Shown here: positions 1-64,000 of the stretch, one piece after another | Layout of the letters: every line of letters starts with the position of its first letter | Position numbering within the stretch: the first letter of the stretch is position 1 | Source of the DNA: Candidatus Levybacteria bacterium RIFCSPHIGHO2_02_FULL_40_18 | Lineage (GTDB): Bacteria; Patescibacteriota; Microgenomatia; Levybacterales; GWA1-39-11 | DNA: 64,000 nucleotides | Direction of reading: 5' to 3' | Assembly (NCBI GenBank): GCA_001782235.1 | Contig: MFOC01000007.1 | Location: forward strand, 86,799 to 150,798 | Program-made: the position numbers and the translations under genes | Notes under the pieces: generated by a model | Seen by the model: only the letters and a program-made list of their open reading frames with translations | What the model was told of the DNA's origin: nothing | Databases searched by the model: none

Positions 1-1501
1 AAACCATCTTTCGGCCCAATTCTATAACTATCTTCTCCTCTCGCATCCTGCTGGAAAACGCGCTCTCAAATATTTAATAGACGAAAGAAAATTGTCCATT
101 CCTTTGATCAAAACTTTCAATTTAGGATATGCACCCGAAAAAGACGCGCTTGTTAGGTATCTGATCGGTAAAAAGAAATACAAAGAAGACGATTTGCTCG
201 TGTCTGGATTAGCGTATCGCACGGGCCGGAATGCCTCCGGCCCTGGAGGGCCTCCGGCCCGGGGGGTTTCGGATTTCTTCCGCGATCGAATTATCTTCCC
301 AATAATTGATCAGAGAGGGAATATAATAGCCTTCTCCGGTAGGTTGCTCGAACCTACCGGCCCTGAGCTTGTCGAACGGGCAGGTGGGAAATACGTTAAT
401 ACCCGTGAAACCCCGGTTTATATTAAAGGCGACACTGTCTATGGATTGAATTTAGCGCGCGACGGGATAAAAAAAGAAGGAAAAGTAATTATTGTTGAAG
501 GGGAATTTGATGTTATAACTGCGCATAAGCAAGGCATTCCAAATATTGTTGCGGTAAAAGGGACCGCACTGACAGAAAATCAGATTAAGCTTCTTAAAAG
601 ATTTGCTCCCAAATTCGCCCTTTGCTTTGATACAGACCCTGCGGGAACCGAGGCACAGAGAAGATCAATTAAAATGATTGAGCGAGAAGGCATTACGGCA
701 ACTGTTATCAGTCTCCAGGGGACTCGTGGTGAGTCTGTCAAACCAAAAGACCCGGACGAACTACTAAATGAAAATCCGATTGCATTTAAAAAGGCGCTTG
801 TAAACGATATTAATATTTATGATTTTATAATTGATACGGCGCTTGGCGAATCGGACTCAAAAACCGCTGAGGGCAAAAAGAGAATACTTGATAGAACCCT
901 TCCTTATTTATCGAATATAGAAAATGATGTGATAAAAGAACACTATCTTAAGAAACTAGCAAATGCCATTGACGCAACTTTGGAAGCAATAATGAAACAG
1001 GCTGATAAAGCTGTGAGGCCTCGATCCGAGACTCCCAAAGCTTCCCCTCGCACGCAGCTGCCGCGCGAGGAACTCGCAGAGATCTATCTTATTTCTTTGA
1101 TTTTCCAATCGGAAAATCCTAAGCAATCTTTAAATTTTGCAAGAACGCTATTGTCAGGGGTCAAACTTTCAACGCCATCAATAGAGAAGCTTCTTTCTTT
1201 TCTTGACACCTATGCTCAAACAGGTGACTTTAATGCGCAAGATTTCTCAAAGTATTTGCCGCACGAATTGCATCTGCCTTTTGATACTTCTTATCTTGCG
1301 TCTATTCCAGAGTTTTTGGACAAAGACCATTTTTATCGCGAACTTGAAAAAGCGGCAAAACAAGTAAGAATTTTGGCAATTAAAAAAACACTTTCAAAAT
1401 TAACAACGCTTATTTCCCAAGCAGAGCAGGAACAGAATAAGGAAAATCTAAAAACTTATCAGGAAAAATTCTCAGAACTCTCAAAACTCCTAGCATCTTG
1501 A
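1..1501 (+). CDS. dnaG: DNA primase DnaG (5' end runs off window start)
   Basis: The reading frame is open from nt 2 upstream of the listed Met. Motifs ...YLIDERKLSIPLIKTFNLGYAP (DnaG linker motif) and Toprim EGEFDVITAHKQGIPNIVAVKGTAL...CFDTDPAG. It is followed by rpoD, the classic dnaG-rpoD arrangement. Confidence 0.9.
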   Translation, partial: NHLSAQFYNYLLLSHPAGKRALKYLIDERKLSIPLIKTFNLGYAPEKDALVRYLIGKKKYKEDDLLVSGLAYRTGRNASGPGGPPARGVSDFFRDRIIFPIIDQRGNIIAFSGRLLEPTGPELVERAGGKYVNTRETPVYIKGDTVYGLNLARDGIKKEGKVIIVEGEFDVITAHKQGIPNIVAVKGTALTENQIKLLKRFAPKFALCFDTDPAGTEAQRRSIKMIEREGITATVISLQGTRGESVKPKDPDELLNENPIAFKKALVNDINIYDFIIDTALGESDSKTAEGKKRILDRTLPYLSNIENDVIKEHYLKKLANAIDATLEAIMKQADKAVRPRSETPKASPRTQLPREELAEIYLISLIFQSENPKQSLNFARTLLSGVKLSTPSIEKLLSFLDTYAQTGDFNAQDFSKYLPHELHLPFDTSYLASIPEFLDKDHFYRELEKAAKQVRILAIKKTLSKLTTLISQAEQEQNKENLKTYQEKFSELSKLLAS

Positions 1502-1609
1502 AGGGTATCACGGGGTGACGCGAAGCAACTTTCAACGTGCGGAAACTGCGGAGCGGCAGGATCCCATGTGGCTTGCGTTCAGGCAGGCTTGAGAGTAAAA
1601 TAATCTCAC

Positions 1610-2716
1610 ATGATAAAAGTTGTAAAATCTAAAAAAATAAAAGTGGCCGGCTCAAAAACTGAAGAAGTGATTGCGATGGCCAAAAAACGCGGCTATATTT
1701 CTCAGGATGAAATTTTGGCCGCATTTCCAAAACCAGAGGATCACATATTAGAGCTTGATCTTCTTTACGATCAGCTACTAAAAAAGGGTGTTGATATATT
1801 TGAGACGGTTGAGGAGGAGAAGGAATCGCAAAAATCAATTGAAGATTTAGAAAGAGAACTTGAGGCCCTCAATATTATTCAAGGCGGTGCAGTAACAGAT
1901 CCTGTAAGGATGTACCTCAAGGAAATAGGCCGCATTCCGCTATTAACTTTTCCTGAAGAGGTGGATCTTGCAAAAAGAATTGAGAAAGGAGATCAAAAAG
2001 CTCGCAAGAAACTAGTCGAATCTAATCTTCGATTGGTAGTTTCAATCGCCAAAAAATATGTAGGGCGTGGAATGACGCTCCTTGATTTAATTCAAGAAGG
2101 CAACCAAGGATTAATTCGCGCGGTTGAAAAGTATGACTGGAAAAAAGGATTTAAGTTCTCGACCTATGCTACTTGGTGGATTCGCCAGGCTATAACCCGG
2201 GCAATTGCCGATCAAGCCAGAACAATTAGAATTCCTGTTCACATGGTTGAAAACATCAATCGCTTTATGAGAGTTCAAAGAAAACTCATGCAGGAATTGG
2301 GGCGCCAGCCAACGCCTGAGGAGATCTCGGAAATTTTGGAAATCGAACCCGATAAGGCTCGTGAAATTATCAAAATTTCCCAACAGCCGGCATCTTTGGA
2401 TACGCCGGTTGGGGATGAGGAGGACTCATATCTTGGCGATTTTATATACGATATCACGGCGCCAACTTTGTTTGATACTGCCGGCAGAACCATGCTTAAA
2501 GACCAACTACATCAAGTTTTGACGACTTTATCGGATCGTGAGAAAAGGGTGCTTGAAGAAAGGTTTGGTCTCCGCGACGGGAAACCAAAAACACTTGAAG
2601 AAGTAGGCCGCATGTTTGCGGTAACCCGCGAAAGAATCCGCCAAATCGAAGCCAAAGCATTAAGAAAACTCCGCCACCCCTCACGAGGCAACAAACTCCG
2701 CGATTATTTAGAATGA
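1610..2716 (+). CDS. rpoD: RNA polymerase primary sigma factor (sigma-70 family, short form)
   Basis: Region 2 ([40 protein letters not shown]), region 3 and region 4 ([15 protein letters not shown]...[30 protein letters not shown]) are all recognisable. Confidence 0.9.
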
Positions 2717-2943
2717 ACCCTCCCCTTACTCCCTCTGTACGTAACGTCGCAGAAGTATTAAGTGGACTAGAGGGAAAAGAGGGATTAGAGGCAAGTGTAA
2801 ACTACATGATTGATCTCCTAACGCGCAGCGGCTATTTGCTTGATCGTCAGATGAACGCGGTTGAGGAAAAACATAGACGTGAAGGTGGATACAATGAAAA
2901 ATTACTCAAAAAGCGTTTAGATTATAAAAATTCTAGACACTAG
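2713..2943 (+). CDS. small hypothetical protein (start overlaps rpoD stop, ATGA)
   Basis: The ORF is translationally coupled to rpoD. No recognisable domain. Confidence 0.3.
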
Positions 2944-2947
2944 TCGG

Positions 2948-2990
2948 GTTGGGAGCATGATATAACAAATGTGGCTGATTTACAAGCGAA
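2948..2990 (-). promoter_or_regulatory. conserved promoter-like element copy A (TTGTAA-17-TATCAT-GCTCCCAACC)
   Basis: One of three copies of the same 45-bp element (see findings). Read on the minus strand. Confidence 0.4.
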
Positions 2991-3004
2991 GTTTGCTTTC
3001 TGGG

Positions 3005-3628
3005 TTAGTCATTTGTCTTTGCAATTACCCTTACCGGAGCAGCGTCAGCTTGGAATTTTGCAGGAAGAGCTATCACTTCAAACTCCCCGGCATTTAATAA
3101 CTGATCAAGATTTGTTAAGTTTTCAAGAATGGTAATGTTATGTCCCAGCAGGATTTTATGAGTAAGCCAGGGCTTATCATAATCCGGCCCGAGCATATCC
3201 ATTCCAACCATTTTTACTTCTAACTCACCCATTCTCGTTGCAAAATCTTCTTTGAGTTCTGGGTAATCCTTAAAGTAATCGCTTGTTCGGTATTTGCTTC
3301 CAAAGCCTGTGAATAAAAGAACTACTGATCCCTTCTCAATTTCAATACCTTCTAATACTGACTCATCAATATTCATTTTCCCCCTAACATCAATTAGCAC
3401 GCCTTTGCCAAAAAAACGCTCTGGGGATATTTCGTCCATTTTCTTACCGCCTTCAATCATATGCAAAGGTGCGTCCATATGCGTCCCTACGTGCATTACG
3501 GAGGTAATTTTATGGTCGTTAAAGGTATCCTTCTCGATATGTGCGACTTGTTCAAGAGTTGCTTTGGGGTCTCCCGGATAAACCGGCATATCAGATGTGA
3601 ATGTGTGTGTAAGATCAATATACTTCAT
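3005..3628 (-). CDS. cyclase-family protein (kynurenine formamidase-like)
   Basis: The HxGTHxDAPxH metal motif (VMHVGTHMDAPLHM) and overall length fit the arylformamidase/cyclase family. Confidence 0.7.
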   Translation of the reverse strand: MKYIDLTHTFTSDMPVYPGDPKATLEQVAHIEKDTFNDHKITSVMHVGTHMDAPLHMIEGGKKMDEISPERFFGKGVLIDVRGKMNIDESVLEGIEIEKGSVVLLFTGFGSKYRTSDYFKDYPELKEDFATRMGELEVKMVGMDMLGPDYDKPWLTHKILLGHNITILENLTNLDQLLNAGEFEVIALPAKFQADAAPVRVIAKTND

Positions 3629-3662
3629 GGGGTAATTATATCAAAAGCAATTTATTTATAAG

Positions 3663-3971
3663 CTATAAGCTAATTTTCATTTTGCCTTCGGTGTAATTGT
3701 TAATAAGTAAATTTATGAGGGTTTGATATGGAATTTTGTTTCTCGCTGCTTTTGCTTTAAGTCTTATCAAGTCCTTTTTCTTAATTCTCAAAGTTATACT
3801 TTTACTATTTTCGAGATCAATGTGGCGTCTGGCTGCCTCTTCAAACATCTTTTTATTTTCCGCAAAATTCGGATCACTTACAAATTCGCCCCTTTCCAAA
3901 GCGTCTTCTATATCTTGCTCGTACTCATCAAGTACTAAATTTTCGAATGGATCAAATTTTTTCTTTTTCAT
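3663..3971 (-). CDS. brnA: BrnA-like antitoxin (CopG/RHH-type)
   Basis: The C-terminal ...SITLRIKKKDLIRLKAKAARNKIPYQTLINLLI matches the BrnA pattern. It overlaps the upstream BrnT-like gene by 20 nt. Confidence 0.55.
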   Translation of the reverse strand: MKKKKFDPFENLVLDEYEQDIEDALERGEFVSDPNFAENKKMFEEAARRHIDLENSKSITLRIKKKDLIRLKAKAARNKIPYQTLINLLINNYTEGKMKISL

Positions 3972-4257
3972 AAGTTTTTAAATATTTCTTTGTAAGTTTT
4001 CTGCTCGGATAGAGCGTTTTTAAAAATAACACCTGTCTTTTGCGATCGATAATATATGGCACTACGTATAAATATGTTTTTATCTTTACAACAAGCAATT
4101 TTTGCCCGCGATATTTCTTTTGATTTGGATTCTTCTTATCTTCAATTAAATTCCCAGACTTAATTGCTTGTATGATATCTTCAAAATCAACACCTCTTAT
4201 TTGTCTTAAAATTTGATTCTTTTCGACAGAGAAATCAAATTTATACTTCACTGACAT
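3952..4257 (-). CDS. brnT: BrnT-like toxin (DUF497 ribonuclease toxin)
   Basis: About 100 aa. FDFSVEKNQILRQIRGVDFEDI...LLVVKIK...YIIDRKRQ matches the DUF497/BrnT consensus (FEWD..K...HGVSFEEA...LLVV...R..IRIISAR). It is encoded immediately 5' of the antitoxin. Confidence 0.55.
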   Translation of the reverse strand: MSVKYKFDFSVEKNQILRQIRGVDFEDIIQAIKSGNLIEDKKNPNQKKYRGQKLLVVKIKTYLYVVPYIIDRKRQVLFLKTLYPSRKLTKKYLKTYEKEKI

Positions 4258-4295
4258 ATTATACTACTTGTACATACTTTGTCAATACAATTTAG

Positions 4296-4340
4296 GTTGG
4301 GAGCATGATATAACAATTGAGGCTGATTTGCAAGGTTATT
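4296..4340 (-). promoter_or_regulatory. conserved promoter-like element copy B (TTGCAA-17-TATCAT-GCTCCCAACC) upstream of brnT-brnA
   Basis: -35 at 4328-4333, -10 at 4305-4310 (minus sense). Confidence 0.5.
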
Positions 4341-4665
4341 GTTTTTCTGCTTCTTCTTGAGGAACTATTTCTGCTTCATCAAGACCAAATGTCAAAGAAG
4401 GCATACCCTCGGGCAGCGCAAGCCTAAACCATCCAGCAGCGACAGGAGAACTTTGCTCTAGGGCGTCAAGCGCTTCTTTTGTAGGGACAAGATATCCTCC
4501 TCTATTTTGAATTGGCCGACCAGAAACAAAATCAACTTCATTTATCCTAGGTGGCATTTTATAAGCTGAGAACTCTAATCCTACCCATGCATTCCTTACA
4601 TCTTCGGGGGCTGGTCCTTCAGGAGTTTTTGTAATTCTTATTCTAAATTGTTCGGGATTCGCCAT
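4336..4665 (-). CDS. hypothetical protein
   Basis: Clean ORF with a promoter-like element 8 nt upstream of the ATG. No recognisable domain. Confidence 0.5.
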   Translation of the reverse strand: MANPEQFRIRITKTPEGPAPEDVRNAWVGLEFSAYKMPPRINEVDFVSGRPIQNRGGYLVPTKEALDALEQSSPVAAGWFRLALPEGMPSLTFGLDEAEIVPQEEAEKQ

Positions 4666-4708
4666 TTGGGAGCATGATACACCCGCAGTAATTGATTTTC
4701 AAGTCAGA
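4664..4708 (-). promoter_or_regulatory. conserved promoter-like element copy C (TTGAAA-17-TATCAT-GCTCCCAA-ATG) driving ORF 4336..4665 as a leaderless mRNA
   Basis: -35 at 4697-4702, -10 at 4674-4679. The ATG is 8 nt after the -10. Confidence 0.5.
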
Positions 4709-5033
4709 AGAGTTTTCCGCCAATGGGAACGTCTTTTTGGGGGACTACGAGGATTGCTTTCCCGTCCTCATCAGGAAAGCCAAGAGTTAGTGTTTCCGAA
4801 ACTTCCGAGCCCATCCGGAATAGAGGCAAATTAACAACTCCCGCCACTAACCTTCCTTCAAGTTCTTCCTTTTTATAATGTGTAAACTGACCAATTGATT
4901 GTTTAGCGCCAATTTCAGGCCCGAAATCTATTTTCATTTTGTAGGAAGGTTTGCGTGCTTCAGGATAATCCTCAACTTTAAGAATCTTGCCTACCCTGAT
5001 ATCAAGTTTGTGAAAATCATCAATTGTCGCCAT
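4704..5033 (-). CDS. tRNA-binding protein (CsaA/Trbp111, EMAP-type OB fold)
   Basis: About 110 aa. DIRVGKILKVEDYPEARKPSYKMKIDFG...AGVVNLP is typical of the MetRS C-terminal-like tRNA-binding domain. Confidence 0.75.
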   Translation of the reverse strand: MATIDDFHKLDIRVGKILKVEDYPEARKPSYKMKIDFGPEIGAKQSIGQFTHYKKEELEGRLVAGVVNLPLFRMGSEVSETLTLGFPDEDGKAILVVPQKDVPIGGKLF

Positions 5034-5692
5034 TTGGCAATTATAATTGCAAAAGCACTAATATAAACATTAGTGCAAGACCCAAAAAAAATACGCCCAT
5101 TATTCTTAATAACCATACGTAGATTCTTGATCTATATATTGCTAAAACCCATTTCGTAATCACTCCAATGATAGGAAAGTTCCCAAAATATTTTACTTGC
5201 ACTTTTGAGACCTCGACCATATACCCTTGCCAAAATTTAGGTTTTGCTAGGAGGCTTAGACCTAAGGCGGTGAGAATCAGGATATTAATAATAAACGGAA
5301 TATATCTCGTATTAATTGTATTGTATCAAACTCTTTAGGATATTTTTCACGGACAGTTTTAAAAGGCCCCAATTCCCGGAATGTCGAGTGATTTTCCCAT
5401 GTAATGACATTATCTCAAAACTTTTACGGATACGCCGAATTACAAACCGGCTTAACTACTGCTTTTGGGATGTGGCTTGGATTTGTGATGCCGGTCCAGA
5501 CAACAGCAACCATCTTTGGCGATAAAAAATGGGGGTTATTGGGAATTGATACAGGGTATCAACTGGTTTCGTTATTAGTGATGGCCGTTGTTATTGCCCT
5601 TTTGTAACTTGATTGTCGATTATTTCTTGAAGTTTTGGGGGGATAGGCCGACAAGCACATTTTTGGGCATCACATTCTTGCGATGCCACTCT

Positions 5693-6067
5693 TCATTTAT
5701 CTTCATTGATGCGTCGGGATTTTAACAAGCCTACGGCGAGAGGGAGTATAAAAGTCAGACTGTAATAGAGATATATATCGAATTTGTAATATCCGTTTTC
5801 GGGATTAAATGCTTTAACAATAAAAAGATAGTCGCCGATTATAGCAACTAAGGTCCATGTAATTCCTATCAATAAATAATATTTTGGGGACGTGCTTTTA
5901 ATTTTTTTGATCAAAACAAAAAGAGTAATTGCTACGCCGATTGGCGTGACAAACCAGCCTATTTGCGAAGGCGGGACAAGAGTAAAAAGCATTATCCCAA
6001 GGCCGTAGCCGATCAACCAGAGTAAGAAACCCCATCCTAGTAAATCTATAAAGAGTTTTTTATTCAT
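5693..6067 (-). CDS. integral membrane protein (4 predicted TM)
   Basis: Hydrophobic helices throughout. No conserved motif. Confidence 0.5.
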   Translation of the reverse strand: MNKKLFIDLLGWGFLLWLIGYGLGIMLFTLVPPSQIGWFVTPIGVAITLFVLIKKIKSTSPKYYLLIGITWTLVAIIGDYLFIVKAFNPENGYYKFDIYLYYSLTFILPLAVGLLKSRRINEDK

Positions 6068-6078
6068 ATAAGCGCCAA

Positions 6079-6384
6079 CTATCTGACGGCTCCTGAAAAA
6101 AGCAAAACAAGAATAATTGCTGTAATTATAGCGAAAGCAGCTATTGTCTTAAGAGCAAGATCTAGGGCTTGCTTTTTCTTTCCATCAAAATAAAGCTGGA
6201 AAGGTTCATAACCAAAGACATATGCCATCACGGCAGCGGAAAGAGTAAAAAGAGATATAGCGGCAATTGGGCCAATAATGGAATCGACAGGACCGGAAAT
6301 TTTTGTCCCGTAAAACATGACCGACGCAACAACCGCAATATACAATATTGCGCCAATAGCATTCAAAAACGGATTTTTAGTCAC
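6079..6384 (-). CDS. small integral membrane protein
   Basis: Three hydrophobic helices. It ends 4 nt before tRNA-Asn. Confidence 0.5.
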   Translation of the reverse strand: MTKNPFLNAIGAILYIAVVASVMFYGTKISGPVDSIIGPIAAISLFTLSAAVMAYVFGYEPFQLYFDGKKKQALDLALKTIAAFAIITAIILVLLFSGAVR

Positions 6385-6388
6385 GCTG

Positions 6389-6460
6389 CTCCTCCGGGAG
6401 GATTCGAACCTCCGACCAATCGCTTAACAGGCGAGTGCTCTACCACTGAGCTACAGAGGA
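6389..6460 (-). tRNA. tRNA-Asn (anticodon GTT)
   Basis: Folded by hand. Acceptor TCCTCTG/CGGAGGA, D-arm GCTC-AGTGGTA-GAGC, anticodon stem with loop CTGTTAA, T-arm GGAGG-TTCGAAT-CCTCC, discriminator G. Length 72 nt. Confidence 0.85.
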
Positions 6461-6544
6461 ATGTATGTGAATTATATAAAATGAGCCTCTACTTGTAAAC
6501 TCCCCCGCTTGTCCTGAGTCATATCGAAGGACTATAATTGCCTC

Positions 6545-7201
6545 ATGAAGTTGCTTTTGACCTCATCAGGGAAGACGAACAAGTCTATAGAGAATGCGCT
6601 GTTGGAGCTTCTTGGGAAACCTTTTGAGAAGGCGAACTTAACTTTTATTCCGACTGCCGCAAACGTAGATGAGGGAAATAAAGCTTGGTTAGTCGACGAC
6701 ATGAATAACTTTAGGAAATTGAACTTTGCACTTTTCGACAGCATCGATATTTCTGCTGTACCAAAAGGAATTTGGCTTCCAAGTTTTAAAAAAGCAGATG
6801 TTTTGGTTTTTGGAGGAGGAGATACTTATTATCTTTTGAATTGGATAAAGAACTCCGGATTGGCAAAAATTCTTCCTGAATTATTAAAGACAAAAGTTTA
6901 TGTCGGAATAAGCGCAGGAAGCATGGTTACCGCCAAAAACATATCTCTTGCGACAGCTGGTATTTTATATTATGAAAAATATGGAAAATTTAAAGATAGA
7001 AAGGGTCTTTCTTTGGTTGATTTTGAAGTACGACCTCACTTAAACTCGGAATGGTTCCCAAAAGTAAGGCTGCCATATCTTAAAAAACTTGCAGAAAAGA
7101 TCCCATACAGTTTTTATGCCATTGATGACAACACCGCTATAAAAGTCGTGGACAATAAGGTTACAGTAATATCCGAAGGCGAATGGAAAAAGTTTAACTA
7201 G
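6545..7201 (+). CDS. peptidase E / S51-family (type-1 glutamine amidotransferase-like) protein
   Basis: ...ADVLVFGGGDTYYLL...VYVGISAGSMV... matches the S51 catalytic Ser/His region. Confidence 0.7.
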   Translation: MKLLLTSSGKTNKSIENALLELLGKPFEKANLTFIPTAANVDEGNKAWLVDDMNNFRKLNFALFDSIDISAVPKGIWLPSFKKADVLVFGGGDTYYLLNWIKNSGLAKILPELLKTKVYVGISAGSMVTAKNISLATAGILYYEKYGKFKDRKGLSLVDFEVRPHLNSEWFPKVRLPYLKKLAEKIPYSFYAIDDNTAIKVVDNKVTVISEGEWKKFN

Positions 7202-7221
7202 GCCTCTGCTATAATTGCCGC

Positions 7222-7268
7222 TTGACAAAACCTCTATTTCTGTTACAATTTACGCATAGATTGTAACA
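7222..7268 (+). promoter_or_regulatory. promoter TTGACA-16-TACAAT with palindromic operator TGTTACAAT-N10-ATTGTAACA abutting the ATG of the HTH/His-Pro gene
   Basis: Hexamers at 7222-7227 and 7244-7249. The inverted repeat spans 7241-7249 and 7260-7268. The ATG is at 7271. Confidence 0.5.
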
Positions 7269-7270
7269 AT

Positions 7271-7810
7271 ATGGATGCAAAAAGCCTTTTTACCGCACAG
7301 GAGCTTGAAGAGCTTTTGGGGAAAATGTACTTCTACAGACAGCGTATTTACAGAATGGCAGAGGACGGAAAAATATCCCCTTATCAAGTTGATGGCAAGT
7401 TTTATTTTTCAAAAGATGAGCTAATAATGGCAACCCTGAATCGATTATCCGCAAGGATAAGGCTAAGGTTCTCAAGGCTCGCCCCCTTTCTAAGGATAAG
7501 TTTTGATGAAAACAAAAATAAAGCCATAACTGTTTACGGATTCCCGGATAAAAGCATCATTACTGCAAATACTGAAAACGAAACAGAAGAAGAACTTTTA
7601 AAAAAAGTAGAAAACAAGGGGAGGGAGGTGAAAAACATGCCAGACATTCCTGTTGGACCAGGTAATCACGATCACGATCATCCACATCCACCTCACCACC
7701 CGCCACATCATCCGCCTCATGGGCATGATAATCCTCCACACGAAGAGATTTTGGAAGTTTTAAGACGGATAGAAGATAGGTTGGTAAGAATTGAGGAAAA
7801 ATTAGGATAG
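7271..7810 (+). CDS. excisionase-family HTH DNA-binding protein with His/Pro-rich C-terminal repeat
   Basis: N-terminal LFTAQELEELLGKMYFYRQRIYRMAEDGKISPYQVDGKFYF matches the MerR/excisionase-type HTH. C-terminal HDHDHPHPPHHPPHHPPHGHDNPPH. A consensus promoter and palindromic operator sit just upstream. Confidence 0.6.
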   Translation: MDAKSLFTAQELEELLGKMYFYRQRIYRMAEDGKISPYQVDGKFYFSKDELIMATLNRLSARIRLRFSRLAPFLRISFDENKNKAITVYGFPDKSIITANTENETEEELLKKVENKGREVKNMPDIPVGPGNHDHDHPHPPHHPPHHPPHGHDNPPHEEILEVLRRIEDRLVRIEEKLG

Positions 7811-7999
7811 GGTGGAAAATATATAGAATAGCAGTCGAGTCAAAATCGGCTGCTATTCCACGTTGGCTCAGTTTGTACTAGTTTACTCCGTTTTGTCCTA
7901 GTTGACTTTTGAATCCATTTTTACTATTCTATTTTGTTTTCTTCAAAAACTTGAAATTTAGATTTGGGAAGACATAAAAGGGAAAGGGGGTGAAGAGTT

Positions 8000-8233
8000 A
8001 TGACACGCGGTAAGAGTATTACGAATAAGATAAGTTCCTCGCACGTAAGATTCGGAAGACGTACTTATTTCTTTGACGTTAATGAGAAAAACGACAGGAA
8101 ATATTTAAAGATCACTGAATCAAGATTCAACGGAGAAGGAAAAGATCGAACCTACAATTCTTTGGTTCTTTTTCCGGAAGATCTTGAAGGATTCCAACAG
8201 AATCTTTCTGAAGTTGCAGGTTATCTTGCCTAG
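8000..8233 (+). CDS. DUF3276 (bacterial PUR-alpha-like) nucleic-acid-binding protein
   Basis: GRRTYFFDVNEKNDRKYLKITESRF...DRTYNSLVLFPEDLEGFQQNL matches the PurA-like repeat. A strong SD (AAGGGGGTGA) precedes the ATG. Confidence 0.6.
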   Translation: MTRGKSITNKISSSHVRFGRRTYFFDVNEKNDRKYLKITESRFNGEGKDRTYNSLVLFPEDLEGFQQNLSEVAGYLA

Positions 8234-8267
8234 AGTAAGATACGAGATGCCGGGCCCGGCAACAAGA

Positions 8268-8543
8268 TTATCTTCCAAATAGTTTTCTAAGCTCCGCTTT
8301 TGCTTGTTCGAGAGTTTGTTTTCTCTCCCGTTTCAAGTTTTTCCCAGCGCGGTTAATATAAAAGTTAAGCATGGACATTGCCGACTGGAATGGGGCTGCT
8401 TTTCTTCTCGTACTTTCTTCGGCCGACCGCTTAAGACTTTCGGCGATCCTTTTGGGGTCGCGCCATGTGAATACTCCTTCCTCAAGGTCAAGCGCAATAC
8501 TGTGCTTTGTAACCTCCCCCGACCAGTACTTTTTTCTTGTCAC
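8268..8543 (-). CDS. DUF3175-family protein
   Basis: ALDLEEGVFTWRDPKRIAESLKRSAE...SAMSMLNFYINRAGKNL matches the DUF3175 pattern as I recall it. Confidence 0.5.
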   Translation of the reverse strand: MTRKKYWSGEVTKHSIALDLEEGVFTWRDPKRIAESLKRSAEESTRRKAAPFQSAMSMLNFYINRAGKNLKRERKQTLEQAKAELRKLFGR

Positions 8544-8761
8544 TATTTATTTTACTTCATTTTAAAAGTTTTCGAAGGGAACTATTTCAGTAACAATTTT
8601 ATTTTGATAGATATGCTCATCTTCCATTTTGTTTCGAATTTTCTCAGCGGTTTCTTTTTGGGCGGGCGAATGATAAAAAATAACCGTTCGACTCAGTCAA
8701 GCAATACTTGACTTCGGATAGGAGCAGGCTTAATACTTATTTATAAGGGGGTGAGAAAAAC

Positions 8762-8950
8762 TTGAAACAAAATGATTACATAAGAGTAACCGGAATAATA
8801 TTTCTTGTAATCGCGGTTCTTCATGTTTTAAGAATTTTTACAGGGTTTGATGTAGAAATTAATGATTACGAACTTCCGGTCTGGGTAAGCATTGTAGGCG
8901 CAGCTATTGCCGGATACCTAGCTTACAGCTCGCAAAAACTTAAAAAGTAA
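8762..8950 (+). CDS. small membrane protein (2 TM)
   Basis: Short hydrophobic ORF, weakly supported. Confidence 0.3.
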   Translation: MKQNDYIRVTGIIFLVIAVLHVLRIFTGFDVEINDYELPVWVSIVGAAIAGYLAYSSQKLKK

Positions 8951-8961
8951 GTTTCATTAAA

Positions 8962-9999
8962 TTACAGAAGGTTTTGCTGATTTTGTTTTTTCGACAACCT
9001 CGAACCAAGATGTTTATACGCTTCTCCTGTTGCGACGCGGCCGCTTTTTGTCCTTTTGAGAAACCCGATCTGAAGTAGATATGGTTCGACAATCTCTTCA
9101 ATTGTGCCGACGTCTTCTGCTAAAGATGCTGCGATTGTTTCAACTCCAACCGGTCCTCCGCCGTGCTTTTCAATAATGCTTTTAAGATAGCGCTTATCAA
9201 GCGCATCTAATCCTCGCGAATCTACCTCAATTAGCCCAAGTGCTTTTTCGACAAGGTCCAAAGTGATCTCGCCTTTTCCGTGAACCTGCGCATAGTCGCG
9301 GGCGCGTTTTAAAAGTCGAAGAGCGATTCGAGGAGTTCCACGAGCTCTCTTTGCGATTTCAGAAATTGATTTTTTATCGATTTTAACTTTAAGTTTTTTT
9401 GCAGCTTTCACAATAATTTCCTCAAGATCGGAAGGATTATAAAAAACCATCCGATGTACAACACCAAAGCGATCGCGAAGTGGACCTGAGAGCATACCGG
9501 CGCGGGTTGTTGCGCCAACAATCGTGAAGCGTGGCAGATCAAGACGAACAGTCCGAGCTGATGGTCCCTTGCCAAGAACAATATCGAGCGCATATTCTTC
9601 CATCGCTGGATAGAGCGTTTCTTCAACAACTTTATTTAACCTGTGAATTTCGTCTATAAACAGGACGTCTCCGGACTCAAGGTTCGTTAATATAGAAGCA
9701 AGGTCCCCAGCGCGCTCAATTGCGGGGCCTGATGTCACGCGAATATTTGATCCCATTTCTTTTGCAATTAGGTGAGAGAGAGTAGTTTTCCCTAAACCGG
9801 GCGGCCCATATAGTAAAATATGTTCGAGCGCCTCATTTCTTTTTTGAGCAGCATTTATGGCAATTTGAATTGACTTTTTAACAGACTCCTGCCCCACAAA
9901 ATCTCGCCATTCAGAGACCCTAAGAGATGTAAAAATTATTTCTTCTTCAGGTGTTGTTTCTTTCTCAACAATCGAGCCCTTTTGTTTAGATTTGGCCAT
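8962..9999 (-). CDS. ruvB: Holliday junction branch-migration ATPase RuvB
   Basis: Walker [10 protein letters not shown], sensor motifs, and full-length collinearity with RuvB. Confidence 0.95.
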
Positions 10000-10002
10000 A
10001 TT

Positions 10003-10123
10003 TAATAAGATATTAGTTGTTAGAAATTAGAAAATGGTTATGGAAATTAGATGTTGGAAATTGGTTTTGGTTCAACTATTTTCCATTTCCCACTTTCTAT
10101 TACTATTTTCTATTCTCTAGTGG
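10003..10123. repeat. palindromic purine-word/pyrimidine-word intergenic element (family copy 1) between ruvA and ruvB
   Basis: Left arm TAGAAATTAGAAAATGGTTATGGAAATTAG..., right arm ...CTATTTTCCATTTCCCACTTTCTATTACTATTTTCTATTCTC. Confidence 0.6.
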
Positions 10124-10693
10124 CTATTTTCCTAAATATTTAAGTGCTGCCTTTATTTGCTCTTCAACGCTTGTAGCGCGATCAGTATTCCTTATTGCTT
10201 CATTTATTTCTTTTGTAGTAAATCCAAATGCTTTAAGGGCAGATACGAGTTCGTTTCTTTCTCCATTTGAAACTCCTGCCAAATCAAGTTCTCTACCGCC
10301 CACTTTATTTTTAAGTTCGATTATTATTTTTTGTGCATTTTTTGTCCCGAGTCTTGGAATTCCTGAGAAGAAAGTAACGTCAGCATCTATTATTGCCTTA
10401 GTAATTTCATCGCCTGTACCATTTGAAAAAATTGCAATCGCGGTCCTTGGGCCAACTCCCGGAACAGTGATAATTAATTCGAACAATTTAAGATCTGAAT
10501 ATTTTGAAAACCCGTAAAGCTCCAAGACATCCTCTCGAACATGAGTATATATGAATAATTTCAAATTCGAACCAATCGAAATAGAGGAGAGAACATCCGA
10601 GGCCGCATGAGTTTTATATCCAACTCCATTAACATCAATTATTAAATATGGATCATCCCGAATTATTGCAGAACCAGAAAGGTAACCTATCAT
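10124..10693 (-). CDS. ruvA: Holliday junction DNA helicase subunit RuvA
   Basis: MIGYLSGSAI...DVNGVGYKTH N-terminal OB domain, then HhH domains (GVGPRTA...GIPRLGTKNAQ). Confidence 0.9.
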   Translation of the reverse strand: MIGYLSGSAIIRDDPYLIIDVNGVGYKTHAASDVLSSISIGSNLKLFIYTHVREDVLELYGFSKYSDLKLFELIITVPGVGPRTAIAIFSNGTGDEITKAIIDADVTFFSGIPRLGTKNAQKIIIELKNKVGGRELDLAGVSNGERNELVSALKAFGFTTKEINEAIRNTDRATSVEEQIKAALKYLGK

Positions 10694-10729
10694 GAAGCAA
10701 CTCGATTATACCACAGGATTTTTGTATGT

Positions 10730-11215
10730 TTATGCTGAGCGAAGTCGAAGCGAAAATGCGCAGGTAATGGCGCAGGCGAGAGCATCGACTGTATCGTCTG
10801 GTTTTGGTATCGAAGGCAAATTCAAAAGCATTTTTACCATTTTCCCCATCTGATCTTTTTGCGCCCTACCATATCCTGTTATTGCTGTTTTTACCTGGAG
10901 CGGGGTATAGGAAAAAACTTCCAGTCCCAAATCGGCTGCCGTTACTATTACAACTCCTCTTGCTTGCCCAACGATTAATGCTGTCTTTGCGTTCGTATTA
11001 AAAAACAATTCCTCAACCGAAAGCGCTTGAGGTTTGTGTTCTTTGATAATTCGAACAAGCTCCTCGCGAATTATTTGCAAACGACGCTCAATAGGTAAAT
11101 CGGCTCTTGTCTCAATACAACCAAAGCTTTTGGCTGTTAGCTTTTGGCTGTTATCTTTTTCGACGATGCCCCATCCGGTACGGGCAATCCCCGGATCCAC
11201 CCCCAAAATTATCAT
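10730..11215 (-). CDS. ruvC: crossover junction endodeoxyribonuclease RuvC
   Basis: ILGVDPGIARTGWGIVE... RNase-H-like fold with the catalytic Asp pattern. Same strand as ruvA-ruvB. Confidence 0.9.
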   Translation of the reverse strand: MIILGVDPGIARTGWGIVEKDNSQKLTAKSFGCIETRADLPIERRLQIIREELVRIIKEHKPQALSVEELFFNTNAKTALIVGQARGVVIVTAADLGLEVFSYTPLQVKTAITGYGRAQKDQMGKMVKMLLNLPSIPKPDDTVDALACAITCAFSLRLRSA

Positions 11216-11249
11216 ATTGGTTATAAGATTATATACGATTGTAGATTAT

Positions 11250-11714
11250 TTAAAGTGTGTTGATTGTAATTTTTCCGATTTTTTTAGGAAGCCGCCGATC
11301 TAGAGTGATAAAAATGCCCGCACCGGATTCAAGCGCTGAAGCAAGATGAATAGCATCAGGAGTTCGAACACTTGGAAAATTTGCTCTTATCCAGGCGGCT
11401 CGGCGAGCAACGTTTCTGTCAATATCTTTAACCGTGAATAATCCTCCCCCAGTAATAAATTCTTCATAATAACCAATATCTTTTGAAAAATCATCTTTAT
11501 AAAAGTAGACCAAAAATTCCTCAAAAACCAGCGCTGAGATAAAAACCTGGGGGCTTGCCTGCTTAATTTCTTCTAAAATTCTTTGCGCTTTTTCCCCCAG
11601 TGGATTAGGTTTGGTGTATGCGTTGAATGCGGAAATAAATATATTACTATCAAGTGCTAAAATTTGCGAGGGCAAAATTCGATTACTCATCCCATGAACT
11701 TCTTTCTTCTTCAA
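11250..11714 (-). CDS. vapC: PIN-domain toxin VapC
   Basis: LDSNIFISA...(D) and DAIHLASALESGAGIFITLD match PIN acidic residues. The likely true start is the internal Met at about 11690 (MSNRIL), giving an 8-nt overlap with vapB. Confidence 0.7.
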   Translation of the reverse strand: MKKKEVHGMSNRILPSQILALDSNIFISAFNAYTKPNPLGEKAQRILEEIKQASPQVFISALVFEEFLVYFYKDDFSKDIGYYEEFITGGGLFTVKDIDRNVARRAAWIRANFPSVRTPDAIHLASALESGAGIFITLDRRLPKKIGKITINTL

Positions 11715-11964
11715 GATATTTTAGAGGATCTACCCCTTTCCAGGGGTTTTTTAGCTTCTTATAGTAATCCTGGGGCCAGTTGAGTTTTTCTTCAAGGGTA
11801 GGGCGGGTTAATATAATCTGCTCTCCTGCCACGTGAACATTCATCTTCTGGCCGGGTTTAATATTGGCTTTCTTCCGTATCTCTTTTGGAATTACTATTT
11901 GATATTTTGTACTAACAAGTGTTTGATTCATAATCGTATTACATTTTACATAATCGTAAAACAA
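11683..11964 (-). CDS. vapB: AbrB/MazE/SpoVT-family antitoxin VapB
   Basis: STKYQIVIPKEIRKKANIKPGQKMNV matches the swapped-hairpin SpoVT/AbrB domain. The gene sits upstream of the PIN gene and overlaps it. Confidence 0.6.
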   Translation of the reverse strand: MFYDYVKCNTIMNQTLVSTKYQIVIPKEIRKKANIKPGQKMNVHVAGEQIILTRPTLEEKLNWPQDYYKKLKNPWKGVDPLKYLEEERSSWDE

Positions 11965-12261
11965 AAGTCAACCCCAAAAATTATCATGCAGACTATTATC
12001 GCAACTAGTGACTAGACACTAGCTACTAGAATTTCTTACGGCCTAAAACCTTCGCCAATTGGAGCGGAGTGCATGAGAAATGAACGAGCGTAGAGGGGGA
12101 CCCCTCACGAACTTGATGAGGAGGGGGAATGGTATCCCCCGCTAGTGAGTGAAATTTCGAAAGCACGAGTACCACTGGCGAGAGCTTTTGGTTCTTTTGT
12201 CGGCACAAAAGAATAAGAGATAAATTGACACTAAAGTATGCTATTGTATAATACTGTATAA

Positions 12262-13359
12262 ATGGAAAGACCGATACTTACGATAGCTCAGGCAGCAAAA
12301 TTATTGCAAGTTGATCCGAATACTATTTATCGCTGGGCCAGAGCGGGTAAATTTCCGGCGTCAAAGATCGGAAAAGAGTGGCGAGTACTTCGCTCTGACG
12401 TTATCAAGTTTGTAGAAAGTAAAAAATCGCGAGATCAGTTCCTGACAGAAAATCAAGAGGCTGAGCTTATTACAGCCTTAGTAGGAAGACGCGAAATTCC
12501 ATTAAAGTTCGAATATCTAGGAGAAGGGGCAGATAAATATGTTGCCATATCAGCACCAGAAATTGGGGGAGGTTCTGAAACAGAAATAATTTCAAACTAC
12601 AAAGGCCGTTTTTCAGATTTTTTAAAGAGTAAAAAATTTAACTTAGTGGACATTGGTTCAGGAGACGGGAAAAAAGCAGCGTTTGTTATTTCTCATGTTG
12701 CTAAAACCGTTTCCTCATATTCAGGGCTTGATATTTCAAAGCGGATGCTTGATCTTGCAGGGCAAACGATGCAGATTTCACACCCCGACTTAATGTATGA
12801 GAGATTCATTGAGGATTTTGAACATGGTAGTATTTCTAATGCTACCTATTATCTCAATCGGAGATATCAGAATAATAATTTAATTCTATTCTTAGGTAAT
12901 ACTATTGGAAATGTCTCCGATGCGCATCGTATTCTCATTAATCTTAGAGACGGAATGAGCGATCAGGATCTTTTATTGGTTGGGTTAGCATTCTATAACC
13001 CTCGAAATATTCCGCTTTCGACATATAACAGGAAGGTTGTCATCGATATGTTTTGGACTATTCCTGAAAAAATAGGCATAGAACGGGGAGATGCAAAAAT
13101 ATCGTGGATTTATAATGAGCATTTAAGGCAGGTAGAGTGCCAGCTTGAATTTGTACGCGGTTGGAGCAAGATTTTCGGGGGAAATCTGATTCGGTTTGGT
13201 AAAGGACAAAAGATAAGACTCGCCATCTCAAGAAGATTTACTAAAGATAATATTTTTGAACTTTTTGCCAAAGCTGGTTTTAAAATTGAGATCTTTGTTC
13301 ATGATAAAGATAATGCTTTAGTTTTATGCCGACCTCATGACTGGGAGAAAAGAATCTAA
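12262..13359 (+). CDS. fusion: N-terminal excisionase-type HTH + EgtD-like (Methyltransf_33) SAM-dependent histidine-type N-methyltransferase domain
   Basis: HTH: ILTIAQAAKLLQVDPNTIYRWARAGKFPASKIGKEWRV. Methyltransferase motif I LVDIGSGDGKK. EgtD-family signatures FLGNTIGNVSD...LLLVGLAFYNP and C-terminal IEIFVHDKDNALVLCRP. Confidence 0.6.
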   Translation: MERPILTIAQAAKLLQVDPNTIYRWARAGKFPASKIGKEWRVLRSDVIKFVESKKSRDQFLTENQEAELITALVGRREIPLKFEYLGEGADKYVAISAPEIGGGSETEIISNYKGRFSDFLKSKKFNLVDIGSGDGKKAAFVISHVAKTVSSYSGLDISKRMLDLAGQTMQISHPDLMYERFIEDFEHGSISNATYYLNRRYQNNNLILFLGNTIGNVSDAHRILINLRDGMSDQDLLLVGLAFYNPRNIPLSTYNRKVVIDMFWTIPEKIGIERGDAKISWIYNEHLRQVECQLEFVRGWSKIFGGNLIRFGKGQKIRLAISRRFTKDNIFELFAKAGFKIEIFVHDKDNALVLCRPHDWEKRI

Positions 13360-13988
13360 TCTGTTAGTTCGGCGAGGGAGTGGATTGTTTTTATCTTAGG
13401 ATCTGATTCGTCTGATTTCCTATTGATCCAAATAACGTCTACGAATTTTTGAAGAACCTCTACAACATCGTGTTTGTTATCTATGAACGTTGCCTCGCGA
13501 GGCAACAGTTCTATTGCCTCATCCGAAAGTTTTCTTTTGTGTATAAAAATATATTCGGGAGAAAAGTAGTCTCGTAATTCTGCCGCGTCAAGCTTTCTAT
13601 TTTGCAAATCGCGATTTCCCTGAGAAAAAATTCCAAGAATTTTTTCTCCTTTTAGTTTTTCCAGAACTTCCCGAGCCTCAGGGTAGAGTGAATTTTTATA
13701 TATATCGGTATCCTCCCAAAAAACCCGATCAAGAGGCGCCACATCTTTTCCGAATCTATCTGAAAGGTAGGCTGTTATCCCACGCGGATCAAAGTCGGTT
13801 CTTTCTGAAAGTTTCGAATAATAATCCGCATTTGCACTAATTAATTCTTCTTCAGAAATCCCCAAGATTTTTACAAATTTTGTGCGAATTAGCTTGCCGA
13901 ATTTTTCAGGATCAAAAATGACGCCATCTATGTCAAACAAAATTAACCCCGTTACAAGTTCGTTCCTAGAAGCGTAGGAGCTATCCAT
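13356..13988 (-). CDS. HAD-superfamily hydrolase
   Basis: Motif I LILFDIDGVIFD (DxD), later Ser/Thr and Lys/Asp motifs. Confidence 0.65.
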   Translation of the reverse strand: MDSSYASRNELVTGLILFDIDGVIFDPEKFGKLIRTKFVKILGISEEELISANADYYSKLSERTDFDPRGITAYLSDRFGKDVAPLDRVFWEDTDIYKNSLYPEAREVLEKLKGEKILGIFSQGNRDLQNRKLDAAELRDYFSPEYIFIHKRKLSDEAIELLPREATFIDNKHDVVEVLQKFVDVIWINRKSDESDPKIKTIHSLAELTD

Positions 13989-14124
13989 GGCTATATACTA
14001 TTAAAATATATTACAAACAATAAGCATATTTGTAACGGGGTTAAATTATGCATCCGAATTCATTATACTATAAGGGGAGAAGATTGCTTTAAGACGGCAA
14101 ATTATTTATAATAAACACTATAAG

Positions 14125-15102
14125 ATGAAAAGTTCTGTACTTTCCTTTTTTACGCAGAATCAAATATTAACCGCGCTTCTTATTATAGGCATAGGATGGA
14201 TAATTATTGAAATTCGAGGAGTTTTAATAGCTCTCTTTGTTTCATATATTCTTATGGCAGCAATCGCCCCTTATTCTGAGGCTTTAAAGCGTGCGAAAGC
14301 CCCTAGCGCGCTTGCGGTAATTATTCCATATTTTGTAGCCGTTATCTTTCTTATCCTAATTTTGGTTTCTCTTGTTCCGTTCCTTGTTTCGCAAGTTCAG
14401 GTTTTGCTATCGCGCTTTCCATCTTATCTTAACTCTGACGTAAGAGTGCTCGGCGTTCCACTTGGAGCAATAAAATTAGATGAGATTGCTACAAAAGAAT
14501 TTAGCAATATTGGACAAAACGCCATAGCCTTCACAAGCCAGATTCTAGGTGGAATTATATCTGCTATCAGCATATTTGCTGTATCTTTTTATCTTCTCCT
14601 TTATAGAAATACAGTGAGAGAGAATTTTGTTTCACTTTTCTCAAAGTCTTCCCAGAATAAGGTGCGAAAAATTACTTTGCTAATTGAAGAGAGGCTAGGG
14701 GGGTGGCTCCGGGGGCAACTAGTTTTGTCAGGTTTTATTGGTGTTATAACTTGGGTTGTTTTGACAATTCTTGGAATTGAATTTGCATTACCTCTTGCTG
14801 TAATTGCGGGACTACTTGAGATTGTTCCTACAATTGGACCAATAATTGCAGCTATTCCTGCAATAATAGTTGCCTTAAACATCTCTTTTCCAATGGCTAT
14901 TGTCGTTGGCGTTGCTTACTTTTTAATACAGCTTTTAGAGAATAATATTTTGGTCCCAAGAATAATGCAAAGAGCAGTCGGACTTAATCCAATTGTTATA
15001 ATCATAGGAATTATAATTGGAGGAAAACTTCTTGGTATAGCGGGTGCTCTTCTTGCGATTCCCTTTATATCGCTTCTTGTCGTTGTTTATAGAAAAATCT
15101 AA
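14125..15102 (+). CDS. AI-2E family transporter (PerM/UPF0118)
   Basis: 8 TM. The conserved ...GLLEIVPTIGPIIAAIPAIIVAL... segment is typical of PF01594. Confidence 0.75.
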   Translation: MKSSVLSFFTQNQILTALLIIGIGWIIIEIRGVLIALFVSYILMAAIAPYSEALKRAKAPSALAVIIPYFVAVIFLILILVSLVPFLVSQVQVLLSRFPSYLNSDVRVLGVPLGAIKLDEIATKEFSNIGQNAIAFTSQILGGIISAISIFAVSFYLLLYRNTVRENFVSLFSKSSQNKVRKITLLIEERLGGWLRGQLVLSGFIGVITWVVLTILGIEFALPLAVIAGLLEIVPTIGPIIAAIPAIIVALNISFPMAIVVGVAYFLIQLLENNILVPRIMQRAVGLNPIVIIIGIIIGGKLLGIAGALLAIPFISLLVVVYRKI

Positions 15103-17492
15103 CGAGGGGAGTTTGAAATTATAAATAGTAAGAAGATTGCTCCAAAAACAAAAGCCAGGGGCAAGAAAGCAAGACTCCCGGACATTTTTTCCGTTCTAAT
15201 TGTTGGAAAATTTAAAAATTTATCTTTATGAAGAAAAACTCTTGCAAAATAGGACGGGGCGTAGGTCAAAATTCCCAGTAGCAATCCATTTCTGTATCTC
15301 CTCCCTGAAACAAATACCAGAAAATTTATATCTACCAAAACCTTCCCGATCTCTCTTAATCTTTTTGCCAAGTCTATATCTTCACCTAGGGTTAGGGCAG
15401 TATTAAAACCTCCTATTTTTAAAAACGCAGATCTACGAACCGCCATATTAAAACCATTAAGATTCCATCCGCCCGAAAGAATTTTATCCAAAACCCAAAA
15501 TGCTTTAAAGAAGTATCTTCCTGCTGCTCGTGCCGTAACCGGTCCTGAATAGAGATTAGATAATCCACCAAACGCAGTAAGAGATTTATCGCGATCAAAT
15601 TCGGAGACTATTCTTGCAAGCCAATTCTCGGGAACTATTGTGTCTGAATCCGTTGATGCAATAATTTCTCCTTTTGCCTCAAAAAAGCCTGCTTGTCTTG
15701 CCTGTGCTACTCCCTTTTGTTTTTCAAGTATCACACGAGCTCCATATTTTTGTGCAATCTCAGAGGTTTTATCTTGCGAATTATTATCAACAACTATCAG
15801 TTCAAAATTCTTGTATGTTTGATTAACAAGACTCTTAAGAGTTGCGGGAATAAATTGCTCTTCATTGTATGCCGGAATAACAACAGTAACGCGAGGATTT
15901 GAAGGATTTATATGTTTCTGTTCCCTAAGACCTATATAAAATTGGGGAGGAATTTTCTTTTGAAATCTTGTAAATAAATAAGACATAAAGCCAAAAAGGG
16001 CGAGGAGCAATATGAGATTTGGCAGTGACCAATAGTCTTTTATATTAAGGTGCGAAGTGTTAATAAGAGCCCATGCCTCATCTACTATCCACCCAATCCC
16101 TGCTCCTACCAATACTACAGAGGCAAGTCCGATTCTTTTACTTTTAATAAACCCTGAAAGGACGAGGAGGAGGAAAGCAAGAGCAACTTGCGAATGATAA
16201 AACTCAATGCCTCCTATCATAAACTTGGGATAAAGGGATGAAGGGAACAAAAAAATTAAAAGTCTTGTTAAGAGAATGGTTATCAAAAACGACAGAAAAC
16301 CAACATAAAGTTGTTCTCCTCGTTCATTACGGCTCATTATTCTAAAAATGCTCTCCTTGTTATATTTATCTAAAAGACCGTAGTAAATAGACTCAAGTGC
16401 GTCAACGGTTTTGCCTACAGAAAAGCTTTCGGATAATTCTACAGCTTTCTCTGAAAGGCTCTTTCTAAGTTCTTTGTTTTCAAGAATTGATAAAATTTTA
16501 AGAGCAAATTCCCGTTTATCTTTGGGGACTAAAAATCCATTTTCGCCGTTTTTAATACACTCAAAAGCAGGATCATCAATTGCTACTACGGGGACTCCGG
16601 ATGCCAAAGCCTCAGGGACCACCATACCTTGGGTCTCGGTAGTTGAAGAGAATACAAAAACATCAGCGTCTTTATAAACATTTGGCATCTCGTCATTTTT
16701 TACTTCTCCTAAAAAATGTGTTTTTTTAGATACCCCAAGTCTTCTTGAGAGAGACTCCAATTTCCTTTTCTCCGGCCCGTCTCCTATTATGACAAGCTGG
16801 GATGCGCGGTTATCTTTGAGCACAAGCGCGAAGCTTCTGATTATAAAATCAACCGATTTTTCTTTCCCAAGCCTTCCGACAAAAAGAAGAATAGGATCTT
16901 TTTTAATTCCTGTGATCTTTCTTAATAAACCGCTTTTGGCATTGTAGAATTTTTCTACATCAATACCACTTGGAATAACGGTTATTGGTTTTTTAACCCC
17001 ATATGATTTAAGTTCTGCAAGAACTCGCTCTGCCGGAGCAATTAAATGATCAATCCTATTCCCAAATATTTTTGTAGCGCGTTCAATCATTTTGGGCGTG
17101 ACTTTCCCTTTCAAAAAGTAGTGAGTATATCTATTCCAAAGAGTATGATAAGTAACAACAAAGGGAATGCCTTTGAGTCTTGCTGTTTCCCATCCAATGA
17201 GCGTTATCGTTCCTCCTCCATGACCATGGATAATATCAAAGTCCATTCCAAGAACTCTCCTTAAAGATTTGTCAGGAAGATGAAGCGCCATCCGAATTTC
17301 CGGCCGTGAAAGAACTTTGAGCGAAGTGAGTCTAACAACATTGAGATCAGAATCTACATACCCCGGGTATTTTGGCGCAACAATAATAACTTCGTGCCCG
17401 CGCCGCTCAAGTTCTTTTGCTGACTCAAAAACGCTCGTCGCAACACCATTAGGCTGTGGCAAAAATCCGTCAGTAAAGAAGCCAATCCTCAT
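15099..17492 (-). CDS. bifunctional glycosyltransferase: N-terminal GT4 (group 1) + membrane linker (about 4 TM) + C-terminal GT2
   Basis: N-terminal MRIGFFTDGFLPQPNGVATSV...EX7E-like region matches GT4. C-terminal VTVVIPAYNEEQFI...LIVVDNNSQD...DSDTIVPENW matches GT2 (DxD). Confidence 0.8.
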   Translation of the reverse strand: MRIGFFTDGFLPQPNGVATSVFESAKELERRGHEVIIVAPKYPGYVDSDLNVVRLTSLKVLSRPEIRMALHLPDKSLRRVLGMDFDIIHGHGGGTITLIGWETARLKGIPFVVTYHTLWNRYTHYFLKGKVTPKMIERATKIFGNRIDHLIAPAERVLAELKSYGVKKPITVIPSGIDVEKFYNAKSGLLRKITGIKKDPILLFVGRLGKEKSVDFIIRSFALVLKDNRASQLVIIGDGPEKRKLESLSRRLGVSKKTHFLGEVKNDEMPNVYKDADVFVFSSTTETQGMVVPEALASGVPVVAIDDPAFECIKNGENGFLVPKDKREFALKILSILENKELRKSLSEKAVELSESFSVGKTVDALESIYYGLLDKYNKESIFRIMSRNERGEQLYVGFLSFLITILLTRLLIFLFPSSLYPKFMIGGIEFYHSQVALAFLLLVLSGFIKSKRIGLASVVLVGAGIGWIVDEAWALINTSHLNIKDYWSLPNLILLLALFGFMSYLFTRFQKKIPPQFYIGLREQKHINPSNPRVTVVIPAYNEEQFIPATLKSLVNQTYKNFELIVVDNNSQDKTSEIAQKYGARVILEKQKGVAQARQAGFFEAKGEIIASTDSDTIVPENWLARIVSEFDRDKSLTAFGGLSNLYSGPVTARAAGRYFFKAFWVLDKILSGGWNLNGFNMAVRRSAFLKIGGFNTALTLGEDIDLAKRLREIGKVLVDINFLVFVSGRRYRNGLLLGILTYAPSYFARVFLHKDKFLNFPTIRTEKMSGSLAFLPLAFVFGAIFLLFIISNSPR

Positions 17493-17553
17493 ATGATTGT
17501 ATTATAGACAACCTAGTGACTAGTTACTAGCCACTAGTGACTAGTTTGATGTC

Positions 17554-17583
17554 TTGACAAAAAGTTATCCACATCTTTATACT
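17554..17583 (+). promoter_or_regulatory. dnaA promoter (TTGACA-18-TATACT) with consensus DnaA box TTATCCACA in the spacer
   Basis: TTGACA at 17554-17559, TTATCCACA at 17565-17573, TATACT at 17578-17583. About 50 nt upstream of the dnaA ATG. Confidence 0.6.
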
Positions 17584-17631
17584 CAAACCCCGCGAGAATT
17601 ATTTCGCATCTTTGGGGCAACCCTATTTTTT

Positions 17632-18966
17632 ATGGAAAAGCTCTGGAAGCAAGTTTTAGAAGAAATAGAACTCGAAGTATCAAAACCAATATTTCTCACT
17701 TTTTTCAAACCTACCGTTCTTGTTTCGCTTGAAAACTCCGTAGCAACCATTAATTCTCCAACACATATAACAGCGGAGTACATTGAAAAAAGATATTATT
17801 CTTTAATAAAAAAAGCTCTAGATAAAAAAACAGGACAAAATATAAGTATTATCTTTGCTGCAGGCGGATCCTCTCAGATAAATTTTAAAAGCAATAAGGG
17901 AGTAGGCCCTCTTTTTGTTAGCGACATAGAAAAAGATTCTAAAAAAATGCGGCCTGCAAGAATTAGGCCGGATTATACTTTTGAATCTCTGGCAGTATCA
18001 GACAGCAACCAGCTCGCCTATACGGCGGCTATGACTGTTGCCTCGTCTCCTGGAACAAAATACAATCCTCTTTTTCTTTATGGAACTGTCGGAGTGGGTA
18101 AAACTCATCTTATGAATGCTATAGCGAATAAAATTTTTGACGATAAAAAGAGCTTTAAACCCCTCTATTTAACGACGGAGGAATTCACGAACGAGGTTGT
18201 AGAGGCAATAAGAGATAAAACTACGGCAAATTTGAGAAGAAAATTTAGAAATGTTGATATACTTCTTTTGGATGATATCCAGTTTCTTGCCGGAAAAGAA
18301 AAAGTACAGGAAGAACTTTTTCATACATTTAACACTCTTATTGATAAGGGAAATCAAGTAGTTTTATCTTCCGATAGCCCCCCCCAAGAGCTTAAAAAAA
18401 TAGAAAAAAGATTAGCCTCCCGGTTTGAAGGAGGGCTCTTGGTTGACATAGAACCTCCTGACTTTGAGCTAAGATGCGCTATTTTATTAATAAAAAGCAG
18501 AAAATACGGCTTAAACCTAAGTCTTGAAGCTGCAAAAATTATTGCTGAGAAAATTGAGGACACGCGCGCACTCGAGGGGTTTTTGCTAAGACTTTCCTCT
18601 GTTTCTCAAGAAACTGACGATATCGATTTTGACCATGTTCTCTCTATTCTTAAGAAGAATAAAACATCCCCAGTTGTCTTTCATCCAGACACGATTGTTT
18701 CTACCGTCTGTTCTTTTTATAATATAAAACCAACACAGTTAAAAGGGGCAAAAAGAGATTCTTTTTTGGTAAGGCCAAGACATATTTGCATGTATCTTCT
18801 TAAAGAGGAGGCGGGCCTCACTTATGTTGAGATTGGAAATCTTCTTGGGGGTCGCGACCATTCAACCGTAATACATGCTGTGGAAAAGATTGGGAAACTT
18901 GCCTCTTCGTCTGATAAGACCCGTGAGGAAATTATGTTTATAAAAGGAAAAATAAAAGAATTTTAA
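17632..18966 (+). CDS. dnaA: chromosomal replication initiator DnaA
   Basis: AAA+ Walker A GTVGVGKTHL, box VII, and C-terminal DnaA-box-binding domain (ICMYLLKEE...LGGRDHSTVIHA). The ORF track starts at TTG 17554, which is the -35 hexamer. ATG 17632 (MEKLWKQVLEEIE) is the plausible start. Confidence 0.9.
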   Translation: MEKLWKQVLEEIELEVSKPIFLTFFKPTVLVSLENSVATINSPTHITAEYIEKRYYSLIKKALDKKTGQNISIIFAAGGSSQINFKSNKGVGPLFVSDIEKDSKKMRPARIRPDYTFESLAVSDSNQLAYTAAMTVASSPGTKYNPLFLYGTVGVGKTHLMNAIANKIFDDKKSFKPLYLTTEEFTNEVVEAIRDKTTANLRRKFRNVDILLLDDIQFLAGKEKVQEELFHTFNTLIDKGNQVVLSSDSPPQELKKIEKRLASRFEGGLLVDIEPPDFELRCAILLIKSRKYGLNLSLEAAKIIAEKIEDTRALEGFLLRLSSVSQETDDIDFDHVLSILKKNKTSPVVFHPDTIVSTVCSFYNIKPTQLKGAKRDSFLVRPRHICMYLLKEEAGLTYVEIGNLLGGRDHSTVIHAVEKIGKLASSSDKTREEIMFIKGKIKEF

Positions 18967-19151
18967 TTTTATTAACAAAACATGCACATGTTTATCTACA
19001 AAATATGCACAAAAAAATACGCATTGCCTTGTGGTTTTTTCCAGATATCAACACCCCCTACTACTAATACTAATATAATTATATTGCTGCATTGTTCAAT
19101 TGTTTTTATTGTTATACATATATTAATAAAGCCGTATAATAATATAATTTT
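18967..19151. other. candidate oriC / DNA-unwinding region in the dnaA-dnaN spacer
   Basis: 185-nt strongly AT-rich spacer with DnaA-box-like 9-mers (TTATCTACA, TGTGGTTTT). This is the canonical origin position. Confidence 0.45.
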
Positions 19152-20249
19152 ATGAAAGTCGAATTTTTAATAGAAAATATTGAAAAATTTTTACCCCTAG
19201 TTTCTAAAATTATTCCTATTCATTCACAAATTCCTATTCTTTCAAATATTCTTCTTGAGGCAACAAAGCAAGGATTTTATATAAGCGTTACAAACCTAGA
19301 AATAGGAGCAAGAATTAAAATACCGGCAAAAATTGAAGAGATGGGAGCAACAACAGTTCCAGGAAGACAGTTCGTTGAAACACTCTCATCATTACCGAAA
19401 GACAAAGCATTATTGTTTCTAGAAAAAGATGCTTTAAAAATAAAATGCAGAGGCAATAATATTACTTTTCAAACAATTACAAGAGACGAGTTCCCAAATG
19501 TTCTTGATGAGAAGGGAGAAAAAAAACGTACCTTTTCAGAAGAAGAGATGAGGAGTATATTTGAAAAGTTAATAATAGCAGTCTCGCAAGATGACTCAAG
19601 GCCAGAGCTTACGGGAATATTGTTTTCTCAAAGAGATGGAAAAACAGATTTTGTTGCAACTGACGGATTTCGTCTCTCGTTAAAGAAGATGAAGAAAGAG
19701 AAAATGCTTTTAGGTCAGGAGTCAATAATTCTCCCCGCAAGATTAATTCTGGAGGCTATGGGCCTTCCTGGAGAAACATCTTTATATATTTACAAAAAAG
19801 GCAACCAGGTAGTTTTGGAAAACGATGAAACCCTTCTTATCGGGAGACTAATAAATGGCGAGTTCCCAAACTATGAAAGGGTAATTCCAACGTCTTTTAA
19901 AACAAGTATAACTTTAGATGTCCAAGAGCTTTTGCAAAAGTTAAGACTCGCATCCGTTTTTGCAAGAGACGCGGCAAATATTATCAGGTTAATAATATCA
20001 GAGGGTAAAGTGAAAATAACAGCCCGGGCAAGTGGTATAGGTGAGGGCGAGGCAATTATTGAGGGAGAACAGGAAGGAGAAGATAATGAAATAGCCTTTA
20101 ATATAAAGTTTTTAATAGATCTTTTGAAAAACACTCAGGAAAAGACATTGGTGATGGAACTTTCAAGCCCTGTTGAGCCGGCGACATTCAAGATCCCCGA
20201 GGACCCCGACTTTTTGCACATTATAATGCCCGTGCGTGTCCAAGAATAA
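19152..20249 (+). CDS. dnaN: DNA polymerase III beta sliding clamp DnaN
   Basis: Three-domain clamp collinearity, immediately downstream of dnaA. Confidence 0.9.
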   Translation: MKVEFLIENIEKFLPLVSKIIPIHSQIPILSNILLEATKQGFYISVTNLEIGARIKIPAKIEEMGATTVPGRQFVETLSSLPKDKALLFLEKDALKIKCRGNNITFQTITRDEFPNVLDEKGEKKRTFSEEEMRSIFEKLIIAVSQDDSRPELTGILFSQRDGKTDFVATDGFRLSLKKMKKEKMLLGQESIILPARLILEAMGLPGETSLYIYKKGNQVVLENDETLLIGRLINGEFPNYERVIPTSFKTSITLDVQELLQKLRLASVFARDAANIIRLIISEGKVKITARASGIGEGEAIIEGEQEGEDNEIAFNIKFLIDLLKNTQEKTLVMELSSPVEPATFKIPEDPDFLHIIMPVRVQE

Positions 20250-20251
20250 AT

Positions 20252-20755
20252 TTAATAAGTTTCCCCCTCTTCAGCGTCAGGAATAGGGGGGGAAGATGTA
20301 TTAAGCTCATAAATAAATGGAGGATATAGGGCTGATCCTTCTGTTGATTTTGTTTCTTGCGTAACTGTGATTTTTGTCCTTCCTTCCGCCCAAGAGATAG
20401 CAGGGGTGATTATCAATGAGTTTGGAACAGTGCCTTGCCGGACAGATGTTTTAACAAAAGGTTCAACAGTGTACTTTAAGTTTTCTGGGATTACAACACC
20501 ACTAAACAAAAATTCTACTGGTTGAAAAGTTAAGTAGAAAAGATCAGAGGATTGACGAGGTGAAGATCTAATAACTTGAAAAGTTTTTACCTGCGGCCCA
20601 AGTGTTGGGGAAGAGGTTATTTCTCTGGTTGGTTCGGGTGTGGTTTCGGTCCGGGGCACATAGGGTCTCAAAATTAAAGACAAAAGCAGGAAAAAAACGG
20701 GTATTACGATAATAAATAAAACAATGAATAAGTATATGGTTTTTATTTTTTTCAT
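20252..20755 (-). CDS. hypothetical membrane-anchored secreted protein
   Basis: N-terminal TM/signal anchor and a Thr/Pro-rich linker. Last gene of the T4SS-like operon. Confidence 0.5.
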   Translation of the reverse strand: MKKIKTIYLFIVLFIIVIPVFFLLLSLILRPYVPRTETTPEPTREITSSPTLGPQVKTFQVIRSSPRQSSDLFYLTFQPVEFLFSGVVIPENLKYTVEPFVKTSVRQGTVPNSLIITPAISWAEGRTKITVTQETKSTEGSALYPPFIYELNTSSPPIPDAEEGETY

Positions 20756-20764
20756 TTTATAAAT

Positions 20765-22981
20765 TTATAAACAAAAATTTGCCGCAGTATCAATAGGTTT
20801 TCTTCCTCCTGTTCCGAGAGAGGCAAACTCAAAATGAACATGATTACAATTGGGATTGTTTGTACAAATTTTGGCCCCAACATCCCCTGATTTTCCCTCT
20901 GAAGTGCCGCTTCCCTGGTCTACATGATGGAATCTAAGCCAGTAGAGCTTACTGGAAGGGCTTGTTCCTCTATACTCTATTATATAACCGACGCCGCTAT
21001 TAGTCCTATCTTCGGAAAGTAGTATCCAGTCAAGAATCTCCCCATCAATTTTTGGAAAATACACATTTTGCCCAGGAGGGCCGGGTATGTCTTCTGCGTA
21101 GTGTATATCTTCATATATGCATAGTTCGGGCGCAGGATAGTTGAGGCCGCAATGCCCGCATTCGCTTCTTGGTGTGAACTCGCTTCCGCAGGAAACAGTA
21201 GATGCAGTTGCTCCCGGAATCGGGCATGTAGCTGAAAACAATGGCCCTGAGGGTGGTGCAACTTCGATCAGCGCGCCATAAGACCCTGCCGGAACAAGTT
21301 TTTCATACCAAAATCTTATATTCGGAGGGAAGTTTGGATTTTGTGCGAATGTACAAGGCGCATCATGCCCGTCACTGTACCTACACATAAAATCAGCAAA
21401 TCTATCATTTGATAAAAAACCGAAACTAATAAAAACACAAGCGAGGCTTTTATTAATATCATCATTTTGCTGACCCGGTGCGCACCCAAGTGGGTCTGCG
21501 GCAGGCACCCCTTGCGCCCCCGACTCCTCAATCCATAGAGCAAGAAGAAACGCAGGATTCCATCCGTTTGCAACTGCCTGCGACACAATGGTATCCCAAT
21601 TGCCAATCTTTGCATCGGGCCAGTTAGCAGTGATTTGTCCGCGAATATCTTGCGGGATTACGTTTGGGTCACGAAAGGGTATAGAGTAGTTAAGTCCTGC
21701 CGCCTGTTGTCCTCCATCTCCAGGGCCGGTCCCCTGACCCCCTCCTCCCCCGCCTCCAAGACCAAGGCTGGGAGCAAAATTGCCTGGGTTAAATATAATA
21801 ATGAATAATGCAAGAGCAAAAATTACAAGAAGACCAATTCCTGCCCATCCGATAGGCGTGAGTTTTGCGAAAAAGCCAAGCGGCTGTGTTGCTGTTTGTT
21901 CAACTATTCGTCCCGCTGTTTGGACATTGCTTAACAAAGATGGGAGTTTGTTAATCCGATCCACTAAGCCCCTTCCAAGCCTTGATCCCGGAGCGCTTCT
22001 TATAGGCGTAGTGCCTATAGGTTTCTCAAGCGGAATATATAATTTATGGGGAGGGACAGCAGGTTTTATGGCTTCAAGTCTTTTTGTTGCTTCCGAAACC
22101 GATATTTTTGGAGCCTCGCGCTTAGCCTTTTCTACGTACTTTATTTCTTTCCCCGTGCTCTCTTGGAAAGACCGAAGACTTCTTTGAATACTCTCTCTTT
22201 CGACGGTTCTCCGTATATCATTATTGCTTGCTTGGTAAGCGCTAGATTTAGTAGGGTATTGCTTTGCAAACCTATCCCACTCCCGACTCTTGATCTTCTT
22301 TTCAATCTCGTCCCAATTCTCTTCGAGCTTTCCCGCTTCAAAAAGAGCTTTTCTTGCCTTAATGTGCTCGTCTATATTGCTCTTCGCTCGATTAACAGCG
22401 GGATCTTCATCAAGGGTTTTATAAATCTTTTTTGCGCGCTCGTCATAATATGCTGCCCGGCTTTTGTTTTTTTCGCGAAATTGTCTCTCGGCATCGCTAC
22501 GAAGCGTTGGAGCATCTGGGTTGTCCAAATTGCCATAGCGATAATCTAACCATTCGTGGCTCTCAGAGGTCTTCCCGGGATTATTTTTCTGCCACTCTTT
22601 TGCTAAATTCTCCTCTATTTTTTTAAACTTAGGGTCATCCTCCAATAGATCTGGCCGCCGCCGGATAAAGAAAAGAGGAGACGCTAGAAGTCCTGCAAAA
22701 TTTGCAAAACCCCCCTGCCCTCGAGCGGTTTCTTGTGGAGCTTCAGGTTCTTGCGTGGGTATTGTTGAAATAGCCTCAAGGATTTGACTTCCTATCCAAA
22801 TACGTTCTAGTTTGTTTGGATCAACGCTCAGGTCATTTGCGCGAAGATATGCCGCCAGTTCTGCGCGAGTTTTAAAAGGAGGTACGCGGTTTTCTTTTAG
22901 ATACTCATTTGTTTCTATTGCATAGCTTTGAGCGCGCTCACGGTTATTCTTTATAAATTTTGAAATATTGTCCATTGGCAA
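20765..22981 (-). CDS. membrane-anchored cell-wall hydrolase (SLT-like + M23-like motifs), VirB1-analogue candidate
   Basis: About 360-aa cytoplasmic charged N-terminal region, one TM (GWAGIGLLVIFALALFIIIF), a Gly-rich linker, then NGWNPAFLLALWIEESGAQG (lytic-transglycosylase-like E-S), then ...LRFHHVDQGSG...NCNHVHFEFAS (M23 HxxxD / HxH-like). Confidence 0.5.
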   Translation of the reverse strand: MPMDNISKFIKNNRERAQSYAIETNEYLKENRVPPFKTRAELAAYLRANDLSVDPNKLERIWIGSQILEAISTIPTQEPEAPQETARGQGGFANFAGLLASPLFFIRRRPDLLEDDPKFKKIEENLAKEWQKNNPGKTSESHEWLDYRYGNLDNPDAPTLRSDAERQFREKNKSRAAYYDERAKKIYKTLDEDPAVNRAKSNIDEHIKARKALFEAGKLEENWDEIEKKIKSREWDRFAKQYPTKSSAYQASNNDIRRTVERESIQRSLRSFQESTGKEIKYVEKAKREAPKISVSEATKRLEAIKPAVPPHKLYIPLEKPIGTTPIRSAPGSRLGRGLVDRINKLPSLLSNVQTAGRIVEQTATQPLGFFAKLTPIGWAGIGLLVIFALALFIIIFNPGNFAPSLGLGGGGGGGQGTGPGDGGQQAAGLNYSIPFRDPNVIPQDIRGQITANWPDAKIGNWDTIVSQAVANGWNPAFLLALWIEESGAQGVPAADPLGCAPGQQNDDINKSLACVFISFGFLSNDRFADFMCRYSDGHDAPCTFAQNPNFPPNIRFWYEKLVPAGSYGALIEVAPPSGPLFSATCPIPGATASTVSCGSEFTPRSECGHCGLNYPAPELCIYEDIHYAEDIPGPPGQNVYFPKIDGEILDWILLSEDRTNSGVGYIIEYRGTSPSSKLYWLRFHHVDQGSGTSEGKSGDVGAKICTNNPNCNHVHFEFASLGTGGRKPIDTAANFCL

Positions 22982-22991
22982 GACAAGCTAT

Positions 22992-25049
22992 CTATGAAGA
23001 AACTATTTTTATTCCTTGAGAGCTTTCATCTAGGTTGGCTTGCGAAATTTTTTCTTGCTCTTGAACGGGAGACGTGTTAGCAGGGGGGGCTGTCATATCT
23101 TGCGCCTGTGTCTCTGGTTGCTCTCCGGGAGCGGATTGAGCGTCAGCGATGGAGGCATCCTCGCTGACAGGCGTGGGCGACGTAGCGGTGGCTGCCTCTT
23201 CTTCATGGGCAAGAATATCTTGAGGTTTTGAGGTGATCAGATCATATTCATATTGTGACGCTATGAACTGCGCGGTTACATGGTTTTGTCCTGCAAAAAG
23301 AAGTCCTTCCCCAACCTGGGCGGTTACTAAAAATTGTTTCTCTCCTTCTGATAAAAATAACGTTTTTGCCAAAACTTCAACTTCTGACGAGTTCTGTTTC
23401 AAGAGAATTTGGACTGAGGAGTTTGAAAGAATAGACTTTCCATAGTCGCTTGACAGGAAATCTTCAATATCCTGAGTAAGGGTTGTCACGCCAAGAAAAT
23501 ATTTTCTTGCGCGCTTTGCTATCCCTTGCAAAAAGGAGGCAGAATCAGGATGCTTCATAAGATACCATGCCTCATCAACCACCAAAATTCTTTTCTTAAG
23601 TTTTGTTCTGACGCGATTCCAAATAAAATCTAAAACCACGTGCATTGCAATTGGACGCAAAACATCCTCGAGCTGTTTAAGAGAAAAGACGGTTAATTGA
23701 TTTTTTATGTTGTAATTCGTCTGCTGATTAAATAGCCCAGAGAATCCACCTTTTACATATTTTTCAAGACGGAAAGAGAGATCCCTTGCCTCCGGCTCCT
23801 CCATATTAAGTAAGGTTTTATAAAGGTCCTCCAAGATCGGCGGCTCGTTTTTGTAGGTTGCAGGATCCGGCGTTATTCCCTTTTGCTTGTAACAAAGAAC
23901 AATCGCTCTATCTAAAATTGCCTCTTGTGTTGGAGACATCTCCCCAAGCATTGTTTTTAGGAGTCCGTGAAGAGATAATATTTTTATTCCAAGCTGGGCA
24001 TCTGTCATGTCTTCTTGGAGAAGGGCAAACGGGTTAATTTTTACCTCAGAACTTTTTGAGAAGTTTATATATTCGCCATCCAAAGCATGACATAAGGTTT
24101 TGTATTCATCTTCGGGATCTATTATTAAAATCTCGGCGTCAAACATCATTTGCCGCAAAATTTCAAGCTTTACCAAAAAAGATTTTCCGGCGCCCGATTT
24201 TCCAAAGACCACTTCATTTGCATTCTCAAAAGAAAAGCGGTCAACAATCGCAAGCGAATTATTTATGGTATTCACGCCATATAGAATTCCGTTTGGATGG
24301 GAAATTTCATAAGACGTAAATGGAAAAGTTGAAGCCAAAGACGTTGTGTCCATATTGCGGGTTATAAATAGCTTGTCGATTCCTGCTGGAAGACAGGTTT
24401 TGAATCCGTCTTCCATCTGAAGCGTTGCGGGTTTTACAACCAAAAGGTTTGAGGAAAGCAAAGACTGAAGTTCTTTGGTTTTTATATCTAAATTCTCAAC
24501 TGAATCTGCTGCCAGGGTTATATATAGACCAAATTGGAAAAACCGTTCAAGACCTCGCGCTAGCTCTTCTCGGAGCGCTATAGCATCTTCAAGCCCCGCC
24601 TGAATTTTAGGATCCGGCTCAAGCCCCTGTTCCGCATCTGACTGAAGTGTTGCCTCCATCTCGGAGATTTTCCTTCGCAGGTTTCCCAAAACATCCTTGC
24701 TTTCAACCGGATATACAAACATTGATATGTTCATTGTTTCTTTATAGTCAATAAGAATTGAGAGCCAGTTTGGAGAAACCTGACGAGGGTAATCTACAAC
24801 AAAAAACGTTCTGAAAAACTTATCGCCAACTCTTATATTTTTAAAATCTACCTCAACTGAGGAGGGGGATATAAGGTCAACAACAGAAACCGAGCCTGAC
24901 TTGAGAGCATTATATCCTTGCGAGGAGGCGCGTTTTTGAGCAGGCCCCGCACCGTCCCGGTGCGGGGCAGGGACTTTCTGGATCTGAGCGTTAGCGGCGG
25001 TTGGATCCGATATAGCCTGTGTCTGTTGTTTTTTATCTTCATCAAACAT
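22992..25049 (-). CDS. VirB4/TrbE/CagE-family type IV secretion ATPase (ATPase body)
   Basis: Walker A FGKSGAGKSF, Walker B ILVVDEAWYLM, and N-terminal FFVVDYPRQVSPNWLSIL CagE_TrbE_VirB-like segment. Confidence 0.75.
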   Translation of the reverse strand: MFDEDKKQQTQAISDPTAANAQIQKVPAPHRDGAGPAQKRASSQGYNALKSGSVSVVDLISPSSVEVDFKNIRVGDKFFRTFFVVDYPRQVSPNWLSILIDYKETMNISMFVYPVESKDVLGNLRRKISEMEATLQSDAEQGLEPDPKIQAGLEDAIALREELARGLERFFQFGLYITLAADSVENLDIKTKELQSLLSSNLLVVKPATLQMEDGFKTCLPAGIDKLFITRNMDTTSLASTFPFTSYEISHPNGILYGVNTINNSLAIVDRFSFENANEVVFGKSGAGKSFLVKLEILRQMMFDAEILIIDPEDEYKTLCHALDGEYINFSKSSEVKINPFALLQEDMTDAQLGIKILSLHGLLKTMLGEMSPTQEAILDRAIVLCYKQKGITPDPATYKNEPPILEDLYKTLLNMEEPEARDLSFRLEKYVKGGFSGLFNQQTNYNIKNQLTVFSLKQLEDVLRPIAMHVVLDFIWNRVRTKLKKRILVVDEAWYLMKHPDSASFLQGIAKRARKYFLGVTTLTQDIEDFLSSDYGKSILSNSSVQILLKQNSSEVEVLAKTLFLSEGEKQFLVTAQVGEGLLFAGQNHVTAQFIASQYEYDLITSKPQDILAHEEEAATATSPTPVSEDASIADAQSAPGEQPETQAQDMTAPPANTSPVQEQEKISQANLDESSQGIKIVSS

Positions 25050-25170
25050 AATTTATTTAATTCAAAACTCAAAAGTCAAAAGTTAAAAATTAAAGTTAAA
25101 ATTTAAAAGTGTTTTTAATACTTTTTACTTTTGAATTGCAATTTTGAATTTTGCATTTTGACTTTTAACT

Positions 25171-25845
25171 TTACAATATTACATTCTTAATATCATTCGA
25201 ATCAAAATCCAAAGTAATAAACTCCTGATTGAATAGTTCATAGTAAAGCTTTATAAGCTCATTAGTTGAAAGTGGTCGAGCAGAGAGTCCCATTCTCTCA
25301 ACTTGCGTAGTAACATTGTTTCTTTTTGAAATAAGCGCTGATTTTACCCTCTCATTTAATGCCAGGTTTTTTTTGTCCGTTGTTTTCGCTTGTGCAGCAG
25401 AGGCTACCCCAAGCTCCAGTTGAGAAAACGGGATTACAATATAAATCTTTTTGTCTAAAAGTCCCTCACCCTTTATCAGATCTTTTATAAAATCTCTATA
25501 TAATGTTAATTGTTCCTTGACCTTAGGGTTTTGGATTCCTGCTATTTTATCCTCGATTAGTTTTATGTAACTGACAAGATCTACGCGCCGTGAGACAATC
25601 AATATTTGAATAGATGAAGAGAGAGAATTAAGAAGAGACATGTAGCCATAGATTCTTGCGTTTTGTTCATCTTGTGAGAGAAGGAAAAAATTAACGGACG
25701 AAACTTCCATAATCATACAAGCATTGCCGCCTTTTAAGAAGACAATATCGTCCTGGATGTCAACAATCTCAGTAAAATCTTGCGTGCTTGAGTGAATCTT
25801 TGACTTAGCCATAATCGATATAGAAATTGGTTGTAGGATTTCCAT
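25171..25845 (-). CDS. VirB4 N-terminal-domain protein (separate ORF)
   Basis: LKGGNACMIMEVSSVNFFLLSQDEQNARIYGYMSLLNSL..IQILIVSRRVD aligns with the VirB4 N-terminal region (LEDGSIMSIARIDGVAFELEE..NARCRAFNTLLRNIAD.HVSIYAHLVRH). It is out of frame with the downstream ATPase ORF. Confidence 0.5.
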   Translation of the reverse strand: MEILQPISISIMAKSKIHSSTQDFTEIVDIQDDIVFLKGGNACMIMEVSSVNFFLLSQDEQNARIYGYMSLLNSLSSSIQILIVSRRVDLVSYIKLIEDKIAGIQNPKVKEQLTLYRDFIKDLIKGEGLLDKKIYIVIPFSQLELGVASAAQAKTTDKKNLALNERVKSALISKRNNVTTQVERMGLSARPLSTNELIKLYYELFNQEFITLDFDSNDIKNVIL

Positions 25846-25880
25846 TACTAATTTCCATTTTCCAATAACTATTTTCTAGT

Positions 25881-26954
25881 CTATGCTGTTGCTTGGACTC
25901 CGCCGAATAGTTCGCGTCTTAGTTTCTCACGTGCGTCGATTGACGTAGTTTCTAGTGGATTAAAAATCTCGCCGTTCAAAGTAATTTCCGTTGCTTCAAA
26001 TTCATGATTTTTCTGTGGGTCCTCAAAATAGATTTTATAGGTGCCGTTTTGAAGCTGAGTAGCAGAGGCAAATTGTCCAAGAGCATTTGTTTTAAAGGCC
26101 CTAACCGGAATGCCGTTTGAGTCAATTACCTCAACTAAAATATTAGGCAAGGTTTTACCTCGTGCATCACGGATAATTCCAAGCACTACATTGGGGACAT
26201 CGGGTAGAGTTGGAAAGCCTCCGGTAAGGCTTGGATTTGCACGCACAGGGGTTGGCTGTGGCAGAGTTGTTTCTTTTGGAATTTCATGCCGAGTTTCCTT
26301 CATTGAAAATTCAGCGTCCCCAGCCTCTTTTTTGGGGACAGGCGGGGGGCGTTGAGCTTCCTTTGCGATTTCATCAAGTCTTTTTTTGTTCAGCTCCGAA
26401 GCCGTGTTTTCTTGATTTACCACCATAGGACTTCCTAAAACCGGCGGAGTAGAGACCGCACTTGATCCGTTTGTAAAATAGCTATTGATGGTGTCCAATA
26501 TGCGAGTTTCTGATTGATCCGGACGGAAAGGAGAATTTCTGAGTCTGCTTAATAAAACTGCTCTTTTTTCATCTTGTGGATTCGCAACCTTTGCTATCCC
26601 GCCTTGGCGGGGGGCACCTTGCTTTTTGGGAAGCTCGCCAAACACTTGAAACGTTGCCAGATTTGCACCCCTTTTTCTATATAGATAGCGATTTTCAGAA
26701 GGAATTGCTTTTGCAAAGTTGACGAGCATTACATCCATTGGTCTTCCTTCAATTGGAACAAATGCAAGAGCAACTCCTACAAGCGCAAAAGCCGCCATAG
26801 TTGGAGCTTTAATTAAAATATTGATTGGAAGTACAAAAGCAACAGTTGTTAAAATTCCAAATCCGAGAAGATATAAAAATTGCTTTACAGTAATGCTTCC
26901 AATGAGTTTAAACTTGAAACCCGTAACATCTTGCGGAATAGGGTGATTTTCCAT
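25881..26954 (-). CDS. VirB3/PrgI-like membrane protein with Pro-rich linker and C-terminal Ig-/transthyretin-like domain
   Basis: Two N-terminal TM helices immediately upstream of VirB4, which is the VirB3 position. The C-terminal domain (TLPNILVEVIDSNGIPVRAFKTNALGQFA..) looks CarboxypepD_reg-like. Confidence 0.4.
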   Translation of the reverse strand: MENHPIPQDVTGFKFKLIGSITVKQFLYLLGFGILTTVAFVLPINILIKAPTMAAFALVGVALAFVPIEGRPMDVMLVNFAKAIPSENRYLYRKRGANLATFQVFGELPKKQGAPRQGGIAKVANPQDEKRAVLLSRLRNSPFRPDQSETRILDTINSYFTNGSSAVSTPPVLGSPMVVNQENTASELNKKRLDEIAKEAQRPPPVPKKEAGDAEFSMKETRHEIPKETTLPQPTPVRANPSLTGGFPTLPDVPNVVLGIIRDARGKTLPNILVEVIDSNGIPVRAFKTNALGQFASATQLQNGTYKIYFEDPQKNHEFEATEITLNGEIFNPLETTSIDAREKLRRELFGGVQATA

Positions 26955-27134
26955 AATAACGATTTTCGCTGATTTTTTAGCTGATTTACGCCGATCTGCG
27001 GCAATCCGCCATTAATCCGCGAGAATCCTATAGCTGATAGATCAAAATGACCAATAGGTCTATCTATTAGTTATTAAGACTCTTCCGTATAAACAGGTTA
27101 CTATGTGAAAATTCTGAATGCAAGATTATCAAAA

Positions 27135-27170
27135 TATGTCAGAACCGCGTCAGACGCGGTCAGACTAGAG
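27135..27170 (-). terminator. intrinsic terminator after ORF 27196..28539
   Basis: Minus-sense hairpin GACCGCGTCTGACGCGGTTC followed by a U-rich tract. Confidence 0.4.
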
Positions 27171-27195
27171 GAAAATTAAAGCTTTCTCGTGAAAA

Positions 27196-28539
27196 CTATT
27201 TCTGAGAGGCCATGTCCATACCCATATCCGCCACAGCCATAAGAAGAAACAGAAGACCTAGCAGTCCTATCCCGCCAATTGTTTTTGCCTTTTTGATGGC
27301 GGCTTCTCTCTTTAATTTTTTTTCAGCTTTTTGTTCCGGAGAATCTTTAGGATCATCCTGCAATTCATGAAAAATAGCATTTACAGCTGTTTCAAGATTA
27401 CCGCTTTTTAATGCATTTTTTACTTCTCTTGCGGTTTTAGTGTCTACTTGTGCAGTGCGGACCTTTTCAAGATAAATTTGCATGCCCTGGTCCTGCCTTA
27501 GGTAGTCTGAAGCTTTTTCATAAAAAGATACATATTCTCTTTCCAATGCAAGCTCTCGTTCTAACTGTTTTCTCGTTTCTCCATCAAGATTTCCACTATT
27601 TAAGCTCTTCTGAATTTCTTGTACTCTACTTGAAGCTCTTGTAGAGAGCGTATCAAGATCCAAGTTCTGCATAATTTTTGCAGCGGTTTCTGGGTCAAGC
27701 AAATTTCTACCTGCGAGCGAATCTAAAAACTCTTGTTTTTGAGCTGGATCTTCAATAGTGCGTTCAGCAAACCCCCGCATGTCTTCTGTGGTTATAATTT
27801 CTGTTTCATCCGCAGCTTTTTTGCTGAGAGCATTTATATTATTTGAGTCTTTTCCTTCAAGCGCTTGTTCTCCTCCTTGGAGCACATCTATATGCAACTG
27901 GAGTAGCTCCCTTTGCCCGGGGGGCATGCGTGCCATTATTACAGAAGCAGCATCCGGGTTAGAAGTTAAAATTGATTGTTGGATTTGCTCTCGCGTTAAA
28001 GTTTCTGGGACTTGTACATTTTCATTTTCAGGATCCTGCAAGAAACAGGAAAATTTTCCATCTGCAGTTACCTCAAGGCTTTTTACAGTCATTACCTTAC
28101 CGTCTTTTGTATATTTCAAAGGGTCACTGGATTTAAATGTTAGTGCCTCACCTGTATGAGTGCCATCGCTCAAGGTTTCTATTTGCCACATTCCAAAGAG
28201 TAGATTTTTACCCTTATCAGTTTCGAGCAAATTGATTCTTTCCTGCTCTGTCAAGCCCTCGACTTCTTGAGCTGCTTGCCTCATTTCCCTGTAGACCGAG
28301 CGGCTTCCCACAGTCCCTATCTCTCTTATTTGAGTTTGCCTGGAGACTTCTCTTTCTGAAGTTCTTGATTCCTCTTGTTCAAGAGATGAGTCCTGGCGAG
28401 AAGGAGTATCTCGCTGCACTGGTGGCGGCACTACAGCTGTTGCTTCAGGGGTCGCACCTTCTATTGCGTCTGGTCCCATAAACTTATCATACTTGAAAAA
28501 ACAAGCTGCTTCAAGTAATAATAGTGATATATGGTTCAA
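27196..28539 (-). CDS. hypothetical charged/coiled-coil protein with C-terminal TM anchor
   Basis: Glu/Gln-rich, C-terminal IGGIGLLGLLFLLMAV. A hairpin terminator follows at about 27135-27165. Confidence 0.5.
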   Translation of the reverse strand: MNHISLLLLEAACFFKYDKFMGPDAIEGATPEATAVVPPPVQRDTPSRQDSSLEQEESRTSEREVSRQTQIREIGTVGSRSVYREMRQAAQEVEGLTEQERINLLETDKGKNLLFGMWQIETLSDGTHTGEALTFKSSDPLKYTKDGKVMTVKSLEVTADGKFSCFLQDPENENVQVPETLTREQIQQSILTSNPDAASVIMARMPPGQRELLQLHIDVLQGGEQALEGKDSNNINALSKKAADETEIITTEDMRGFAERTIEDPAQKQEFLDSLAGRNLLDPETAAKIMQNLDLDTLSTRASSRVQEIQKSLNSGNLDGETRKQLERELALEREYVSFYEKASDYLRQDQGMQIYLEKVRTAQVDTKTAREVKNALKSGNLETAVNAIFHELQDDPKDSPEQKAEKKLKREAAIKKAKTIGGIGLLGLLFLLMAVADMGMDMASQK

Positions 28540-31500
28540 TTCAATTCACATGAATTGGCAGTAGCAGGTCCTGCCACAAGACAACCGCGACAAGGGCGGA
28601 AAGAAGAGCAAGCACCCCCAGGATCGGAAACTGTTTTAAAAGTTCGGAAAAGCGCATTCTTAAGAGAAGAAACATCAGGTACTCGTGTAAGAAGCATTAG
28701 AGGACGAGAACGCGGAATCCAGTCAGAGTGGGTTTCTTTAGATGAACATATAAAAGAAGAGTATCGAATTTTTCTAAAAGACCATGCTGAAGGTTTATTA
28801 AGGCTTTACAACAACCACCAAGAAATCCTCCAAAGCGAACCTCACAGACACGATGAGGAATTATTCAACATGTTTACATCTGAGAGAAGAAACGCAGACG
28901 GTACCATTAAGAAAATAATAGATGAACAAAAAATTGAGGGCTTCTTAAAAAAACCGGAAGGATGGATGGTAACAACGCAATTACTTGAGCATCAAACCGC
29001 AATGCAATTGTTTGCGTTAGGGTTGCACGCAGCTGCTAATCCTCAGGGAGAAAGAAATGCTTTGGGTGGTAAGGTAACTATTCCACTTGGAATAGATCAG
29101 GGTATTTTAAACAGGCTTGGGAGGGAAGTGGTAGAAGGTTTAAGACTTAATGAGTTTGCTGCTACCTTTGGAGGAAGAAGAGGGGAGGCAAGAATTTTGG
29201 GCTTAATTAGGGCTCCCTGGGCAGATAATTTAAGGCGATGGCATGTAGCAGGAATAACGGGCGGTGCATCCGCTTTGGGAATAGCAGGCACCGCAATGCT
29301 TGGACCGGAGGCAATGATTGGAGCAGGTATTGCCCCATGGGCATTTCAATGGCTCCAAGCCTCAATTGGCACTGGTGTTCAGGTTGACATGAGGCAGTGT
29401 AGCGCAGCTTTTCAGGCAATAAGAACGAATCCCACAGAGGTTGAATATGTAAAAGAAGTTTTTGGAGTAGATATGCGAGATTTTGTCGATCTTGGCTATA
29501 ATCAAATCGGCCTAGCACCACATAGAGCGGTGGGAGGCAATCTTGAAACCTATACAGACGTAAACAATCTGAGAAATAATGCCGTAGGAAATATAATTAC
29601 GCGCATGGAATTCTACACCAAAATTGGTGTTCCGCTTGAGAAGCTTGATGCCTTACCCGAGCAATTTCTATATTTATATACTAACCAACAGGAGCAAACC
29701 GGAACCGAATGGCAGAGAAGAATTCAAGAAGTCTTCCTTCCGAATGCCGGAGGCATCAGAGACATAAATGGTAATAACATTGAAACTGCTCCCGGAGTTC
29801 CCAATCCGGCTTTTGACGCCAACAATTTGGATTTTGCCGGAAACATCTCAAGATACATGGATGCAAGAAGACAGATAATGGTAGGAATGGTACGGGATAT
29901 GATTCAAGAAGAAAGAAGTGCGGCGGCTTCTTTAGATCAATCAAAGCAAGCAATTACCCAAATGATAACAGAGAGAAGATCTGAAGGTTATAGACAAAGA
30001 AGAACAGAAAGACTGGGTCAAGAAAGAACAAGACTCGAAGCCTATAGAAATATTTTAGATGGGCAGACAGGTGCATTCACTATATATAACCAAACAATAA
30101 CGGAGCTTAATGAAGAGAGAACAAATCTTGCGACCGAACTTTCAAGGACTTTTGCAGGAGCATTTGGAGGAGATGTTGATGCTGCTTTAACCTCGGCCAG
30201 AAGTATTTTATCGACGCCTGGAACTACCATAACTATTAATGGAAATGTAATTGCTTCTACTCGTCAGAGATTTACAGATCTTGATGCCTGGAGGTCAACA
30301 GAGATAGCCGATATAAAAAATCACAGACCAGCACATTTAGACCCGACAGACGATGAGTATCCAGTATGGGTTCAATCAGAGAGAGAAAGAATACTTAGCG
30401 ATTATCAGAACCAGAAAGCTGATATTCAAGCAGATGTAAATATAATCAACCAGCAGATTGAAAATCTTGAGGGGTTTAGAACTAGAGTTACAGTAGCTGA
30501 AAGGCGGCTTGAGAACAACGAAGAGGGACAGCCATCAAGGATTCTCATTCAACAACTCGAGGGTTGGGAGAGGGATCGCGCTCAAATTACTGGTTGGGGC
30601 ACGCCTGCTAATGTTTTGGATAATGCGTTTTTAGCTAGCGGCGATATAGATGCGATTATGGCAAGAATTAACACTGCTAATGCTGCTACTCCCGCAAACG
30701 GTTGGCCGGAGGCAAGAAATAATGATCCGGCTTATAGAACTCGAGTTTTTCAAGCAGTTCTTGAGTCAAGAGCTCAAGTAGCAGAAGCAGCTGACACAAC
30801 AAGAGCAGCAAGACTTCCTGATTATGTCATTATAACTAACCCTGCAGTATGGAATATTAGTCAGAATGAGTTAAGACACATGACTCCTGCCGATTTAACA
30901 GCCGCACTAACAGCAAGGGCCCCGGCATTAGGGGGAATACCAATTCCAAATCCAGCTCAAATTGAAAACGCTATTCGTGAAGCACAAAATAGAATTCAAG
31001 TTAGATTAGGAGCTATCACAGAGCAAACAAGAATTACTGACGAAGCGATAGAAAACAGAAGGTTCCAAATAGAAGGCGTTAACTTTGATGATGAGATCAG
31101 ACAACTTGAAACAGCATTAACTTTGCTTAATCGACAGCCGGATATTATTGCAGGACGCCCGACTCGTGAGAATCGTGCTACATTTACCGACAGGACTGTT
31201 ATGGCAGGAGATACAACATATTCACAATCTGAAAGAGACGTAGGTTCTGTCAGGGGCTATTATGAATTTATGAATCTCCTCTTTAATTATAGAGAAAGAG
31301 GCGTAGTTGAGGGAGTGGACCGCGACGAATATTTTAGAAGAATTTCTCAAGTTTTACCACCAGCAAGATTAGGGCAATTACTAAATGAAGCTTTGGGATT
31401 GGGAGGTTCCGGAATAAATCTCAATACTGTCTTAGCAAGACTTGATGCAAGACTTGCCTCAGGACAAATAAACGACAGAGATATGGTAAGGGTTTTATTC

Positions 31501-31545
31501 AATGTAATAGAAAGAAATAGACTTGAGGCTCTTGCCCTAAGTTAA
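28531..31545 (+). CDS. giant hypothetical protein (1004 aa), island-specific
   Basis: One central hydrophobic Gly/Ala-rich stretch (AGITGGASALGIAGTAMLGPEAMIGAGIAPWAF) and extensive coiled-coil-like Gln/Asn/Arg-rich regions. No recognisable catalytic motif. Confidence 0.6.
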   Translation: MVQFNSHELAVAGPATRQPRQGRKEEQAPPGSETVLKVRKSAFLREETSGTRVRSIRGRERGIQSEWVSLDEHIKEEYRIFLKDHAEGLLRLYNNHQEILQSEPHRHDEELFNMFTSERRNADGTIKKIIDEQKIEGFLKKPEGWMVTTQLLEHQTAMQLFALGLHAAANPQGERNALGGKVTIPLGIDQGILNRLGREVVEGLRLNEFAATFGGRRGEARILGLIRAPWADNLRRWHVAGITGGASALGIAGTAMLGPEAMIGAGIAPWAFQWLQASIGTGVQVDMRQCSAAFQAIRTNPTEVEYVKEVFGVDMRDFVDLGYNQIGLAPHRAVGGNLETYTDVNNLRNNAVGNIITRMEFYTKIGVPLEKLDALPEQFLYLYTNQQEQTGTEWQRRIQEVFLPNAGGIRDINGNNIETAPGVPNPAFDANNLDFAGNISRYMDARRQIMVGMVRDMIQEERSAAASLDQSKQAITQMITERRSEGYRQRRTERLGQERTRLEAYRNILDGQTGAFTIYNQTITELNEERTNLATELSRTFAGAFGGDVDAALTSARSILSTPGTTITINGNVIASTRQRFTDLDAWRSTEIADIKNHRPAHLDPTDDEYPVWVQSERERILSDYQNQKADIQADVNIINQQIENLEGFRTRVTVAERRLENNEEGQPSRILIQQLEGWERDRAQITGWGTPANVLDNAFLASGDIDAIMARINTANAATPANGWPEARNNDPAYRTRVFQAVLESRAQVAEAADTTRAARLPDYVIITNPAVWNISQNELRHMTPADLTAALTARAPALGGIPIPNPAQIENAIREAQNRIQVRLGAITEQTRITDEAIENRRFQIEGVNFDDEIRQLETALTLLNRQPDIIAGRPTRENRATFTDRTVMAGDTTYSQSERDVGSVRGYYEFMNLLFNYRERGVVEGVDRDEYFRRISQVLPPARLGQLLNEALGLGGSGINLNTVLARLDARLASGQINDRDMVRVLFNVIERNRLEALALS

Positions 31546-31553
31546 AGTATTAT

Positions 31554-31901
31554 ATGAGTCTACAGACTAAAGATTTAATAAAAATATTACCCTTTGACGA
31601 GGCTTTTAAGAAAGAGCTTGGTGATTCCTTCGATAGCTTAGACACTGACAAAAGAAATAGTATTGAAAAGCTGCTTTGGGGAACATATTTTGCTCTTTAT
31701 GACTTTAAATTAAATGAGAACCTTTCAATTGCTCTTGCGGAAGCAAAAAAAAACAGAGAAAAGCTAGATGAGAATTTTTATTGGAGAGTGAAAGAATTGA
31801 CGGATCGGGAGATAGAACATGTAAGCGCTGAAGATATAAAAACAGCCGATTTAGAAGAAGCAAGAGATAAACTCGCAGAAATTGTAAGCCCTGATAAATG
31901 A
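31554..31901 (+). CDS. hypothetical acidic protein
   Basis: Tightly follows the giant ORF. No motif. Confidence 0.45.
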   Translation: MSLQTKDLIKILPFDEAFKKELGDSFDSLDTDKRNSIEKLLWGTYFALYDFKLNENLSIALAEAKKNREKLDENFYWRVKELTDREIEHVSAEDIKTADLEEARDKLAEIVSPDK

Positions 31902-32210
31902 CTATCTTGGGGCGAGCTGCCCTACGCCCGTGATTTGGGATATGGCGTTAAGGAAGAAAAATGAGAGAAAGATAAATATCAGACCAGCAAGCGCATAGAC
32001 TAAAGTTTTCCTAGCGCTTGATATCTTTTCAGGATCCCCTTCTGACATAACATATTTATATCCTGCATAAATTATCATAAAAACCGATACAATACCCGCA
32101 ATTACAATAAGGGCATTGATGATATTTTGAAGAACCACAGGGATACACGAAAGAGTTGCGACGCCCTCAGGGCTAACACAACTTCCCCAATCAGAAATAA
32201 TATCAAACAT
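31902..32210 (-). CDS. T4SS pilin-like protein (VirB2/TrbC-like, paralog 1)
   Basis: Two hydrophobic helices flanking the conserved YAGYKYVMSEGDPEKISSARKTLVYALAGL motif shared by four paralogs. Confidence 0.55.
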   Translation of the reverse strand: MFDIISDWGSCVSPEGVATLSCIPVVLQNIINALIVIAGIVSVFMIIYAGYKYVMSEGDPEKISSARKTLVYALAGLIFIFLSFFFLNAISQITGVGQLAPR

Positions 32211-32260
32211 ATATATATTTTATAGATAACCTAATCTTAAAATCAATAAAGAAGGTTTTG

Positions 32261-32659
32261 TTATTTGAATTCAGGGAGGGTGAGGATCTTGAGATTTCTT
32301 AGGTCTCCAAGTCCAAGAGCCTGAAGCACAACATTTATAATGACAAAAGAAAGAGCTATTATAATAAGACCTATTACTGCGGCAATTATATGATTTCTTG
32401 CATCTGCAACTTTTTGTTTGTCTCCGCCTGATGTGATCCACTGAAATGCCCCAATGACTATAAAAAGAAGTGCCGCCAAAAAGGCTATAACTATTATAAA
32501 GGCAACCAAAAACCCTACCACTTGGCCAATGGTTGTTTCAGGAGGAATAACAGTTGCGCCCGCGGGAGTTTTGACTCCGGCATCTATCGCGGCAAAAGCA
32601 GGTGCGGCAAGTGAGGAATAAGAAATTAGAGCGAAGGCACCTGATAATATCTTTCTCAT
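32261..32659 (-). CDS. T4SS pilin-like protein (paralog 2, with signal peptide)
   Basis: Signal peptide ...AAPAFAA, then ...GAFQWITSGGDKQKVADARNHIIAAVIGLIII. Confidence 0.55.
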   Translation of the reverse strand: MRKILSGAFALISYSSLAAPAFAAIDAGVKTPAGATVIPPETTIGQVVGFLVAFIIVIAFLAALLFIVIGAFQWITSGGDKQKVADARNHIIAAVIGLIIIALSFVIINVVLQALGLGDLRNLKILTLPEFK

Positions 32660-32698
32660 AAATTAATTAGAGCATGTTTCAAACCCTTTGTCAATAGT

Positions 32699-33034
32699 CT
32701 ATGGATTAACAACTGTTTTAACACCAAACGCGCCTGCTACGAGATTTACAAAGACAAGCGCCAATGACATAACTATTAATCCAAATATCGCATAGATAAC
32801 TATTCTTCTTGCTTTATCCCATTTTTGCTTGTCCCCGGACGCTTGTAGCCAATAAAAACCCCCATAAACAATATAGAATAGAGAAAGAAAAATTCCAATA
32901 ATTAGCGCTAGTTGAATGAAAAAAGATGCAATATTGCCTATTGTAAATTGAGGTCCGGTAGGAATACCGGGAGGCGCCTCAATATCAACTTGGCCTCCGC
33001 CTGAACCCGGTACTTTTAATGATAAATATCTCAT
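32699..33034 (-). CDS. T4SS pilin-like protein (paralog 3)
   Basis: ...YGGFYWLQASGDKQKWDKARRIVIYAIFGLIVM. Confidence 0.55.
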   Translation of the reverse strand: MRYLSLKVPGSGGGQVDIEAPPGIPTGPQFTIGNIASFFIQLALIIGIFLSLFYIVYGGFYWLQASGDKQKWDKARRIVIYAIFGLIVMSLALVFVNLVAGAFGVKTVVNP

Positions 33035-33171
33035 ATTAGAAATTGGTTATTAATAATTAGAAAATAGTTCAGAAATTAGAAATTAGAAATTGGTTCTTGA
33101 TTTTTAACTATTTTCTATTCTCTATTTTCCATTACCATTTTCCATTCTCCTATAACTATTTTCTAATATAT
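33035..33171. repeat. palindromic intergenic element (family copy 2)
   Basis: TAGAAATTGGTTCTTGATTTTTAACTATTTTCTATTCTCTATTTTCCATTACCATTTTCC is nearly the exact reverse complement of copy 3. Confidence 0.65.
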
Positions 33172-34569
33172 TTAGCGGGTGATTCCTGGTATTTTCAAAA
33201 TATCAACTCCTATTATCTCAAGTATAACAATTGAGAAAATGATGAACAACAATCCTACGACTGCAGAAGTTATCGTTTCCCTTGCTCCTGCGATTTTCTC
33301 TTTATCCCCTCCTGACGTTATTAATATATAGCCTGAGTAGATTATTATTATGATTGCCCCAAATCCCGCAATTGTTAATATAAATCTAAAAATTGTCTCA
33401 ATGAATCCTTTTGGAGTGACATTAATTGGTCCGATTGCCGAATTTATGGTTTTACAGTCACCAGGGCGAAGATTAATATCACCTTCCCCACTTCCACAAG
33501 GCAGTATTGCACCGGGAGCAACCTTATTTAACGCCGCAAGGTCTTTAAGAAAGGTACGATACTCCTCGCCTTTGGGATCTTGTCTATAATGCAGGGGATC
33601 ATCACATGTTCCACCTTCCTTATTATTAGCTGATGTGATTATGCATGTTGCTTCATAATATGTAAATCCACCTTTACAACCAGGTGGGTTTGGAACTGAA
33701 GGAAATACGCTGACGCTTACCCAAGCCCATGCGGTTGGGTTATCATCATCAACCTGTTCTCTTACAGTTATTGTGTATTTTCCAGCGGAAAGTTTTTGAA
33801 ACTCAATTCTTTTTCCACTCTCATTCTCGCTCGTAAAGGCAAGACATCCTCCCTGTCGGTAACCATTGTTTCCAATCATCAAAATTTGGTAGTTATTCCT
33901 TCTCCACCCTCCAGGCCTGAACGAATTATTAATGGCATTGCCTAGATTTACGGTGATTGTTGCGCCAGGTCTCAAGTCTGTACCAGGATAGATTGATAGA
34001 GAAGGATAAGTTCTATGAACATAAAAACCTCCTATTTTAATTGGTTTGTAATAGGCATCTTTTATTAGGGTTCCGATACTCAGCGCATAGACATTCCCAC
34101 CATGAAAATAGACAGTGCCACCACAGTCAGTTTTGACCTTGCTACTTCCTGCTCCGCATACCCCCTTAACAGTTACATTGCCTTTGCTATCTGATTTTAG
34201 CCCTAAGATAAAATTGTCCAATATATCTGGGCCGTTTATCCCAGGTACAAATCCTTCTTCTCTAAGACATGCGCTGTCTCCCGTACAAATTATATAACCA
34301 GACTTATCACTCTCAAGTCCATAAAAAGTAATATCAATTATTTTATCTGCTTCATCAAGACATTCAGGTCGCTCGCTTGTTGAAAATTCAACGTCTGTTC
34401 CCTCAAGAATTGTCTCAGTGGGAGAAGGACTTGTCTGACATGGATCAAGCTGGGCAAAAGCAGGAGTTTTGAAAAGTAAAAATATCGCGGCGAAGAGGAA
34501 GGACGCGGTTAATATAAGAAGCTTCTTCATATATTTATGATAGGCAGAAGGAGTAGGGGAAGTCAACAT
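33172..34569 (-). CDS. extended pilin: secreted Cys-rich ectodomain (about 380 aa) fused to C-terminal pilin-like domain (paralog 4)
   Basis: Signal peptide, more than 20 Cys in the ectodomain, C-terminal ...YSGYILITSGGDKEKIAGARETITSAVVGLLFII. Flanked by near-identical inverted repeats. Confidence 0.6.
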   Translation of the reverse strand: MLTSPTPSAYHKYMKKLLILTASFLFAAIFLLFKTPAFAQLDPCQTSPSPTETILEGTDVEFSTSERPECLDEADKIIDITFYGLESDKSGYIICTGDSACLREEGFVPGINGPDILDNFILGLKSDSKGNVTVKGVCGAGSSKVKTDCGGTVYFHGGNVYALSIGTLIKDAYYKPIKIGGFYVHRTYPSLSIYPGTDLRPGATITVNLGNAINNSFRPGGWRRNNYQILMIGNNGYRQGGCLAFTSENESGKRIEFQKLSAGKYTITVREQVDDDNPTAWAWVSVSVFPSVPNPPGCKGGFTYYEATCIITSANNKEGGTCDDPLHYRQDPKGEEYRTFLKDLAALNKVAPGAILPCGSGEGDINLRPGDCKTINSAIGPINVTPKGFIETIFRFILTIAGFGAIIIIIYSGYILITSGGDKEKIAGARETITSAVVGLLFIIFSIVILEIIGVDILKIPGITR

Positions 34570-34572
34570 CCG

Positions 34573-34723
34573 CTAGAAATTAGTTATTAATAATTAGAAA
34601 ATAGTTGTTGGAAAATGGAAATTAGTAATGGAAAATAGAGAATAGAAAATAGTTAAAAATCAAGAACCAATTTCTAGTTTCTAATTTCCGAACCATTCTC
34701 TAATTTCCCATAACTACTTTCTG
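34573..34723. repeat. palindromic intergenic element (family copy 3)
   Basis: GGAAAATGGAAATTAGTAATGGAAAATAGAGAATAGAAAATAGTTAAAAATCAAGAACCAATTTCTA, inverted relative to copy 2. Confidence 0.65.
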
Positions 34724-36040
34724 CTACTCTGTGAGTTTGTAGCCGCGGCCTTTTATGGTTTGGATAGAATTAGGATTATTGGGATCATCTTCTATTTTCT
34801 TTCGTAAGCGATAAATTATTTGATCAAGGGCTTGGTCTGTTACACCTTCTTGAGTTTTAGTGTCTTTCCAGACATTTGAGATTATTTCGTCTTTTTCACA
34901 TACCCGCCCTTGGTTTTGAAGCAAAAATCTAAGTAGTCTAAACTCCTGCGGAGAAAGAATTTCGGTTAAGTTTTGATCTCCCTTGAGGATCTCATTGCGC
35001 TCCTGATCATAAGACAATCTTGGGGAGGTGGGGGTTAAAGTTTTTAGGTATGTGTCGAACAATGGAATAACGAGTTTGCCATCACGGGTTAGTCCTGCCT
35101 TTTCTAAAAATTCATTTTTATTATTTGCTTTTATATCCTTCTTTTCTTCCGGTGTCAGGAAATTCCATATCTCTGAAAGCGCGCTCCTAACCTGTGGTTT
35201 TAACAGTAAGACTTCGGATAATCGGCTGTTGGCTGTTGGCTGTTGGCTATTGGCCAGGGTAGCTTCATAACAAATTCGTGCGAGTTTTCCGTGGCCGCCG
35301 GTCAGTTTTATAATTTCACTTTTAATTCTTTCATCAGCCGACTTTCCCGAAATTTCTTCAAGATGCTTGAATCGAAATTCTAGTCCCACCTTATCATAAA
35401 GCGAAAGATATACTATGTTACCGATTAAAAACTCAGAGAATTCGGCATAAATAGAAGATTCTAAAACCTCCTCGATTGGACGCGTTATGCCAAAAACAGC
35501 AGTAAATCTATACTTTGCGCGGTTTCGAAGAATCTTTAAGTTAAGAAAAAAGGAAGAGTCAATATTTTGTACATATTCCTCAAAACGGTCCAGCAGAAAA
35601 ACAATATTTAATTCGCATTCATTTGCAAGATAGTCTATAGCTTTTTTTAAGTTTTGAGAAAAGACCATCTCATCGGAGAATTTAAGAGCGTCTGAGAGAA
35701 ATTTATTAACAACCGACTCTTCTTCTTTTAATCTTCTTTCGCCAAAAGAGGAAGCAATAGAGATTAAGATAAATTTTAATATGTCGGAAAGGGACCTTTT
35801 GGCTACTTCTGAGAAGTCCATATAAACAAAATGATAAGAAGATTCCCTTTTACCTAAGTGGAGCTCCCGGACCGTTCTATTATAAGGAAGTAAACGAAGC
35901 GCGTTGCTTTTCCCTGTGCCCGGTAGCCCAATTACCTGACAGGATTTGCCCGATGATACGAATTCGATAATTTTGGCGATCTCAGCCTTTCTTGTTTCTT
36001 TTGGGTATAGGCTCTCAAAATGAGAAGGCTCGATAATCAT
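34724..36040 (-). CDS. AAA-type ATPase fused to C-terminal OmpR/PhoB-type winged-helix DNA-binding domain (candidate island regulator)
   Basis: Walker A GLPGTGKSNAL near the N-terminus. The C-terminal LSPQEFRLLRFLLQNQGRVCEKDEIISNVW...ALDQIIYRLRKKIEDDPNNPNSIQTIKGRGYKL matches trans_reg_C. Confidence 0.6.
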   Translation of the reverse strand: MIIEPSHFESLYPKETRKAEIAKIIEFVSSGKSCQVIGLPGTGKSNALRLLPYNRTVRELHLGKRESSYHFVYMDFSEVAKRSLSDILKFILISIASSFGERRLKEEESVVNKFLSDALKFSDEMVFSQNLKKAIDYLANECELNIVFLLDRFEEYVQNIDSSFFLNLKILRNRAKYRFTAVFGITRPIEEVLESSIYAEFSEFLIGNIVYLSLYDKVGLEFRFKHLEEISGKSADERIKSEIIKLTGGHGKLARICYEATLANSQQPTANSRLSEVLLLKPQVRSALSEIWNFLTPEEKKDIKANNKNEFLEKAGLTRDGKLVIPLFDTYLKTLTPTSPRLSYDQERNEILKGDQNLTEILSPQEFRLLRFLLQNQGRVCEKDEIISNVWKDTKTQEGVTDQALDQIIYRLRKKIEDDPNNPNSIQTIKGRGYKLTE

Positions 36041-36103
36041 AGAAAATAGAAAATAGTTATTAGAAAATAGACAATGGTTCGGAAATTAGAAAATAGAAAT
36101 TGG
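36041..36103. repeat. purine-word half-element (family copy 4, left arm)
   Basis: AGAAAATAGAAAATAGTTATTAGAAAATAGACAATGGTTCGGAAATTAGAAAATAGAAATTGG. Confidence 0.55.
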
Positions 36104-36532
36104 TTAACGATCATGGTAATTCTTCCAAGATTTCTTAAGATTCGTTAGTTGCTTACAGGAGATTATATATAAATTTATGACTTCGTTGCAAAGTTTAGGA
36201 TCGACGTATTTACTATAAACATCTATGCATACTGATAAATGATTTATCATTTCGTAACATTCACCTATCGTATCATCTATATATTTACTCCATGCTTTTT
36301 TCTGATATCTTTTGGCAAACCCCTCAGCAAGTATGGCTGGTCCTGCTTTGCAACTACGTCTCATTTGATCAACAAGATCAAACTTCTCTTCCTTCGGTAG
36401 ATTAGTAATTATTTCCTTCAATACTGTGACCATTGCCTTATATAAATTTTGGTACACCTCAAGATCTTGAAAAGTTCTGATTGGCTTTTTCTTTCTATTT
36501 TCCATTTTCAAATATCTATTACCATTTTCCAC
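36104..36532 (-). CDS. four-helix-bundle protein (23S rRNA intervening-sequence protein family)
   Basis: FQDLEVYQNLYKAMVTVLKEIITNLPKEEKFDLVDQMRRSCKAGPAILAEGFAKR matches the TIGR02436-type pattern. The first about 12 codons are read from repeat-element sequence, so the true start is probably internal. Confidence 0.55.
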   Translation of the reverse strand: MENGNRYLKMENRKKKPIRTFQDLEVYQNLYKAMVTVLKEIITNLPKEEKFDLVDQMRRSCKAGPAILAEGFAKRYQKKAWSKYIDDTIGECYEMINHLSVCIDVYSKYVDPKLCNEVINLYIISCKQLTNLKKSWKNYHDR

Positions 36533-36560
36533 TTTCCTACAACCATTTACAATTATCAGA
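36485..36560. repeat. pyrimidine-word half-element (family copy 5, right arm)
   Basis: TTTCTTTCTATTTTCCATTTTCAAATATCTATTACCATTTTCCACTTTCC, the inverted partner of copy 4 across the four-helix-bundle gene. Confidence 0.55.
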
Positions 36561-36627
36561 CTTCTGTTACGCTGCTGTTAGGTTAATATCAAGTATCCTA
36601 AGCTATATTCTTGTAAACTTGCGCCAT

Positions 36628-39600
36628 ATGACACACGAAAATTTGACACCAAGAGACGCTATCAACTATTCTATAAATAGAATGCCAGAACCCATAATAG
36701 ATGGCCTACGAGGCGGCTCTGCCTCAAGTCGTTCAGTTCCGGGATATGATTCTTCCAGAACCGTAGATGAAATACAGGCTCAAAGAATTGTTGATGAGGT
36801 CAAATCCAAATCTTATTCTGCTAAAAGCAAATGGAGCAAAGAACAGGTTGATAAAAATGCCGGGCTTTCTGATGAGGAACGTCTTAGTCAAGCAGCTAAA
36901 ATTTTAAATCGGGAGCTTTCTCAAGAACAAAAAGACGCAGTCATTGGAACACATAAAATTAGCGAAGGCGAGATGGGAAAAGATGATAAACCTGTCAAAA
37001 TAGGAGAATACACACAGGCTCAAATTAAAAGAAAAGCCAATTCATTGAAAAAAGCAGGGTTTAATCTTGAAGAAAGGCGTGCTTTGCTTGAAAGCGGCAT
37101 TGCCGGCCTTCCTCTGGAAAGATTCGCCGCTATTAATCCTGACACATATACAGATCCTGAGATTAAAAATAAAACGGGGTTTGTAAAAACTATGGGGACA
37201 GAAGGAAACGCTGATTCGGAATTCTTACAGAATCAACTCTTTGAACTCAACTCTAGAATCGATAGGGGAACTGGGGACCTCAGAGAAGCAAGAACATTTC
37301 GGGATCAAATACAAGATCTTTTGACAGAGGCTCGTAGGCAAGAAACTGCAGAATTAGAAGAGAGAAGGCGTGCCGCGGAGGCAAGGTCTCCTACAGAGAG
37401 AAGGGGAGGCTATGAGCATCTTGAACGAACAGAGGAACAATTAAGAGCTATGACTCCTGAGGAACGTCAGAATTGGAGGGATCAAATTAAGCAGGCAATC
37501 AGAGAAGCGCCAGCCATCGATGCCTCTCGCTTCCCTGAACAACTTTTAGTAATAGCATTGAGCGATAAGGAACTTCGTGAGATGCTTCTCAATAGAATTC
37601 TTTTTAAACCCTATGAAGATACAACTGAGGCAAATATGTATAGGCTTAACTTTTACGCTGAGGGGAATCGCGACGATATTCTTGGGAAATTAGCCGAAAT
37701 AACTGATGGGAAATATGATTATTTTAAAAAACTTCAGACCGCGGTAGAGTTATTTCATGCAATGAATGTATCAACTGTCTCAGGAGACATAGAGCATTTA
37801 CTTGACTATGCTCGGCGAATAAATTTTGAACATTTTTCCTTAATGCAAGAGCTTCCAGGTCTCCCAGATGTCATGAGGCTTTATGAAGAGAAATACCAGG
37901 AGATTTTAGCAAGAGAAGGTAGAATAGCAACAGAGGGTTACAAAACATTAAAAAAAGAAGTAGAGAGAGCCTTCAATGAGATGAATGAAAAAGGGATTGT
38001 CAGAAGCGAATATGAAACGGAAAGGACTGGTGACAGGCCATGGATAATGGAAGACTGGGAAAGAACTAGGGCTATTAATGCGGGAAGAGCATTTTTTAAT
38101 ATTACCATTCGCGCAGCAGAACATATAGCAAATGGACAACTTGAGTCTGGAGGTAGAAAATGGACAGGATTTCCTCAGGAAGACGCTGTAAGACTTATGA
38201 ACTGGCCAAAATGGCTCGTTGAGAGATTTGAGGTTGCTATCCCTCGTGGAGGGCGTGCGTTTCTTGACAGAACAAGTAGAAACTACTTTGAATTTCTTGT
38301 TGAGCGCAAGCGAAAACTGGGGATAAATAGAATAGCCCAGCTTGGAGGAATGAGGGTTGATGAGCTTGAACTTGGGGCAATGTTTGGCGTAAGCGGAGTT
38401 TATAGCTCCTGGAGACTTGAGGCAATGCTATTTCCAAAGATCAAACTTGCCAATGGCCAGACACTTAGAGACTGGCTTGATGAGGAAGTCGGATATATAT
38501 CGCCGGACGGCAAGACAATTATGGCAAGAGGGAAAGACAGGCAGAGTCACTGGGTTGATAAAGGTATCTCCTTGCAGAAGCGGGCTGACTGGTTAGACCA
38601 GATTCAAGGAGATATTAAAAGCCAAGACCAGTTGCTCAAGTTTTTATCTCCTGTCATAGAAAATACAGACATTGCACTTGGTGTATTACTTAAGCAAGGT
38701 CTTACCTCAGGAGAGGTAGGATATAAGGTGAGAGAGAGAATTTGGCAAAGAGTTGCTGAAACAAATCTGCCTCTGATGATAAATTATCTTTCAAGCATTA
38801 GTGAAATGGATGATCCAATAGAGGTTGGTATAGGAGAACCTTTAAAAGGCGCACCAAAAGCTCAAAATCGCATAAGGCCAGATGACTGGACGTGCGGCGA
38901 AGAAGGGAGCGAGGAACGAAAGGAGGGAGATAGGAAGTGGAATGAGTTTAAAGAAAATGTTTTACTGCATCATGCCTGGGAAGTTAAACGCGCGGCGGGA
39001 GCAAATGTGTCAGAGGAGTCGCCTGTCCGTGATTATATTCGTGATCACCAAGATTTGATAGATAAAATTAAGCAAGAGGGGAGAGCACTTGCACCGCAAC
39101 TTGCAGATATTGTTTTTCCTTACGTTCCTTTTATGAATGACGTGCCATTTGAACTTATCGATTATGCAGGCCCGGGAGAAACATTCTACAAGAGGAGATT
39201 AGGCTCTGACCTTCCGAGCTTTAGCGCTGCAGAGCGCGCGTTTACAACCATTGTTAATAATCCGGGTGGGATAGGAGCAGAGAATGCACTTAAGGCATTT
39301 GATGAGATTGTAAAAGGAATTGAGAGTCCACAAGGGACACCGGATGCGCAGGAAAGGGTCTATCCAATGCTTTCTGCCTGGGGAGAATTTGTCCTGGCGC
39401 GTCCCGGGCATAGACAGATGATAATAAAGGCAGTTACAGAGATACTAAGAAAACCCACTTCCATTGCTCAGGAGTTTGCAGGAATGGATGCGGAATCTCT
39501 CGATGAAAATCAAATGCTGGCTGTTTTAGGAAATGCTACGAAAGCTGGAATTATAAGCCATGACCTTTACAATGAGATGAAGAAAAAAAAGCATCTGGGC

Positions 39601-39702
39601 ATTCTTTTTATCTTGTGGGCGCTTTTCCGTGATATTATTATAATGGCTCCGGCAATCGCAGCTTGGGAGATGGGTAAAGATACGATGAAGAAAGCGGCAT
39701 GA
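36628..39702 (+). CDS. giant hypothetical protein (about 1024 aa) with C-terminal TM anchor, island-specific
   Basis: The ORF track begins at 36481 inside the repeat element. The first ATG is 36628 (MTHENLTPRD). C-terminal hydrophobic HLGILFILWALFRDIIIMAPAIAAW. No known catalytic motif. Confidence 0.55.
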   Translation: MTHENLTPRDAINYSINRMPEPIIDGLRGGSASSRSVPGYDSSRTVDEIQAQRIVDEVKSKSYSAKSKWSKEQVDKNAGLSDEERLSQAAKILNRELSQEQKDAVIGTHKISEGEMGKDDKPVKIGEYTQAQIKRKANSLKKAGFNLEERRALLESGIAGLPLERFAAINPDTYTDPEIKNKTGFVKTMGTEGNADSEFLQNQLFELNSRIDRGTGDLREARTFRDQIQDLLTEARRQETAELEERRRAAEARSPTERRGGYEHLERTEEQLRAMTPEERQNWRDQIKQAIREAPAIDASRFPEQLLVIALSDKELREMLLNRILFKPYEDTTEANMYRLNFYAEGNRDDILGKLAEITDGKYDYFKKLQTAVELFHAMNVSTVSGDIEHLLDYARRINFEHFSLMQELPGLPDVMRLYEEKYQEILAREGRIATEGYKTLKKEVERAFNEMNEKGIVRSEYETERTGDRPWIMEDWERTRAINAGRAFFNITIRAAEHIANGQLESGGRKWTGFPQEDAVRLMNWPKWLVERFEVAIPRGGRAFLDRTSRNYFEFLVERKRKLGINRIAQLGGMRVDELELGAMFGVSGVYSSWRLEAMLFPKIKLANGQTLRDWLDEEVGYISPDGKTIMARGKDRQSHWVDKGISLQKRADWLDQIQGDIKSQDQLLKFLSPVIENTDIALGVLLKQGLTSGEVGYKVRERIWQRVAETNLPLMINYLSSISEMDDPIEVGIGEPLKGAPKAQNRIRPDDWTCGEEGSEERKEGDRKWNEFKENVLLHHAWEVKRAAGANVSEESPVRDYIRDHQDLIDKIKQEGRALAPQLADIVFPYVPFMNDVPFELIDYAGPGETFYKRRLGSDLPSFSAAERAFTTIVNNPGGIGAENALKAFDEIVKGIESPQGTPDAQERVYPMLSAWGEFVLARPGHRQMIIKAVTEILRKPTSIAQEFAGMDAESLDENQMLAVLGNATKAGIISHDLYNEMKKKKHLGILFILWALFRDIIIMAPAIAAWEMGKDTMKKAA

Positions 39703-39721
39703 AGCTTTTCTTGCTGTTCTT

Positions 39722-41335
39722 TTATCTAAAGACCCGTCTGAGAACAGCAGTAAGCCCTTTCTCACCCGCCAGTGGCATAGCGCCTTTTAGAGCTGCAAAA
39801 CCACCTCCAGCAGTTCCCCTAACAGTTCCTGTTATGACACCCAGTCCTCCTGCAACCGATCTTCCTATTGCTGCGGTGTACTTAAATTCGGGCGCTTTTA
39901 GAGCGTCCCTGACAATATTGACAACTTCAGGGGTCAAGAGAATTATTCCAAGACCAATTATTGACGCAAAGTTTGCTGGATCCAAAAAGTCTCCGGTAAG
40001 TGGTGGAACAAAAGGCGTTGTGCTTGGATCTTGTTTAGTAAAGCCACTCATAAAAGCCTTTCCAAAAAGAAACATGGCAATTGTTACCGGAAATACCGAG
40101 AGGTTTGATAATATTGATCTTATCCACGTTCCAAAACCAGATCTTCCCGGGATTAGCCCCGAGGCAATATAAAAGGGGGCAAGGACTACATTTATGAGGA
40201 CGTAGATATAGGATTTAATAAGTTGAAACCAAAGACGCAGGAGCGCTGCAAAAATTGCGATTATTATAATAAGGTACGTAACTGCACCTGCAAAAAATCC
40301 CAGAATTCTATTTCCAGACAGTTCATTCACCCCAAAACCTATTGCAAAACCTGCTACCGCCCCAGGGATCCCTCCGAAACTGCCAGCAGCCTTAGCTACT
40401 TTACCTAGCACTGAAGGTAGTCCACCTCCTGCGCCGCCCAACACGGTTCCAAAGATTCCGCCGACAATTCCTGCTAAAACATTCCCAAGAGTACCATCAA
40501 ATATAGATCGCACAATCCCTGAGATACTTTTAGCAACGCCTTCTGCAATTCCAGATATCCCCATGTCCTTTCCGGTGAGCGGGGCGCTGCCAAATCCTCC
40601 GGCTGCCGCAAAGGGGTTACTTGCCAACATACTTGTTGGGTCAATTCCTTGCTCGGCGAATATTGTCATAATTAAGTAGATTGAGACATACATAAGGTCC
40701 ACTAAAAACCCTGCGATTGCATAAGAGAAGGTAATCAAAACTAGAGCAATCACAATTTTTGGAATTTGATTTTGCATTGTCATAACGGTTCTGGGGTCAA
40801 TTTTTATTCTAAACATTATTCCAAGACCCACAATTATAAAAACAATTACAAAGAGAAGATAAGTCAAATTTCTAAAAGCCTGCCAGAGCTTAAGAGTGGG
40901 CGTAAGGGAATTAAAACCTAGGCTTCCCTCAGGTCCTTGCGCATATGTTTTTTTAACTATGCCAAAATTTGAAGCAACATAGCTTCCGTAATCATGAGTT
41001 GAGACAGGAATGTAAAAAGTTGCCGACATAAGATTTCCCAACATTCCAAGCGCTCCGCCTCCTCCCTCAACAAATCCTATTTTTCCAGTATTTGGATCTA
41101 TTCCAAGACACTTATTACCAGGATTGGCGGGATCAATTCCTGAGAGTTGACAAGAAGTTGCGGCGATAATTTCAATAAAGACGCTTTGGGTGTATGTATG
41201 GAAATTCTGCGGGACGTCCGGATTTGTGTTGAGGTAATTTGCATTAGGGTTTGGGAATTGAGCATTCGCGTTTGGTACAAAAATAAGGAACAATGAATAA
41301 AGAATAACGAATAAAGAGAGCAGTTTAAATATCAT
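39722..41335 (-). CDS. polytopic Gly-rich membrane protein, VirB6/TrbL-like candidate
   Basis: Signal/TM N-terminus, more than 6 TM helices, and Gly-rich loops (GGGGLPSVLGKVAKAAGSFGGIPGAVAGFAIGFG) as in TrbL/VirB6-type pore components. Assigned by topology only. Confidence 0.4.
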   Translation of the reverse strand: MIFKLLSLFVILYSLFLIFVPNANAQFPNPNANYLNTNPDVPQNFHTYTQSVFIEIIAATSCQLSGIDPANPGNKCLGIDPNTGKIGFVEGGGGALGMLGNLMSATFYIPVSTHDYGSYVASNFGIVKKTYAQGPEGSLGFNSLTPTLKLWQAFRNLTYLLFVIVFIIVGLGIMFRIKIDPRTVMTMQNQIPKIVIALVLITFSYAIAGFLVDLMYVSIYLIMTIFAEQGIDPTSMLASNPFAAAGGFGSAPLTGKDMGISGIAEGVAKSISGIVRSIFDGTLGNVLAGIVGGIFGTVLGGAGGGLPSVLGKVAKAAGSFGGIPGAVAGFAIGFGVNELSGNRILGFFAGAVTYLIIIIAIFAALLRLWFQLIKSYIYVLINVVLAPFYIASGLIPGRSGFGTWIRSILSNLSVFPVTIAMFLFGKAFMSGFTKQDPSTTPFVPPLTGDFLDPANFASIIGLGIILLTPEVVNIVRDALKAPEFKYTAAIGRSVAGGLGVITGTVRGTAGGGFAALKGAMPLAGEKGLTAVLRRVFR

Positions 41336-41344
41336 AATTGATTT

Positions 41345-41495
41345 TAGTATTTAGAAATTGGTTTTTGGACAATAGAAATTAGTAATAGAAAATAGAGAAT
41401 AGAAAATAGAAACAAATACTATTCTCCAAGTTCAAATTTCCATAACCATTTTCCAATTTCTTACAACTATTTTCTAATAAGTCTATTTTTAGTAT
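41345..41495. repeat. palindromic intergenic element (family copy 6)
   Basis: AGAAATTAGTAATAGAAAATAGAGAATAGAAAATAG is near-identical to the copy 3 core. Right arm ...CCATAACCATTTTCCAATTTCTTACAACTATTTTCTAAT. Confidence 0.6.
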
Positions 41496-41719
41496 GGGCT
41501 AAAAATATCGTAAATGTCAAATAGTTGGCTTGACCCCGCTAATCTTACCGTTCGCCTTTTTCCCGCCGATATTTTTCGGTCGGGATCCCGCACGAATGTA
41601 ATTCGTCGGGACAGTACTATTCGTACACGGCTCACGGAGCGATTTTAGAGGTGTCTTCTGTCGCTACGCTTCTTGACAATTGGTGTGGTTGGGGTTATTA
41701 TTATCAAAATCTTCATTAA

Positions 41720-42334
41720 ATGAAAAAAGTTGTCTTGGGATTACTGCTCCTGGCCCTCTTTTATTTAAGTACTCCTTCAAAAACACTTGCCCAAACTAAG
41801 CCTATACTTTCTCCTTCGCCCACGGAAGCCCTCATGTCAGAAGATAAACAAATGGAGAAAGAAAAAGAAGCCACGCAAAGTTCGCAGCCTGAGATAGATG
41901 AGTACCCGTTGCCCTATCCTGGAATCTTACCTGACAATCCGTTGCATTTTCTAAAGGCTCTCCGAGACAGGATAATTTTAATGCTAATGTCAGATCCTGT
42001 AAAAGAAGCGGAGTTTAATCTTTTAACATCGGACAAAAGAATTTATGCGGCACAACTTTTAGCAGACAAGGGAAAAGGACAACTTTCAATTTCAACTCTT
42101 TCAAAAAGCAATAACTATTTCCATAATGCAGTATCAAGCGCCGGGGAAGCCAAAAAGATGGGGAAAGATATTGATACAGTTTTACATAATATGAAAAAGT
42201 CTATTGTTAAACACCAACTGGTGCTGCCTATGATGGAGAATGTGCTCTCAAAAGACTTTGCAAGCCAGCTTCGGGCAGAGGGTGCGAGAATGGTAGAATT
42301 TGAAAGATCCGTAGATAGCCTTATCCTGCAGTAA
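41720..42334 (+). CDS. hypothetical secreted protein
   Basis: Signal peptide MKKVVLGLLLLALFYLSTPSKTLAQ. A consensus promoter TTGACA-17-TATTAT lies about 35 nt upstream. Confidence 0.5.
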   Translation: MKKVVLGLLLLALFYLSTPSKTLAQTKPILSPSPTEALMSEDKQMEKEKEATQSSQPEIDEYPLPYPGILPDNPLHFLKALRDRIILMLMSDPVKEAEFNLLTSDKRIYAAQLLADKGKGQLSISTLSKSNNYFHNAVSSAGEAKKMGKDIDTVLHNMKKSIVKHQLVLPMMENVLSKDFASQLRAEGARMVEFERSVDSLILQ

Positions 42335-42483
42335 CAATCTAATTCCCTAGTTAGATCATTTTTTTTACACACAAAAACAAAGTGCCCAACTAATTTTTTC
42401 GTCCCATCCGCCAACCGGCGGACTATTACCGCAAAACGAGGCTAAAACATCGATTGCCATAGTTTGATATACAACTTGATAGT

Positions 42484-42535
42484 TGACACGGCTGATATAG
42501 TGTTCTACTATTTTAGTTGACACTATATCTAGTAG
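42484..42535 (+). promoter_or_regulatory. nrdR-nrdJ promoter (TTGACA-17-TACTAT) with NrdR-box-like palindromes
   Basis: ACACTATATCTAGTAG (42520-42535) matches the NrdR box consensus acaCwAtATaTwGtgt. A half-box ...GATATAGTGT lies at 42494-42503. The repeat TAGTTGACAC appears twice. Confidence 0.45.
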
Positions 42536-42565
42536 TTTGCACCTTGAACAACCAGCCCAATTAAG

Positions 42566-42700
42566 CAGAAAATAGTTAATAGATAATAGAAAATAGTAAT
42601 GGAAGTTGGAAAATAGAAAATAGATTAAATACCAATTTCTAATATCTAATTTCCATAACTAATATCTAATTTCTAACAACTAATTTCTGTAATTTAGAAT
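42566..42700. repeat. palindromic intergenic element (family copy 7) forming the nrdR 5' leader
   Basis: GAAAATAGTTAATAGATAATAGAAAATAGTAATGGAAGTTGGAAAATAGAAAATAG ... CCAATTTCTAATATCTAATTTCCATAACTAATATCTAATTTCTAACAACTAATTTC. Confidence 0.6.
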
Positions 42701-42706
42701 TTAATT

Positions 42707-43156
42707 ATGCAGTGTCCTTATTGTAAAAGTGAAGATTCTGAAGTTGTTGAAACAAGGGTCTCGGATGATGGAACAAATATAAGGCGCAGAAGAAATTGCC
42801 TTTCATGCGGCAAGCGTTATACAACTTACGAGCGGATAGAAAACATCACTCTTATTGTCAAGAAAAAGGACGGAAGGCGCGAGCAATTTGATCGAGAGAA
42901 ACTTCGGCAAGGACTCATGAAAGCCTGCGAGAAGACAACGGTGTCACTTGATGCGATTAATAATATAGTAGACGAGGTTGAAAGAGAGTTAATATCTGGC
43001 GAGTCGGTTGAAATAGAAGCAAAGAAAATTGGTCAGATGGTTGCTCAAAAACTTAAGAAGCTTGACAAAGTAGCATACATAAGGTTTTCAAGCGTCTTCA
43101 AGAGATTCGTAGATCTTGAGGACTTTGAGAAAGAATTAAAAAAACTTATCAAATAA
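42707..43156 (+). CDS. nrdR: transcriptional repressor NrdR
   Basis: MQCPYCKSEDSEVVETRVSDDGTNIRRRRNCLSCGKRYTTYE zinc ribbon plus ATP-cone. Confidence 0.9.
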   Translation: MQCPYCKSEDSEVVETRVSDDGTNIRRRRNCLSCGKRYTTYERIENITLIVKKKDGRREQFDREKLRQGLMKACEKTTVSLDAINNIVDEVERELISGESVEIEAKKIGQMVAQKLKKLDKVAYIRFSSVFKRFVDLEDFEKELKKLIK

Positions 43157-43168
43157 CCAAATTCTATT

Positions 43169-45673
43169 ATGAAATTACAAGGACTTTCGCAAAAAGTATT
43201 TTTGGATCGCTATTCTTTAAAAGATAAGAAGGGGAAGGCTCTCGAAAAAACCCCTGACCGCATGTGGAGGAGAGTGGCCGCGGCTGTTGCCGGTGTTGAG
43301 ACAACTTCCCAAAATAAGAAGCGCTGGGAAAAGGAATTTTATTCTGCGATGCAGGATTTTAAATATGTTCCCGGAGGAAGAATTTTGGCAGGCGCTGGGA
43401 CCGGTTTTGAAGTTACCTACTATAATTGCTTTGTAATTCCATCCCCCAAAGACTCACGTGAAGGGATTCTTGAAACCCTCAAGCAAATGGTAGAGATTAT
43501 GGCTCGCGGTGGGGGAGTCGGAATAAATCTTTCTTCCTTGCGACCGCGCGGGTTTCGCGTTGAAAAAGTAAACGGCTTCTCTTCAGGTCCCTGCAATTGG
43601 GCAGAACTTTTCTCCGTTGCAACAAAAGACATTATTCAACAGGGAGGTAGTCGCCGAGGGGCATTAATGCTTATGCTCTGGGATTGGCATCCTGATATTG
43701 AAGAATTTATTACTGTTAAACAAGATCTTTCCCGTATAAATGGCGCAAACCTTTCTGTCTGTGTTTCAGATTCTTTCATGGAGCAGGTTGAGCGCGATGG
43801 AGATTGGGACCTTGTCTTTCCGGACAGAAGAGATCCCGAGTATGATACAAAATGGGACGGAGATATATACACATGGCGTGCAATGGGCAAAAAGGTTGTA
43901 AAACATAAGACTATCAAAGCGCGCTACATGTGGGATCTAATTGCCGAGGCCGCCTGGAGATCTGCAGAGCCGGGAGTTGTCTTCATGGAACGATACAATA
44001 AACTGCACAATAATTGGTATTGGAACCGAATTAACTGCGTAAATCCATGCGGAGAGGAGGGCTTGCCGCCGTGGGGAGTTTGCAATCTTGGATCAATTAA
44101 TCTTTCAGCTCTTGTTCACGGCGATAATATTGACAAGAAGGGAAAGTTTGATTTTTCTCTACTTAAGAAAGTCACTCGGGCCGCTGTCCGATTTCAAGAC
44201 AATGTTATTGAAATGGATCCTTATATTTTTGATGGGATCAAAAAGACCCAATATGAAGGAGAAAGAAGAATAGGTCTTGGGACAATGGGTCTTGGAGATG
44301 CTTTGATTAAGCTTCATTTAAGATATGGGTCACCTGAATCCCTTCAGTTTATCGATCGCGTTTATAGAATTATAAGAGACGAGGCGTATAGGACCTCAGT
44401 TGAAATTGGCGCTGAGAAAGGATCTTTTGGAAAGTTTGACAAAAAACTTTATCCTCAGGGCAAGTTCATACAACTGTTGCCTGCTGATATTCAGAATGGA
44501 ATTAAGAAAAAAGGCATTAGAAATTCCATACTTCTTATGCAAGCGCCAACCGGGTCAACATCTCTTCTTGTTAATACAACCTCTGGAATTGAGCCGGTTT
44601 TTGAATTCGAATTTGTGAGGCGCGATAGAATAGGCGAGCATGTTGTCCGCCACTACTTATATGAACAATGGTATAAAAAACACGGCAAGGATATTGAGGC
44701 AGGCAAAATTGAGCGGCCCGATTTCTTTGTGTCGGCGAATGATCTGACGCCAGAAGATCATGTCAGGGCTCAGGCAATAATTCAAAAATATGTTGATGCA
44801 TCTATTTCAAAAACAGTTAATGCGCCTAATGCCCACACAGTTGAAGAAGTAAAAAAGCTTTACAACATGGCATACAAACTTGGTTGCAAAGGCGTTACAT
44901 ATATGAGAGAAGGATCCCGCGCAGGGGTCTTGGAACGCATAGATGATAAGAAGAAGGAAGAAGCTCCAAAGGTTGAAGTAAAAGCCCCACCGGTTACAAA
45001 GAGGCCGCCTGTTATGTATGGCTTGACTTACAAAACCCAAACGCCACTTGGAGACGCATTCATTACTATCAATAAAGATGAAGGAGGAAATCCCTTTGAA
45101 GCCTTTATAACCATTGGCAAATCAGGTTCTGATGTTGCTGCCATGACTGATGCTTTGGGCCGAATGATTTCCCTGACTCTTCGCCTTCAGAGTCCTATAC
45201 CGGCACGAGAACGCGTCAGACAGATTGTCGCACAGCTTTCGGGAATCGGCGGCATGAGAACAATCGGATTTGGAGAAAACAGGGTTCGGTCTGTGCCTGA
45301 TGCTGTAGCAAAAGTTTTAGCAGAGGAATTTGGATTTTCAGTCAACGGGATAGTTCGTGATCTAAAGACTTCGGAAAATACCGTAACAAACGGCCAGGTA
45401 GTTTCGGTATCGAATGGCGCAAACGGAAACGGAATTGTGGCAAAAACAAATGGCATCGTCACAAGTGCCAATGGTATAGCAAGTCCTGCGACTGCGCTAA
45501 ATGAATCGCAAAGCGAGGCGGCAGAGCAGACAGTTGTTATGGAACAATTAAGTATTGGGAGTGAGACCTCGACGCATAGCGCATTTGATTTTTGTCCCTC
45601 ATGCGGAGCAGCAACGCTCGCGCATGAAGAGGGATGCAAAAAATGCTATAGCTGCGGCTATAGTGAATGTTAA
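43169..45673 (+). CDS. nrdJ: class II (adenosylcobalamin-dependent) ribonucleotide reductase NrdJ
   Basis: About 830 aa, N-terminal KVFLDRYSLKD..., active-site Cys/Asn/Glu region (NPCGEEGLPPWGVCNLGSINL), and C-terminal Zn ribbon CPSCGA...CKKCYSCG. It follows nrdR. Confidence 0.9.
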   Translation: MKLQGLSQKVFLDRYSLKDKKGKALEKTPDRMWRRVAAAVAGVETTSQNKKRWEKEFYSAMQDFKYVPGGRILAGAGTGFEVTYYNCFVIPSPKDSREGILETLKQMVEIMARGGGVGINLSSLRPRGFRVEKVNGFSSGPCNWAELFSVATKDIIQQGGSRRGALMLMLWDWHPDIEEFITVKQDLSRINGANLSVCVSDSFMEQVERDGDWDLVFPDRRDPEYDTKWDGDIYTWRAMGKKVVKHKTIKARYMWDLIAEAAWRSAEPGVVFMERYNKLHNNWYWNRINCVNPCGEEGLPPWGVCNLGSINLSALVHGDNIDKKGKFDFSLLKKVTRAAVRFQDNVIEMDPYIFDGIKKTQYEGERRIGLGTMGLGDALIKLHLRYGSPESLQFIDRVYRIIRDEAYRTSVEIGAEKGSFGKFDKKLYPQGKFIQLLPADIQNGIKKKGIRNSILLMQAPTGSTSLLVNTTSGIEPVFEFEFVRRDRIGEHVVRHYLYEQWYKKHGKDIEAGKIERPDFFVSANDLTPEDHVRAQAIIQKYVDASISKTVNAPNAHTVEEVKKLYNMAYKLGCKGVTYMREGSRAGVLERIDDKKKEEAPKVEVKAPPVTKRPPVMYGLTYKTQTPLGDAFITINKDEGGNPFEAFITIGKSGSDVAAMTDALGRMISLTLRLQSPIPARERVRQIVAQLSGIGGMRTIGFGENRVRSVPDAVAKVLAEEFGFSVNGIVRDLKTSENTVTNGQVVSVSNGANGNGIVAKTNGIVTSANGIASPATALNESQSEAAEQTVVMEQLSIGSETSTHSAFDFCPSCGAATLAHEEGCKKCYSCGYSEC

Positions 45674-45689
45674 GTTAGCAATTAGCAAT

Positions 45690-45840
45690 TAGTTTCAAAT
45701 AAGAGTATATATTTGGTAATCGCCGTGAAAGTCGGCGGAACTGCCGGTACTGTAATATCCAGAAAACAATATATACTTTCATCCCCGAGCAGGGTTAAGC
45801 GAAGAAGAATTCCTCTCGGGTTATCGAGAGGTTTTTTTGT
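45690..45840 (+). promoter_or_regulatory. cobalamin-riboswitch-like leader plus intrinsic terminator upstream of the PduO adenosyltransferase gene
   Basis: GGTAATCGCCGTGAAAGTCGGCGGAACTGCCGGTACTGTAAT resembles the AdoCbl aptamer core (GGGAAGCCGGTGAAAATCCGGCGCGGTCCCGCCACTGTAA, from memory). It is followed by the hairpin CCTCTCGGGTTATCGAGAGG plus T7. Confidence 0.45.
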
Positions 45841-45856
45841 GAGCAATAGTTGAACT

Positions 45857-46408
45857 ATGCCTATATATACAAAGACAGGGGATCGCGGAAAAACATCGCT
45901 CTTTTCAGGAAAAAGAGTCTGGAAGCATGATCTCCGTGTCGAAGCATACGGAACCGTTGACGAGCTAAATACTATTTTGGGGCTAGCGCTTGCAGCGCTT
46001 CCTCACAAGAAAAATAAACAAATAGCATATCTTCGTGACTTAATTTTAGAGGTCCAAAAATCCCTTTTTTACATTGGTTCTTATTTTGCCGACCTTCCTG
46101 ACACTCTCGAAGAGATAGATTTGATAGGTAAAACTAATCGGTTCGAAAAAGAAATCGATCTAATGACGAACAAGATGCCAAAGCTTGCGAACTTTATTTT
46201 TCTTGATGGCGGATTGGCCGGGAGTTTTCTCCAGAATGCCCGGGCAATTGCCAGACGGGCAGAAAGGCAAATTGTGAAACTTTCTAAAAAAGAGAAGATA
46301 GATGTGAGACTACTTAAATATATAAACAGGCTCTCCGATTTGTTTTTCACTATGGCGCGTTACGCAAATCATATTGAAGGGAAAAAAGAAAGGATTTGGG
46401 AAAGATAA
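45857..46408 (+). CDS. PduO-type ATP:cob(I)alamin adenosyltransferase
   Basis: MPIYTKTGDRGKTSLFSGKRVWKHDLRVEAYGTVDELN matches the canonical PduO N-terminus. Confidence 0.85.
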   Translation: MPIYTKTGDRGKTSLFSGKRVWKHDLRVEAYGTVDELNTILGLALAALPHKKNKQIAYLRDLILEVQKSLFYIGSYFADLPDTLEEIDLIGKTNRFEKEIDLMTNKMPKLANFIFLDGGLAGSFLQNARAIARRAERQIVKLSKKEKIDVRLLKYINRLSDLFFTMARYANHIEGKKERIWER

Positions 46409-47471
46409 TATGCCAGCAGTTGCCGAAAGAGAAAGGTACGAAATAGTTGGATCTAATGCTTTTAATTTAGAGTACCAAGAAGGTTTACATTCAGAGTCCT
46501 CGATTAAAGAAGATATAATTTCATACTTAGGTGAATATCGTTTTGAAATTCCTAAATACGAATATAGCTTGTTTTTCTCAAGGAATCATAGTGGGACTTC
46601 AATCTTCACCTCTGATGGCGAGACGATGCTTGAAAAATCTCGCAGGGCAATAGCAAAGAAAAAATTACGGCAAGACCCAACGCATCGGGAAGAAAACGAA
46701 ACATTAGGATTAGTAAACCTTGAGAGTCAATTAAAACAGGCAAAAGAAGGCGATACTATTTTCTGGGGGAGTCCGCCTGGGCCAGAAGATGAGGGATATG
46801 GAAACTATGGATTTATTTATAAAGGAAGAATACAGAGTGGGAAAATTCTGATGGCGGCATTGAGAGTCGATAATCCAACAATAGAACAATATAATCGGGC
46901 AATGACCACTTTGACCGGAGCAAGATTTGATCTTCAACATGCCGATGATTTTTTAAGATCCCCGCGCGTTGTAAATAGAGAAGTCTCTGATTCATATATA
47001 GAGCACGTTCTAAAGCAAGGGTTCTCTTATTCTCCAAATCCTGAAAAACAGAAGGATTTTGAGGGGGCCATAAGAATACTTGGGCCTCTTATTGATCGTA
47101 CTATTTTTGCAATACAAAATGGAACCCGCGAAGAAAAACAAAGAACTTTTTATGCTCTTGAAAATTCTGCAATAGAGCTTTGCAACAGTGGTCATGGAAC
47201 TCTTCTTCGCGGGGGATTAGATTATATTATTTTAACACGCAGTTTCGAGCCACCAGTAGCCCGGGGTAGCTGCGGTTCAACCGCAAGTAACATGCTCTTT
47301 TCAGGAGAATCGAGTATAAACGGTATATTAATGCCTGATAAATATGGAGATCGCGAGTTTGAATGTCCTAATTGTCACCAGATAAATGTTCGTCCTATGG
47401 ATCAGCTTCTTGAAAAGTGCCAGCATTGTGGGAGCAGCGCAGTTAGCTGTGAGAGCGATGAATCTTCTTGA
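46374..47471 (+). CDS. hypothetical protein with C-terminal CxxC...CxxC zinc ribbon
   Basis: The likely start is ATG 46410 (MPAVAERERYEIV). C-terminal FECPNCHQINV...KCQHCGSS. No family recognised. Confidence 0.5.
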   Translation: MKGKKKGFGKDNMPAVAERERYEIVGSNAFNLEYQEGLHSESSIKEDIISYLGEYRFEIPKYEYSLFFSRNHSGTSIFTSDGETMLEKSRRAIAKKKLRQDPTHREENETLGLVNLESQLKQAKEGDTIFWGSPPGPEDEGYGNYGFIYKGRIQSGKILMAALRVDNPTIEQYNRAMTTLTGARFDLQHADDFLRSPRVVNREVSDSYIEHVLKQGFSYSPNPEKQKDFEGAIRILGPLIDRTIFAIQNGTREEKQRTFYALENSAIELCNSGHGTLLRGGLDYIILTRSFEPPVARGSCGSTASNMLFSGESSINGILMPDKYGDREFECPNCHQINVRPMDQLLEKCQHCGSSAVSCESDESS

Positions 47472-48141
47472 TATTCTTTTTCCTAAGAAATGTATAAATT
47501 GTAAAAAATTTGGGGATTTTTTGTGTGCGGACTGTTTTGCCAAGATTAAATACAATGAATCATTTGAGCCAGTTTCAGGCGAATTAGATGGTGTGATATC
47601 GGCAGTTATTTATAATTCGATAATTCGAAAGTTAATCCGCCAATTCAAGTATAAACCGTACGTCTCAAAGCTTGCAGAAATAATTTCCGAGATTATGAAT
47701 GAGGGACTAGCACAAAATGAAGCTTTTTATAATTTCATCGAACAATTCGAGTCGGTTATTATCCCGATTCCATTAAGCCCAAGGCGCCTGCGCGAGCGCG
47801 GGTATAATCATGCGGAAATCCTAGCATCTTTTGTCGCAAAGTATTTCGATTTAAAAATAGAGCCTAAGATTTTAGTTCGCATTAAAGAAACAAAACCTCA
47901 GTTTAGATTAAATAAAGAGGAACGGAAGAAAAACGTCGAAGATGCGTTCTCGGTTCGCAAAGATCCTAAAACCCCCCTTCTGGGCCAGAGGCCCACCGGT
48001 CCGGCGGCAAACATCCCTAAAGCCGTAGTAATCATAGACGATCTTGCAACAAGTCTTGCGACTCTCAAAGAAGCCGCAAAAGTATTAAAAAGCGCAGGGG
48101 CAAAAAAAGTCCTCGGTGTCACCTTCGCGAGAGAGGTTTAA
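47458..48141 (+). CDS. comFC: ComF family protein (ComFC, phosphoribosyltransferase-like competence protein)
   Basis: N-terminal CINCKKFGDFLCADC zinc finger and PRTase motif VVIIDDLATSLATLKEAAKVLK. The ORF track start 47386 overlaps the upstream gene. ATG 47458 (MNLLDILFPKKC) is preferred. Confidence 0.75.
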   Translation: MNLLDILFPKKCINCKKFGDFLCADCFAKIKYNESFEPVSGELDGVISAVIYNSIIRKLIRQFKYKPYVSKLAEIISEIMNEGLAQNEAFYNFIEQFESVIIPIPLSPRRLRERGYNHAEILASFVAKYFDLKIEPKILVRIKETKPQFRLNKEERKKNVEDAFSVRKDPKTPLLGQRPTGPAANIPKAVVIIDDLATSLATLKEAAKVLKSAGAKKVLGVTFAREV

Positions 48142-48461
48142 AGCATCGATAATGTCCTTTTTAAAGCTTCTTTAAATTGTCTTCTTCCAAAGCCGCTTTT
48201 GAGAAATTCTTCGCGGGCTTTAGCATCCTCTTCATTTATAAAATATTCGTAATAAATGAGCTTTACAGGTAGCCTGAATTTTGTAGCTTTAATTTCTCCT
48301 CTTGCATGTTTTGTTAATCTATTCTTTAGACTTGTCGTAAAGCCAATATATAAACCTTTATCTTTAAGGCTATGGAGGATATATACGTAGTATCTTTTTG
48401 AAACGTCAAACGTTTCTGACATAAAAATATATCTTTTGAGTGTCGCGTCCAACGCGATCAC
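48138..48461 (-). CDS. GIY-YIG nuclease-family protein (UPF0213-like)
   Basis: YYVYILHSLKDKGLYIGFTTSLKNRLTKH matches GIY-YIG. It sits immediately 3' of the tmRNA gene. Confidence 0.7.
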   Translation of the reverse strand: MIALDATLKRYIFMSETFDVSKRYYVYILHSLKDKGLYIGFTTSLKNRLTKHARGEIKATKFRLPVKLIYYEYFINEEDAKAREEFLKSGFGRRQFKEALKRTLSML

Positions 48462-48499
48462 CTTACAAACGCTGCTTCGTGCGAAGCCGCGTTTGACGC

Positions 48500-48854
48500 G
48501 GTGGAGATGGGGGGCTTTGAGCCCCCGTCCAAAAAAGCATCTATAAAAACATCTACAAGCTTATTCAATTATTTATTGTCATCATGCAAACTCCAATTGA
48601 AAGGATTGAACATGACTAAGATTTAAATTGTTCGAACAAAATCTAAATCGGAACTTTGTCTATATCCAAACTTTGTTTATGCCCATATCTGATCGTTTGG
48701 AAAAATCTAGATATGAACACCAGTTTAAGCTACTGCGTAGCTGTAGGCCGGACTAACATTTCTGTTAGCATTTATTTTTGATACATTTTTACGATTAGTA
48801 TCATTATCGGCTTGCAGTTTTTAAAGAGCAATTCTGTCGATGCAATGCATCCCC
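48500..48854 (-). ncRNA. ssrA: tmRNA (ssrA)
   Basis: Minus-strand 5' GGGGATG... pairs with 3' ...CATCTCC-A-CC (tRNA-like acceptor, one G·U). T-arm GGGGG-CTCAAAG-CCCCC. Internal tag ORF with resume codon GCT: A-NRNVSPAYSYAVA-stop(TAA). Located directly downstream of smpB on the same strand. Confidence 0.75.
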
Positions 48855-48874
48855 AATGAGGCTATTATAGCACA

Positions 48875-49315
48875 CTAGAGGATGGTTTTCAACTCGCGCT
48901 CCTGTTCGCGCTCGATGGCCTCTCGACGCTTGTCGCGGCGCTTCTCGCGCTTGTTTTTGCTCTCAACTAAGGCCAGTTCAAGCTTAAAATTGCCGTCCTT
49001 AAGATATATTGACAAAGGAACAATCGTGAATTTTCCCTGGTCGAGCTTTGATTTTAAGGCCAGAATTTCCTTTTTGTGAAGCAAAAGTTTTCGTGTTCGG
49101 TCTTCTTGATAACCTTCAATCCGAGAAAATTCATAAGGGAAAATTTTTGCATTGATTAAGTTTGCTTCGCTTCCTGAAATTCGAACATAAGCCCCAGTGA
49201 TGTCGGCATGGCTAGCGCGAAGTGCTTTTACTTCGCTCCCGAGCAAAACAATCCCAGCCTCAATCTTTTCAAGAGGTTTATATGATTTTATAAAACGATT
49301 AACAATTCTCATCAA
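48875..49315 (-). CDS. smpB: SsrA-binding protein SmpB
   Basis: Full-length SmpB collinearity (IEAGIVLLGSEVKALR...GKFTIVPLSIY) with a basic C-terminal tail. Confidence 0.9.
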   Translation of the reverse strand: MMRIVNRFIKSYKPLEKIEAGIVLLGSEVKALRASHADITGAYVRISGSEANLINAKIFPYEFSRIEGYQEDRTRKLLLHKKEILALKSKLDQGKFTIVPLSIYLKDGNFKLELALVESKNKREKRRDKRREAIEREQERELKTIL

Positions 49316-49525
49316 TCCATTATATCATCGGGTCCTGCCGCTTCGTGATTTTCGCACGTTGAAAGTGACGCTCAGCTTCCTTTAGTTGAAATATTCCATA
49401 TCGTTATCTCGTTCTTCGCTATGTGAACGCAAGTATATGTAAGTTTTATGTAGTTCGAAAATATATTTAAACTTGCATTCGAATCACTTTCAAGTGAAAA
49501 ATCACTTCGCGTCACCCAATGGAGT

Positions 49526-51295
49526 TTATAAATCGAAGGAGTAAAGCTTGTTTCCGGTCACGACGTAGGCTGTTTCGCTCTCCTCATCAATTGCAAGAGA
49601 GGAGGCTTTCGACAGATCTTTCCATGAATACTGATTTTTGAGTTCGCCAGTCTTTGAAATAGAAATAATTCTTGCGTTTGTGCGATCCAGAATATAAATA
49701 TTGTCATAATCAACGTCTGTAAAGATCAGCGAATCGGACGATAGATTTTTTGCCAGGCCCGAAATTGTAAACGTGTCTTCCTTTCCTCTTGTGAACTTTC
49801 TTACCTTGCCGCCATCGATAATCCAAATAGAAGCATCAATACTCATGCTTGCGGGATTGCTAAGCGTTATGTCTTCGGTAAAATAATCCGATCTTGCAAA
49901 AGAGGACCCGGAATATTTATCTACAGTTTTGTTAGATGTGCTAAGCCCATACAGGCTTGATCCAAATGTATCAAGGGCAACTGTTGTATCAGGATCTTCT
50001 ACAATTGTTTGAGTTTGTCCCGAGCTTTTTGTTGTTCTTGTAATGCCTTCTGTCCCAAGCAAAAATACAGAATCTTTATTGGCGGCAATTGCCTTAACAT
50101 CTTTATTCTCAGAGTCGATTTCTTTCTCCGATTCCCCATCTTTTGAAAGAAGAGCAATTTTGCCATCTTCGCGAGTTGCAACAAGAGCGCCATCGCGAAC
50201 TATTACCAAATCAACATTTTCAAAAACTACTTTCTGATTAGCAATTGTTGCGCCCGCTCCTAGTTCGCCTATTTTACTTTCTACCTTTCCTATAAACTCA
50301 TCAAGTTTCTTTCTCTCAGAAGTGTTGGACGCAAATTTGTCCCGCGATTCTTCTAGAGTGGTTTTTAATGTGTCAAATTCTTCAAGCGCAAGCCCTTTAT
50401 TTAAACTGATTAGAGCCTCTGCTTCGTCAAATTTTTCTTGCGCGGGTGTCAAAATCTCGGCTAGAAGCTCTCGCCGGCTTGCACTTTCTTGCCTTTGTCT
50501 TTCAAACAAAACGCTTACTATCAACAACAAGCTTAGGAGAATTATTCCCAGTATTATTAATCTTTTTTTACCCACATTGAAAAGATCCAAGCTTATTGTT
50601 GGAATTTTGATTTGGGGAAGCCTGATTTTCCCGCCTTCGCGTTCATGTCCAAGTTCTTCAATGGATTCGTCTTCTTGCGGCGCAGGACCCTGCGTTTCGC
50701 GAGAGGCAGGTTCCTCAATGCCTTTGTACGTAAGAACAATTGCCGCTTCTGACCCTTCCGATTTTTCATGAATTAGGGGGGCCAGGTGTTCTGAGATTTC
50801 CGAGACTTCCCGGTCATCCAAAATACCTGATAATTTGTTAAGAGGGACCTTTTTTGAAAATCCTCCTGTCTCAAGCACAACAATATCATCAGATTTTATA
50901 TTCCCAGAGTAGGCTACAATATTGTCCGCATCACCCCTTGCGATCACGCCAATTTTCCCGTCTCTTTTAAGAATTATCTCTCCCTCGTTTGCAATAACAA
51001 GATAAAGAACATTATCCTTCACTGTTGCAAGGACAATAGAGATAGAATTTTTGTTAATACCTTCAAGTGATTTGTCTAATGCCCCTTTTATATTTGTGAT
51101 GTTTTTGTCATCAAGCGAGAAATATTCTCGCTGAATTTTTTCAAGCAATTCTTTACCTGACGTTACTATGCCAGCCTCGGCATCTTCGGACCTTATGGAA
51201 AGAACTATGTAGAGATTTAAGGTGGAATAAGCCTGAGCCCATGTTGTATCAGTAGGATTTGCAACGACTTTTGATAAGAGAATATTTTGATCCAT
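49526..51295 (-). CDS. hypothetical membrane protein (N-terminal cytoplasmic domain, 1 TM, C-terminal repeat-rich ectodomain)
   Basis: The N-terminal region has a weak PP2C-fold-like pattern (VLATVKDNVLYLVIANEGEIIL) but lacks the metal-binding motifs. Central TM LIILGIILLSLLLIVSVLF. Confidence 0.45.
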   Translation of the reverse strand: MDQNILLSKVVANPTDTTWAQAYSTLNLYIVLSIRSEDAEAGIVTSGKELLEKIQREYFSLDDKNITNIKGALDKSLEGINKNSISIVLATVKDNVLYLVIANEGEIILKRDGKIGVIARGDADNIVAYSGNIKSDDIVVLETGGFSKKVPLNKLSGILDDREVSEISEHLAPLIHEKSEGSEAAIVLTYKGIEEPASRETQGPAPQEDESIEELGHEREGGKIRLPQIKIPTISLDLFNVGKKRLIILGIILLSLLLIVSVLFERQRQESASRRELLAEILTPAQEKFDEAEALISLNKGLALEEFDTLKTTLEESRDKFASNTSERKKLDEFIGKVESKIGELGAGATIANQKVVFENVDLVIVRDGALVATREDGKIALLSKDGESEKEIDSENKDVKAIAANKDSVFLLGTEGITRTTKSSGQTQTIVEDPDTTVALDTFGSSLYGLSTSNKTVDKYSGSSFARSDYFTEDITLSNPASMSIDASIWIIDGGKVRKFTRGKEDTFTISGLAKNLSSDSLIFTDVDYDNIYILDRTNARIISISKTGELKNQYSWKDLSKASSLAIDEESETAYVVTGNKLYSFDL

Positions 51296-51298
51296 GCT

Positions 51299-51535
51299 CT
51301 ATAAGAATAGCACCGCAAAGAATAATAACGCAACTGTTGCCAGAAGATGTACGAGCGTAAAAACAATAAAGATGGGTGAGAATGTTATTTGATTTATAAT
51401 TCTGTTTAAATTCCTAATCTGTAAAAAAAGAATTAGTGCAAAAAGGCCGTATATAGAGATCAATATAATCAGAATGATTCTGAAAAGAGCATCCTGATTG
51501 GAAAAGATCTTAAGAAAAAAATTAAATATTTCCAT
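51299..51535 (-). CDS. small membrane protein
   Basis: Two hydrophobic helices, weak. Confidence 0.3.
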   Translation of the reverse strand: MEIFNFFLKIFSNQDALFRIILIILISIYGLFALILFLQIRNLNRIINQITFSPIFIVFTLVHLLATVALLFFAVLFL

Positions 51536-51581
51536 AAATTAGAGATCCCGATTTTCATCGGGGTGATCTCATTTCGCCCGG

Positions 51582-52217
51582 TTACTTTAGTGGCTTTCTT
51601 CCTATCATCTCGGCAATAATTTGAACAATTCTGGCCGGTTCCGGCGCGCGGTCAAACTCAAAGTTTGCTTGAGTCGCCGCGGTTTGTACTAACACGTCCC
51701 CATAATTAAATACTGATCTTACAGCTCCGACTTGTGAGTAAGAAACGTCCTCGATAAGATTAATTTTTGTTTCACTGGCGTGCTTAAAAAGAATACCTGA
51801 AACATCAAGATCAATGATTCTTTTGTTAGTTACAAGACCTACATTAAAATACCAAATAGTAAACTCAACCAAAATGAATCCGGCCACAACAAGATAATAA
51901 AAAAGGACCGAAACTACTTGAGTTTGTATGGCAATCTGGAAAAAGGGAGAAAACAAATCGTTGAAAAGAAAAAGGAGCGGAGGAATAAAGATTAATATCA
52001 GAGCGGTAAGAATCCAAGGGACATTGGTTATGAGATCTCGTCTTACGAGAAGCATTATTTCTTCATCTCCCTCCTGATTTTCAAACACTACATTATCGGG
52101 ATTGATTCCAAGCGAGGAATAAAAGTGGACGGATTTTTTGTGGGAAGGTTCTGGTGTACCTTGCGGTATCCGTTCTGAAATAACGAATTCACCACTAAGA
52201 CCATTTTCCCCTGGCAT
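51582..52217 (-). CDS. bacterial PH-domain (bPH_2/YdbT-like) membrane protein
   Basis: Two TM helices, then ...VGLVTNKRIIDLDVSGILFKH... matches the bPH_2 signature. Confidence 0.6.
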   Translation of the reverse strand: MPGENGLSGEFVISERIPQGTPEPSHKKSVHFYSSLGINPDNVVFENQEGDEEIMLLVRRDLITNVPWILTALILIFIPPLLFLFNDLFSPFFQIAIQTQVVSVLFYYLVVAGFILVEFTIWYFNVGLVTNKRIIDLDVSGILFKHASETKINLIEDVSYSQVGAVRSVFNYGDVLVQTAATQANFEFDRAPEPARIVQIIAEMIGRKPLK

Positions 52218-52328
52218 AATGAGATTATTATATCAGAAATAGAATAGCTAAATGGCTATAATGGTTAAAATAGTTCTGGCTCGAAAAACTATTCTAGCTT
52301 ATTCTAACTATTCAACTATTTGATCTTT

Positions 52329-54053
52329 TTATTGGCGTTCTACATTGAATAGTGGACCGACGATTTGAATATTTGCCGGGGCTCTGAGATTAAACCAGTT
52401 TTTAAATTCATCACCTGAAAAACTTTGTGATCCGCCGTCCCCCAAGATACCTACAGAAGTTGTTCGGCCAGCCGAAAAATCTGCTCCAATAGAAACGTCT
52501 GAGATATTTGAAAAAGGAGTTACTCCTCGATTTGAGAGCTCTTGCCGAACGCGAGCTTCATCCCATGTATCGGTACCCGCAGGATTTGGCTTATCAGTTT
52601 GATAAAGATGCTCTCCAGCGGATGAGTCAGCTTTTGCAAGCAAGATCACATTCATAATGTCTGCTACTTCAGAAGATTTAAGCCAGGCGGTTTTATTATA
52701 CTCTGATCGAGACCCCCAATCGCAATAAAACCACGGAGATTCGCGATCATAGGCATTTGAAAAAAGATCAGAGAATCCCGAGGCCGCGCCTGTTGTTGTA
52801 TCTATTGCATGTTTTGTCCAAGAGGTCGCGCTCCAGCCTGGAAGTTCTGACGTCGATAAAATATATCCGCCGTGAGTTGAAGAGTACCAAGCCTTAATTG
52901 GCGATCCGCCCTGAACCATGACCCAGCCGCGCGTGCTGTTCACTGCCTCTTCCCATGCGCCGCCTTTAGGTTCGGGTTTAAAGACCTGACAGGATTGAGT
53001 GGTGCAAATAGATCCCGCTCCATTGTTTGTATAAGAAAGAGCATAGGAGCGAGCGGCCACAGCCTGAGCTTTTAAGGCTTCCATTGCAAATGATGAAGGC
53101 ATTTCATAAATTCTTTTTACGTACTCCTCGATATTATAAGAGCCGTATCCCTCAACATTAATATTTATATCTTGGGAGTAATCTTTTTTCAGTTCGTAAT
53201 TTACATAATATGCTTCAAGGATTTGTTCTGCAGACTGTCCGGCGCGGGCTCTTCCGTCCGCTCCATATTGATTAAGACCGGTTCTGTTTGGGACGCCGTA
53301 GGTGAAGAAGGCGATTCTGGGAGAAAATCCCGGATCGCGGGTTCTATCATCAACACAGGCAGGAGCCGCGGTCGCGGCAGATCTTGGAATGTTTAATGCG
53401 GCAAGCCTTTGACCTAAAATTTCTTTTTGGCGGGCAGATAACTTTGCAATTTCACTTGACAATGTTGCTTGATATGCTTTTGCGCCCTTTACAACTTTTT
53501 CGATTTCTCCCTTTTCCTGTGCAAGCCTTTCTTTAATGCTCGCAAATTTTATTTCTTCCTCTTCAAGTTTTGCTTTTCGCGTTTCAAGATCAACAATCTT
53601 TAATGCAATGGAGGTTATCGTTTCTTTATCGCGGTCAGCATCTCTTTTTTGATAAATAATGATTCGAGTCATTTCAGCAGCATCTGCCTGGGAAATAAAG
53701 ACGAGAAGAGGGGAGAGAAAATAGCTTTTTATGTAGTAGTCGCGGACGGTTTTATTAAAAATAATTTTACTCTCTTCAAGCTCTTGATAGCCTTGTTCAA
53801 TGAATTTCTTCTTTTCTGCCAAATCGCGCTCAATTGCGGCAACCTGATTTTCTATACCTGTAAGTTGTTTTTGCAAGCTATTAAGTTGTGATTCAAGGGG
53901 TGCCGTTGCTTTTTGAGAGGCAGAAAGCGCTGCCTGAAGTTCGGTCAGTTTTTTATTGATATCGTCAAGCTCATCAGAGAAAACTTGAGGAACAACAAAA
54001 AGTTTGAACGCGAACAAAATACCCACAAGGAGGAGCAAGAAAAATCTTCCCAT
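52329..54053 (-). CDS. SpoIID/LytB-domain protein with N-terminal coiled-coil (EnvC-like) region
   Basis: Signal/TM N-terminus and a long Gln/Glu/Leu coiled coil. The C-terminal ...AWYSSTHGGYILSTSE... resembles the SpoIID YHSxxGG motif. Confidence 0.5.
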   Translation of the reverse strand: MGRFFLLLLVGILFAFKLFVVPQVFSDELDDINKKLTELQAALSASQKATAPLESQLNSLQKQLTGIENQVAAIERDLAEKKKFIEQGYQELEESKIIFNKTVRDYYIKSYFLSPLLVFISQADAAEMTRIIIYQKRDADRDKETITSIALKIVDLETRKAKLEEEEIKFASIKERLAQEKGEIEKVVKGAKAYQATLSSEIAKLSARQKEILGQRLAALNIPRSAATAAPACVDDRTRDPGFSPRIAFFTYGVPNRTGLNQYGADGRARAGQSAEQILEAYYVNYELKKDYSQDININVEGYGSYNIEEYVKRIYEMPSSFAMEALKAQAVAARSYALSYTNNGAGSICTTQSCQVFKPEPKGGAWEEAVNSTRGWVMVQGGSPIKAWYSSTHGGYILSTSELPGWSATSWTKHAIDTTTGAASGFSDLFSNAYDRESPWFYCDWGSRSEYNKTAWLKSSEVADIMNVILLAKADSSAGEHLYQTDKPNPAGTDTWDEARVRQELSNRGVTPFSNISDVSIGADFSAGRTTSVGILGDGGSQSFSGDEFKNWFNLRAPANIQIVGPLFNVERQ

Positions 54054-54198
54054 CGGAAATTCTATTATAGCAGATGTTATAGGTGCGAGAGAATTATGGG
54101 TGCGCTTGGATTCGAACCCCGTACAAAACTTACTTGTTCCCGAGGCTTACAGCCTCGCGTCACAAGAGCGTTTCTACGGGGCAAGCCAAAGACATCTG

Positions 54199-54269
54199 TA
54201 GGCCCGGAAGGAGTCGGACCTTCGTGTCGACTTTATAAGAGTCGTGTCCTACCGTTGAACGACGGGCCT
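54199..54269 (-). tRNA. probable tRNA-Ile (anticodon TAT); atypical T-loop TCCGACT (C55)
   Basis: Hand fold. Acceptor AGGCCCG/CGGGCCT (7/7), D-arm GTTC-AACGGTA-GGAC, anticodon stem CGACT/AGTCG with loop CTTATAA, variable ACAC, T-arm GAAGG-TCCGACT-CCTTC, discriminator A. Length 71 nt. Confidence 0.5.
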
Positions 54270-54371
54270 AAAAATTTCTAAAACGCTTGCTTATTATACC
54301 AATACTGGGGTTAAACTTGAAGCCGACAAGTGGTTATACCTTAATACTTTATACTTGATACTGAATACTTA

Positions 54372-56789
54372 CTAAATGGAGCCGCCAGGTCCGAGCCTTC
54401 CTTCTGGGCCTTTGTCAACGCTTGATTGAATATCGCCAAGCACTTCGTATAATCGCGATCTCTTAGCAATTTCTGCCTCAACCAATTCTTTTTGTTTTCC
54501 GTATTTGAGTCTTGATAATTCTCTAATTAATTCTGCGACTCTTGGATTTTCAAGCTTTTTCTCGGCAACCAAATCTCGAGTTAAGTCCAATGAAAATGGC
54601 GTGGTAGGCTCAGAATTAATCAGAGTTTTTACGTATGCATGGAATCTTTCAACATTAATTAAATCCGCTTCGTTAAACACCGGTTGAAATTCATGTTGCA
54701 GGTAATTTGCATCAGAAACTCCTACCCGAAATGAAATTAATGTTCCGACATTTCCAAAGATTGCGTTTTTAACATCCTCCTCAATTTGACCGATAAACTG
54801 GTTCGCAACCGTTAGGTTTAATCTATATTTTCGGGCCTCTGACAAAATTTGTCCAAAATCGGGAGTCGCAAAATTCTGAAACTCATCAACGTAAAGATAG
54901 AAATCCCTACGTTGGTCTTGCGGCACATCTTGCCTTGACATTGCTGCGGCAAGAATTTTTGGAACCAAAATTAAACCCAAGAAGGAGGAATTATCTTCTC
55001 CAATTTTTCCTTTGGCAAGAGAGATAAGTAAAATCTTTCCCTGGTCCATAACTTCTCGCAGTGAAAATGCGCTTTTTGATTGCCCTATGATATTTCTCAT
55101 CATGCGGTTTGTGACAAAGCGGCCGAATTTTGAAACTATATAATCCAACACCTCAGACTTATGAAAATCTGAGGTTTGCGCAATCTGATCAGTCCAGTAG
55201 CGGCGAACAATTGGATCTTGAACTTTCGGCAAGAGCTCCTGCACAAAGGAAGAATCGGTTAGGACTCGGACAACCTCAACAAAAGTATTCCCCGGCTCTG
55301 ACATAACAGTGTACATGGCATTTCTTATAGCATGCTCAAAACGCGGTCCAATAATGCCAGTTTTATTAGGATCATATAATTTGTACATAAGTCCTATTAT
55401 TGACGTAATTATTAGGTCTTTTTGCTCTTCGGTTTGAACGTCCAACATGTTTAGTCCCATTGGGCGTTCCGTGTCTCCCGGATCAAAAAGAATTACGTCT
55501 TCTGCGCGCTCCGGAGGAATGAGAGGCAAGAGCATATCGATTGTGTCATGAGGATCAATAAAACAAACTCCATATCCAGCGCGAATGTCTTGTAAGATCA
55601 TGTCTTTTAAAAATTCTGATTTTCCTACGCCTGTCTTACCTATAATATACATATGACGGCGTCTGTCATCCTCCCCGATATAAACAGGCCGCGAGATCCC
55701 GCGATAAATGCTTTTCCCAGTGTATAATCCGGCGGAAGGAATATTTGCGGGTGCAGGCGCGACTCGGGCACCTAGCCAATGGATAGCAGGTGTCTCAACC
55801 GTTTTATTTGGAAAATGAAAAATTGTTGCAAGTTCATCTGTTGTTAAAACTCCGGGGTTGTTTGGCACAAGCGGAAGTTGACGATAGATAAAATCAATCA
55901 TTGCCATTCCCTTAAACAATCTATGCTTCACTTTTTCAAAGGAGTTAAAAGAAGAGAACTGTGAGAATGAGCCCACAATATTTGTAAGATGTGCTTCTGC
56001 GGATTCCTTTGTTGAAGAAGCAGTAAGGATTCTAACATGCGTTTCAAATCCGGGCTTTGTAATCTTTTGCTCAATTGCCTCAAGTTCTTTTTGATCAACC
56101 GAGTATTTTGCAGTTTCAGGATTCGCCTCTCTCTTTTTAGTGGTTGTAATGTATGATCGGCCGCTTTTTTTCCAAGCGTCGCCGGTAAGGGTTATCAAAA
56201 TTTGTAAAGCCGCAGCTTCTCCTTCCTGCATTTTTCCTAATGTGCTTGTAATTGATGAAAGAGGATCAACCGGAAGATCCTTATAGGTTTTTATTGGAAG
56301 ATAATGAGCTTTTGAGAGCTTTAGTTGTGCGTAGGCGATTTTACCTGGATTTTCAAAAAGATTATATTCTTCAACCTGAAGAATCTGCGCGTCTGGATAG
56401 CTTCCATGAATCTGCTTTTCAACCATGTCGCGAAGCCTATTTGGCACGCCAACATAAAATCTTATATCTTGAGGTTTTGCGACTATTTCAAAAGATATAA
56501 TGTCGGGAACTTTAAGAAATCCAAAAATTCCCTTAGTTCCTGCGATTGAAGTAAGACCTGAGAATAATTGATCTGCAGCGTCTATTTTTATCTCGTTTTC
56601 GCGTGGGAGTGATACCTCAAGAAGAGATGAGTCAAGAGCCTTCTCGTGTCTTTCTTGGGATTTTCGCCAAAACCCTAATGCCAAAAAAATCCCTAACAGG
56701 CACGCAATAACTACGGATGCCATTAAAAAGGCTAGGAGAAAAACAAAGACTAGATTAATAATGGCTTGCGAAAAAGCATCAAGCTGCAC
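54372..56789 (-). CDS. VirD4/TraG/TraD-like type IV coupling protein (FtsK/HerA-fold ATPase)
   Basis: N-terminal TM helices, Walker A MYIIGKTGVGKSEF and Walker B FYLYVDEFQNFATP. About 800 aa, typical of T4CPs. Confidence 0.65.
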   Translation of the reverse strand: MQLDAFSQAIINLVFVFLLAFLMASVVIACLLGIFLALGFWRKSQERHEKALDSSLLEVSLPRENEIKIDAADQLFSGLTSIAGTKGIFGFLKVPDIISFEIVAKPQDIRFYVGVPNRLRDMVEKQIHGSYPDAQILQVEEYNLFENPGKIAYAQLKLSKAHYLPIKTYKDLPVDPLSSITSTLGKMQEGEAAALQILITLTGDAWKKSGRSYITTTKKREANPETAKYSVDQKELEAIEQKITKPGFETHVRILTASSTKESAEAHLTNIVGSFSQFSSFNSFEKVKHRLFKGMAMIDFIYRQLPLVPNNPGVLTTDELATIFHFPNKTVETPAIHWLGARVAPAPANIPSAGLYTGKSIYRGISRPVYIGEDDRRRHMYIIGKTGVGKSEFLKDMILQDIRAGYGVCFIDPHDTIDMLLPLIPPERAEDVILFDPGDTERPMGLNMLDVQTEEQKDLIITSIIGLMYKLYDPNKTGIIGPRFEHAIRNAMYTVMSEPGNTFVEVVRVLTDSSFVQELLPKVQDPIVRRYWTDQIAQTSDFHKSEVLDYIVSKFGRFVTNRMMRNIIGQSKSAFSLREVMDQGKILLISLAKGKIGEDNSSFLGLILVPKILAAAMSRQDVPQDQRRDFYLYVDEFQNFATPDFGQILSEARKYRLNLTVANQFIGQIEEDVKNAIFGNVGTLISFRVGVSDANYLQHEFQPVFNEADLINVERFHAYVKTLINSEPTTPFSLDLTRDLVAEKKLENPRVAELIRELSRLKYGKQKELVEAEIAKRSRLYEVLGDIQSSVDKGPEGRLGPGGSI

Positions 56790-57114
56790 GTTCTCTCCTT
56801 TCCTGTTGTTTTCTCATAAATATTGAGCCCCAAAAAGAAGGATCATCAAATTTCCCAGGTCCCTGTGCTCTAGGGGGTTTAACTGTAGCCTCTGATTTTA
56901 TTTCGAACTGTGAGGAATCAAGAGCTTGAGGCTCTGTTGAAACTTGCGTAAGTTCTCCCCTTGTCTCCACACCGTGCGATGAAAGCTCTGAATGAATTCT
57001 TGCTAAATGTTCCATATCGCTTACTGTTTCGACATGAGGCGAAACTTCAGGAGGAACAAAAGGCGTAACCGCTTCAGCGCTTGGTTTTACAATTTCTTTT
57101 GTGCTGTCTGGCAT
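56779..57114 (-). CDS. hypothetical protein
   Basis: The ORF as listed (start 57222) would overlap tRNA-Ser. The internal Met at 57114 (MPDSTKEIVKP) avoids this. Confidence 0.35.
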   Translation of the reverse strand: MPDSTKEIVKPSAEAVTPFVPPEVSPHVETVSDMEHLARIHSELSSHGVETRGELTQVSTEPQALDSSQFEIKSEATVKPPRAQGPGKFDDPSFWGSIFMRKQQERRERAA

Positions 57115-57197
57115 GGATACATGATAGCACAAGAGCCGTTCGGCGGCAACCAAACCAGCCTCATAAAAAGGTAACAAAAAGGCAACAAAAATGAGGG

Positions 57198-57281
57198 CGG
57201 AGGGTGTGGGAGTCGAACCCACTAGCCCCTTGCGGGGCGTGGTTTAGCAAACCACTCTCGTGACCGTCTGAGTCACCCTCC
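57198..57281 (-). tRNA. tRNA-Ser (anticodon GCT)
   Basis: Acceptor GGAGGGT/ACCCTCC, anticodon stem GTGGT/ACCAC with loop TTGCTAA, long variable arm GCCCCGCAAGGGGCT, T-arm GTGGG-TTCGACT-CCCAC. Length 84 nt. Confidence 0.85.
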
Positions 57282-57300
57282 AAAACTAGAACGGAGTGTG

Positions 57301-57385
57301 CGGAGGGTACAGGATTCGAACCTGTGAAGGGATTGCTCCCTCGAGTTTTCAAGACTCGCGCAATTGGCCTCTATGCGAACCCTCC
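57301..57385 (-). tRNA. tRNA-Ser (anticodon TGA)
   Basis: Acceptor GGAGGGT/ACCCTCC, anticodon stem CGAGT/ACTCG with loop CTTGAAA, long variable arm AGGGAGCAATCCCTT, T-arm ACAGG-TTCGAAT-CCTGT. Length 85 nt. Confidence 0.85.
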
Positions 57386-57473
57386 ATTTGACCTCAATAT
57401 TATATCCGATTACGCTCTACCGAACAAGCTCGCGGGGCTTGACCAAGAATTAATATATTGATACGATGACTTT

Positions 57474-57956
57474 ATGGACGTATTCGGTTTTCTTTTAAGT
57501 AAGCCTGTTTTAATAGGTCTTCATCTTGGGTTTGCGATTGTTGGAATTGATGCATTTTTATGGCTTTTTGGTGAGCTGAAAAACAGAACTTGGAACACAA
57601 GACACATTCGCATAACCGCAGTTATCGGCGTTGTGGGATTTGTTTTAAGTTGGATCTTTGGAGGATACTACTATGTGGCATATTACGGCTCTTTGGTTAA
57701 GCCTGTGATTAAAAGCGGTCTTGCGCCTTGGGCACACAACATCATTATGGAAACAAAAGAGCATATCTTCCTCTTCATCGTACCCCTTGCTATAACTGCT
57801 ATTACAATTGCTTTTCTTAATCAGGATGAATTTCAAAAGTTAAATATTCGTCGTTCAACATTCTTATTGGTAGGTTTTGTTGCCGTTTTGGGACTTACAG
57901 TCGGTCTTATGGGCTTTATTATCTCATCGGCCGCACGCTGGGGAGCGCTGCAATAA
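57474..57956 (+). CDS. integral membrane protein (4 TM)
   Basis: Hydrophobic profile only. Confidence 0.45.
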   Translation: MDVFGFLLSKPVLIGLHLGFAIVGIDAFLWLFGELKNRTWNTRHIRITAVIGVVGFVLSWIFGGYYYVAYYGSLVKPVIKSGLAPWAHNIIMETKEHIFLFIVPLAITAITIAFLNQDEFQKLNIRRSTFLLVGFVAVLGLTVGLMGFIISSAARWGALQ

Positions 57957-57958
57957 AA

Positions 57959-58279
57959 ATGAAAAAATCTCGTGTTATTTATGCTTCATCAATTGCTGCT
58001 TTTATAAATGCTGTTTTTGTGACGGCAATTACCATATCTGCAGAGCTTAGCGTGGCATTTAAGAGTTGGCTACAAGAGATATCGGGCCATCACTGGGTCT
58101 CAAAAAGCATACTCGCGATGGCGCTTTACACAATAATATTGCTTCTCGTATATACGATTTCCCAAGATGTAAGTTCAAAAAAAGTAAGAAATGCAGTATA
58201 TTTTGCTACCTGGTCAGCCTTCGCCGGGGCAATTGTGATTTTTGCCTTCTTCGCTGGTCATCACCTCAAGTTGTATTAA
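57959..58279 (+). CDS. integral membrane protein (3 TM)
   Basis: Tightly follows the previous gene. Hydrophobic profile only. Confidence 0.45.
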   Translation: MKKSRVIYASSIAAFINAVFVTAITISAELSVAFKSWLQEISGHHWVSKSILAMALYTIILLLVYTISQDVSSKKVRNAVYFATWSAFAGAIVIFAFFAGHHLKLY

Positions 58280-58290
58280 AAATATTACGG

Positions 58291-58851
58291 TTAGAGTTTT
58301 ATGAATCGAGAGGCCAGGAGTACAAGAATTACACCTGAGACATTTAGAATAAATGAAAGAAGTAAAAAGGTTCTGGTCTTCATTTTTGAGATTCCCATGA
58401 GCGTCACGCCCACCTCATCGGGAAGTGGCGATGCAATCACTATTGCCCCAAAAACCGGAAACATCCAGCGGAAATGTTTTGTATGAAGAAGTTTTATTAA
58501 GTGGTGGTTGTGATCCATGCTGTCATAAATAGGTTTTATTTCAGTGACGAGCCTATCCTTAACAAATCGAAATAGCATAAAATCTCCAAAAACTCCACCG
58601 GCGCCTGCAATTATTCCTATCAGTGGAAGACTCAATTTTTCTGCTAAAATCAAAAGAGTTACGACACCCGTAGAAAAACCAAAAGTTGACACAAAGAGCA
58701 TTCCGGCAAAGAAGGCTCCTGCATATCCGTAATTGCCTAGATTTAGGAGAAGTTGATGGAACGGTTCAAATCTTCCTAAGAAAAAGGCAAAGGTTAGAGA
58801 AACAAAAAGAAAAGTAAGGTTTTTATATTTCCAGGATTGCCAAAAGCTCAT
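58291..58851 (-). CDS. DedA/TVP38-like membrane protein
   Basis: About 185 aa, 4-5 TM, ...GYAGAFFAGML... and ...GVFGDFMLFRFVKDRL... resemble DedA-family re-entrant motifs. Confidence 0.4.
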   Translation of the reverse strand: MSFWQSWKYKNLTFLFVSLTFAFFLGRFEPFHQLLLNLGNYGYAGAFFAGMLFVSTFGFSTGVVTLLILAEKLSLPLIGIIAGAGGVFGDFMLFRFVKDRLVTEIKPIYDSMDHNHHLIKLLHTKHFRWMFPVFGAIVIASPLPDEVGVTLMGISKMKTRTFLLLSFILNVSGVILVLLASRFIKL

Positions 58852-59152
58852 TTTATTCTTAAGTATAACAAAAAGGAAGTATAGTCAATTTGTCTTTCGA
58901 CAAATTAACCAAACGAAGACGATTACAGGATGGCCGGAATTCTTATAGATGCAAGCGTATTTGCGAGCACTAGCGCTATTATGACCGCTACGGTAAATGC
59001 AATTAATACATTTATTTCAAGCGCTCTTTTTAAAAATCGAGGCATGCTAAATCCCAGCCTGTAATTTGCGCTGTATATCCTAAAAGAATAGAGAACATTA
59101 AACATTACCAAGAATACGGCAGTCGCAAAAAACAGAGAATACACGATAAGTT

Positions 59153-59938
59153 TCACAAATTCCAAATTGTTTCACCTCCCTCCGGGCCAGAGGTCCTCAA
59201 GGGCGGGTGGCTTTTCTGTCCGTTAAAACCCTGATTCTTAATTTCTTCTACGTATTTCCATTTCCCCTCTTGATCCTTATCTTTTAAATACCAAGCATTA
59301 GCATCTTTTACCTGGCTATTTACATAAGGGTTAGTGGGGCTCAAAGTTCTATGTAGATGGGATTCTATTTTTTTGGGATTGGGAATAGAGGTAAAGACGA
59401 ATTCCACTTGGTGGGTGGGTCTATCGAAAGTTATTATTACGTCTCCAACGTCCAATAACTCATTAATAATCCCCTCAATCCTCGTATCAATTTCCGTGCA
59501 TCTGACTTGGTCAAGAAGGACCTCATTAACATGGCGAGCCGAAAGAGGCCTGTAGGCTACCTCGGTGATTTTTCTGTTTGTTACAATATACAAATTGAAG
59601 TACCAATCTACTATGGATTTGAGCACCATGGTGAATGTAAATATGAATATCAATGAGAACGCGATGATAATAAGCGGCAGAAGACTTGGGAAAAAGGGAT
59701 ATAGAACAAGGAATATAATGAAGGAAAGAAGTACAATAGCAACTGCGAATAGGGAGGGGAATACAAATATTGACCAATGCTTTCTCTGGACAAGAATGAG
59801 TTCTTCTCCTGGGAGGGTAAGGAATTTTGATTTAATCGCTCTGGCAGCGCGAATTTCTTTTTCAGGCATATCTTTCCTCCTTTCTTTCGAAATGCCTATT
59901 CTAGTTGTTATCCTCCGTCCATAAGTTTGAAAAAGCAC
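59153..59938 (-). CDS. bacterial PH-domain (bPH_2) membrane protein, paralog of 51582..52217
   Basis: Two TM helices, then LYIVTNRKITEVAYRPLSARHVNEVLLDQVR. Confidence 0.55.
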   Translation of the reverse strand: MLFQTYGRRITTRIGISKERRKDMPEKEIRAARAIKSKFLTLPGEELILVQRKHWSIFVFPSLFAVAIVLLSFIIFLVLYPFFPSLLPLIIIAFSLIFIFTFTMVLKSIVDWYFNLYIVTNRKITEVAYRPLSARHVNEVLLDQVRCTEIDTRIEGIINELLDVGDVIITFDRPTHQVEFVFTSIPNPKKIESHLHRTLSPTNPYVNSQVKDANAWYLKDKDQEGKWKYVEEIKNQGFNGQKSHPPLRTSGPEGGETIWNL

Positions 59939-60034
59939 CTTGTTTATACTCTATGAAAAATATTCATTCAGTAAACAACATTACCCATAAATTGTAATCT
60001 TACTTACATTTTAGGCATGTGATATAATTGCTTT

Positions 60035-60688
60035 ATGGAAGAAGGGGAACAAAAGCTTTTAAAGTTTTTTTCAAAATTTCGGAAGCTCGATTATAAAAAA
60101 CATGAGGTTATTATTCGCGCAGACGAAATCCCACAAGGAGTTTACTATCTTAAAAAAGGATATGTAAGATTATACTCTATATCAGAAGCTGGCCAAGAAT
60201 TAACCCTCATCATATTTAAACCTAATGATGTGTTCCCAATAAGATGGGCGATAACAGACGCCTCTCCATACTATTTTGATACTTTGACGCCCATTGAGGT
60301 GATGAGAGCTCCAAGAGAACAATTTTTAGAGTTCCTTCAGCAAGATCCTGAGGTGCTATATAAAGTGTTAAGTAATATTTTAATAAGACTTGGAGGTCTT
60401 CTTGAGCGAATGGAGTATCTTATTTTTGGGGATGCGCATCAGAAAGTTGCCTCAATTCTTGTAATATGCGCAGAAAGATTTGGCATAACAAGCATTAGAG
60501 GAATTATTATTAGAGTCCCTCTAACTCATAAAGACATAGCAAATCTGATAGGACTAACGCGGGAGACTACAAGCATTGAAATTAAGAAGCTTGAGAAACT
60601 CAGGGTTCTTAAGAAAGAAAGCGGAAGATTTTTGATTAAAAATGTCACGAAATTAAAACAAGAGGCAAACTGGTACAAATTCGGATAA
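60035..60688 (+). CDS. Crp/Fnr-family transcriptional regulator
   Basis: cNMP-binding-like beta-barrel, then C-terminal HTH VPLTHKDIANLIGLTRETTSIEIKKLEKLRVL. Confidence 0.8.
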   Translation: MEEGEQKLLKFFSKFRKLDYKKHEVIIRADEIPQGVYYLKKGYVRLYSISEAGQELTLIIFKPNDVFPIRWAITDASPYYFDTLTPIEVMRAPREQFLEFLQQDPEVLYKVLSNILIRLGGLLERMEYLIFGDAHQKVASILVICAERFGITSIRGIIIRVPLTHKDIANLIGLTRETTSIEIKKLEKLRVLKKESGRFLIKNVTKLKQEANWYKFG

Positions 60689-60750
60689 GTTATTGACAAA
60701 CATCAAGTCGCCTGCTAGTATTACCTTGCTTCTGCCCGAACAATAATCAT

Positions 60751-62283
60751 ATGTCGTTCCGAGGCATTGAAGGAGATCCGCGACAAAGAGGAGCACAGGA
60801 ACCCCAACGCCCCCAGATTGGCACTGAGTTTGATTTCGGAGGCGTAAAAGAGAGCGTTGTTACACGTGATGATTTTCCCCTCGAACAGGCAAGACAGGTT
60901 TTAGGGAAGGAAACGATAGCAGTTGTTGGCTATGGAGTACAGGGGCCGGCCCAAAGCTTAAATCTCCGCGATAATGGTTTCAATGTTATAATTGGACAAA
61001 GGGAAGGTAGGACATATGACAAGGCGCTAGAAGACGGATGGATCCCTGGAGTTAGTCTTTTTTCGATTGAAGAAGCAATAAAACGGTCTACGCAACCGGA
61101 AAGGCCGTTAAAACCCGGACAGATACAGTATTTACTTTCAGATGCTGGACAAAAAGACCAATGGCCAAATATAAGAGACCTACTTTCATCTGGTGCTAGC
61201 CTTTATTTTTCTCACGGATTTGGATTCACTTTTCGAGAACAAACAGGGATTAACCCTCCGGAAGAAATTGACGTTATACTAGTTGCTCCAAAAGGAGCAG
61301 GGAGAAGTGTCCGCGAACATTTCCAAGCAGGGCGCGGAATAAATTCAAGCTATGCCGTTGGGCAAGACGCAACAGGCAGGGCACTTGAGAGAACTCTTGC
61401 AACGGGAATGGCAATCGGCTCTGGATTTTTATTCGAGACGACTTTTGAAGATGAAGTATTTTCTGACTTAACAGGAGAACGGGGGGTATTACTCGGAGCT
61501 GTCTATGGGCTTTGGCAGGGCGCCTACAATGTTTTGCGCCAAAACAATTTATCACCTCACGATGCAGTGCTTCATACGGTCGAGATTTCTACTCAAACAA
61601 TATCGAAAATTATCGGAGAAAAAGGCGGAGACGGTTTATTAAAAGATTTGCCGCCCAATTTAGTTCCTTACTTTTTAGGCGGGCTTAGAAGTGCGTTTGA
61701 AAGAAGCAGGTCGGTCTTTGAAGATCTATATGGAAAAGTCGCGACAGGAGTTGAGGTAACAAGAGTGCTTGAAGCAAACAGCAAGCCTGATTACCGTGAG
61801 ACATTAAATAGAGAGCTTGCCGAAATAGCCGGCTCAGAATTCGGACGCGCTGCAACAAACATAAGAGAAAGAAGAAAGGATGGCCCTACTGTTGCGGAGA
61901 AAATTGAAAACAGATTCGACGCGGTTATGGCAGGAGCACTTATTGGAATAATGCACGCGCAGTATGACCTTTTTAGGGAAAAAGGTCATAAACCAAGCGA
62001 AGCATTTAATGAGACGGTTGAAGAGGCAACGCAAAGTTTGTACCCTTTGGTTGACAGAAACGGAATTGACTGGATGTATGCGAACTGCTCAACTACAGCG
62101 CAACGAGGCGCGCTTGACTGGAACGGCCGCTTTAGAAGTGTTCTTGAGAGAGGATTTGTTGATGCATATCAAGAGCGCGTTGTATCTCAAAGTCTTCTGG
62201 ATTATATTATGGATTCTGAAATGTGGAAGGCCGGAGAAACCGTCCGCTATCTTAGGCCTGAGAACCAGAGACTTGTTCGTTGA
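60751..62283 (+). CDS. ilvC: ketol-acid reductoisomerase (class II, long form) IlvC
   Basis: Rossmann motif IAVVGYGVQGPAQSLNLRDNGFNVIIGQREG and about 500-aa length with a duplicated knotted domain. Confidence 0.75.
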   Translation: MSFRGIEGDPRQRGAQEPQRPQIGTEFDFGGVKESVVTRDDFPLEQARQVLGKETIAVVGYGVQGPAQSLNLRDNGFNVIIGQREGRTYDKALEDGWIPGVSLFSIEEAIKRSTQPERPLKPGQIQYLLSDAGQKDQWPNIRDLLSSGASLYFSHGFGFTFREQTGINPPEEIDVILVAPKGAGRSVREHFQAGRGINSSYAVGQDATGRALERTLATGMAIGSGFLFETTFEDEVFSDLTGERGVLLGAVYGLWQGAYNVLRQNNLSPHDAVLHTVEISTQTISKIIGEKGGDGLLKDLPPNLVPYFLGGLRSAFERSRSVFEDLYGKVATGVEVTRVLEANSKPDYRETLNRELAEIAGSEFGRAATNIRERRKDGPTVAEKIENRFDAVMAGALIGIMHAQYDLFREKGHKPSEAFNETVEEATQSLYPLVDRNGIDWMYANCSTTAQRGALDWNGRFRSVLERGFVDAYQERVVSQSLLDYIMDSEMWKAGETVRYLRPENQRLVR

Positions 62284-62683
62284 CCTCTTCGATTTCGTCG
62301 TATCCTGTAAAGCCGGGAATCATTCTTGATGTTAAAAACAAAGGTCTCAAGCCATGATTTTTGATACCAAAAACTTCATAAGGCTCGATTGTAATAGTTA
62401 AAAGTTCGTTTAAAATCCTCTGCGAATTATTCGCTCGTAAAATTTCAAAATCTCCTGGTTCTTGAAAATTTATTTGTTCCCGCCATTCGGGTTCTCTCTT
62501 GTGGAGGTGTCTTGGAATTTGAGAATTCGGATTTACTTTTAACGCAAAGACGGAGAAAAAGGGCATATCAGGGTTTTCTGGATTAATTTCCTCAGCCAGC
62601 TTAAAAAGAAAAACTCCCGGGTATGGAGTTTCCTTCCAGTCAAGTTCCTCCCAATCAGGCACCCCAACCGCTTCCTGTTTCAT
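62252..62683 (-). CDS. hypothetical protein (possible cupin-like)
   Basis: H-x-H...E pattern (IPRHLHKREPEW). Weak. Confidence 0.35.
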   Translation of the reverse strand: MKQEAVGVPDWEELDWKETPYPGVFLFKLAEEINPENPDMPFFSVFALKVNPNSQIPRHLHKREPEWREQINFQEPGDFEILRANNSQRILNELLTITIEPYEVFGIKNHGLRPLFLTSRMIPGFTGYDEIEEVNEQVSGSQA

Positions 62684-62822
62684 ACACCGCGAGTATACTA
62701 CTTCCTCGCCACAATCACAATATTACTCCCTCTTCCACCTAAGCTTTTGCTATACTGGAAATATAGAACCAACAACTCGAGAAAATATAACAAGCACACC
62801 TTCTTCTGAGATTCAGTCTCAA

Positions 62823-63512
62823 ATGCCACCTCAGCCCGAAAAGCCAGCTTTTAATAAGCGAATAGTTGTTGTCTCTATAGCAGTTATCGCGCTTGTCATA
62901 ATCGCCGGAATTATAGGTTATATTTTCAAGGATTATCTTTTGGGAAATGCAGAACGAGAGAATCCGACCACAACAGTAGTTAACTTAGCTACGCCAACAC
63001 CAACCCCAGCGGATAATTTACCTAAGTCGACATTGTACAAAAATGAACAATTTCAATATGAATTGGAATATCCCACAAACTGGGAGGTTACTGAGGCTAA
63101 ACCGAGAATAGGAAATAAAGTAGAATGGGCAGGGGATATTCTTCTAGAGGGAGAGTTGCAAAAAGTAACATTTACAGAGGAGGAGAAAAAAGATTGGCCA
63201 GGAGAATTTCAAATTAGAGTTATGGAAAATTCCAATAATGACACAGTTGAAACCTGGATCGAAAATAATAAACCAAAGGCGGCTGGTGGGGCCAATTTAT
63301 TAAGAGGTACAGTTGATACGGTTTTAGACAACTCGGAAGCGAAAAGGCTGTCTATTTTTGGATTCGATAGGGAGATTACTGAACTAGTGGCTCTAAAAAA
63401 TGGCTACATTTATAAATTGATTTTTGATGGAGAGAATCCAAATGATCCTGATCGCGAGAAACATCAGAAGATTTATGAAAAAATGGTATCAAGCTTTAAA
63501 TTTACAAAATAG
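62823..63512 (+). CDS. hypothetical membrane-anchored secreted protein
   Basis: N-terminal TM VVVSIAVIALVIIAGIIGYIF, Thr/Pro linker, globular C-terminal domain. Confidence 0.5.
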   Translation: MPPQPEKPAFNKRIVVVSIAVIALVIIAGIIGYIFKDYLLGNAERENPTTTVVNLATPTPTPADNLPKSTLYKNEQFQYELEYPTNWEVTEAKPRIGNKVEWAGDILLEGELQKVTFTEEEKKDWPGEFQIRVMENSNNDTVETWIENNKPKAAGGANLLRGTVDTVLDNSEAKRLSIFGFDREITELVALKNGYIYKLIFDGENPNDPDREKHQKIYEKMVSSFKFTK

Positions 63513-63514
63513 AC

Positions 63515-64000
63515 CTAGGCTTTCACAGCCTTAATCACGATGTTGTTTGGCTTCCACCTTCCTCCCCACAACAAAGATATCACCCTTTTTATTCGATAGA
63601 AATTTTTAAATGCAAAAAAACATCTCTTTTCAAGCACTCTGAATCCTGAAAGTTTAAGTTCTGTAAAGACTATCGACTCAGTATATTCTCGTACATGTGA
63701 ACTCGGATTTTCTTTCATAAATTTTAGCCCCTCATTTAAAGGAGTAGATAAAATGAATATACCAGTTGGTTTTAAGAGGCTTCGAATATCTTTATAAAGT
63801 TTAAAAATCTTTCGAGGAGATATGTGTTCAATTAATTCTATTGCAACAACTGCATCGAAATAATTTTTTTTATAATAATTTCTAATTTGTAAAACGTTAC
63901 CTATATTAAATTTGCCCCTGATCCTTTTCTTTAATCGGGCGATCGATCTCTTCGATACGTCTATTCCATAAAGTTCATAATTTTTCCCAAGTTCTTGTAA
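63515..64000 (-). CDS. class I SAM-dependent methyltransferase (N-terminus beyond window end)
   Basis: The minus-strand frame is open from 64000 down to the stop at 63515. The track's 67-aa ORF is only its tail. Motifs YELYGIDVS, FDAVVAIELIEH, LKPTGIFILSTP. Confidence 0.65.
   Translation of the reverse strand, partial: LQELGKNYELYGIDVSKRSIARLKKRIRGKFNIGNVLQIRNYYKKNYFDAVVAIELIEHISPRKIFKLYKDIRSLLKPTGIFILSTPLNEGLKFMKENPSSHVREYTESIVFTELKLSGFRVLEKRCFFAFKNFYRIKRVISLLWGGRWKPNNIVIKAVKA

What the first reader, a model, noticed from the sequence alone, without database searches (positions are those of the whole stretch)
31902..34569. Pilin paralog array with an invariant SGGD/EGD-x-x-K core, including a 465-aa Cys-rich extended form
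Four adjacent genes share YxGxxWxxSGGDxxKxxxARxxIxxAxxGLxI between two hydrophobic helices. Three are minimal pilins (102-132 aa, one with a cleavable signal peptide). The fourth carries a ~380-aa ectodomain with more than 20 cysteines ahead of the pilin domain, which is what one expects of a tip adhesin or minor pilin.
Basis: seen in the sequence. Interest (0 to 1): 0.55.

Follow-up and report, generated by a model that had tools for sequence, protein, structure and literature searches.

The report
T4SS pilin cassette with adhesin-bearing pilin
Four neighbouring genes in a Levybacteria (candidate phyla radiation) chromosome encode the predicted pilins of its type IV secretion system, a kind of array already described, but one of them carries a fast-evolving, disulfide-rich surface domain fused to the pilin, which has not been described and may be how these uncultured bacteria recognise their hosts.

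Summary
Four minus-strand genes (31902-34569) share a 70-column gap-free helix-loop-helix core. Three pass Pfam PF18895 (T4SS_pilin) and the 465-aa protein falls just below the cut-off. It has 12 cysteines, not more than 20, and its mature ectodomain is about 345 aa.

The genes lie about 7 kb from VirB4- and VirB3/PrgI-like genes and close to dnaA/dnaN. This is the chromosomal VirB2-like pilin array of Patescibacteria, already published in 2023 and 2025.

What appears new comes from 82 related loci:
- **Fixed cassette.** The order is long pilin, then about 111 aa, about 141 aa and about 104 aa. Each position is its own orthologous class (best cross-genome hit at the same position in 49-52 of 52 arrays).
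- **Variable ectodomain.** Only the first gene's ectodomain varies. There are 32 unrelated sequence clusters among 83, on a pilin anchor that stays 57-60% identical.
- **Ectodomain properties.** It is Cys-rich, and in the window it is modelled as two Fn3/macroglobulin-like β-sandwiches.

Best reading (inferred): a heteromeric T4SS filament whose class-1 subunit is a minor or tip pilin that displays a target-binding module. No filament has been seen, and homology to classical VirB2 is not demonstrable here.

The parts
33172..34569 (-). Class-1 'extended' pilin (465 aa as ORF; probably 452 aa from M14 at 34530). It consists of a signal peptide, a Cys-containing β-rich ectodomain and a C-terminal T4SS_pilin hairpin.
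   Evidence: ORF. PF18895 at 24.7 bits against a cut-off of 26.6; the identical database protein P0001 is pre-annotated PF18895. AF2 pLDDT 82.5. About 50 full-length homologues.
34453..34530 (-). Predicted Sec signal peptide of the extended pilin (residues 14-39, MKKLLILTASFLFAAIFLLFKTPAFA|Q).
   Evidence: Hydrophobic segment 13-39. Helix 8-32 in the model. An SP-like segment is present in 48/52 position-1 proteins. The cleavage site is read from the sequence and was not predicted by a dedicated tool.
33415..34452 (-). Ectodomain (residues 40-385): a Pro/Ser/Thr-rich linker, two tandem β-sandwich domains (about 60-175 and 176-285) and a small α/β neck (about 298-385). It carries 12 Cys.
33175..33414 (-). 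Pilin domain of the extended protein (residues 386-465): helix 1, the loop TSGGDKEKIAGARE, helix 2, and the class-specific tail GVDILKIPG.
   Evidence: Helices 386-418 and 423-458. Alignment. Class consensus.
32699..33034 (-). Class-2 pilin, 111 aa, with no signal peptide. It is the most divergent class.
   Evidence: PF18895 at 33.3 bits. Position-2 class: 0/52 with an SP-like segment and 39% mean identity. Positional orthology 49/52.
32261..32659 (-). Class-3 pilin, 132 aa, with a cleavable-looking Sec leader (AFA|A).
   Evidence: PF18895 at 36.7 bits. Positional orthology 50/52. Orthologue P0197.
31902..32210 (-). Class-4 pilin, 102 aa, leaderless, with a conserved two-cysteine N-terminal loop (C11...C22-IP).
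   Evidence: PF18895 at 41.2 bits; weak PF04956 TrbC/VirB2 match at E 2.3e-4. Two Cys in the N-tail in 60/68 class members. Positional orthology 50/52.
34724..36040 (-). Putative dedicated regulator: an N-terminal P-loop/AAA-like region plus a C-terminal OmpR/PhoB-type winged helix. It lies directly upstream of the cassette on the same strand.
   Evidence: PF00486 at E 9.5e-23. A homologue sits immediately upstream on the same strand in 39 of 66 related loci that have enough upstream sequence. Same arrangement in L001 and L002.
33035..33171 (.). Intergenic palindromic repeat copy IG-A, between the extended pilin and the class-2 pilin.
   Evidence: 130-nt inverted repeat with 34593-34722, 88% complementary, with a 52-nt exact core. 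Hairpin z-score -4.5.
34570..34723 (.). Intergenic palindromic repeat copy IG-B, between the regulator and the extended pilin.
   Evidence: Hairpin z-score -5.5. The same element type occurs at five other intergenic sites in the window.
25881..26954 (-). PrgI/VirB3-like T4SS membrane protein with a C-terminal CarboxypepD_reg-like β-sandwich.
   Evidence: PF12666 at 30.5 bits against a cut-off of 27. Homologues lie downstream of the pilin cassette in 33 related loci.
22992..25049 (-). VirB4-like T4SS ATPase.
   Evidence: PF19044 at E 7.4e-34, plus AAA_10 and CagE_TrbE_VirB.
54372..56789 (-). Coupling-protein-like (VirD4/TraG-D type) ATPase, 20 kb from the cassette.
   Evidence: PF12696 at 25.4 bits (cut-off 22) and PF10412 at 24.0 bits (cut-off 20.5).

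Best explanation
The four genes are the pilin cassette of the chromosomal, origin-proximal type IV secretion system of a Candidatus Levybacteria (Microgenomatia, Patescibacteria) genome. Each product has a two-helix membrane hairpin of the PF18895 family. The helices are joined by a short basic loop (GD-x-x-K...AR).

By the positive-inside rule, and by analogy with VirB2/TraA, that loop faces the cytoplasm while the protein is in the membrane. It would line the lumen once the subunits are extracted by the VirB4 ATPase and stacked into a filament or channel.

The four genes are not interchangeable variants. They are four old, position-specific classes, which implies a division of labour. Classes 2-4 would be short structural subunits; which one is the major subunit is unknown. 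Class 1 is a minor subunit whose N-terminus, which would lie on the outside of such a filament, carries a Sec-exported, disulfide-stabilised module. In this genome that module is two Fn3/macroglobulin-like β-sandwiches plus a neck.

This module evolves much faster than its anchor and is replaced by unrelated modules in related genomes. It is therefore most likely the part that contacts the target (host) cell surface, either at the tip, as the first subunit incorporated, or sparsely along the shaft. In that role it would stand in for the VirB5 or adhesin components that the 2025 survey of Patescibacterial T4SSs rarely or never found. The upstream AAA/wHTH protein probably controls the operon.

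Shown here: family membership, topology features, context, positional orthology and ectodomain variability. Inferred: filament formation, tip or minor-subunit location, and binding function.
For: Family and context:
- PF18895 hits for all four genes.
- Gap-free 70-column core with invariant GD..K...AR.
- Hairpin helices in the AF2 model.
- VirB4-like and PrgI-like genes 7-9 kb away, a T4CP-like gene at 54 kb, and dnaA/dnaN at 17.5-20.2 kb.
- The same gene order in L001 and L002. PrgI, TraC-like and VirB4 homologues lie downstream of the cassette in 33, 31 and 17 related loci.

Positional classes:
- Exactly four same-strand pilin ORFs in 46 of 61 loci with enough flank.
- The best hit in another array is at the same position in 52/52, 49/52, 50/52 and 50/52 cases.
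- Each class has its own features: SP in 48/52 at position 1 and 0/52 at position 2, and a two-Cys N-tail in 60/68 of class 4.

Ectodomain as a variable exposed module:
- 32 unrelated clusters among 83 class-1 proteins, while the pilin domain stays 57-60% identical.
- In close pairs the small pilins and the anchor are 94% identical but the ectodomain only 46-50% (L026/L027). For window versus L001 the figures are 75%, 82% and 35%.
- dN in the ectodomain is 5-13x that of the anchor.
- Cys density is 2.8 per 100 aa against 0.38 in background, and the number is even in 81%.
- Tandem β-sandwich fold.

Literature:
- In F-type pili the N- and C-termini are outside and the inter-helix loop is in the lumen (PMC5018250).
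- Both leaderless and SP-bearing VirB2-like pilins form pili in monoderm archaea (PMC9905601).
- Patescibacterial pilin arrays exist and are essential in S. epibionticum (PMC10633639, PMC12102498, PMC12857230).
Against: - No pilus has been seen in any Patescibacterium; the literature calls it a possibility only.
- Homology to classical VirB2 is not demonstrable here. PF04956 is below its cut-off (21.7 against 27.9 bits). hhalign against five annotated VirB2 proteins gives P = 0.28. There is no sequence hit to solved pilins.
- Gene-wide dN/dS in the ectodomain is below 1 (0.09-0.20) and dS is saturated, so positive selection is not shown.
- The loci were collected with the class-1 protein as bait, so the frequency of the cassette outside Levybacteria-like genomes is unknown.
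- VirB6 was not detected in the window.
Confidence: 0.5

Rival explanations
1. The array is a set of alternative major pilins kept for antigenic or host-range variation, as proposed for Bartonella and Anaplasma and suggested for Patescibacteria in the 2025 survey. On this view the long protein is just one more variant.
For: The paralogues are only 24-39% identical. That matches the 25% average reported for such arrays, for which the authors propose adaptation to different host strains (PMC12102498).
Against: The four genes are position-specific orthologous classes conserved across 52 arrays. They have class-specific leaders, tails and cysteines. Lineage-specific amplification would instead make paralogues within a genome each other's closest relatives. 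Positions 3 and 4 are 73-94% identical between the close genome pairs compared, so they are not hypervariable.
Confidence: 0.12
2. No extended pilus is made. The hairpins are membrane-embedded parts of the T4SS channel, or a short stub crossing the wall. The class-1 protein is a surface protein that uses a pilin-type hairpin merely as a C-terminal membrane anchor. Its β-sandwich stalk reaches through the peptidoglycan and S-layer to hold or sense the host.
For: Gram-positive-type T4SSs, to which the Patescibacterial VirB4 is related, generally lack pili. The ectodomain is a stalk-like tandem β-sandwich. The neighbouring PrgI-like protein also carries a β-sandwich (CarboxypepD_reg) extension. 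No filament has been observed.
Against: The class-1 hairpin is the most conserved of the four (58% mean identity). It keeps all family-invariant loop residues and has a conserved C-terminal tail. That is more constraint than a simple anchor needs. The strict 1+3 cassette linked to VirB3/VirB4 implies co-assembly. Pilins are essential in S. epibionticum.
Confidence: 0.28
3. The extended-pilin gene is a phase-variable, invertible cassette. The 130-nt inverted repeats on both sides allow the 1.4-kb gene to flip and so be switched off, or exchanged by recombination.
For: Inverted repeat arms 33038-33167 and 34593-34722 are 88% complementary with a 52-nt exact core. They are the most similar pair among all copies of this repeat in the window.
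Against: The repeat is a genome-wide, self-palindromic intergenic element. It is also found next to ruvA/ruvB, nrdR and other genes (30 unit matches against 1.6 expected). No recombinase domain was found among about 60 window ORFs scanned with Pfam. Two independent assemblies carry the same orientation and an identical 13.4 kb. Most related loci have only 2-20 bp between genes 1 and 2.
Confidence: 0.05

Closest known systems
VirB2-like pilin arrays of Patescibacterial T4SS (Wang et al. 2023, Cell, PMC10633639; Quinonero-Coronel et al. 2025, Microb Genom, PMC12102498)
   Same: PF18895 pilins in tandem near virB4 and prgI. The location is chromosomal and close to dnaA. Identity between paralogues is low. 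Arrays are reported as especially common in Microgenomatia. No relaxase was seen in the window.
   Different: The published arrays are described only as 2-11 variable small pilins. In S. epibionticum the six pilins have the domain within the first 99-180 residues, and the three with listed gene lengths are 126-138 aa. The following are not mentioned in those papers or in the review (word searches): the fixed four-class cassette, and a class whose pilin hairpin follows a variable 100-560-aa Cys-rich ectodomain.
Classical conjugative pilins VirB2 / TrbC / TraA (Pfam PF04956; F, pED208 and T pili)
   Same: Small two-helix hydrophobic hairpin with a short basic loop. A signal-peptide-bearing precursor in two of the four. 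Encoded with VirB3 and VirB4 homologues.
   Different: Sequence relationship is weak and below the cut-off, and not significant by profile-profile comparison. Classical pilins have no large N-terminal domain. This is a monoderm host without VirB5, VirB7, VirB9 or VirB10.
Archaeal Ced/Ted DNA-import pili (CedA1, TedC; PMC9905601)
   Same: VirB2-like pilins working with VirB4-like ATPases in single-membrane cells. Both leaderless (CedA1) and SP-processed (TedC) subunits exist, as here. It is a chromosomal, domesticated T4SS without a relaxase. Import rather than export is a live possibility for nucleotide-auxotrophic Patescibacteria (PMC11665869).
   Different: Those systems have one pilin type per pilus and no ectodomain-bearing subunit. 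No sequence similarity was tested or expected.
VirB5 tip protein and TraN mating-pair-stabilisation adhesin of Gram-negative T4SS (own knowledge, plus PMC12857230 for VirB5 at the tip)
   Same: Proposed role: a low-copy, surface-exposed component that contacts the target cell. TraN is likewise Cys-rich, with a variable specificity region.
   Different: The architecture is unrelated. VirB5 is a helical bundle and TraN is an outer-membrane protein. Neither contains a pilin hairpin.
Type IV pilus minor pilins with appended domains (e.g. CofB/TcpB, PilY1-associated sets; own knowledge)
   Same: The same logic: a pilin module for incorporation plus β-rich domains for priming or adhesion, with one copy per gene cluster.
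   Different: A different filament superfamily and assembly machine. There the pilin module is N-terminal; here it is C-terminal.

Membership tests
Pfam PF18895 T4SS_pilin | Score at or above the curated gathering threshold (26.6 bits) | tested here: met
   The 102-, 132- and 111-aa proteins score 41.2, 36.7 and 33.3 bits.
Pfam PF18895 T4SS_pilin | The same threshold for the 465-aa protein | tested here: inconclusive
   24.7 bits, E 2.5e-5, just below 26.6. The identical database entry P0001 and most homologues are pre-annotated PF18895.6. It aligns gap-free with the other three.
Patescibacterial VirB2-like pilin array (as defined in PMC12102498) | Two or more pilin genes in tandem, or separated by one non-pilin gene | tested here: met
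   Four consecutive genes separated by 39-137 bp.
Patescibacterial VirB2-like pilin array (as defined in PMC12102498) | Located near virB4 (within 20 CDS), with monoderm-type partners such as PrgI/VirB3 | tested here: met
   VirB4-like gene at 22992-25049 and PrgI-like gene at 25881-26954, five to seven genes away.
Patescibacterial VirB2-like pilin array (as defined in PMC12102498) | Chromosomal, often near dnaA/dnaN, and without a relaxase | tested here: met
   dnaA at 17554-18966 and dnaN at 19152-20249. No relaxase domain was found among about 60 ORFs scanned. The scan of small ORFs was not exhaustive.
Classical VirB2/TrbC pilin (PF04956) | Sequence membership (gathering threshold 27.9 bits) | tested here: not met
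   The best is the 102-aa protein at 21.7 bits, E 2.3e-4. The 465-aa protein scores 13.6 bits.
Classical VirB2/TrbC pilin (PF04956) | Profile-profile similarity to annotated VirB2 | tested here: not met
   hhalign of 208 Levybacteria-type pilin domains against five annotated VirB2 proteins gives P = 0.28. The alignment is in topological register. The VirB2 profile was narrow (Neff 1.9), so this is a weak test.
Classical VirB2/TrbC pilin (PF04956) | Polymerises with phospholipid into an extracellular tube | not testable with these tools
   Needs microscopy or biochemistry.
VirB5-type pilus tip protein | Elongated three-helix bundle with a globular appendage | tested here: not met
   The ectodomain is modelled as β-sandwiches. 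The similarity would be functional only.
Ig/Fn3-fold bacterial surface adhesins (invasin/intimin, MSCRAMM-like) | Tandem β-sandwich domains on the cell surface | tested here: met
Ig/Fn3-fold bacterial surface adhesins (invasin/intimin, MSCRAMM-like) | A recognisable ligand-binding head domain or a family-specific sequence signature | tested here: not met
Invertible (phase-variable) DNA segment | Inverted repeats flanking the segment | tested here: met
   130-nt arms, 88% complementary.
Invertible (phase-variable) DNA segment | Both orientations present in populations, and a nearby site-specific recombinase | tested here: not met
   Two other assemblies are identical and in the same orientation. 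No recombinase domain was found in the scanned ORFs. Read-level data were not available.

The most novel reading that the evidence does not exclude
Levybacteria and their relatives build a T4SS filament from four dedicated subunit classes. Its class-1 subunit is a previously unrecognised 'adhesin-pilin' chimera: a modular, rapidly exchanged receptor-binding domain fused directly to a VirB2-like hairpin. This subunit would prime or cap the filament, replace VirB5, and set host specificity. If so, ectodomain type could be used to predict or match the unknown hosts of uncultured Microgenomatia.
Probability: 0.3. Interest if true: 0.7.

Novelty: new variant of a known kind. Interest (0 to 1): 0.45.

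Why it matters
The T4SS and its pilins are essential for the epibiotic life of the only genetically tractable Patescibacterium, yet what the system does and how it touches the host is unknown. Microgenomatia have no cultured representative and no known hosts.

A conserved cassette in which only one subunit carries a swappable, exposed, disulfide-bonded module points to a concrete candidate for the host-contact determinant. It also revises the published view of these arrays as simple pilin 'variation'. In this lineage the arrays are four fixed classes, and the variability is concentrated in one ectodomain.

This is testable through co-occurrence analysis, structure prediction of complexes, and imaging of enrichments.

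Tried and rejected
- **Profile search of the pilin core against PDB sequences.** It returned only designed or irrelevant helical proteins at E >= 0.09.
- **hhalign against annotated VirB2.** Not significant.
- **Representative-library search with the four-domain profile.** It gave the family size: 65,034 clusters at E <= 1e-3. The top 150 hits were all multi-domain 'polypilins', so it could not give the fraction of ectodomain-bearing pilins.
- **AFDB Foldseek.** Not available.
- **dN/dS on the closest pairs.** dS was saturated above 1, so no statement about positive selection is possible.
- **Promoter and terminator scan.** Results were at background level.
- **Rfam.** Nothing matched at the intergenic repeats.
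- **Inverton idea.** I considered it because of the 130-nt inverted repeats. I largely set it aside because the element is genome-wide and no alternative orientation was found.
- **Lenient Pfam scan of neighbouring unknown proteins.** It gave nothing.
Full report
**What is there.** The flagged interval holds four minus-strand ORFs:
- 33172-34569, 465 aa
- 32699-33034, 111 aa
- 32261-32659, 132 aa
- 31902-32210, 102 aa

Their C-terminal parts align without a single gap over 70 columns: hydrophobic helix, short polar loop, hydrophobic helix. Pairwise identity is 24-39% and ten residues are invariant (I, I, GD, K, AR, A, GL).

An independent curated model, Pfam PF18895 'T4SS_pilin', hits all four. 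The small proteins score 41.2, 36.7 and 33.3 bits against a cut-off of 26.6. The long one scores 24.7 bits (E 2.5e-5), just below it. An HMM of the four finds no further copy in the 64 kb.

The long protein has 12 cysteines, not 'more than 20'. It starts with a Sec-type leader, and the first 13 codons are probably not used because they are gapped in 70% of homologues, so M14 at 34530 is the likely start. The mature ectodomain is about 345 aa. The 132-aa protein has a typical leader ending AFA|A. The 102- and 111-aa proteins have none.

**Context.** The window is chromosomal, with primase, sigma-70, ruvABC, dnaA, dnaN, RNR/nrdR, smpB/tmRNA and tRNAs. It is identical over 13.4 kb to GCA_001782635.1 (MFPG01000011.1) and to an ENA assembly. 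The closest relatives are Candidatus Levybacteria/Levyibacteriota MAGs.

T4SS genes in the window:
- a VirB4-like ATPase at 22992-25049, about 7 kb from the pilins
- a PrgI/VirB3-like protein at 25881-26954
- a coupling-protein-like ATPase at 54372-56789

dnaA and dnaN lie at 17.5-20.2 kb. No relaxase domain was seen among about 60 ORFs scanned.

This is the arrangement described by Quinonero-Coronel et al. 2025 (PMC12102498). They report a monoderm-type T4SS near the replication origin, usually without a relaxase. [quoted passage not shown] In Southlakia epibionticum the pilin series is essential (PMC10633639). A 2025 review calls a pilus a possibility only (PMC12857230). As a 'pilin paralog array', then, the finding is a new member of a published kind.

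**What the comparison adds.** I collected 82 related loci and searched their ORFs with the pilin HMM.

- **The cassette is fixed.** Among 61 loci with at least 2.5 kb downstream, 46 have exactly four same-strand pilin ORFs. They share a size pattern: long, then about 111 aa, about 141 aa and about 104 aa (52 canonical arrays).
- **Each position is its own orthologous class.** The best hit of a pilin in another array sits at the same position in 52/52, 49/52, 50/52 and 50/52 cases.
- **Each class has its own traits:**
  - Position 1 has a leader in 48/52 and a conserved tail IGvDIL-IPGf.
  - Position 2 never has a leader and is the most divergent.
  - Position 3 often has a leader.
  - Position 4 is leaderless, with a conserved 'GVATL-C-IP' N-tail carrying two cysteines in 60/68 members.
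- **This argues against interchangeable variants.** The pattern is not what tandem amplification for antigenic or host variation predicts. It argues for four distinct roles.
- **Conserved neighbours.** A homologue of the upstream AAA/OmpR-type wHTH protein (34724-36040) lies directly upstream on the same strand in 39 of 66 loci. PrgI, a TraC-like protein and VirB4 follow the cassette in most relatives. In this genome three extra genes are inserted between them (447, 1004 and 115 aa).

**The extended pilin.** It has about 50 full-length homologues at 30-50% identity. A further 35 or so proteins of 260-605 aa match only its last 20%, and do so at 45-69% identity. That is higher than its identity to its own neighbours (24-39%).

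Variability among 83 class-1 proteins:
- The region ahead of the hairpin ranges from 27 to 566 aa.
- It falls into 32 clusters with no detectable similarity to one another.
- The hairpin stays 57-60% identical whichever ectodomain precedes it.
- Some relatives carry CarboxypepD_reg or SdrD-B-type domains instead.

Rates in close genome pairs:
- L026/L027: small pilins and the class-1 hairpin are 94% identical, while the ectodomain is 46-50% identical.
- L008/L009: 93%, 96% and 74%, in the same order.
- Window versus L001: 75%, 82% and 35%.
- Non-synonymous divergence in the ectodomain is 5-13 times that of the hairpin. dS is saturated and gene-wide dN/dS is 0.09-0.20, so positive selection is not demonstrated.

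Cysteines: the ectodomains have 2.8 Cys per 100 aa against 0.38 in background ORFs, with an even number in 81%. In the window protein six cysteines are (nearly) invariant. This fits an extracytoplasmic, disulfide-bonded domain.

Structure:
- AF2 with 42 homologues gives pLDDT 82.5 for the whole protein and 84.1 (pTM 0.81) for residues 41-385.
- The model has a Pro/Ser/Thr-rich linker, two β-sandwich domains, a small α/β neck, and then two long helices (386-418 and 423-458).
- Foldseek finds tandem Fn3 pairs at E about 1e-6.
- This is a generic extracellular scaffold at 7-16% identity. It is 'adhesin-like' only in the loose sense.

**How it most likely works.**

Established for F-type pili: the pilin hairpin sits in the membrane with both ends outside. 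In the filament the inter-helix loop lines the lumen and the N- and C-termini are on the outer surface (PMC5018250). VirB2-like pilins also make pili in single-membrane archaea, with either unprocessed or leader-cleaved subunits (PMC9905601).

Read from the sequences here:
- The basic loop (K, K, R) between the helices fits a cytoplasmic, later lumenal, position.
- The Sec leader and the cysteines put the class-1 N-terminal module outside.

Inferred:
- VirB4 extracts the hairpins, and classes 2-4 build the body of a filament or channel.
- Class 1, one gene per cassette with a bulky module on the exposed N-terminus, is a minor subunit at the tip or scattered along the shaft.
- Its variable module contacts the target cell. 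It would fill the role of VirB5 or of adhesins such as PrgB; the 2025 survey detected no PrgB-type adhesin in its dataset and mentions VirB5 in only one genome.

I put about 0.9 on 'PF18895 T4SS pilin cassette' and about 0.5 on this mechanism.

Rival readings:
- **Anchor or stalk model (0.28).** There is no long pilus, and the hairpin serves only as an anchor or channel part.
- **Alternative major pilins for variation (0.12).** Positional orthology speaks against it.
- **Invertible cassette (0.05).** See the next section.

**Limits on 'VirB2-like'.** Direct homology to classical VirB2 could not be shown:
- PF04956 is below its cut-off (best 21.7 against 27.9 bits).
- There is no hit to solved pilin sequences.
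- hhalign of 208 Levybacteria-type domains against five annotated VirB2 proteins from Ti-type plasmids is not significant (P = 0.28). The alignment is in topological register, but the VirB2 profile was narrow.

The link therefore rests on the Pfam family, topology and gene context.

**Flanking repeats.** The extended-pilin gene is bracketed by a 130-nt inverted repeat (33038-33167 and 34593-34722) that is 88% complementary with a 52-nt exact core. A 33-nt direct repeat lies immediately upstream of the start codons of genes 1 and 2.

The element is built of TAGAAAWTRG units, which occur 30 times against 1.6 expected. It recurs at five other intergenic sites, including ruvA/ruvB and upstream of nrdR. 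Each copy is itself a long imperfect palindrome that would fold as a hairpin (z-scores -4.1 to -8.8). No Rfam family matches. It is nearly absent from related loci.

It is thus a lineage-specific, genome-wide intergenic repeat, not a pilin-specific switch. Two other assemblies show the same orientation. A role in recombination or regulation around the adhesin gene cannot be excluded.

**Novelty and verdict.** The array itself is already-known biology. I found no description of the fixed four-class cassette, or of the ectodomain-bearing class, in the following:
- the 2025 survey and its supplement
- the 2023 Cell paper (whose six pilins are all small)
- the 2025 review
- full-text searches

I therefore rate it a new variant of a known kind, of moderate interest. 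It offers a concrete, testable candidate for the host-contact determinant of an uncultured lineage, but every functional step beyond family, topology and comparative pattern is inference.

Noticed in passing
window 33035-33171, 34570-34723, 36041-36103, 36480-36560, 10000-10123, 25846-25880, 41345-41490, 42565-42700: A lineage-specific intergenic repeat of about 120-150 nt is built from TAGAAAWTRG units on one arm and their complements on the other (30 unit matches against 1.6 expected). Each copy folds as a long imperfect hairpin (z-scores -4.1 to -8.8). No Rfam family matches, and the element is almost absent from related Levybacteria loci. The two most similar copies flank the extended-pilin gene as a 130-nt inverted repeat.
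   Followed up: partly
proteins P0089-P0238 from the representative search (e.g. P0096, 395 aa; P0094, 1775 aa; P0112): 'Polypilins' are single polypeptides with 2-17 tandem PF18895-like hairpin domains. P0096 is a leader plus four complete pilin units. The family as a whole is very large: 65,034 clusters at 50% identity with E <= 1e-3. I did not check whether these are true fusions or read-through gene calls.
   Followed up: partly
window 28531-31545 (+) and 36481-39702 (+): Two proteins of about 1000 aa without any Pfam domain flank the pilin cassette. Counterparts of similar size occupy the same positions in L001 and L002. They could be T4SS-associated structural proteins or substrates. The first, together with a 115-aa and a 447-aa gene, separates the pilins from PrgI/VirB4 in this genome, whereas most relatives have them adjacent.
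   Followed up: partly
window 34724-36040 (-): This regulator has an unusual layout: a P-loop/AAA-like N-terminal region followed by a C-terminal OmpR/PhoB winged helix. It is conserved immediately upstream of the pilin cassette in 39 of 66 related loci. Its operator might be the repeat units in the adjacent intergenic regions.
   Followed up: partly
window 36104-36532 (-) overlapping 36481-39702 (+): A '23S rRNA intervening sequence protein' family gene (PF05635, E 3e-15) sits between the regulator and the large ORF. The mechanical 1073-aa ORF overlaps it by about 50 nt, and other assemblies call the large gene as 1006-1024 aa, so its real start is probably further downstream.
   Followed up: no
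window 31902-32210 (-), residues 11 and 22: The leaderless class-4 pilin has a conserved two-cysteine loop in its short N-terminal tail (two Cys in 60 of 68 class members). This implies that the tail is exported without a signal peptide and is disulfide-bonded.
   Followed up: partly
window 25881-26954 (-): The PrgI/VirB3-like protein is long (357 aa) and carries a CarboxypepD_reg-like β-sandwich at residues 257-314. It is therefore a second T4SS membrane component in this locus with an appended extracellular-type domain.
   Followed up: no
window 45704-45777 (+), 48499-48854 (-): An AdoCbl-II riboswitch lies just upstream of a cobalamin adenosyltransferase gene (45857-46408) and downstream of the ribonucleotide reductase gene. 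The tmRNA gene lies next to smpB (48875-49315).
   Followed up: no
window 54372-56789 (-): A coupling-protein-like ATPase (TraG-D_C and TrwB_AAD_bind, both just above their cut-offs) is encoded 20 kb from the T4SS core, next to a tRNA gene, although no relaxase was found.
   Followed up: no

Follow-up and report, generated by a model that had tools for sequence, protein, structure and literature searches.

We analyzed a window of 64,000 nucleotides from a genome of Candidatus Levybacteria (CPR). In it, a repeat that is built from 7-nt words (RAAAWTRG and CYAWTTTY) is present as one full-length copy and six gene-less ones, the latter 65-150 bp long (Table 1). The copies take up the scarce non-coding DNA of the host: some are between a promoter's -10 box and a leaderless start codon, and others separate coupled cistrons or directly precede a promoter. 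A second family of words (25058-25172) is an inverted repeat with 51-nt arms that are 75% complementary; it has a fold z of -6.3 and a lag-7 self-match of 0.69, and its words are also found at the nrdR site of a relative (L195).

Table 1. Repeat copies and associated features in the window (arm matches are to the HMM described in the text).
Feature	Coordinates	Strand	Location	Arm HMM matches and other details
Gene-less copy c1	10008..10121	.	Between ruvA stop (10124-10126) and ruvB ATG (9999)	10008-10052 (+, E 8e-9), 10121-10086 (-, E 0.002); word cluster RRRRYYY
Second word family	25058..25172	.	Before VirB4-like gene (ATG 25049)	Heptads AAAAGTY / RACTTTT, same design
Partial copy	25816..25880	.	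PrgI-like gene stop (25881) to probable ATG at 25813	25878-25838 (-, E 4e-9); one long arm and a short opposite arm; 98% complementary to 34595-34634 (40 nt); absent from the preliminary description
Gene-less copy c2	33037..33165	.	Between large pilin gene stop (33172) and small pilin gene ATG (33034)	33037-33090 (+), 33165-33118 (-); 88% complementary to c3 over 130 nt (33038-33167 vs. 34593-34722)
Large pilin promoter	34566-34537			TTGACT-18-TATCAT
Gene-less copy c3	34574..34723	.	Between NTPase-wHTH stop (34724) and -35 box of large pilin promoter	34595-34642 (+, E 3e-10), 34722-34676 (-)
Pyrimidine-word arm (gene sense), full-length element	36041..36103	-	4HB stop codon to NTPase-wHTH ATG (36040)	36047-36094; same placement in 4HB loci retrieved by protein alone
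Four-helix-bundle (4HB) gene	36104..36505	-	Cargo of full-length element	133 aa
Purine-word arm (gene sense), full-length element	36485..36560	-	Includes 4HB ATG (36505)	36548-36504
Promoter-like site	36581-36552		Directly upstream of purine arm	CTAACA-18-GATAAT
Gene-less copy c41	41352..41484	.	Between VirB6-like gene promoter and its ATG (41335)	41352-41399 (+), 41476-41429 (-)
Direct repeat flanking c41, left	41341..41350			ATTTTAGTAT
Direct repeat flanking c41, right	41485-41495			ATTTTTAGTAT
VirB6-like gene promoter	41520-41491	-		TTGACA-18-CATACT
NrdR-box promoter	42483-42511			TTGACA-17-TACTAT
Gene-less copy c42	42566..42689	.	Between NrdR-box promoter and nrdR ATG (42707)	42567-42614 (+), 42688-42642 (-)
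Hybrid promoter-like site using end of c42			Ends 6 nt before nrdR ATG	CTAACA-16-TAGAAT

The copies belong to a real, dispersed family and have imperfect inverted symmetry. RAAAWTRG and CYAWTTTY words occur 103 times in the window, vs. 30.9 ± 5.3 times in shuffled sequences, and a three-word pattern has 9 matches in the window vs. 0 in 100 dinucleotide shuffles. The preliminary description had listed seven intervals; its words are present in 7/7 of them, clusters of at least three words occur at those seven sites and at 25823-25876, and the window's other intergenic regions lack the words. An HMM of the arm, trained on 125 arms that all came from other genomes, finds 12 arms in the window with E ≤ 1e-5. 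Every one lies within the listed copies, and all 12 face inward. A core that had been quoted as shared by two copies differs by a single base between 34620 and 41375, and a 58-nt stretch of c3's right arm has 90% identity to the full-length element's pyrimidine arm. (By reading, the loop of c3 also resembles the 3' end of the 4HB ORF.) The self-match at lag 7 is 0.58, compared to about 0.30 at other lags, which reflects the periodicity of the words.

The elements are 17-27% G+C and consist of short, similar words, so one could argue that they are AT-rich low-complexity intergenic DNA and not a real family. We give this idea virtually no credence: the shuffles, the word clusters that are missing from other intergenic regions, the 88-98% identity between copies, and a foreign-arm HMM that pinpoints exactly these sites refute a chance origin. 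As had been proposed, the elements are neither CRISPR nor REP/BIME. They have no match in Rfam, and we found no prior description of them in Rfam or in the searchable literature.

Two intervals that were initially counted as two copies (36041-36103 and 36485-36560) are instead both arms of one ORF-enclosing element. This full-length element (36041-36560) consists of a purine arm with the start codon, a PF05635 ORF, and a pyrimidine arm from the stop codon. The 4HB protein that it encodes matches Pfam's PF05635 (23S_rRNA_IVP; E = 2.4e-15, which exceeds the gathering score). We take this to be the family that is found in 23S rRNA intervening sequences (IVS) and as the Avd protein of DGRs. The AlphaFold2 model of the 4HB protein (pLDDT 90.7) has four helices, and its best matches from Foldseek are 2GSC and 2RLD (S23 family). 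The gene is under strong purifying selection (dN/dS of 0.04-0.06, with saturated synonymous sites). No transposase adjoins or lies within the element, and in an unsystematic look we noticed no reverse transcriptase, template repeat, or variable repeat next to it.

The same architecture is present in many other genomes. We retrieved 80 loci with the 4HB protein alone, and 75 of these had enough flanking sequence to be counted. In 54 of the 75, at least two purine words lie upstream of the gene and at least two pyrimidine words lie downstream; the mean numbers of purine and pyrimidine words are 3.25 and 0.16 upstream and 0.28 and 2.91 downstream. Most of the related loci have the ATG of the 4HB gene within the word GAAAATGGAAAAT, and their pyrimidine arm begins at the stop codon. 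Homologues from cyanobacterial plasmids have the same build with other heptads in 5 of 6 cases. For example, on plasmids of Nostoc, Leptolyngbya, and Oscillatoria, PF05635 genes have a purine-rich heptad array ahead of the ATG and a pyrimidine-rich one behind the stop. More broadly, the word dialects (TAG/TGG, TCG, and CAG, or GC-rich heptads in cyanobacteria) go with the gene. The conserved features are the words and the termini (TAGAAAWTRGTTRTT ... AACYAWTTTCTA), and the termini occur across many CPR classes, as well as in some MAGs that are filed under other phyla. Many of the 4HB homologues are on contigs of about 1 kb, as repeats would be. None of 20 tested loci is in or adjoins an rRNA gene. 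The family is spread very widely. The preliminary description had missed this distribution, as well as the link to the PF05635 gene and the presence/absence nature of the copies.

Syntenic relatives have empty sites at four positions. In three of them (L195, L196, and L197), NrdR is 85-90% identical. The c2 site is empty in L195 (stop codon, 3 nt, start codon), L196, and L197. The c41 site is empty in all three as well, and the c3 site lacks words of the first family in all three. L196 and L197 lack the 4HB gene and its arms at the corresponding site, and at the 4HB locus of L195, the pyrimidine arm is only 23 nt. Of three relatives compared at the ruvA|ruvB site, L204 has a copy, while L205 (ATGA overlap) and L206 (24-nt spacer) have an empty site. 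Three word families alternate at the nrdR site: L195 has a palindrome of different words (AAAGTT words), L196 has a third kind, and L197 has none. The copies are therefore insertion polymorphisms. The flanking repeat of c41 (about 10 bp), which overlaps the -10 region of the VirB6-like promoter, is single-copy (ATTTTAGTATGGGC) at the empty site of L196. No other copy showed such a flanking duplication, and a crude survey showed no excess of flanking repeats.

The elements are directly in front of genes, as originally noted. Elsewhere, 41 of 57 gene-less copies have an ORF that starts within 40 nt of one side but not of the other, and in many taxa the start codon is 0-15 nt from the element's terminus. 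The genes behind copies in many organisms include rplK, gltX, ligA, holA-like genes, pil genes, ruvB, and nrdR. The pyrimidine arm was said to always abut the start codon, but this is true of any palindrome of purine words followed by pyrimidine words, on both strands, and so says nothing about the orientation of full copies. Also, c3 is not against a start codon: the large pilin gene starts at 34530 and has its own promoter, so c3 is upstream of the -35 box. The host is largely leaderless: in 24 of 44 genes, a TATAAT-like box precedes the ATG by 5-12 nt (vs. 10.4 ± 2.6 in shuffled upstream regions), and just 2 of 44 have a Shine-Dalgarno-like 4-mer.

A promoter or operator role is possible. 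The elements might be mobile promoters or UP elements, whose end (..CTAACAAC TAWTTT CTA) would provide an outward -35- or -10-like box, together with AT-rich DNA upstream, for leaderless transcription of a gene that starts 0-15 nt away. Leaderless starts in the host and the short distances from terminus to start codon in many taxa are consistent with this, as are the hybrid site before nrdR, a duplicated -10-like ATACTAAAAT that adjoins the end of c41 and is 5 nt before the ATG, and (by reading) a TAWTTT 5-8 nt before the ATG at several loci. However, there is no consistent -35/-10 pair within the element, TAWTTT and the ATG are separated by two classes of distance (about 5-8 and 10-13 nt), and a scan of 32600-36800 showed no excess of promoter-like sites (15 vs. 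12.2 ± 3.3 in shuffled sequences). Furthermore, real host promoters are just outside the elements (host promoters are directly upstream of the purine arm), and c3 is upstream of a complete promoter. We consider a mobile promoter to be rather unlikely.

The main proposal of the preliminary description was that the elements are structured 5' leaders, with the long hairpin as a selected device (a thermometer, attenuator, or stabilizer). The two-armed copies that we tested do fold far below shuffled sequences (z = -4.2 to -5.6; -30 to -39 kcal/mol), the nrdR copy, with a sigma-70/NrdR-box promoter before it and the ATG after it, would be in the 5' leader, and the two arms of a full-length element pair slightly better with each other than with arms of other elements (-33.9 vs. 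-30.4 kcal/mol, P = 0.014). On the other hand, gene-less copies' own arms pair worse than foreign arms do (-33.2 vs. -37.9 kcal/mol), with own arms better in just 19 of 69 cases, and G-U pairs show no asymmetry between strands (the sense strand is favored in 24 of 47 cases, P = 0.72). So, a functional RNA stem is not positively supported, and there is no selection for a perfect hairpin. Copies in the window also differ in their orientation relative to the gene (the same in 3, opposite in 2), some are upstream of promoters or behind stop codons, and none matches Rfam. We find a selected leader hairpin very improbable. Of the original interpretation, the dispersed family holds up, while the selected long hairpin and the sense-strand RNA hairpin do not.

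Alternatively, the word arrays could be cis-regulatory sites, in DNA or RNA, for a trans-acting factor, with gene-less copies as the operators of a regulon. The likeliest factor would be the 4HB protein, autoregulated via its own arms, or else the NTPase-wHTH protein. Words and termini are conserved and the stem's pairing is not, and the word dialects accompany the gene. A 7-nt period with 4-8 words per arm would suit a ring-shaped or single-strand binder, and relatives of the 4HB protein (2GSC and Avd) form pentamers. Avd, a structural relative (8UB7 match), binds nucleic acid in the DGR RNP. The strong purifying selection on the 4HB gene and its conserved synteny with the NTPase-wHTH gene (in the window, L096, L118, L119, L140, L142, and L195, with NTPases that are only 42-49% identical) also favor regulation. 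But the copies precede unrelated housekeeping genes in many organisms, they vary in presence among close relatives, with other word families at the same site instead, and a 7-bp period is awkward for recognition of double-stranded DNA. Also, L196 and L197 retain the NTPase-wHTH gene yet have no words in about 20 kb. Overall, operators are a credible but unlikely explanation.

We favor, with modest confidence, an explanation in which an IVS-like cassette is carried along by host transcription and the copies are its MITE-like foldback derivatives. Gene-less copies would be non-autonomous derivatives of a larger insertion cassette with a PF05635 gene. Since we found no convincing complete promoter inside the element, we infer that host transcripts include it, and copies would be tolerated there in either orientation. 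Because the period is 7, the 5' half carries TAG or TAA stops in all three frames on both strands, and the 3' half, when read by eye, seems to lack start signals. Foldback of the two halves would draw the flanking host sequences together, and RNase III probably cuts this structure, by analogy with the stems of 23S IVS. Some element ends may add an outward -35-like box. Membership in the family, its architecture, the insertion polymorphism, the purifying selection on the gene, and the absence of selection for a perfect hairpin are directly observed, whereas transcription through the element, RNA processing, the mode of movement, and the protein's role are inferred. A selfish role is not the only one that fits the strong purifying selection and the 4HB/NTPase-wHTH synteny; a domesticated or regulatory role fits them equally well. 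Also, the words could be conserved at saturated dS because they have a function, and not through repeated insertion.

Several known systems share some of these features. Avd, a PF05635 member, has the same fold as the 4HB protein (8UB7_C, TM 0.71 by Foldseek) at very low sequence identity. Unlike in DGRs, our unsystematic look beside the elements turned up none of the other DGR components; in the literature we searched, PF05635 was cited only in a DGR review.

The STRRs of cyanobacteria are intergenic arrays of 7-nt units, as here, and are also reported inside structural RNA genes. Mazel et al. reportedly described these heptanucleotide repeats in 1990, and Vioque is said to have linked STRRs and RNase P RNA in 1997. 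The arrays around the PF05635 genes on the Nostoc, Leptolyngbya, and Oscillatoria plasmids are of this heptad type. Descriptions of STRRs present them as simple tandem repeats that lack both an associated gene and an inverted partner, and their words differ from ours. We found no published link between STRRs and PF05635.

Foldback transposable elements (Drosophila FB) and the subterminal repeats of CACTA elements have long inverted arms of short tandem subrepeats. Like our elements, they have many short similar subrepeats, non-identical arm pairs, and a centre that is variable or absent. These are eukaryotic and depend on known transposases; we found nothing comparable here.

Among bacterial MITEs, Correia/NEMIS of Neisseria and ERIC of enterobacteria are co-transcribed with neighboring genes, and Correia stems are substrates of RNase III. 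They resemble our elements in being dispersed intergenic inverted repeats of about 100-150 bp near gene starts, with presence/absence among relatives, mRNA hairpins, and possible promoter boxes. In contrast, our elements have no sequence similarity to them and no fixed TA duplication, are arrays of words with a 7-nt period, and have a longer relative that carries a four-helix-bundle gene instead of a transposase.

The 23S rRNA IVS with an S23p/PF05635 ORF (in Leptospira and Coxiella burnetii) are similar in that a gene without its own promoter is bracketed by complementary termini, is embedded in a host transcript (as we propose for our elements), and occurs sporadically, which is consistent with horizontal spread. 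ORF-less hairpin IVS also exist (Salmonella-type). The elements in this study lie between protein-coding genes and not in rRNA, and there are many gene-less copies per genome region. In Coxiella, the S23p ORF lies between inverted repeats and RNase III cuts the stem (PMC4990558), while for our elements such cutting is suggested by analogy. The arms here are 50-70 nt arrays of 7-nt words instead of a unique 28-bp stem. Strong purifying selection acts on the 4HB gene; the Coxiella ORF, in contrast, is reportedly decaying.

The words RAAAWTRG and their complement occur 103 times in the window, versus 30.9 ± 5.3 times in shuffled sequences, and a scan of the window found clusters of at least three words only in the copies listed in the table. 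A three-word pattern matches the window nine times, but matched nothing in 100 shuffles that preserved dinucleotides. That these repeats are chance matches in AT-rich DNA, with no real family behind them, is next to impossible. The copies are 60–98% identical to each other, and one pair of stretches (33038-33167 and 34593-34722) is 88% complementary across 130 nt. The 7-nt period of the words is strict (the self-match is 0.58 at a lag of 7 and about 0.30 at other lags), and the full (two-armed) copies that we tested have fold z-scores of -4.2 to -5.6. A profile hidden Markov model of the arms, trained only on 125 arms from other genomes, identified 12 arms in the window (E ≤ 1e-5); all of them lie within these copies and face inward. 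Overall, there are six gene-less copies in 64 kb, all small (65–150 bp) and non-coding, and we found 64 further gene-less copies in 50 loci of other genomes. The palindromic repeats are real and non-trivial, and they reach well past the window.

Repeats and neighbouring features in the window
Feature	Position	Strand	Clusters of at least three words	Description
Gene-less copy c1	10008-10121		10023-10131	between ruvA and ruvB
Partial copy	25816-25880		25823-25876	
Gene-less copy c2	33037-33165		33039-33163	
Gene-less copy c3	34574-34723		34576-34707	
Full-length element	36041-36560		36042-36103; 36495-36529	purine arm, PF05635 gene, pyrimidine arm; beside NTPase-wHTH gene
PF05635 gene	36104-36505	minus		
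Gene-less copy c41	41352-41484		41354-41490	
Gene-less copy c42	42566-42689		42568-42687	at nrdR
Second family	25058-25172			AAAAGTY / RACTTTT heptads, same design; 5' of VirB4-like gene
Possible degenerate palindrome	52234-52322			purine-then-pyrimidine, AATAG / CTATT words; upstream of promoter of gene 51582-52217
G+C-rich hairpins	41496-41719			about 220 nt, non-coding; between c41 and DUF5667 gene
Promoter of nrdR-nrdJ	42450-42540			TTGACA-17-TACTAT, near consensus, overlapping two NrdR-box-like palindromes
40-nt direct repeat	2947-2986; 4295-4334; 4664-4703			70–93% identical
Small ORFs directly downstream of 40-nt repeat	3663-3971; 3952-4257; 4336-4665; 4704-5033	minus		
Inverted repeat pair	1528-1568; 49326-49366			41 nt, G+C-rich, 83% complementary, 47.8 kb apart
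AdoCbl-II riboswitch	45704-45777			between class II ribonucleotide reductase and PduO-type adenosyltransferase genes
tmRNA gene	48499-48854	minus		adjoins smpB-like synteny

Read directly, the seven intergenic intervals of the preliminary description do carry the words that it reported. However, two of them (36041-36103 and 36485-36560) were counted as separate copies and are the two arms of one element, which surrounds an ORF; and the partial copy in the table was missing from the list.

The ORF in this full-length element belongs to PF05635 (“23S rRNA-intervening sequence protein”; 23S_rRNA_IVP), with a Pfam score of 57.1 bits (E = 2.4e-15; the gathering cut-off is 33.8) and a four-helix-bundle fold. 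The AlphaFold2 model of the 133-amino-acid protein has a pLDDT of 90.7. According to Foldseek, the closest structures are 2GSC and 2RLD, from the S23 family, and Avd, the accessory protein of diversity-generating retroelements (DGRs), matches with a TM score of 0.71 (8UB7_C). 2GSC was also the match in a profile search of the PDB (E = 1.7e-5). The gene's dN/dS is 0.04–0.06, with saturated synonymous sites; judging from its sequence, the gene is functional.

A protein search, in which 551 word-sharing candidates were scored, identified 545 relatives of this subfamily (E ≤ 1e-10). Among the best 120 of these 545, identity is about 65–85%, and many are on contigs of about 1 kb. To describe the flanks, we considered 80 metagenomic loci that were found by the protein alone, of which 75 had enough sequence. 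At 54 of the 75 loci, there are at least two purine words within 120 nt upstream of the gene and at least two pyrimidine words within 140 nt downstream. On average, a locus has 3.25 purine and 0.16 pyrimidine words upstream, versus 0.28 and 2.91 downstream. The gene's ATG is embedded in a purine word (GAAAATGGAAAAT, encoding Met-Glu-Asn), and the pyrimidine arm starts at its stop codon. The next gene's ATG directly follows the arm, usually 49–72 nt past the stop. These next genes are varied: they include an 81-amino-acid HTH gene, the NTPase-wHTH gene, rplK, pilC/pilT-like genes, gltX, ligA, and others. Host promoters lie directly upstream of the purine arm in full-length copies.

The gene-less copies have their arms in common with the full-length element: across 58 nt, the right arm of c3 and the element's pyrimidine arm show 90% identity. 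By our reading, the loop of c2 and c3 (..TTAAAAATCAAGAACCAATTTC) is like the end of the ORF plus the start of the arm (..CATGATCGTTAACCAATTTC), and an internal deletion of the full-length element would leave such a loop. We lean slightly towards the view that the gene-less copies are foldback derivatives of a PF05635 cassette that resembles the intervening sequences (IVSs) of 23S rRNA.

The DNA pattern matches at least 110 stretches among the species representatives of GTDB. Searching other CPR genomes, as the preliminary description suggested, turned up the same design and termini in many CPR groups: the RRRR-YYYY arrangement, 100–140 nt long, occurs in Saccharibacteria, in Levy-, Curtiss-, Roizman-, Komeili-, Lipton- and Falkowbacteria, and in Parcubacteria. 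The terminal inverted repeats (TAGAAAWTRGTTRTT ... AACYAWTTTCTA) are conserved between copies in the window and across taxa. The arrangement, with the same termini, also appears in low-GC metagenome-assembled genomes (MAGs) that are filed as uncultured Gammaproteobacteria, Methylomirabilis, or TA06, which may be mis-binned or mislabelled CPR contigs. For example, a low-GC MAG filed as uncultured Gammaproteobacteria has five copies of the first family within 8 kb (locus L043, 1535-6988), and its label may be wrong. Four of the five copies have an ATG a few nucleotides beyond them; three of the genes that start there encode proteins beginning with MLKRGF, MTKKGF or MTKKG, which resemble the leaders of type IV pilins. 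Matches in Bacteroidales and Methanosarcina are one-sided simple tandem arrays and are probably unrelated low-complexity sequences.

PF05635 is also abundant in Bacteroidota and cyanobacteria. Searching a plasmid collection with the four-helix-bundle protein gave distant cyanobacterial homologues only, and a phage collection gave no match. On the cyanobacterial plasmids, five of six of these distant genes (about 30% identity) have the same architecture with other heptads. For instance, GCAGGGA repeats run up to one ATG, and TCCCTGC repeats follow the stop codon. In the sixth, both flanks carry purine heptads. On an Oscillatoria nigro-viridis plasmid (locus L199), GGGAGAG/TGGGAGA arrays of about 200 nt flank the gene (1260-1450 and 1910-2040); both arrays are purine-rich on one strand, unlike the inverted layout elsewhere.

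We compared the window to three syntenic relatives that were found via orthologues of NrdR (loci L195, L196 and L197; 90, 88 and 85% identity) and to three more loci found via orthologues of RuvB (L204–L206). The sites of c1, c2, c41 and the full-length element are each empty in one to three syntenic relatives. All three NrdR-based relatives lack c2 (the pilin genes of L195 are 3 nt apart), and none of them has words of the first family at the c3 site. L196 has another purine-then-pyrimidine palindrome there, with GGATG / ATCC words (2985-3050). The full-length element occurs in L195, where its pyrimidine arm measures only 23 nt, and is absent from L196 and L197, where ordinary AT-rich DNA lies upstream of the NTPase-wHTH gene. 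At ruvA/ruvB, the site is filled in the window and in L204, and is empty in L205 (an ATGA overlap) and L206 (a 24-nt spacer). The site of c41 is empty in L195, L196 and L197, and c41 is flanked by ATTTTAGTAT (41341-41350) and ATTTTTAGTAT (41485-41495). Checked against the empty site, this is a 10-bp duplication: the repeat is single-copy in L196 (ATTTTAGTATGGGC), and the -10 region of the promoter (TTGACA-18-CATACT) lies within it. No flanking duplication is evident at the other copies. A crude survey of flanking direct repeats showed no excess over the control, but the survey is weak because the ends of the elements were only crudely defined. Between the conserved NrdR-box promoter and the ATG of nrdR, the window has the first family, L195 has a family with AAAGTT words, L196 has a third, AT-rich palindrome, and L197 has none, which looks like repeated turnover at one spot. 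By these comparisons of sequences, the copies are insertions.

The presence/absence data also bear on whether the repeats are operator arrays for the four-helix-bundle protein or for the NTPase-wHTH protein. The words are conserved and spaced as heptads, the four-helix-bundle gene is under strong selection, and its synteny with the NTPase-wHTH gene is conserved, all of which would fit; but the patchy occurrence and the variety of downstream genes make us think this unlikely. Mobile promoters seem a still poorer explanation. A hybrid site (CTAACA-16-TAGAAT) ends 6 nt before the ATG of nrdR, and the -10 is duplicated at c41, yet the spacing is inconsistent and intact host promoters lie outside the elements. 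We found no convincing complete promoter inside the elements.

The second family in the table also has its words upstream of nrdR in L195 (9902-9992); among the loci examined, which include few instances of it, we found no gene-carrying form. The degenerate palindrome has a fold z of -3.2 and was not detected by the arm model. The spacer with G+C-rich hairpins (41336-41719, including c41) has a fold z of -4.7 and no match in Rfam; it is 384 nt long in the window versus 105–124 nt in L195–L197, and the hairpin region could be a small RNA or a further insertion. The 40-nt direct repeat looks like a promoter or leader that became duplicated in a small family of genes. The G+C-rich inverted repeat pair is unrelated to the AT-rich family. 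The ribonucleotide reductase of L195 (1176 amino acids; 10557-14087) contains an intein with a LAGLIDADG domain, and the window's gene (834 amino acids) does not.

Of 57 gene-less copies in other genomes, 41 have an ORF that starts within 40 nt of one end only, and no copy has ORF starts this close at both ends; start codons are typically 0–15 nt from the element's terminus. Orientation relative to the adjacent gene, as judged by arm type in the window, follows no rule (three same, two opposite). The window matches contig MFOX01000011.1 (GCA_001784035.1) and related contigs from Rifle groundwater, and its NrdR and RuvB carry the name Candidatus Levybacteria RIFCSPHIGHO2_02_FULL_40. The host's genes look largely leaderless, judging from upstream motifs: a TATAAT-like box (at least 5 of 6 positions) ends 5–12 nt before the ATG in 24 of the window's 44 genes, versus 10.4 ± 2.6 in shuffled upstream regions, and just 2 of 44 have a Shine-Dalgarno-like 4-mer. 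Examples of leaderless-type starts are at 6545, 12262, 14125 and 52329. The promoter of nrdR-nrdJ (table) is conserved in L195–L197. It gives nrdR a long 5' UTR, in contrast to most of the window's genes.

It had been proposed that the pyrimidine arm always abuts the start codon in the sense of the mRNA. A purine-then-pyrimidine palindrome reads the same on both strands, so for full copies this is automatic. It fails at c3: the ATG of the large pilin gene, at 34530, has a promoter of its own (TTGACT-18-TATCAT) 6 nt before it, so c3 is on the upstream side of this promoter rather than next to the start codon.

The proposal of leader hairpins is supported only in part: the palindromic family is real, but the hairpin as such is not optimised. 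Across 69 gene-less copies, pairing between an element's own arms averages -33.2 kcal/mol, versus -37.9 with arms of other copies, and own arms pair better in just 19 of the 69. (Full-length copies show a small, weak cis advantage.) Folding of the sense strand was not favoured over antisense, either within the window or across 47 copies from the window and other genomes (24 favour sense, p = 0.72). Each element pairs two different arm types, and what is conserved across phyla is the vocabulary of words, the way they face inward, and about 15 nt at the termini. Given this, it is very unlikely that a leader hairpin is the selected feature.

If the gene-less copies are foldback derivatives of an IVS-like cassette, then transcription from the host promoter ahead of each copy would run through it. 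The copies survive only where the host has a few non-coding bases: from the -10 to a leaderless ATG, in the gap of coupled cistrons, or ahead of a promoter. Either orientation is probably tolerated because the TAG/TAA words, with their period of 7, put stops in every reading frame of the 5' half whichever strand is read, because the 3' half seems, by eye, to be without start signals, and because the fold would rejoin the host flanks. RNase III might cut the fold, by analogy with the IVS of Coxiella, whose cleavage by RNase III was shown (PMC4990558).

More broadly, PF05635 genes with arms of heptad words could form a pan-bacterial class of promoterless cassettes that ride host transcripts, with IVSs of 23S rRNA, cyanobacterial STRR heptamer arrays and CPR foldback repeats as its manifestations, and with a protein that recognises the 7-nt words of its own arms. 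We put this forward as a speculation that is probably wrong in this form. Under it, the protein, probably a pentamer, would use the words to control the cassette and its gene-less copies or to propagate them. An RNA intermediate might take part in propagation, because of the kinship with DGR Avd and because insertions lie at the transcription-start positions of leaderless genes. IVSs, heptamer arrays and CPR repeats may have a common origin. PF05635 is a large family of unknown function, and the constant build of word arm, gene and inverse arm, along with gene-less derivatives, supplies a context in which it can be tested.

In these CPR genomes, which are streamlined and largely leaderless, much of the scarce non-coding DNA before genes is a recently inserted repeat. 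Several start codons in the window were over-extended into repeats by gene calling. The repeats also bear on how promoters are predicted, where assemblies break, and how expression of the type IV secretion/pilin cluster is modelled. They raise the question, as well, of how translation proceeds once a leaderless start has become a leader of 130–600 nt that lacks a Shine-Dalgarno sequence.

The preliminary description was right that the repeats are neither CRISPR nor REP/BIME, given their spacing, inverted structure, length and G+C content. CRISPR arrays have identical direct repeats with unique spacers of similar length, while our copies are kilobases apart, separated by genes, and internally inverted. 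REP/BIME palindromes, which go with a RAYT transposase in the genome, are imperfect, about 20–40 nt and usually G+C-rich, while the copies are 65–150 nt with 17–27% G+C. We considered integron attC arrays because the palindromes separate co-directional genes, but by reading we noticed no attC-like core sites or integrase gene, the copies are scattered (ruvAB, nrdR), and their arms consist of word arrays. Rfam 15 gave no match at its gathering score; matches at E ≤ 1 are far below threshold, due to chance, and not at the elements. In the searchable literature, which leaves out most subscription journals, no paper that we found describes dispersed elements of this kind or connects PF05635 with heptamer repeats.

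The arms are built like those of foldback transposons, and in this work we likened the elements to IVSs and to co-transcribed MITEs (Correia/ERIC). Like an IVS, the full-length element has a PF05635/S23p ORF between complementary termini. An IVS sits in a helix of 23S rRNA, whereas the window's copies lie between protein-coding genes; Rfam found no rRNA around the elements in the window or in 20 loci with the four-helix-bundle gene, and no RNA genes at all in those 20. The elements are not IVSs proper because they are not in rRNA. Like MITEs, which are shorter than about 300 bp, the copies are small, non-coding and multi-copy, with conserved terminal inverted repeats and presence/absence polymorphism. 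They depart from MITEs in one respect, because there is no transposase-encoding parent with the same ends: the sole longer form carries the 133-amino-acid PF05635 protein and nothing else. Overall, the elements are IVS-like and MITE-like, and differ from both known kinds.

Follow-up and report, generated by a model that had tools for sequence, protein, structure and literature searches.

A gene for a secreted pilin-like protein enclosed by long inverted repeats raises the question of whether it can be inverted or exchanged, or whether it simply lies between two inserted elements. The original prediction for this locus, which lies in a 64-kb stretch of DNA from a Candidatus Levybacteria genome that was analysed as a whole (hereafter the window), offered each of these readings: site-specific inversion as in phase variation or a shufflon, cassette exchange, and MITE-like insertion at both sides. 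That interpretation is partly supported by the present analysis. The repeats and the bracketing are real and, of the three readings, only MITE-like insertion on both sides fits; a phase-variation switch for the pilin gene does not hold, and the bracketing is incidental. The features of the locus, where E3, E4 and E5 are repeat elements, are as follows:

31902–33034, minus strand: three small T4SS_pilin genes (111, 132 and 102 aa; PF18895, E = 5e-8 to 2e-10), downstream of E3
33035–33171, minus strand: E3, a solo element that fills the spacer from the stop codon of the large pilin gene to the ATG of the next pilin gene; a heptamer-periodic palindrome with no ORF
33172–34569, minus strand: large secreted pilin-like protein, a 465-aa ORF with 12 Cys and a C-terminal T4SS_pilin membrane segment
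34537–34566, minus strand: promoter-like site of the pilin gene (TTGACT-18-TATCAT), inside the E3–E4 interval
34570–34723, plus strand: E4, a solo element between the regulator stop codon and the pilin promoter, in the orientation opposite to E3
34724–36040, minus strand: regulator with an OmpR/PhoB-type winged-helix C-terminal domain, between E5 and E4
36041–36560, minus strand: E5, a complete cassette consisting of 5′ arm, IVP ORF and 3′ arm
36104–36505, minus strand: IVP gene, 133 aa; PF05635/TIGR02436 (23S rRNA IVS protein, S23p, Avd-like four-helix bundle)

A repeat search of the window recovered inverted arms at 33038–33167 and 34593–34722 that are 88% complementary over 130 nt (115 of 130 positions, ungapped), about twice the span originally reported. 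Within the shorter stretch singled out at that time, 33086–33150 agrees with the reverse complement of 34612–34677 at 60 of 62 overlapping bases after a 3-nt register correction, and the sole ORF between the arms is 33172–34569, bearing out the claim that near-identical copies bracket exactly one gene. Each arm belongs to an imperfect palindrome, E3 or E4, that occupies an entire intergenic spacer. The two share an identical non-repetitive loop, GGTTCTTGATTTTTAAC, and have the top inverted score among all element pairs (186), being each other's closest relatives. The enclosed protein probably starts at the ATG at 34530 (MKKLLIL..., a signal peptide), scores slightly below the cut-off of PF18895 (24.7 bits, cut-off 26.6; E = 2.5e-5) and has homologues of 39–46% identity at the same operon position in three relatives (L055, L056 and L058). 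Both L056 and L058 conserve the TTGACT...TATCAT block, in an overlap with the stop codon of the regulator gene; the regulator itself is probably transcribed from a promoter upstream of E5.

Programmed site-specific inversion of the pilin gene between E3 and E4, whether phase-variable or shufflon-like and with the recombinase encoded elsewhere, would explain why inverted repeats of such length and similarity enclose exactly one surface-protein gene and why E3 and E4 are closer to each other than to any other copy; inverted repeats around a surface-structure gene are also what the invertible segments and shufflons of the Hin/Gin/Fim/Rci type display. However, all assemblies and all relatives have the pilin gene in one and the same orientation. 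Four independently deposited assemblies (L001–L005, from ENA, two NCBI assemblies and JGI) match the window at 100% identity across 12.3 kb (31000–43300), and all 24 contigs read have the same neighbourhood with the gene in a single orientation. The original prediction had noted that no recombinase is adjacent, and this extends to the window at large, in which Pfam scans or precomputed hits for ~55 ORFs gave no tyrosine or serine recombinase, transposase or reverse transcriptase. Nor is there an alternative promoter or C-terminus arrangement of the kind found in those systems, and the promoter lies within the interval and would move with the gene, leaving no ON/OFF logic. Known recombinase sites are far shorter and less degenerate than the E3 and E4 arms, which come from a dispersed family whose members occur unpaired at no fewer than five other spacers. 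Relatives that have no repeats keep both the gene order and the orientation, and the residence of the pilin gene at the same position in three relatives without flanking elements also speaks against cassette exchange. Both outcomes that the original prediction had named as refuting inversion, a single orientation throughout and copies elsewhere that bracket nothing, were thus observed. Taken together, these observations render programmed inversion scarcely credible.

At least seven elements of the same family occur in the window, beside ruvA/ruvB, T4SS-like genes, nrdR and other genes. Those not listed above are given here, together with a palindrome made of other heptamers:

10000–10123, minus strand: E1, solo, between ruvA and ruvB in sense orientation; fold z = −4.2
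25813–25880, minus strand: E2, a short or truncated solo between PrgI-like and TraC-like genes; weak fold, z = −1.9
41336–41485, plus strand: E6, solo, in a divergent spacer; fold z = −2.6
42560–42706, plus strand: E7, solo, directly upstream of nrdR in sense orientation; fold z = −7.4
25050–25170, no strand assigned: other heptamer palindrome with units TCAAAAG/TTAAAAA, between VirB4-like and TraC-like genes

The seven copies measure 68–165 nt (typically ~130–150 nt), are all palindromic and are built of degenerate 7-nt units, TAGAAAA/TGGAAAT, followed by their complement; we counted 30 instances of the motif TAGAAAWTRG, where shuffles lead one to expect 1.6. They align over ~135 nt with all copies in register, including the loop-proximal GAAAATAG...ACCAATTTC, and a lag-7 scan independently recovers all seven. 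E3, which begins with its purine-rich arm when read along the minus strand, the sense strand of the operon, has a lag-7 autocorrelation of 0.63 and a predicted RNA hairpin of −34.5 kcal/mol (z = −5.5), while the hairpin of E4, antisense to the operon, is predicted at −37.8 kcal/mol (z = −5.5). The palindrome at 25050–25170 reaches a lag-7 autocorrelation of 0.68, and its RNA fold is not significant (z = −1.4). Solos and cassette alike occupy the gap that separates a stop codon from the following start codon or promoter, and so disrupt nothing. Their junctions are AT-rich (TAA ATAT before the element, ATG after it) and gave no unambiguous target-site duplication. No intrinsic terminator was predicted at the elements and no U-run follows any of them, and none of the elements, whether in the window or in 48 related loci, was assigned to an Rfam family at gathering thresholds.

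The key to the nature of the repeats proved to be E5, located 1.5 kb from the pilin bracket, whose four-helix-bundle gene is bracketed as had been claimed. The second inverted pair proposed around this gene (36041–36103 and 36485–36560) is weak as plain DNA complementarity, with a local score of 32 and a shuffle maximum of 34, but stands as two halves of one family element with direct identity to E3. The left half (36047–36105) is 85% identical, in direct orientation, to E3 at 33037–33095, and the right half (36488–36556) is 77% identical to E3 at 33101–33169; over its full length E3 can be aligned with the two arms (5′ and 3′) of full cassettes, and in the alignment the IVP gene splits the family element at its loop. 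The purine-rich heptamer arm at the 5′ side (36506–36560) extends into the first codons, and the pyrimidine-rich 3′ arm (36041–36103) ends at the regulator ATG (36040). The two arms pair in the predicted RNA fold of 36030–36570 (z = −3.6), with an arm duplex of −43.3 kcal/mol.

The IVP matches PF05635 at 56.8 bits (cut-off 33.8; E = 3e-15) and TIGR02436 at 48.8 bits (cut-off 24), and its dN/dS of 0.02–0.06 indicates strong purifying selection. An AlphaFold2 model (pLDDT 90.7) has four helices, with 2gsc and 2rld as its best PDB matches in Foldseek, followed by DGR Avd chains (8ube_D: TM-score 0.63 query-normalised, 0.75 target-normalised). PADLOC returned no defence-system match for the IVP or its neighbours. 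Avd has the same four-helix-bundle fold and belongs with the IVP to the wider PF05635 group. A DGR reading was nevertheless rejected: the IVP reaches 20 bits with the Avd equivalog model, whose cut-off is 80, the window contains no reverse transcriptase and no TR/VR pair, mismatches are not adenine-specific, and the repeats are non-coding palindromes.

Comparison of orthologous sites revealed presence/absence polymorphism of both solos and cassettes. E3 and E4 are absent from L055, L056 and L058, which retain the regulator and the promoter; the E3 site is empty in L055 and L058 (spacers of 1–3 nt), and the spacers orthologous to that of E4 measure 34–53 nt in all three. A cassette is present at the E5 site in L055 and L176 and absent from it in L056 and L058, with L056 carrying a same-family element in another spacer. 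In two relatives, L178 and L179, the precise site of E3 is occupied by a full cassette, joined in the same way through CCAATTTCTAAT to the ATG, and L177 encodes an IVP of 87% identity whose surroundings are unrelated. The dS between orthologous cassettes ranges from 0.6 to >2 and is thus near saturation, so that the regulator-site cassette is old and vertically inherited rather than recently mobile. Viral contigs yielded no relatives of this IVP subfamily. Differences among the 3′ arms of orthologous cassettes resemble gains and losses of units.

Short-unit direct repeats beside a winged-helix regulator gene, in a T4SS-like cluster, could instead be operator arrays for a DNA-binding protein such as the adjacent OmpR-type regulator, which would then co-regulate the pilin and T4SS genes. 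This is very improbable, however, as copies also occur in the ruvA–ruvB spacer and ahead of nrdR, the operons of the three relatives without E3 and E4 keep regulator and promoter, the spacer that E3 fills runs from a stop codon to an ATG and has no promoter, and across phyla the layout tracks the IVP gene and not the regulator. OmpR/PhoB boxes are moreover spaced ~10–11 bp apart, which a 7-nt spacing does not fit. We dropped the operator reading on the distribution of the elements.

We consider it likely that E3 and E4 are oppositely oriented copies of a dispersed heptamer-palindrome element which represents the gene-less form of an IVS-like PF05635 cassette, and which would be processed by RNase III. 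This reading draws on the existence of the family, its heptamer periodicity, the register match between solos and cassette, their presence or absence at orthologous spacers, the purifying selection on the IVP and a layout that recurs across phyla (see below). Solos may have arisen from cassettes by loss of the ORF, or the ORF may have been inserted into older palindromes. As in MITEs, the elements are short, multi-copy and non-coding, have terminal inverted repeats and share their ends with a longer protein-coding element; the only ORF of that longer element is the four-helix-bundle IVP, in which no transposase domains were found.

The 23S rRNA IVS of Coxiella is bounded by terminal inverted repeats, holds in its loop an S23p ORF with tandem heptamers directly ahead of the ATG, and is cleaved in the stem by RNase III; for rRNA IVSs and the S23p/four-helix-bundle family alike, origin and function are stated to 'remain unclear' (PMC4990558). 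As in the IVSs of Coxiella burnetii and Leptospira, E5 has a PF05635/TIGR02436 ORF enclosed by a stem formed from terminal inverted repeats, and tandem heptamers upstream of the start, which are purine-rich and directly precede the ATG here and are GACAGAT x3 in Coxiella (PMC4990558). The size class is also alike (428 nt in Coxiella, ~520 nt here). In contrast to S23p-type IVSs, the cassette lies between protein-coding genes rather than in 23S helix 25 or 45, with no rRNA match in the window or in 48 related loci scanned; its arms are longer (55–75 nt) and imperfect, and its protein is under the purifying selection described above, whereas Coxiella S23p is reported to be decaying. The 23S rRNA of Salmonella and other Enterobacteriaceae also carries ORF-less IVS hairpins of ~100–150 nt, which coexist with ORF-bearing IVSs; IVSs of this kind are reportedly the subject of Pronk & Sanderson 2001 and Pabbaraju et al. 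2000, both cited in PMC11270868. The solos resemble these in being ORF-less hairpins of about that length, the enterobacterial ones being tolerated through RNA-level removal, but differ in being multi-copy in mRNA spacers rather than confined to rRNA, and to our knowledge heptamer periodicity has not been described for the enterobacterial forms.

The arrangement of purine-rich heptamer arm, IVP gene and complementary arm is present in ~33 of 41 homologous loci from several phyla, counting those whose 45–80-nt inverted arms beat all 30 shuffles. Arms are heptamer-periodic across loci, with unit sequences that vary by lineage, and the tandem heptamers upstream of the IVP ORF start have a mean lag-7 autocorrelation of 0.43, compared with ~0.30 at other lags. 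Solo copies occur near cassettes in 15 of the 41 loci, and arms find matches within their own locus in 29% of loci as against 3.8% of cross-locus pairs. The IVP gene is co-oriented with its neighbours in 28/38 and 31/39 cases, which is near the usual share of co-directional neighbouring genes in bacteria and hence carries no information on the elements. The PF05635 gene XCC0516 of Xanthomonas, located between accB and accC, is flanked by a pair of GGGAATC-type arrays with arms complementary at 26 of 30 positions, providing a link to the heptamer SSRs of Xanthomonas and cyanobacteria. The Xanthomonas arrays are intergenic and transcribed, and ~70 convergent pairs per genome are able to form stem-loops (Rehm et al. 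2015, PMC4692102). They differ from the present elements in having G-rich rather than A-rich units, and were presented as SSRs that form G-quadruplexes, without any connection to IVP genes or IVSs (PMC4692102). Full-text literature searches turned up no paper that connects four-helix-bundle/IVP genes to heptamer inverted arrays outside rRNA, which does not in itself prove novelty.

Another possible origin is that the palindromes are simple-sequence repeats that arose in place through polymerase slippage and hairpin formation in AT-rich spacers, being immobile and unrelated to the IVP, with convergence accounting for their likeness. An excess of heptameric SSRs has been reported for the intergenic regions of bacteria (PMC4692102). 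The coexistence of several heptamer families that differ in their units, and the apparent unit gains and losses in the 3′ arms of orthologous cassettes, would be in keeping with such an origin. A metagenome scan with a 22-mer of the arm gave at least 117 matching stretches in hosts of 30–63% GC, most of them plain heptamer arrays (CTATTTT/CTATTCT)n with no partner arm and no IVP nearby; the unit is thus widespread, and the pattern is too SSR-like to serve for a census. Slippage would not, however, account for E3 and E4 being 88% identical over 130 nt with the same non-repetitive loop, for all copies sharing one register up to the loop, for arms flanking IVP genes in ~80% of loci across phyla regardless of heptamer sequence, or for the same nucleotide-level site holding a full cassette or a solo in two relatives. 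We therefore regard convergence by slippage as improbable.

If E3 and E4 are gene-less forms of the IVS-like cassette, the elements would be transcribed as part of their host operons and the transcripts would fold into long imperfect double-stranded RNA stems. By analogy with the 23S IVSs of Coxiella and Leptospira and the Correia elements of Neisseria, RNase III would be expected to cut these stems, which could uncouple or re-end the flanking cistrons. The elements themselves may spread and turn over as selfish or near-neutral DNA, and the pilin gene would be a bystander that two of many copies happen to flank in opposite orientation. The antisense orientation of E4 is a point that counts against this explanation, as do the age of the regulator-site cassette and the failure to find a target-site duplication or, among the ORFs scanned, a transposase, recombinase or reverse transcriptase. 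Neisseria CREE/nemis are co-transcribed with their neighbours, are bound or cut by RNase III, and vary in presence between strains (PMC2649163). The present elements resemble CREE/nemis and ERIC-type MITEs in being intergenic, ~100–150 bp in size and multi-copy with inverted ends, and differ from CREE in their heptamer periodicity and in having a gene-bearing full-length form. CREE are further characterised by conserved terminal inverted repeats of 26 bp and a defined target duplication (TA), and we know of no cognate protein-bearing full-length form of CREE.

Arm stability was compared between strands in 45 cassettes; the sense strand is more stable in 25 and the antisense strand in 20 (Wilcoxon p = 0.37). 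Equal stability on both strands means that there is no G-U signature favouring an RNA-level over a DNA-level hairpin, a result which is compatible with either answer and neither supports nor excludes an RNA function. The same symmetry would be in keeping with a DNA-level mobile system of the REPIN/RAYT kind, in which single-stranded DNA hairpins are mobilised in trans, the cassette is a 'REPtron-like' master copy, the IVP is a mobility or maintenance factor, and RNA processing is incidental. The layout is that of RAYT, a single-copy gene flanked by inverted REPs with REPINs dispersed as extragenic palindromes (PMC3116915, PMC3337134), and presence/absence and site differences among relatives, together with an IVP that is under strong purifying selection and has the fold of Avd, a component of the DGR reverse-transcriptase ribonucleoprotein, would also suit such a system. 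On the other hand, the flanked protein is a 133-aa helical bundle (PF05635) without a known catalytic motif and not an IS200/IS605-type Y1 transposase, and the window contains neither a Y1_Tnp match nor a reverse transcriptase. The hairpins are several times longer than those of REP/REPIN elements and consist of 7-nt units, and the missing target-site duplications, the age of cassettes at orthologous sites (saturated dS) and the want of relatives on viral contigs likewise fit a DNA-level mobile system poorly. Overall, we consider such a system unlikely, less so than slippage.

Extending the IVS-like reading beyond this genome, we tentatively posit that IVP cassettes and gene-less heptamer palindromes could form one widespread selfish class, with the classical 23S rRNA IVSs as nothing more than the special case that resides in rRNA. 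The intergenic excess of heptamers, including Xanthomonas GGGAATC pairs, cyanobacterial repeats and CPR elements, would then be its footprint, and the strongly conserved, Avd-like IVP might be the class's own factor, recognising heptamer hairpins in the form of RNA or single-stranded DNA and promoting their maintenance, processing or copying. The IVS layout is found here outside rRNA in ordinary operons (ruvAB and pilin; accBC in Xanthomonas), and the encoded protein evolves under strong selection. The question is open to experiment in Xanthomonas, which can be cultured and whose protein has a solved structure (2gsc). The cassettes also offer a concrete source for heptamer-repeat palindromes that have so far been treated as anonymous SSRs. 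For automated scans, repeats of this kind can mimic invertible cassettes and perhaps CRISPR-like arrays, and they break CPR genome assemblies, as seen in contigs L006–L009, all of which terminate within element arms.

The inverted repeats on either side of the large pilin gene are real, as first noted: a repeat search of the window matched 33038–33167 with 34593–34722 over 130 nt at 88% complementarity (115/130 identical), and 60 of 62 bases match within the narrower stretch first reported after a 3-nt register correction. Exactly one gene lies between the arms, a minus-strand ORF (33172–34569) whose product has 12 cysteines, an N-terminus resembling a signal peptide and a T4SS_pilin segment at its C-terminus. 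Each arm (E3 and E4) is itself an imperfect palindrome occupying the whole intergenic spacer, its left half a series of degenerate heptamers (TAGAAAA, TAGAAAT, TGGAAAT) and its right half the complementary units. The motif TAGAAAWTRG occurs 30 times in the window against 1.6 expected, clustered at seven places, and a motif-free lag-7 autocorrelation scan recovers the same seven places together with a second palindrome family at 25050–25170.

Hairpin elements of the heptamer-periodic family in the window, each a cluster of TAGAAAWTRG, with orientation on the plus strand
E1, ~10000–10123, same orientation as E3
E2, 25813–25880, same orientation as E3
E3, 33035–33171, one side of the large pilin gene
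E4, 34570–34723, other side of the large pilin gene, opposite orientation
E5, 36041–36103 and 36486–36560, same orientation as E3
E6, 41336–41485, opposite orientation
E7, 42560–42706, opposite orientation

The elements align over ~135 columns and show polarity. Relative to transcription, the purine-rich arm comes first in E1, E2, E3, E5 and E7 and is reversed in E4, and E6 sits in a divergent spacer. Predicted RNA folds are long stems with interruptions every few base pairs (z −4.2 to −7.4 for E1, E3, E4 and E7, weaker for E2 and E6). The elements sit after a stop codon and before the next start codon or promoter; in E1, E2, E3, E5 and E7 the gap from the 3′ arm to the downstream ATG is 0–20 nt, as also seen in Xanthomonas. 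Because the arms belong to a dispersed and oriented family, E3 and E4 are two neighbouring copies turned in opposite directions by chance, and the suggestion of MITE-like insertion at both sides of the pilin gene was essentially right. E3 and E4 are mutually closest (pair score 186 vs ≤134 for other pairs), which suggests local duplication or gene conversion. E1 separates the adjacent same-strand genes ruvB (8962–9999) and ruvA (10124–10693).

A second inverted pair had been proposed at 36041–36103 and 36485–36560. As plain complementarity it is weak (local score 32 vs a shuffle maximum of 34); its two members do pair with each other in the predicted RNA fold and enclose a PF05635 gene, '23S rRNA intervening sequence protein' (IVP). 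The segments 36047–36105 and 36488–36556 are direct matches to the left (85%) and right (77%) halves of E3, and in alignment the two arms of E5 make up one complete element split at its loop by the 402-bp ORF, so that E3 reads as E5 minus its gene. The IVP passes both PF05635 (56.8 bits vs a cut-off of 33.8) and TIGR02436 (48.8 vs 24), and falls below the cut-off of the equivalog model for Avd of diversity-generating retroelements (DGR; 20 vs 80). Its AlphaFold2 model is a four-helix bundle (pLDDT 90.7), with best PDB matches to XCC0516 (2gsc) and BT_0352 (2rld, 'S23 ribosomal protein family'); Avd chains from the DGR ribonucleoprotein rank next. Comparison with four relatives gave dN/dS of 0.02–0.06 with synonymous sites near saturation, indicating strong purifying selection on the gene. 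Compared by eye, the 5′ arm is ~97% and ~93% identical to those of two relatives (L176 and L055), more than the ORF, whose nucleotide identities are 89% and 80%. The 3′ arm differs among genomes by whole units. These differences hint that the 5′ arm has a role that depends on its sequence.

Inverted repeats around a surface-protein gene had been taken to suggest site-specific inversion (phase variation or shufflon-like behaviour), or cassette exchange. We reject both readings. No evidence supports inversion of the pilin gene between E3 and E4. Within the assembly collection, 52 blocks index this exact pilin protein, and all 24 contigs read have the same neighbourhood in a single orientation; L001–L005 (from ENA, JGI, and NCBI GCA_001782635.1 and GCA_001782715.1) match window 31000–43300 at 100% identity. 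Three related organisms with pilin identities of 39–46% keep the gene order and orientation of the locus without E3 and E4, the regulator-to-pilin spacers being 34–53 nt and the spacers from the pilin to the next small pilin gene (pilin2) 3 nt (L055) and 1 nt (L058). A promoter-like site (TTGACT-18-TATCAT, 34566–34537, minus strand), conserved in these relatives, lies inside the bracketed interval, so inversion would move promoter and gene together. The remark that no recombinase is adjacent extends to the ~55 window ORFs, among which a Pfam scan or precomputed Pfam hits revealed no recombinase, transposase or reverse transcriptase, and the gene content of the window is that of core chromosome (dnaG, rpoD, ruvABC, dnaA, dnaN, smpB/tmRNA, nrd). 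Copies of the element also occur elsewhere in the window without bracketing a gene.

Orthologous sites are polymorphic for the elements. In the window, L055 (IVP 85% identical) and L176 (94%), the IVP cassette follows closely after the promoter of the OmpR-type regulator; the same spacer has no IVP cassette in the syntenic relatives L056 and L058. In L056 the pilin2–pilin3 spacer, only 39 nt long in the window, holds a gene-less (solo) element of the same family, and the E3 position has a palindrome of different heptamers (GGGTTTA/CCCAAAC). The most telling sign of element turnover comes from L178 and L179 (IVP 83% identical), in which a full cassette occupies exactly the spacer between the large pilin gene and pilin2, running from the stop codon to a CCAATTTCTAAT|ATG junction identical to that of solo E3. 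The IVP of L177 (87% identical) has unrelated surroundings, and a complete solo hairpin comes after it. Palindromes of other heptamer units occupy other spacers in L055, and no heptamer palindromes were found in the 21 kb of L058 scanned. Four short contigs with an identical IVP gene (L006–L009) end 22–77 nt past a gene end, in the arms or E4, as expected of assembly breaks induced by multi-copy repeats. Contigs of ~1 kb carry most of the IVP homologues in the protein database.

The hairpin-cassette pattern appears to reach well beyond this genome. Scanning a single genome for each species gave 45 loci encoding close IVP relatives (43–74% identity) in many CPR lineages, Margulisiibacteriota, Saganbacteria, Omnitrophota, TA06, Edwardsbacteria and Bacteroidota. 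Inverted arms of 45–80 nt directly adjoin the gene at ~33 of 41 analysable loci, scoring above every one of 30 shuffles; the upstream arm is rich in purines and the downstream arm is complementary to it. The arms repeat with a 7-nt period (mean lag-7 autocorrelation 0.43 vs ~0.30 at other lags), lag 7 being strongest in 23/41 upstream and 27/41 downstream flanks compared with 0/41 coding controls, and their unit varies by lineage (TAGAAAA, CGAAAAT, GGAAAAC, GTGGGTT/GTGAGTT). Solo arm copies occur within 6 kb of the cassette in 15/41 loci, with arm matches in 29% of own loci vs 3.8% of cross-locus pairs. None of the 48 related loci scanned contained rRNA.

Homologues of the crystallised XCC0516 were retrieved from Xanthomonas to test a distant branch (L180–L185). 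The gene lies between accB and accC (~2924–3372); its upstream arm reads GGGAATC GGGAGTG GAGAATC GGGAATC, and the downstream arm is the complement (26/30) and ends at the accC ATG. The same GGGAATC heptamers form ~70 paired convergent intergenic arrays per Xanthomonas genome, with ruvA among the associated genes, and were not connected with the XCC0516 gene in that report (Rehm et al., PMC4692102). The IVP-family gene called in X. citri (L183), at 126 aa, is longer and runs 11 nt into the start of accC. Tandem arrays of a 14-nt unit, CTATTTTCTATTCT, occur in metagenome contigs (L059–L138) of 30–63% GC from many environments, standing out as AT-rich in high-GC hosts such as L072 (63% GC) and L059 (56%), some with a complementary partner arm (L067, L080, L083, L088).

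The window elements are most likely IVS-type hairpin cassettes and their gene-less forms, located between protein-coding genes and not in rRNA. In Coxiella burnetii, helix 45 of 23S rRNA contains an IVS of 428 nt whose terminal inverted repeats pair into a stem that RNase III cuts; its loop carries an S23p (PF05635) ORF, with three tandem GACAGAT heptamers directly before the ATG (PMC4990558). E5 shares every structural hallmark and differs in location, and the solo elements resemble ORF-less IVSs. IVS origin and function are considered unclear, an older idea being that the IVS is a mobile element and its ORF helps it to move (PMC4990558), and IVP ORFs are also found in CPR 16S and 23S insertions (PMC11270868). 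Full-text literature searches found no link between IVP genes and heptamer palindromes outside rRNA. A gene flanked by inverted copies, with dispersed gene-less copies, parallels the RAYT/REPIN layout (PMC3116915). A CRISPR-discovery survey lists '23S rRNA IVP' among CRISPR-array-associated proteins (PMC10910872); we speculate that repeat finders might pick up heptamer arrays beside IVP genes as CRISPR-like.

Beside the anatomy, family relationships, orthologous-site polymorphism, protein conservation and stop-to-start or promoter placement observed here, we posit that the elements would be transcribed along with their host operons and form double-stranded RNA stems that RNase III would process. 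Such processing could make elements tolerable within operons such as ruvAB or accBC. The solos may behave like Correia elements, intergenic hairpins that are transcribed together with their neighbours and that RNase III binds or cuts (PMC2649163). Arm stability is equal on both strands (p = 0.37), a measure that does not discriminate between RNA- and DNA-level hairpins. No transposase that could spread the elements was found among the window ORFs searched, and no unambiguous target-site duplication can be read at their AT-rich junctions.

Heptamer periodicity recurs at other places. The second palindrome at 25050–25170 (TCAAAAG/TTAAAAA and complement) lies between VirB4-like and TraC-like genes, and the orthologous L055 spacer (16419–16515) holds another family (GCACGAA/TTCGAAA); the same spacers thus hold different heptamer palindromes in different genomes. 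Four tandem heptamers (GGCTGTT three times and GGCTATT; 35192–35265, minus strand) lie inside the regulator gene (34724–36040), where copy-number change could shift the reading frame. A lag-7 run (ATACTTT ATACTTG ATACTGA ATACTTA, 54311–54397), its end overlapped by an ORF for a TraG/TrwB-like coupling protein (54372–56789), lies beside a tRNA-Ile with anticodon TAT (54198–54269), an uncommon bacterial means of reading AUA. An AdoCbl-II riboswitch (45704–45777, 39.8 bits) separates the genes for ribonucleotide reductase (43169–45673) and cobalamin adenosyltransferase (45857–46408). The L055 reductase (1–1775, 1176 aa) carries an intein with a LAGLIDADG domain; the 834-aa window orthologue has no intein hit on record. 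In the region 34530–34569, the pilin start is probably the second ATG of the 465-aa ORF, at 34530 (MKKLLIL...). The 13 upstream codons overlap the promoter-like site, which ends 6 nt before this ATG; the pilin mRNA may thus be leaderless or nearly so.
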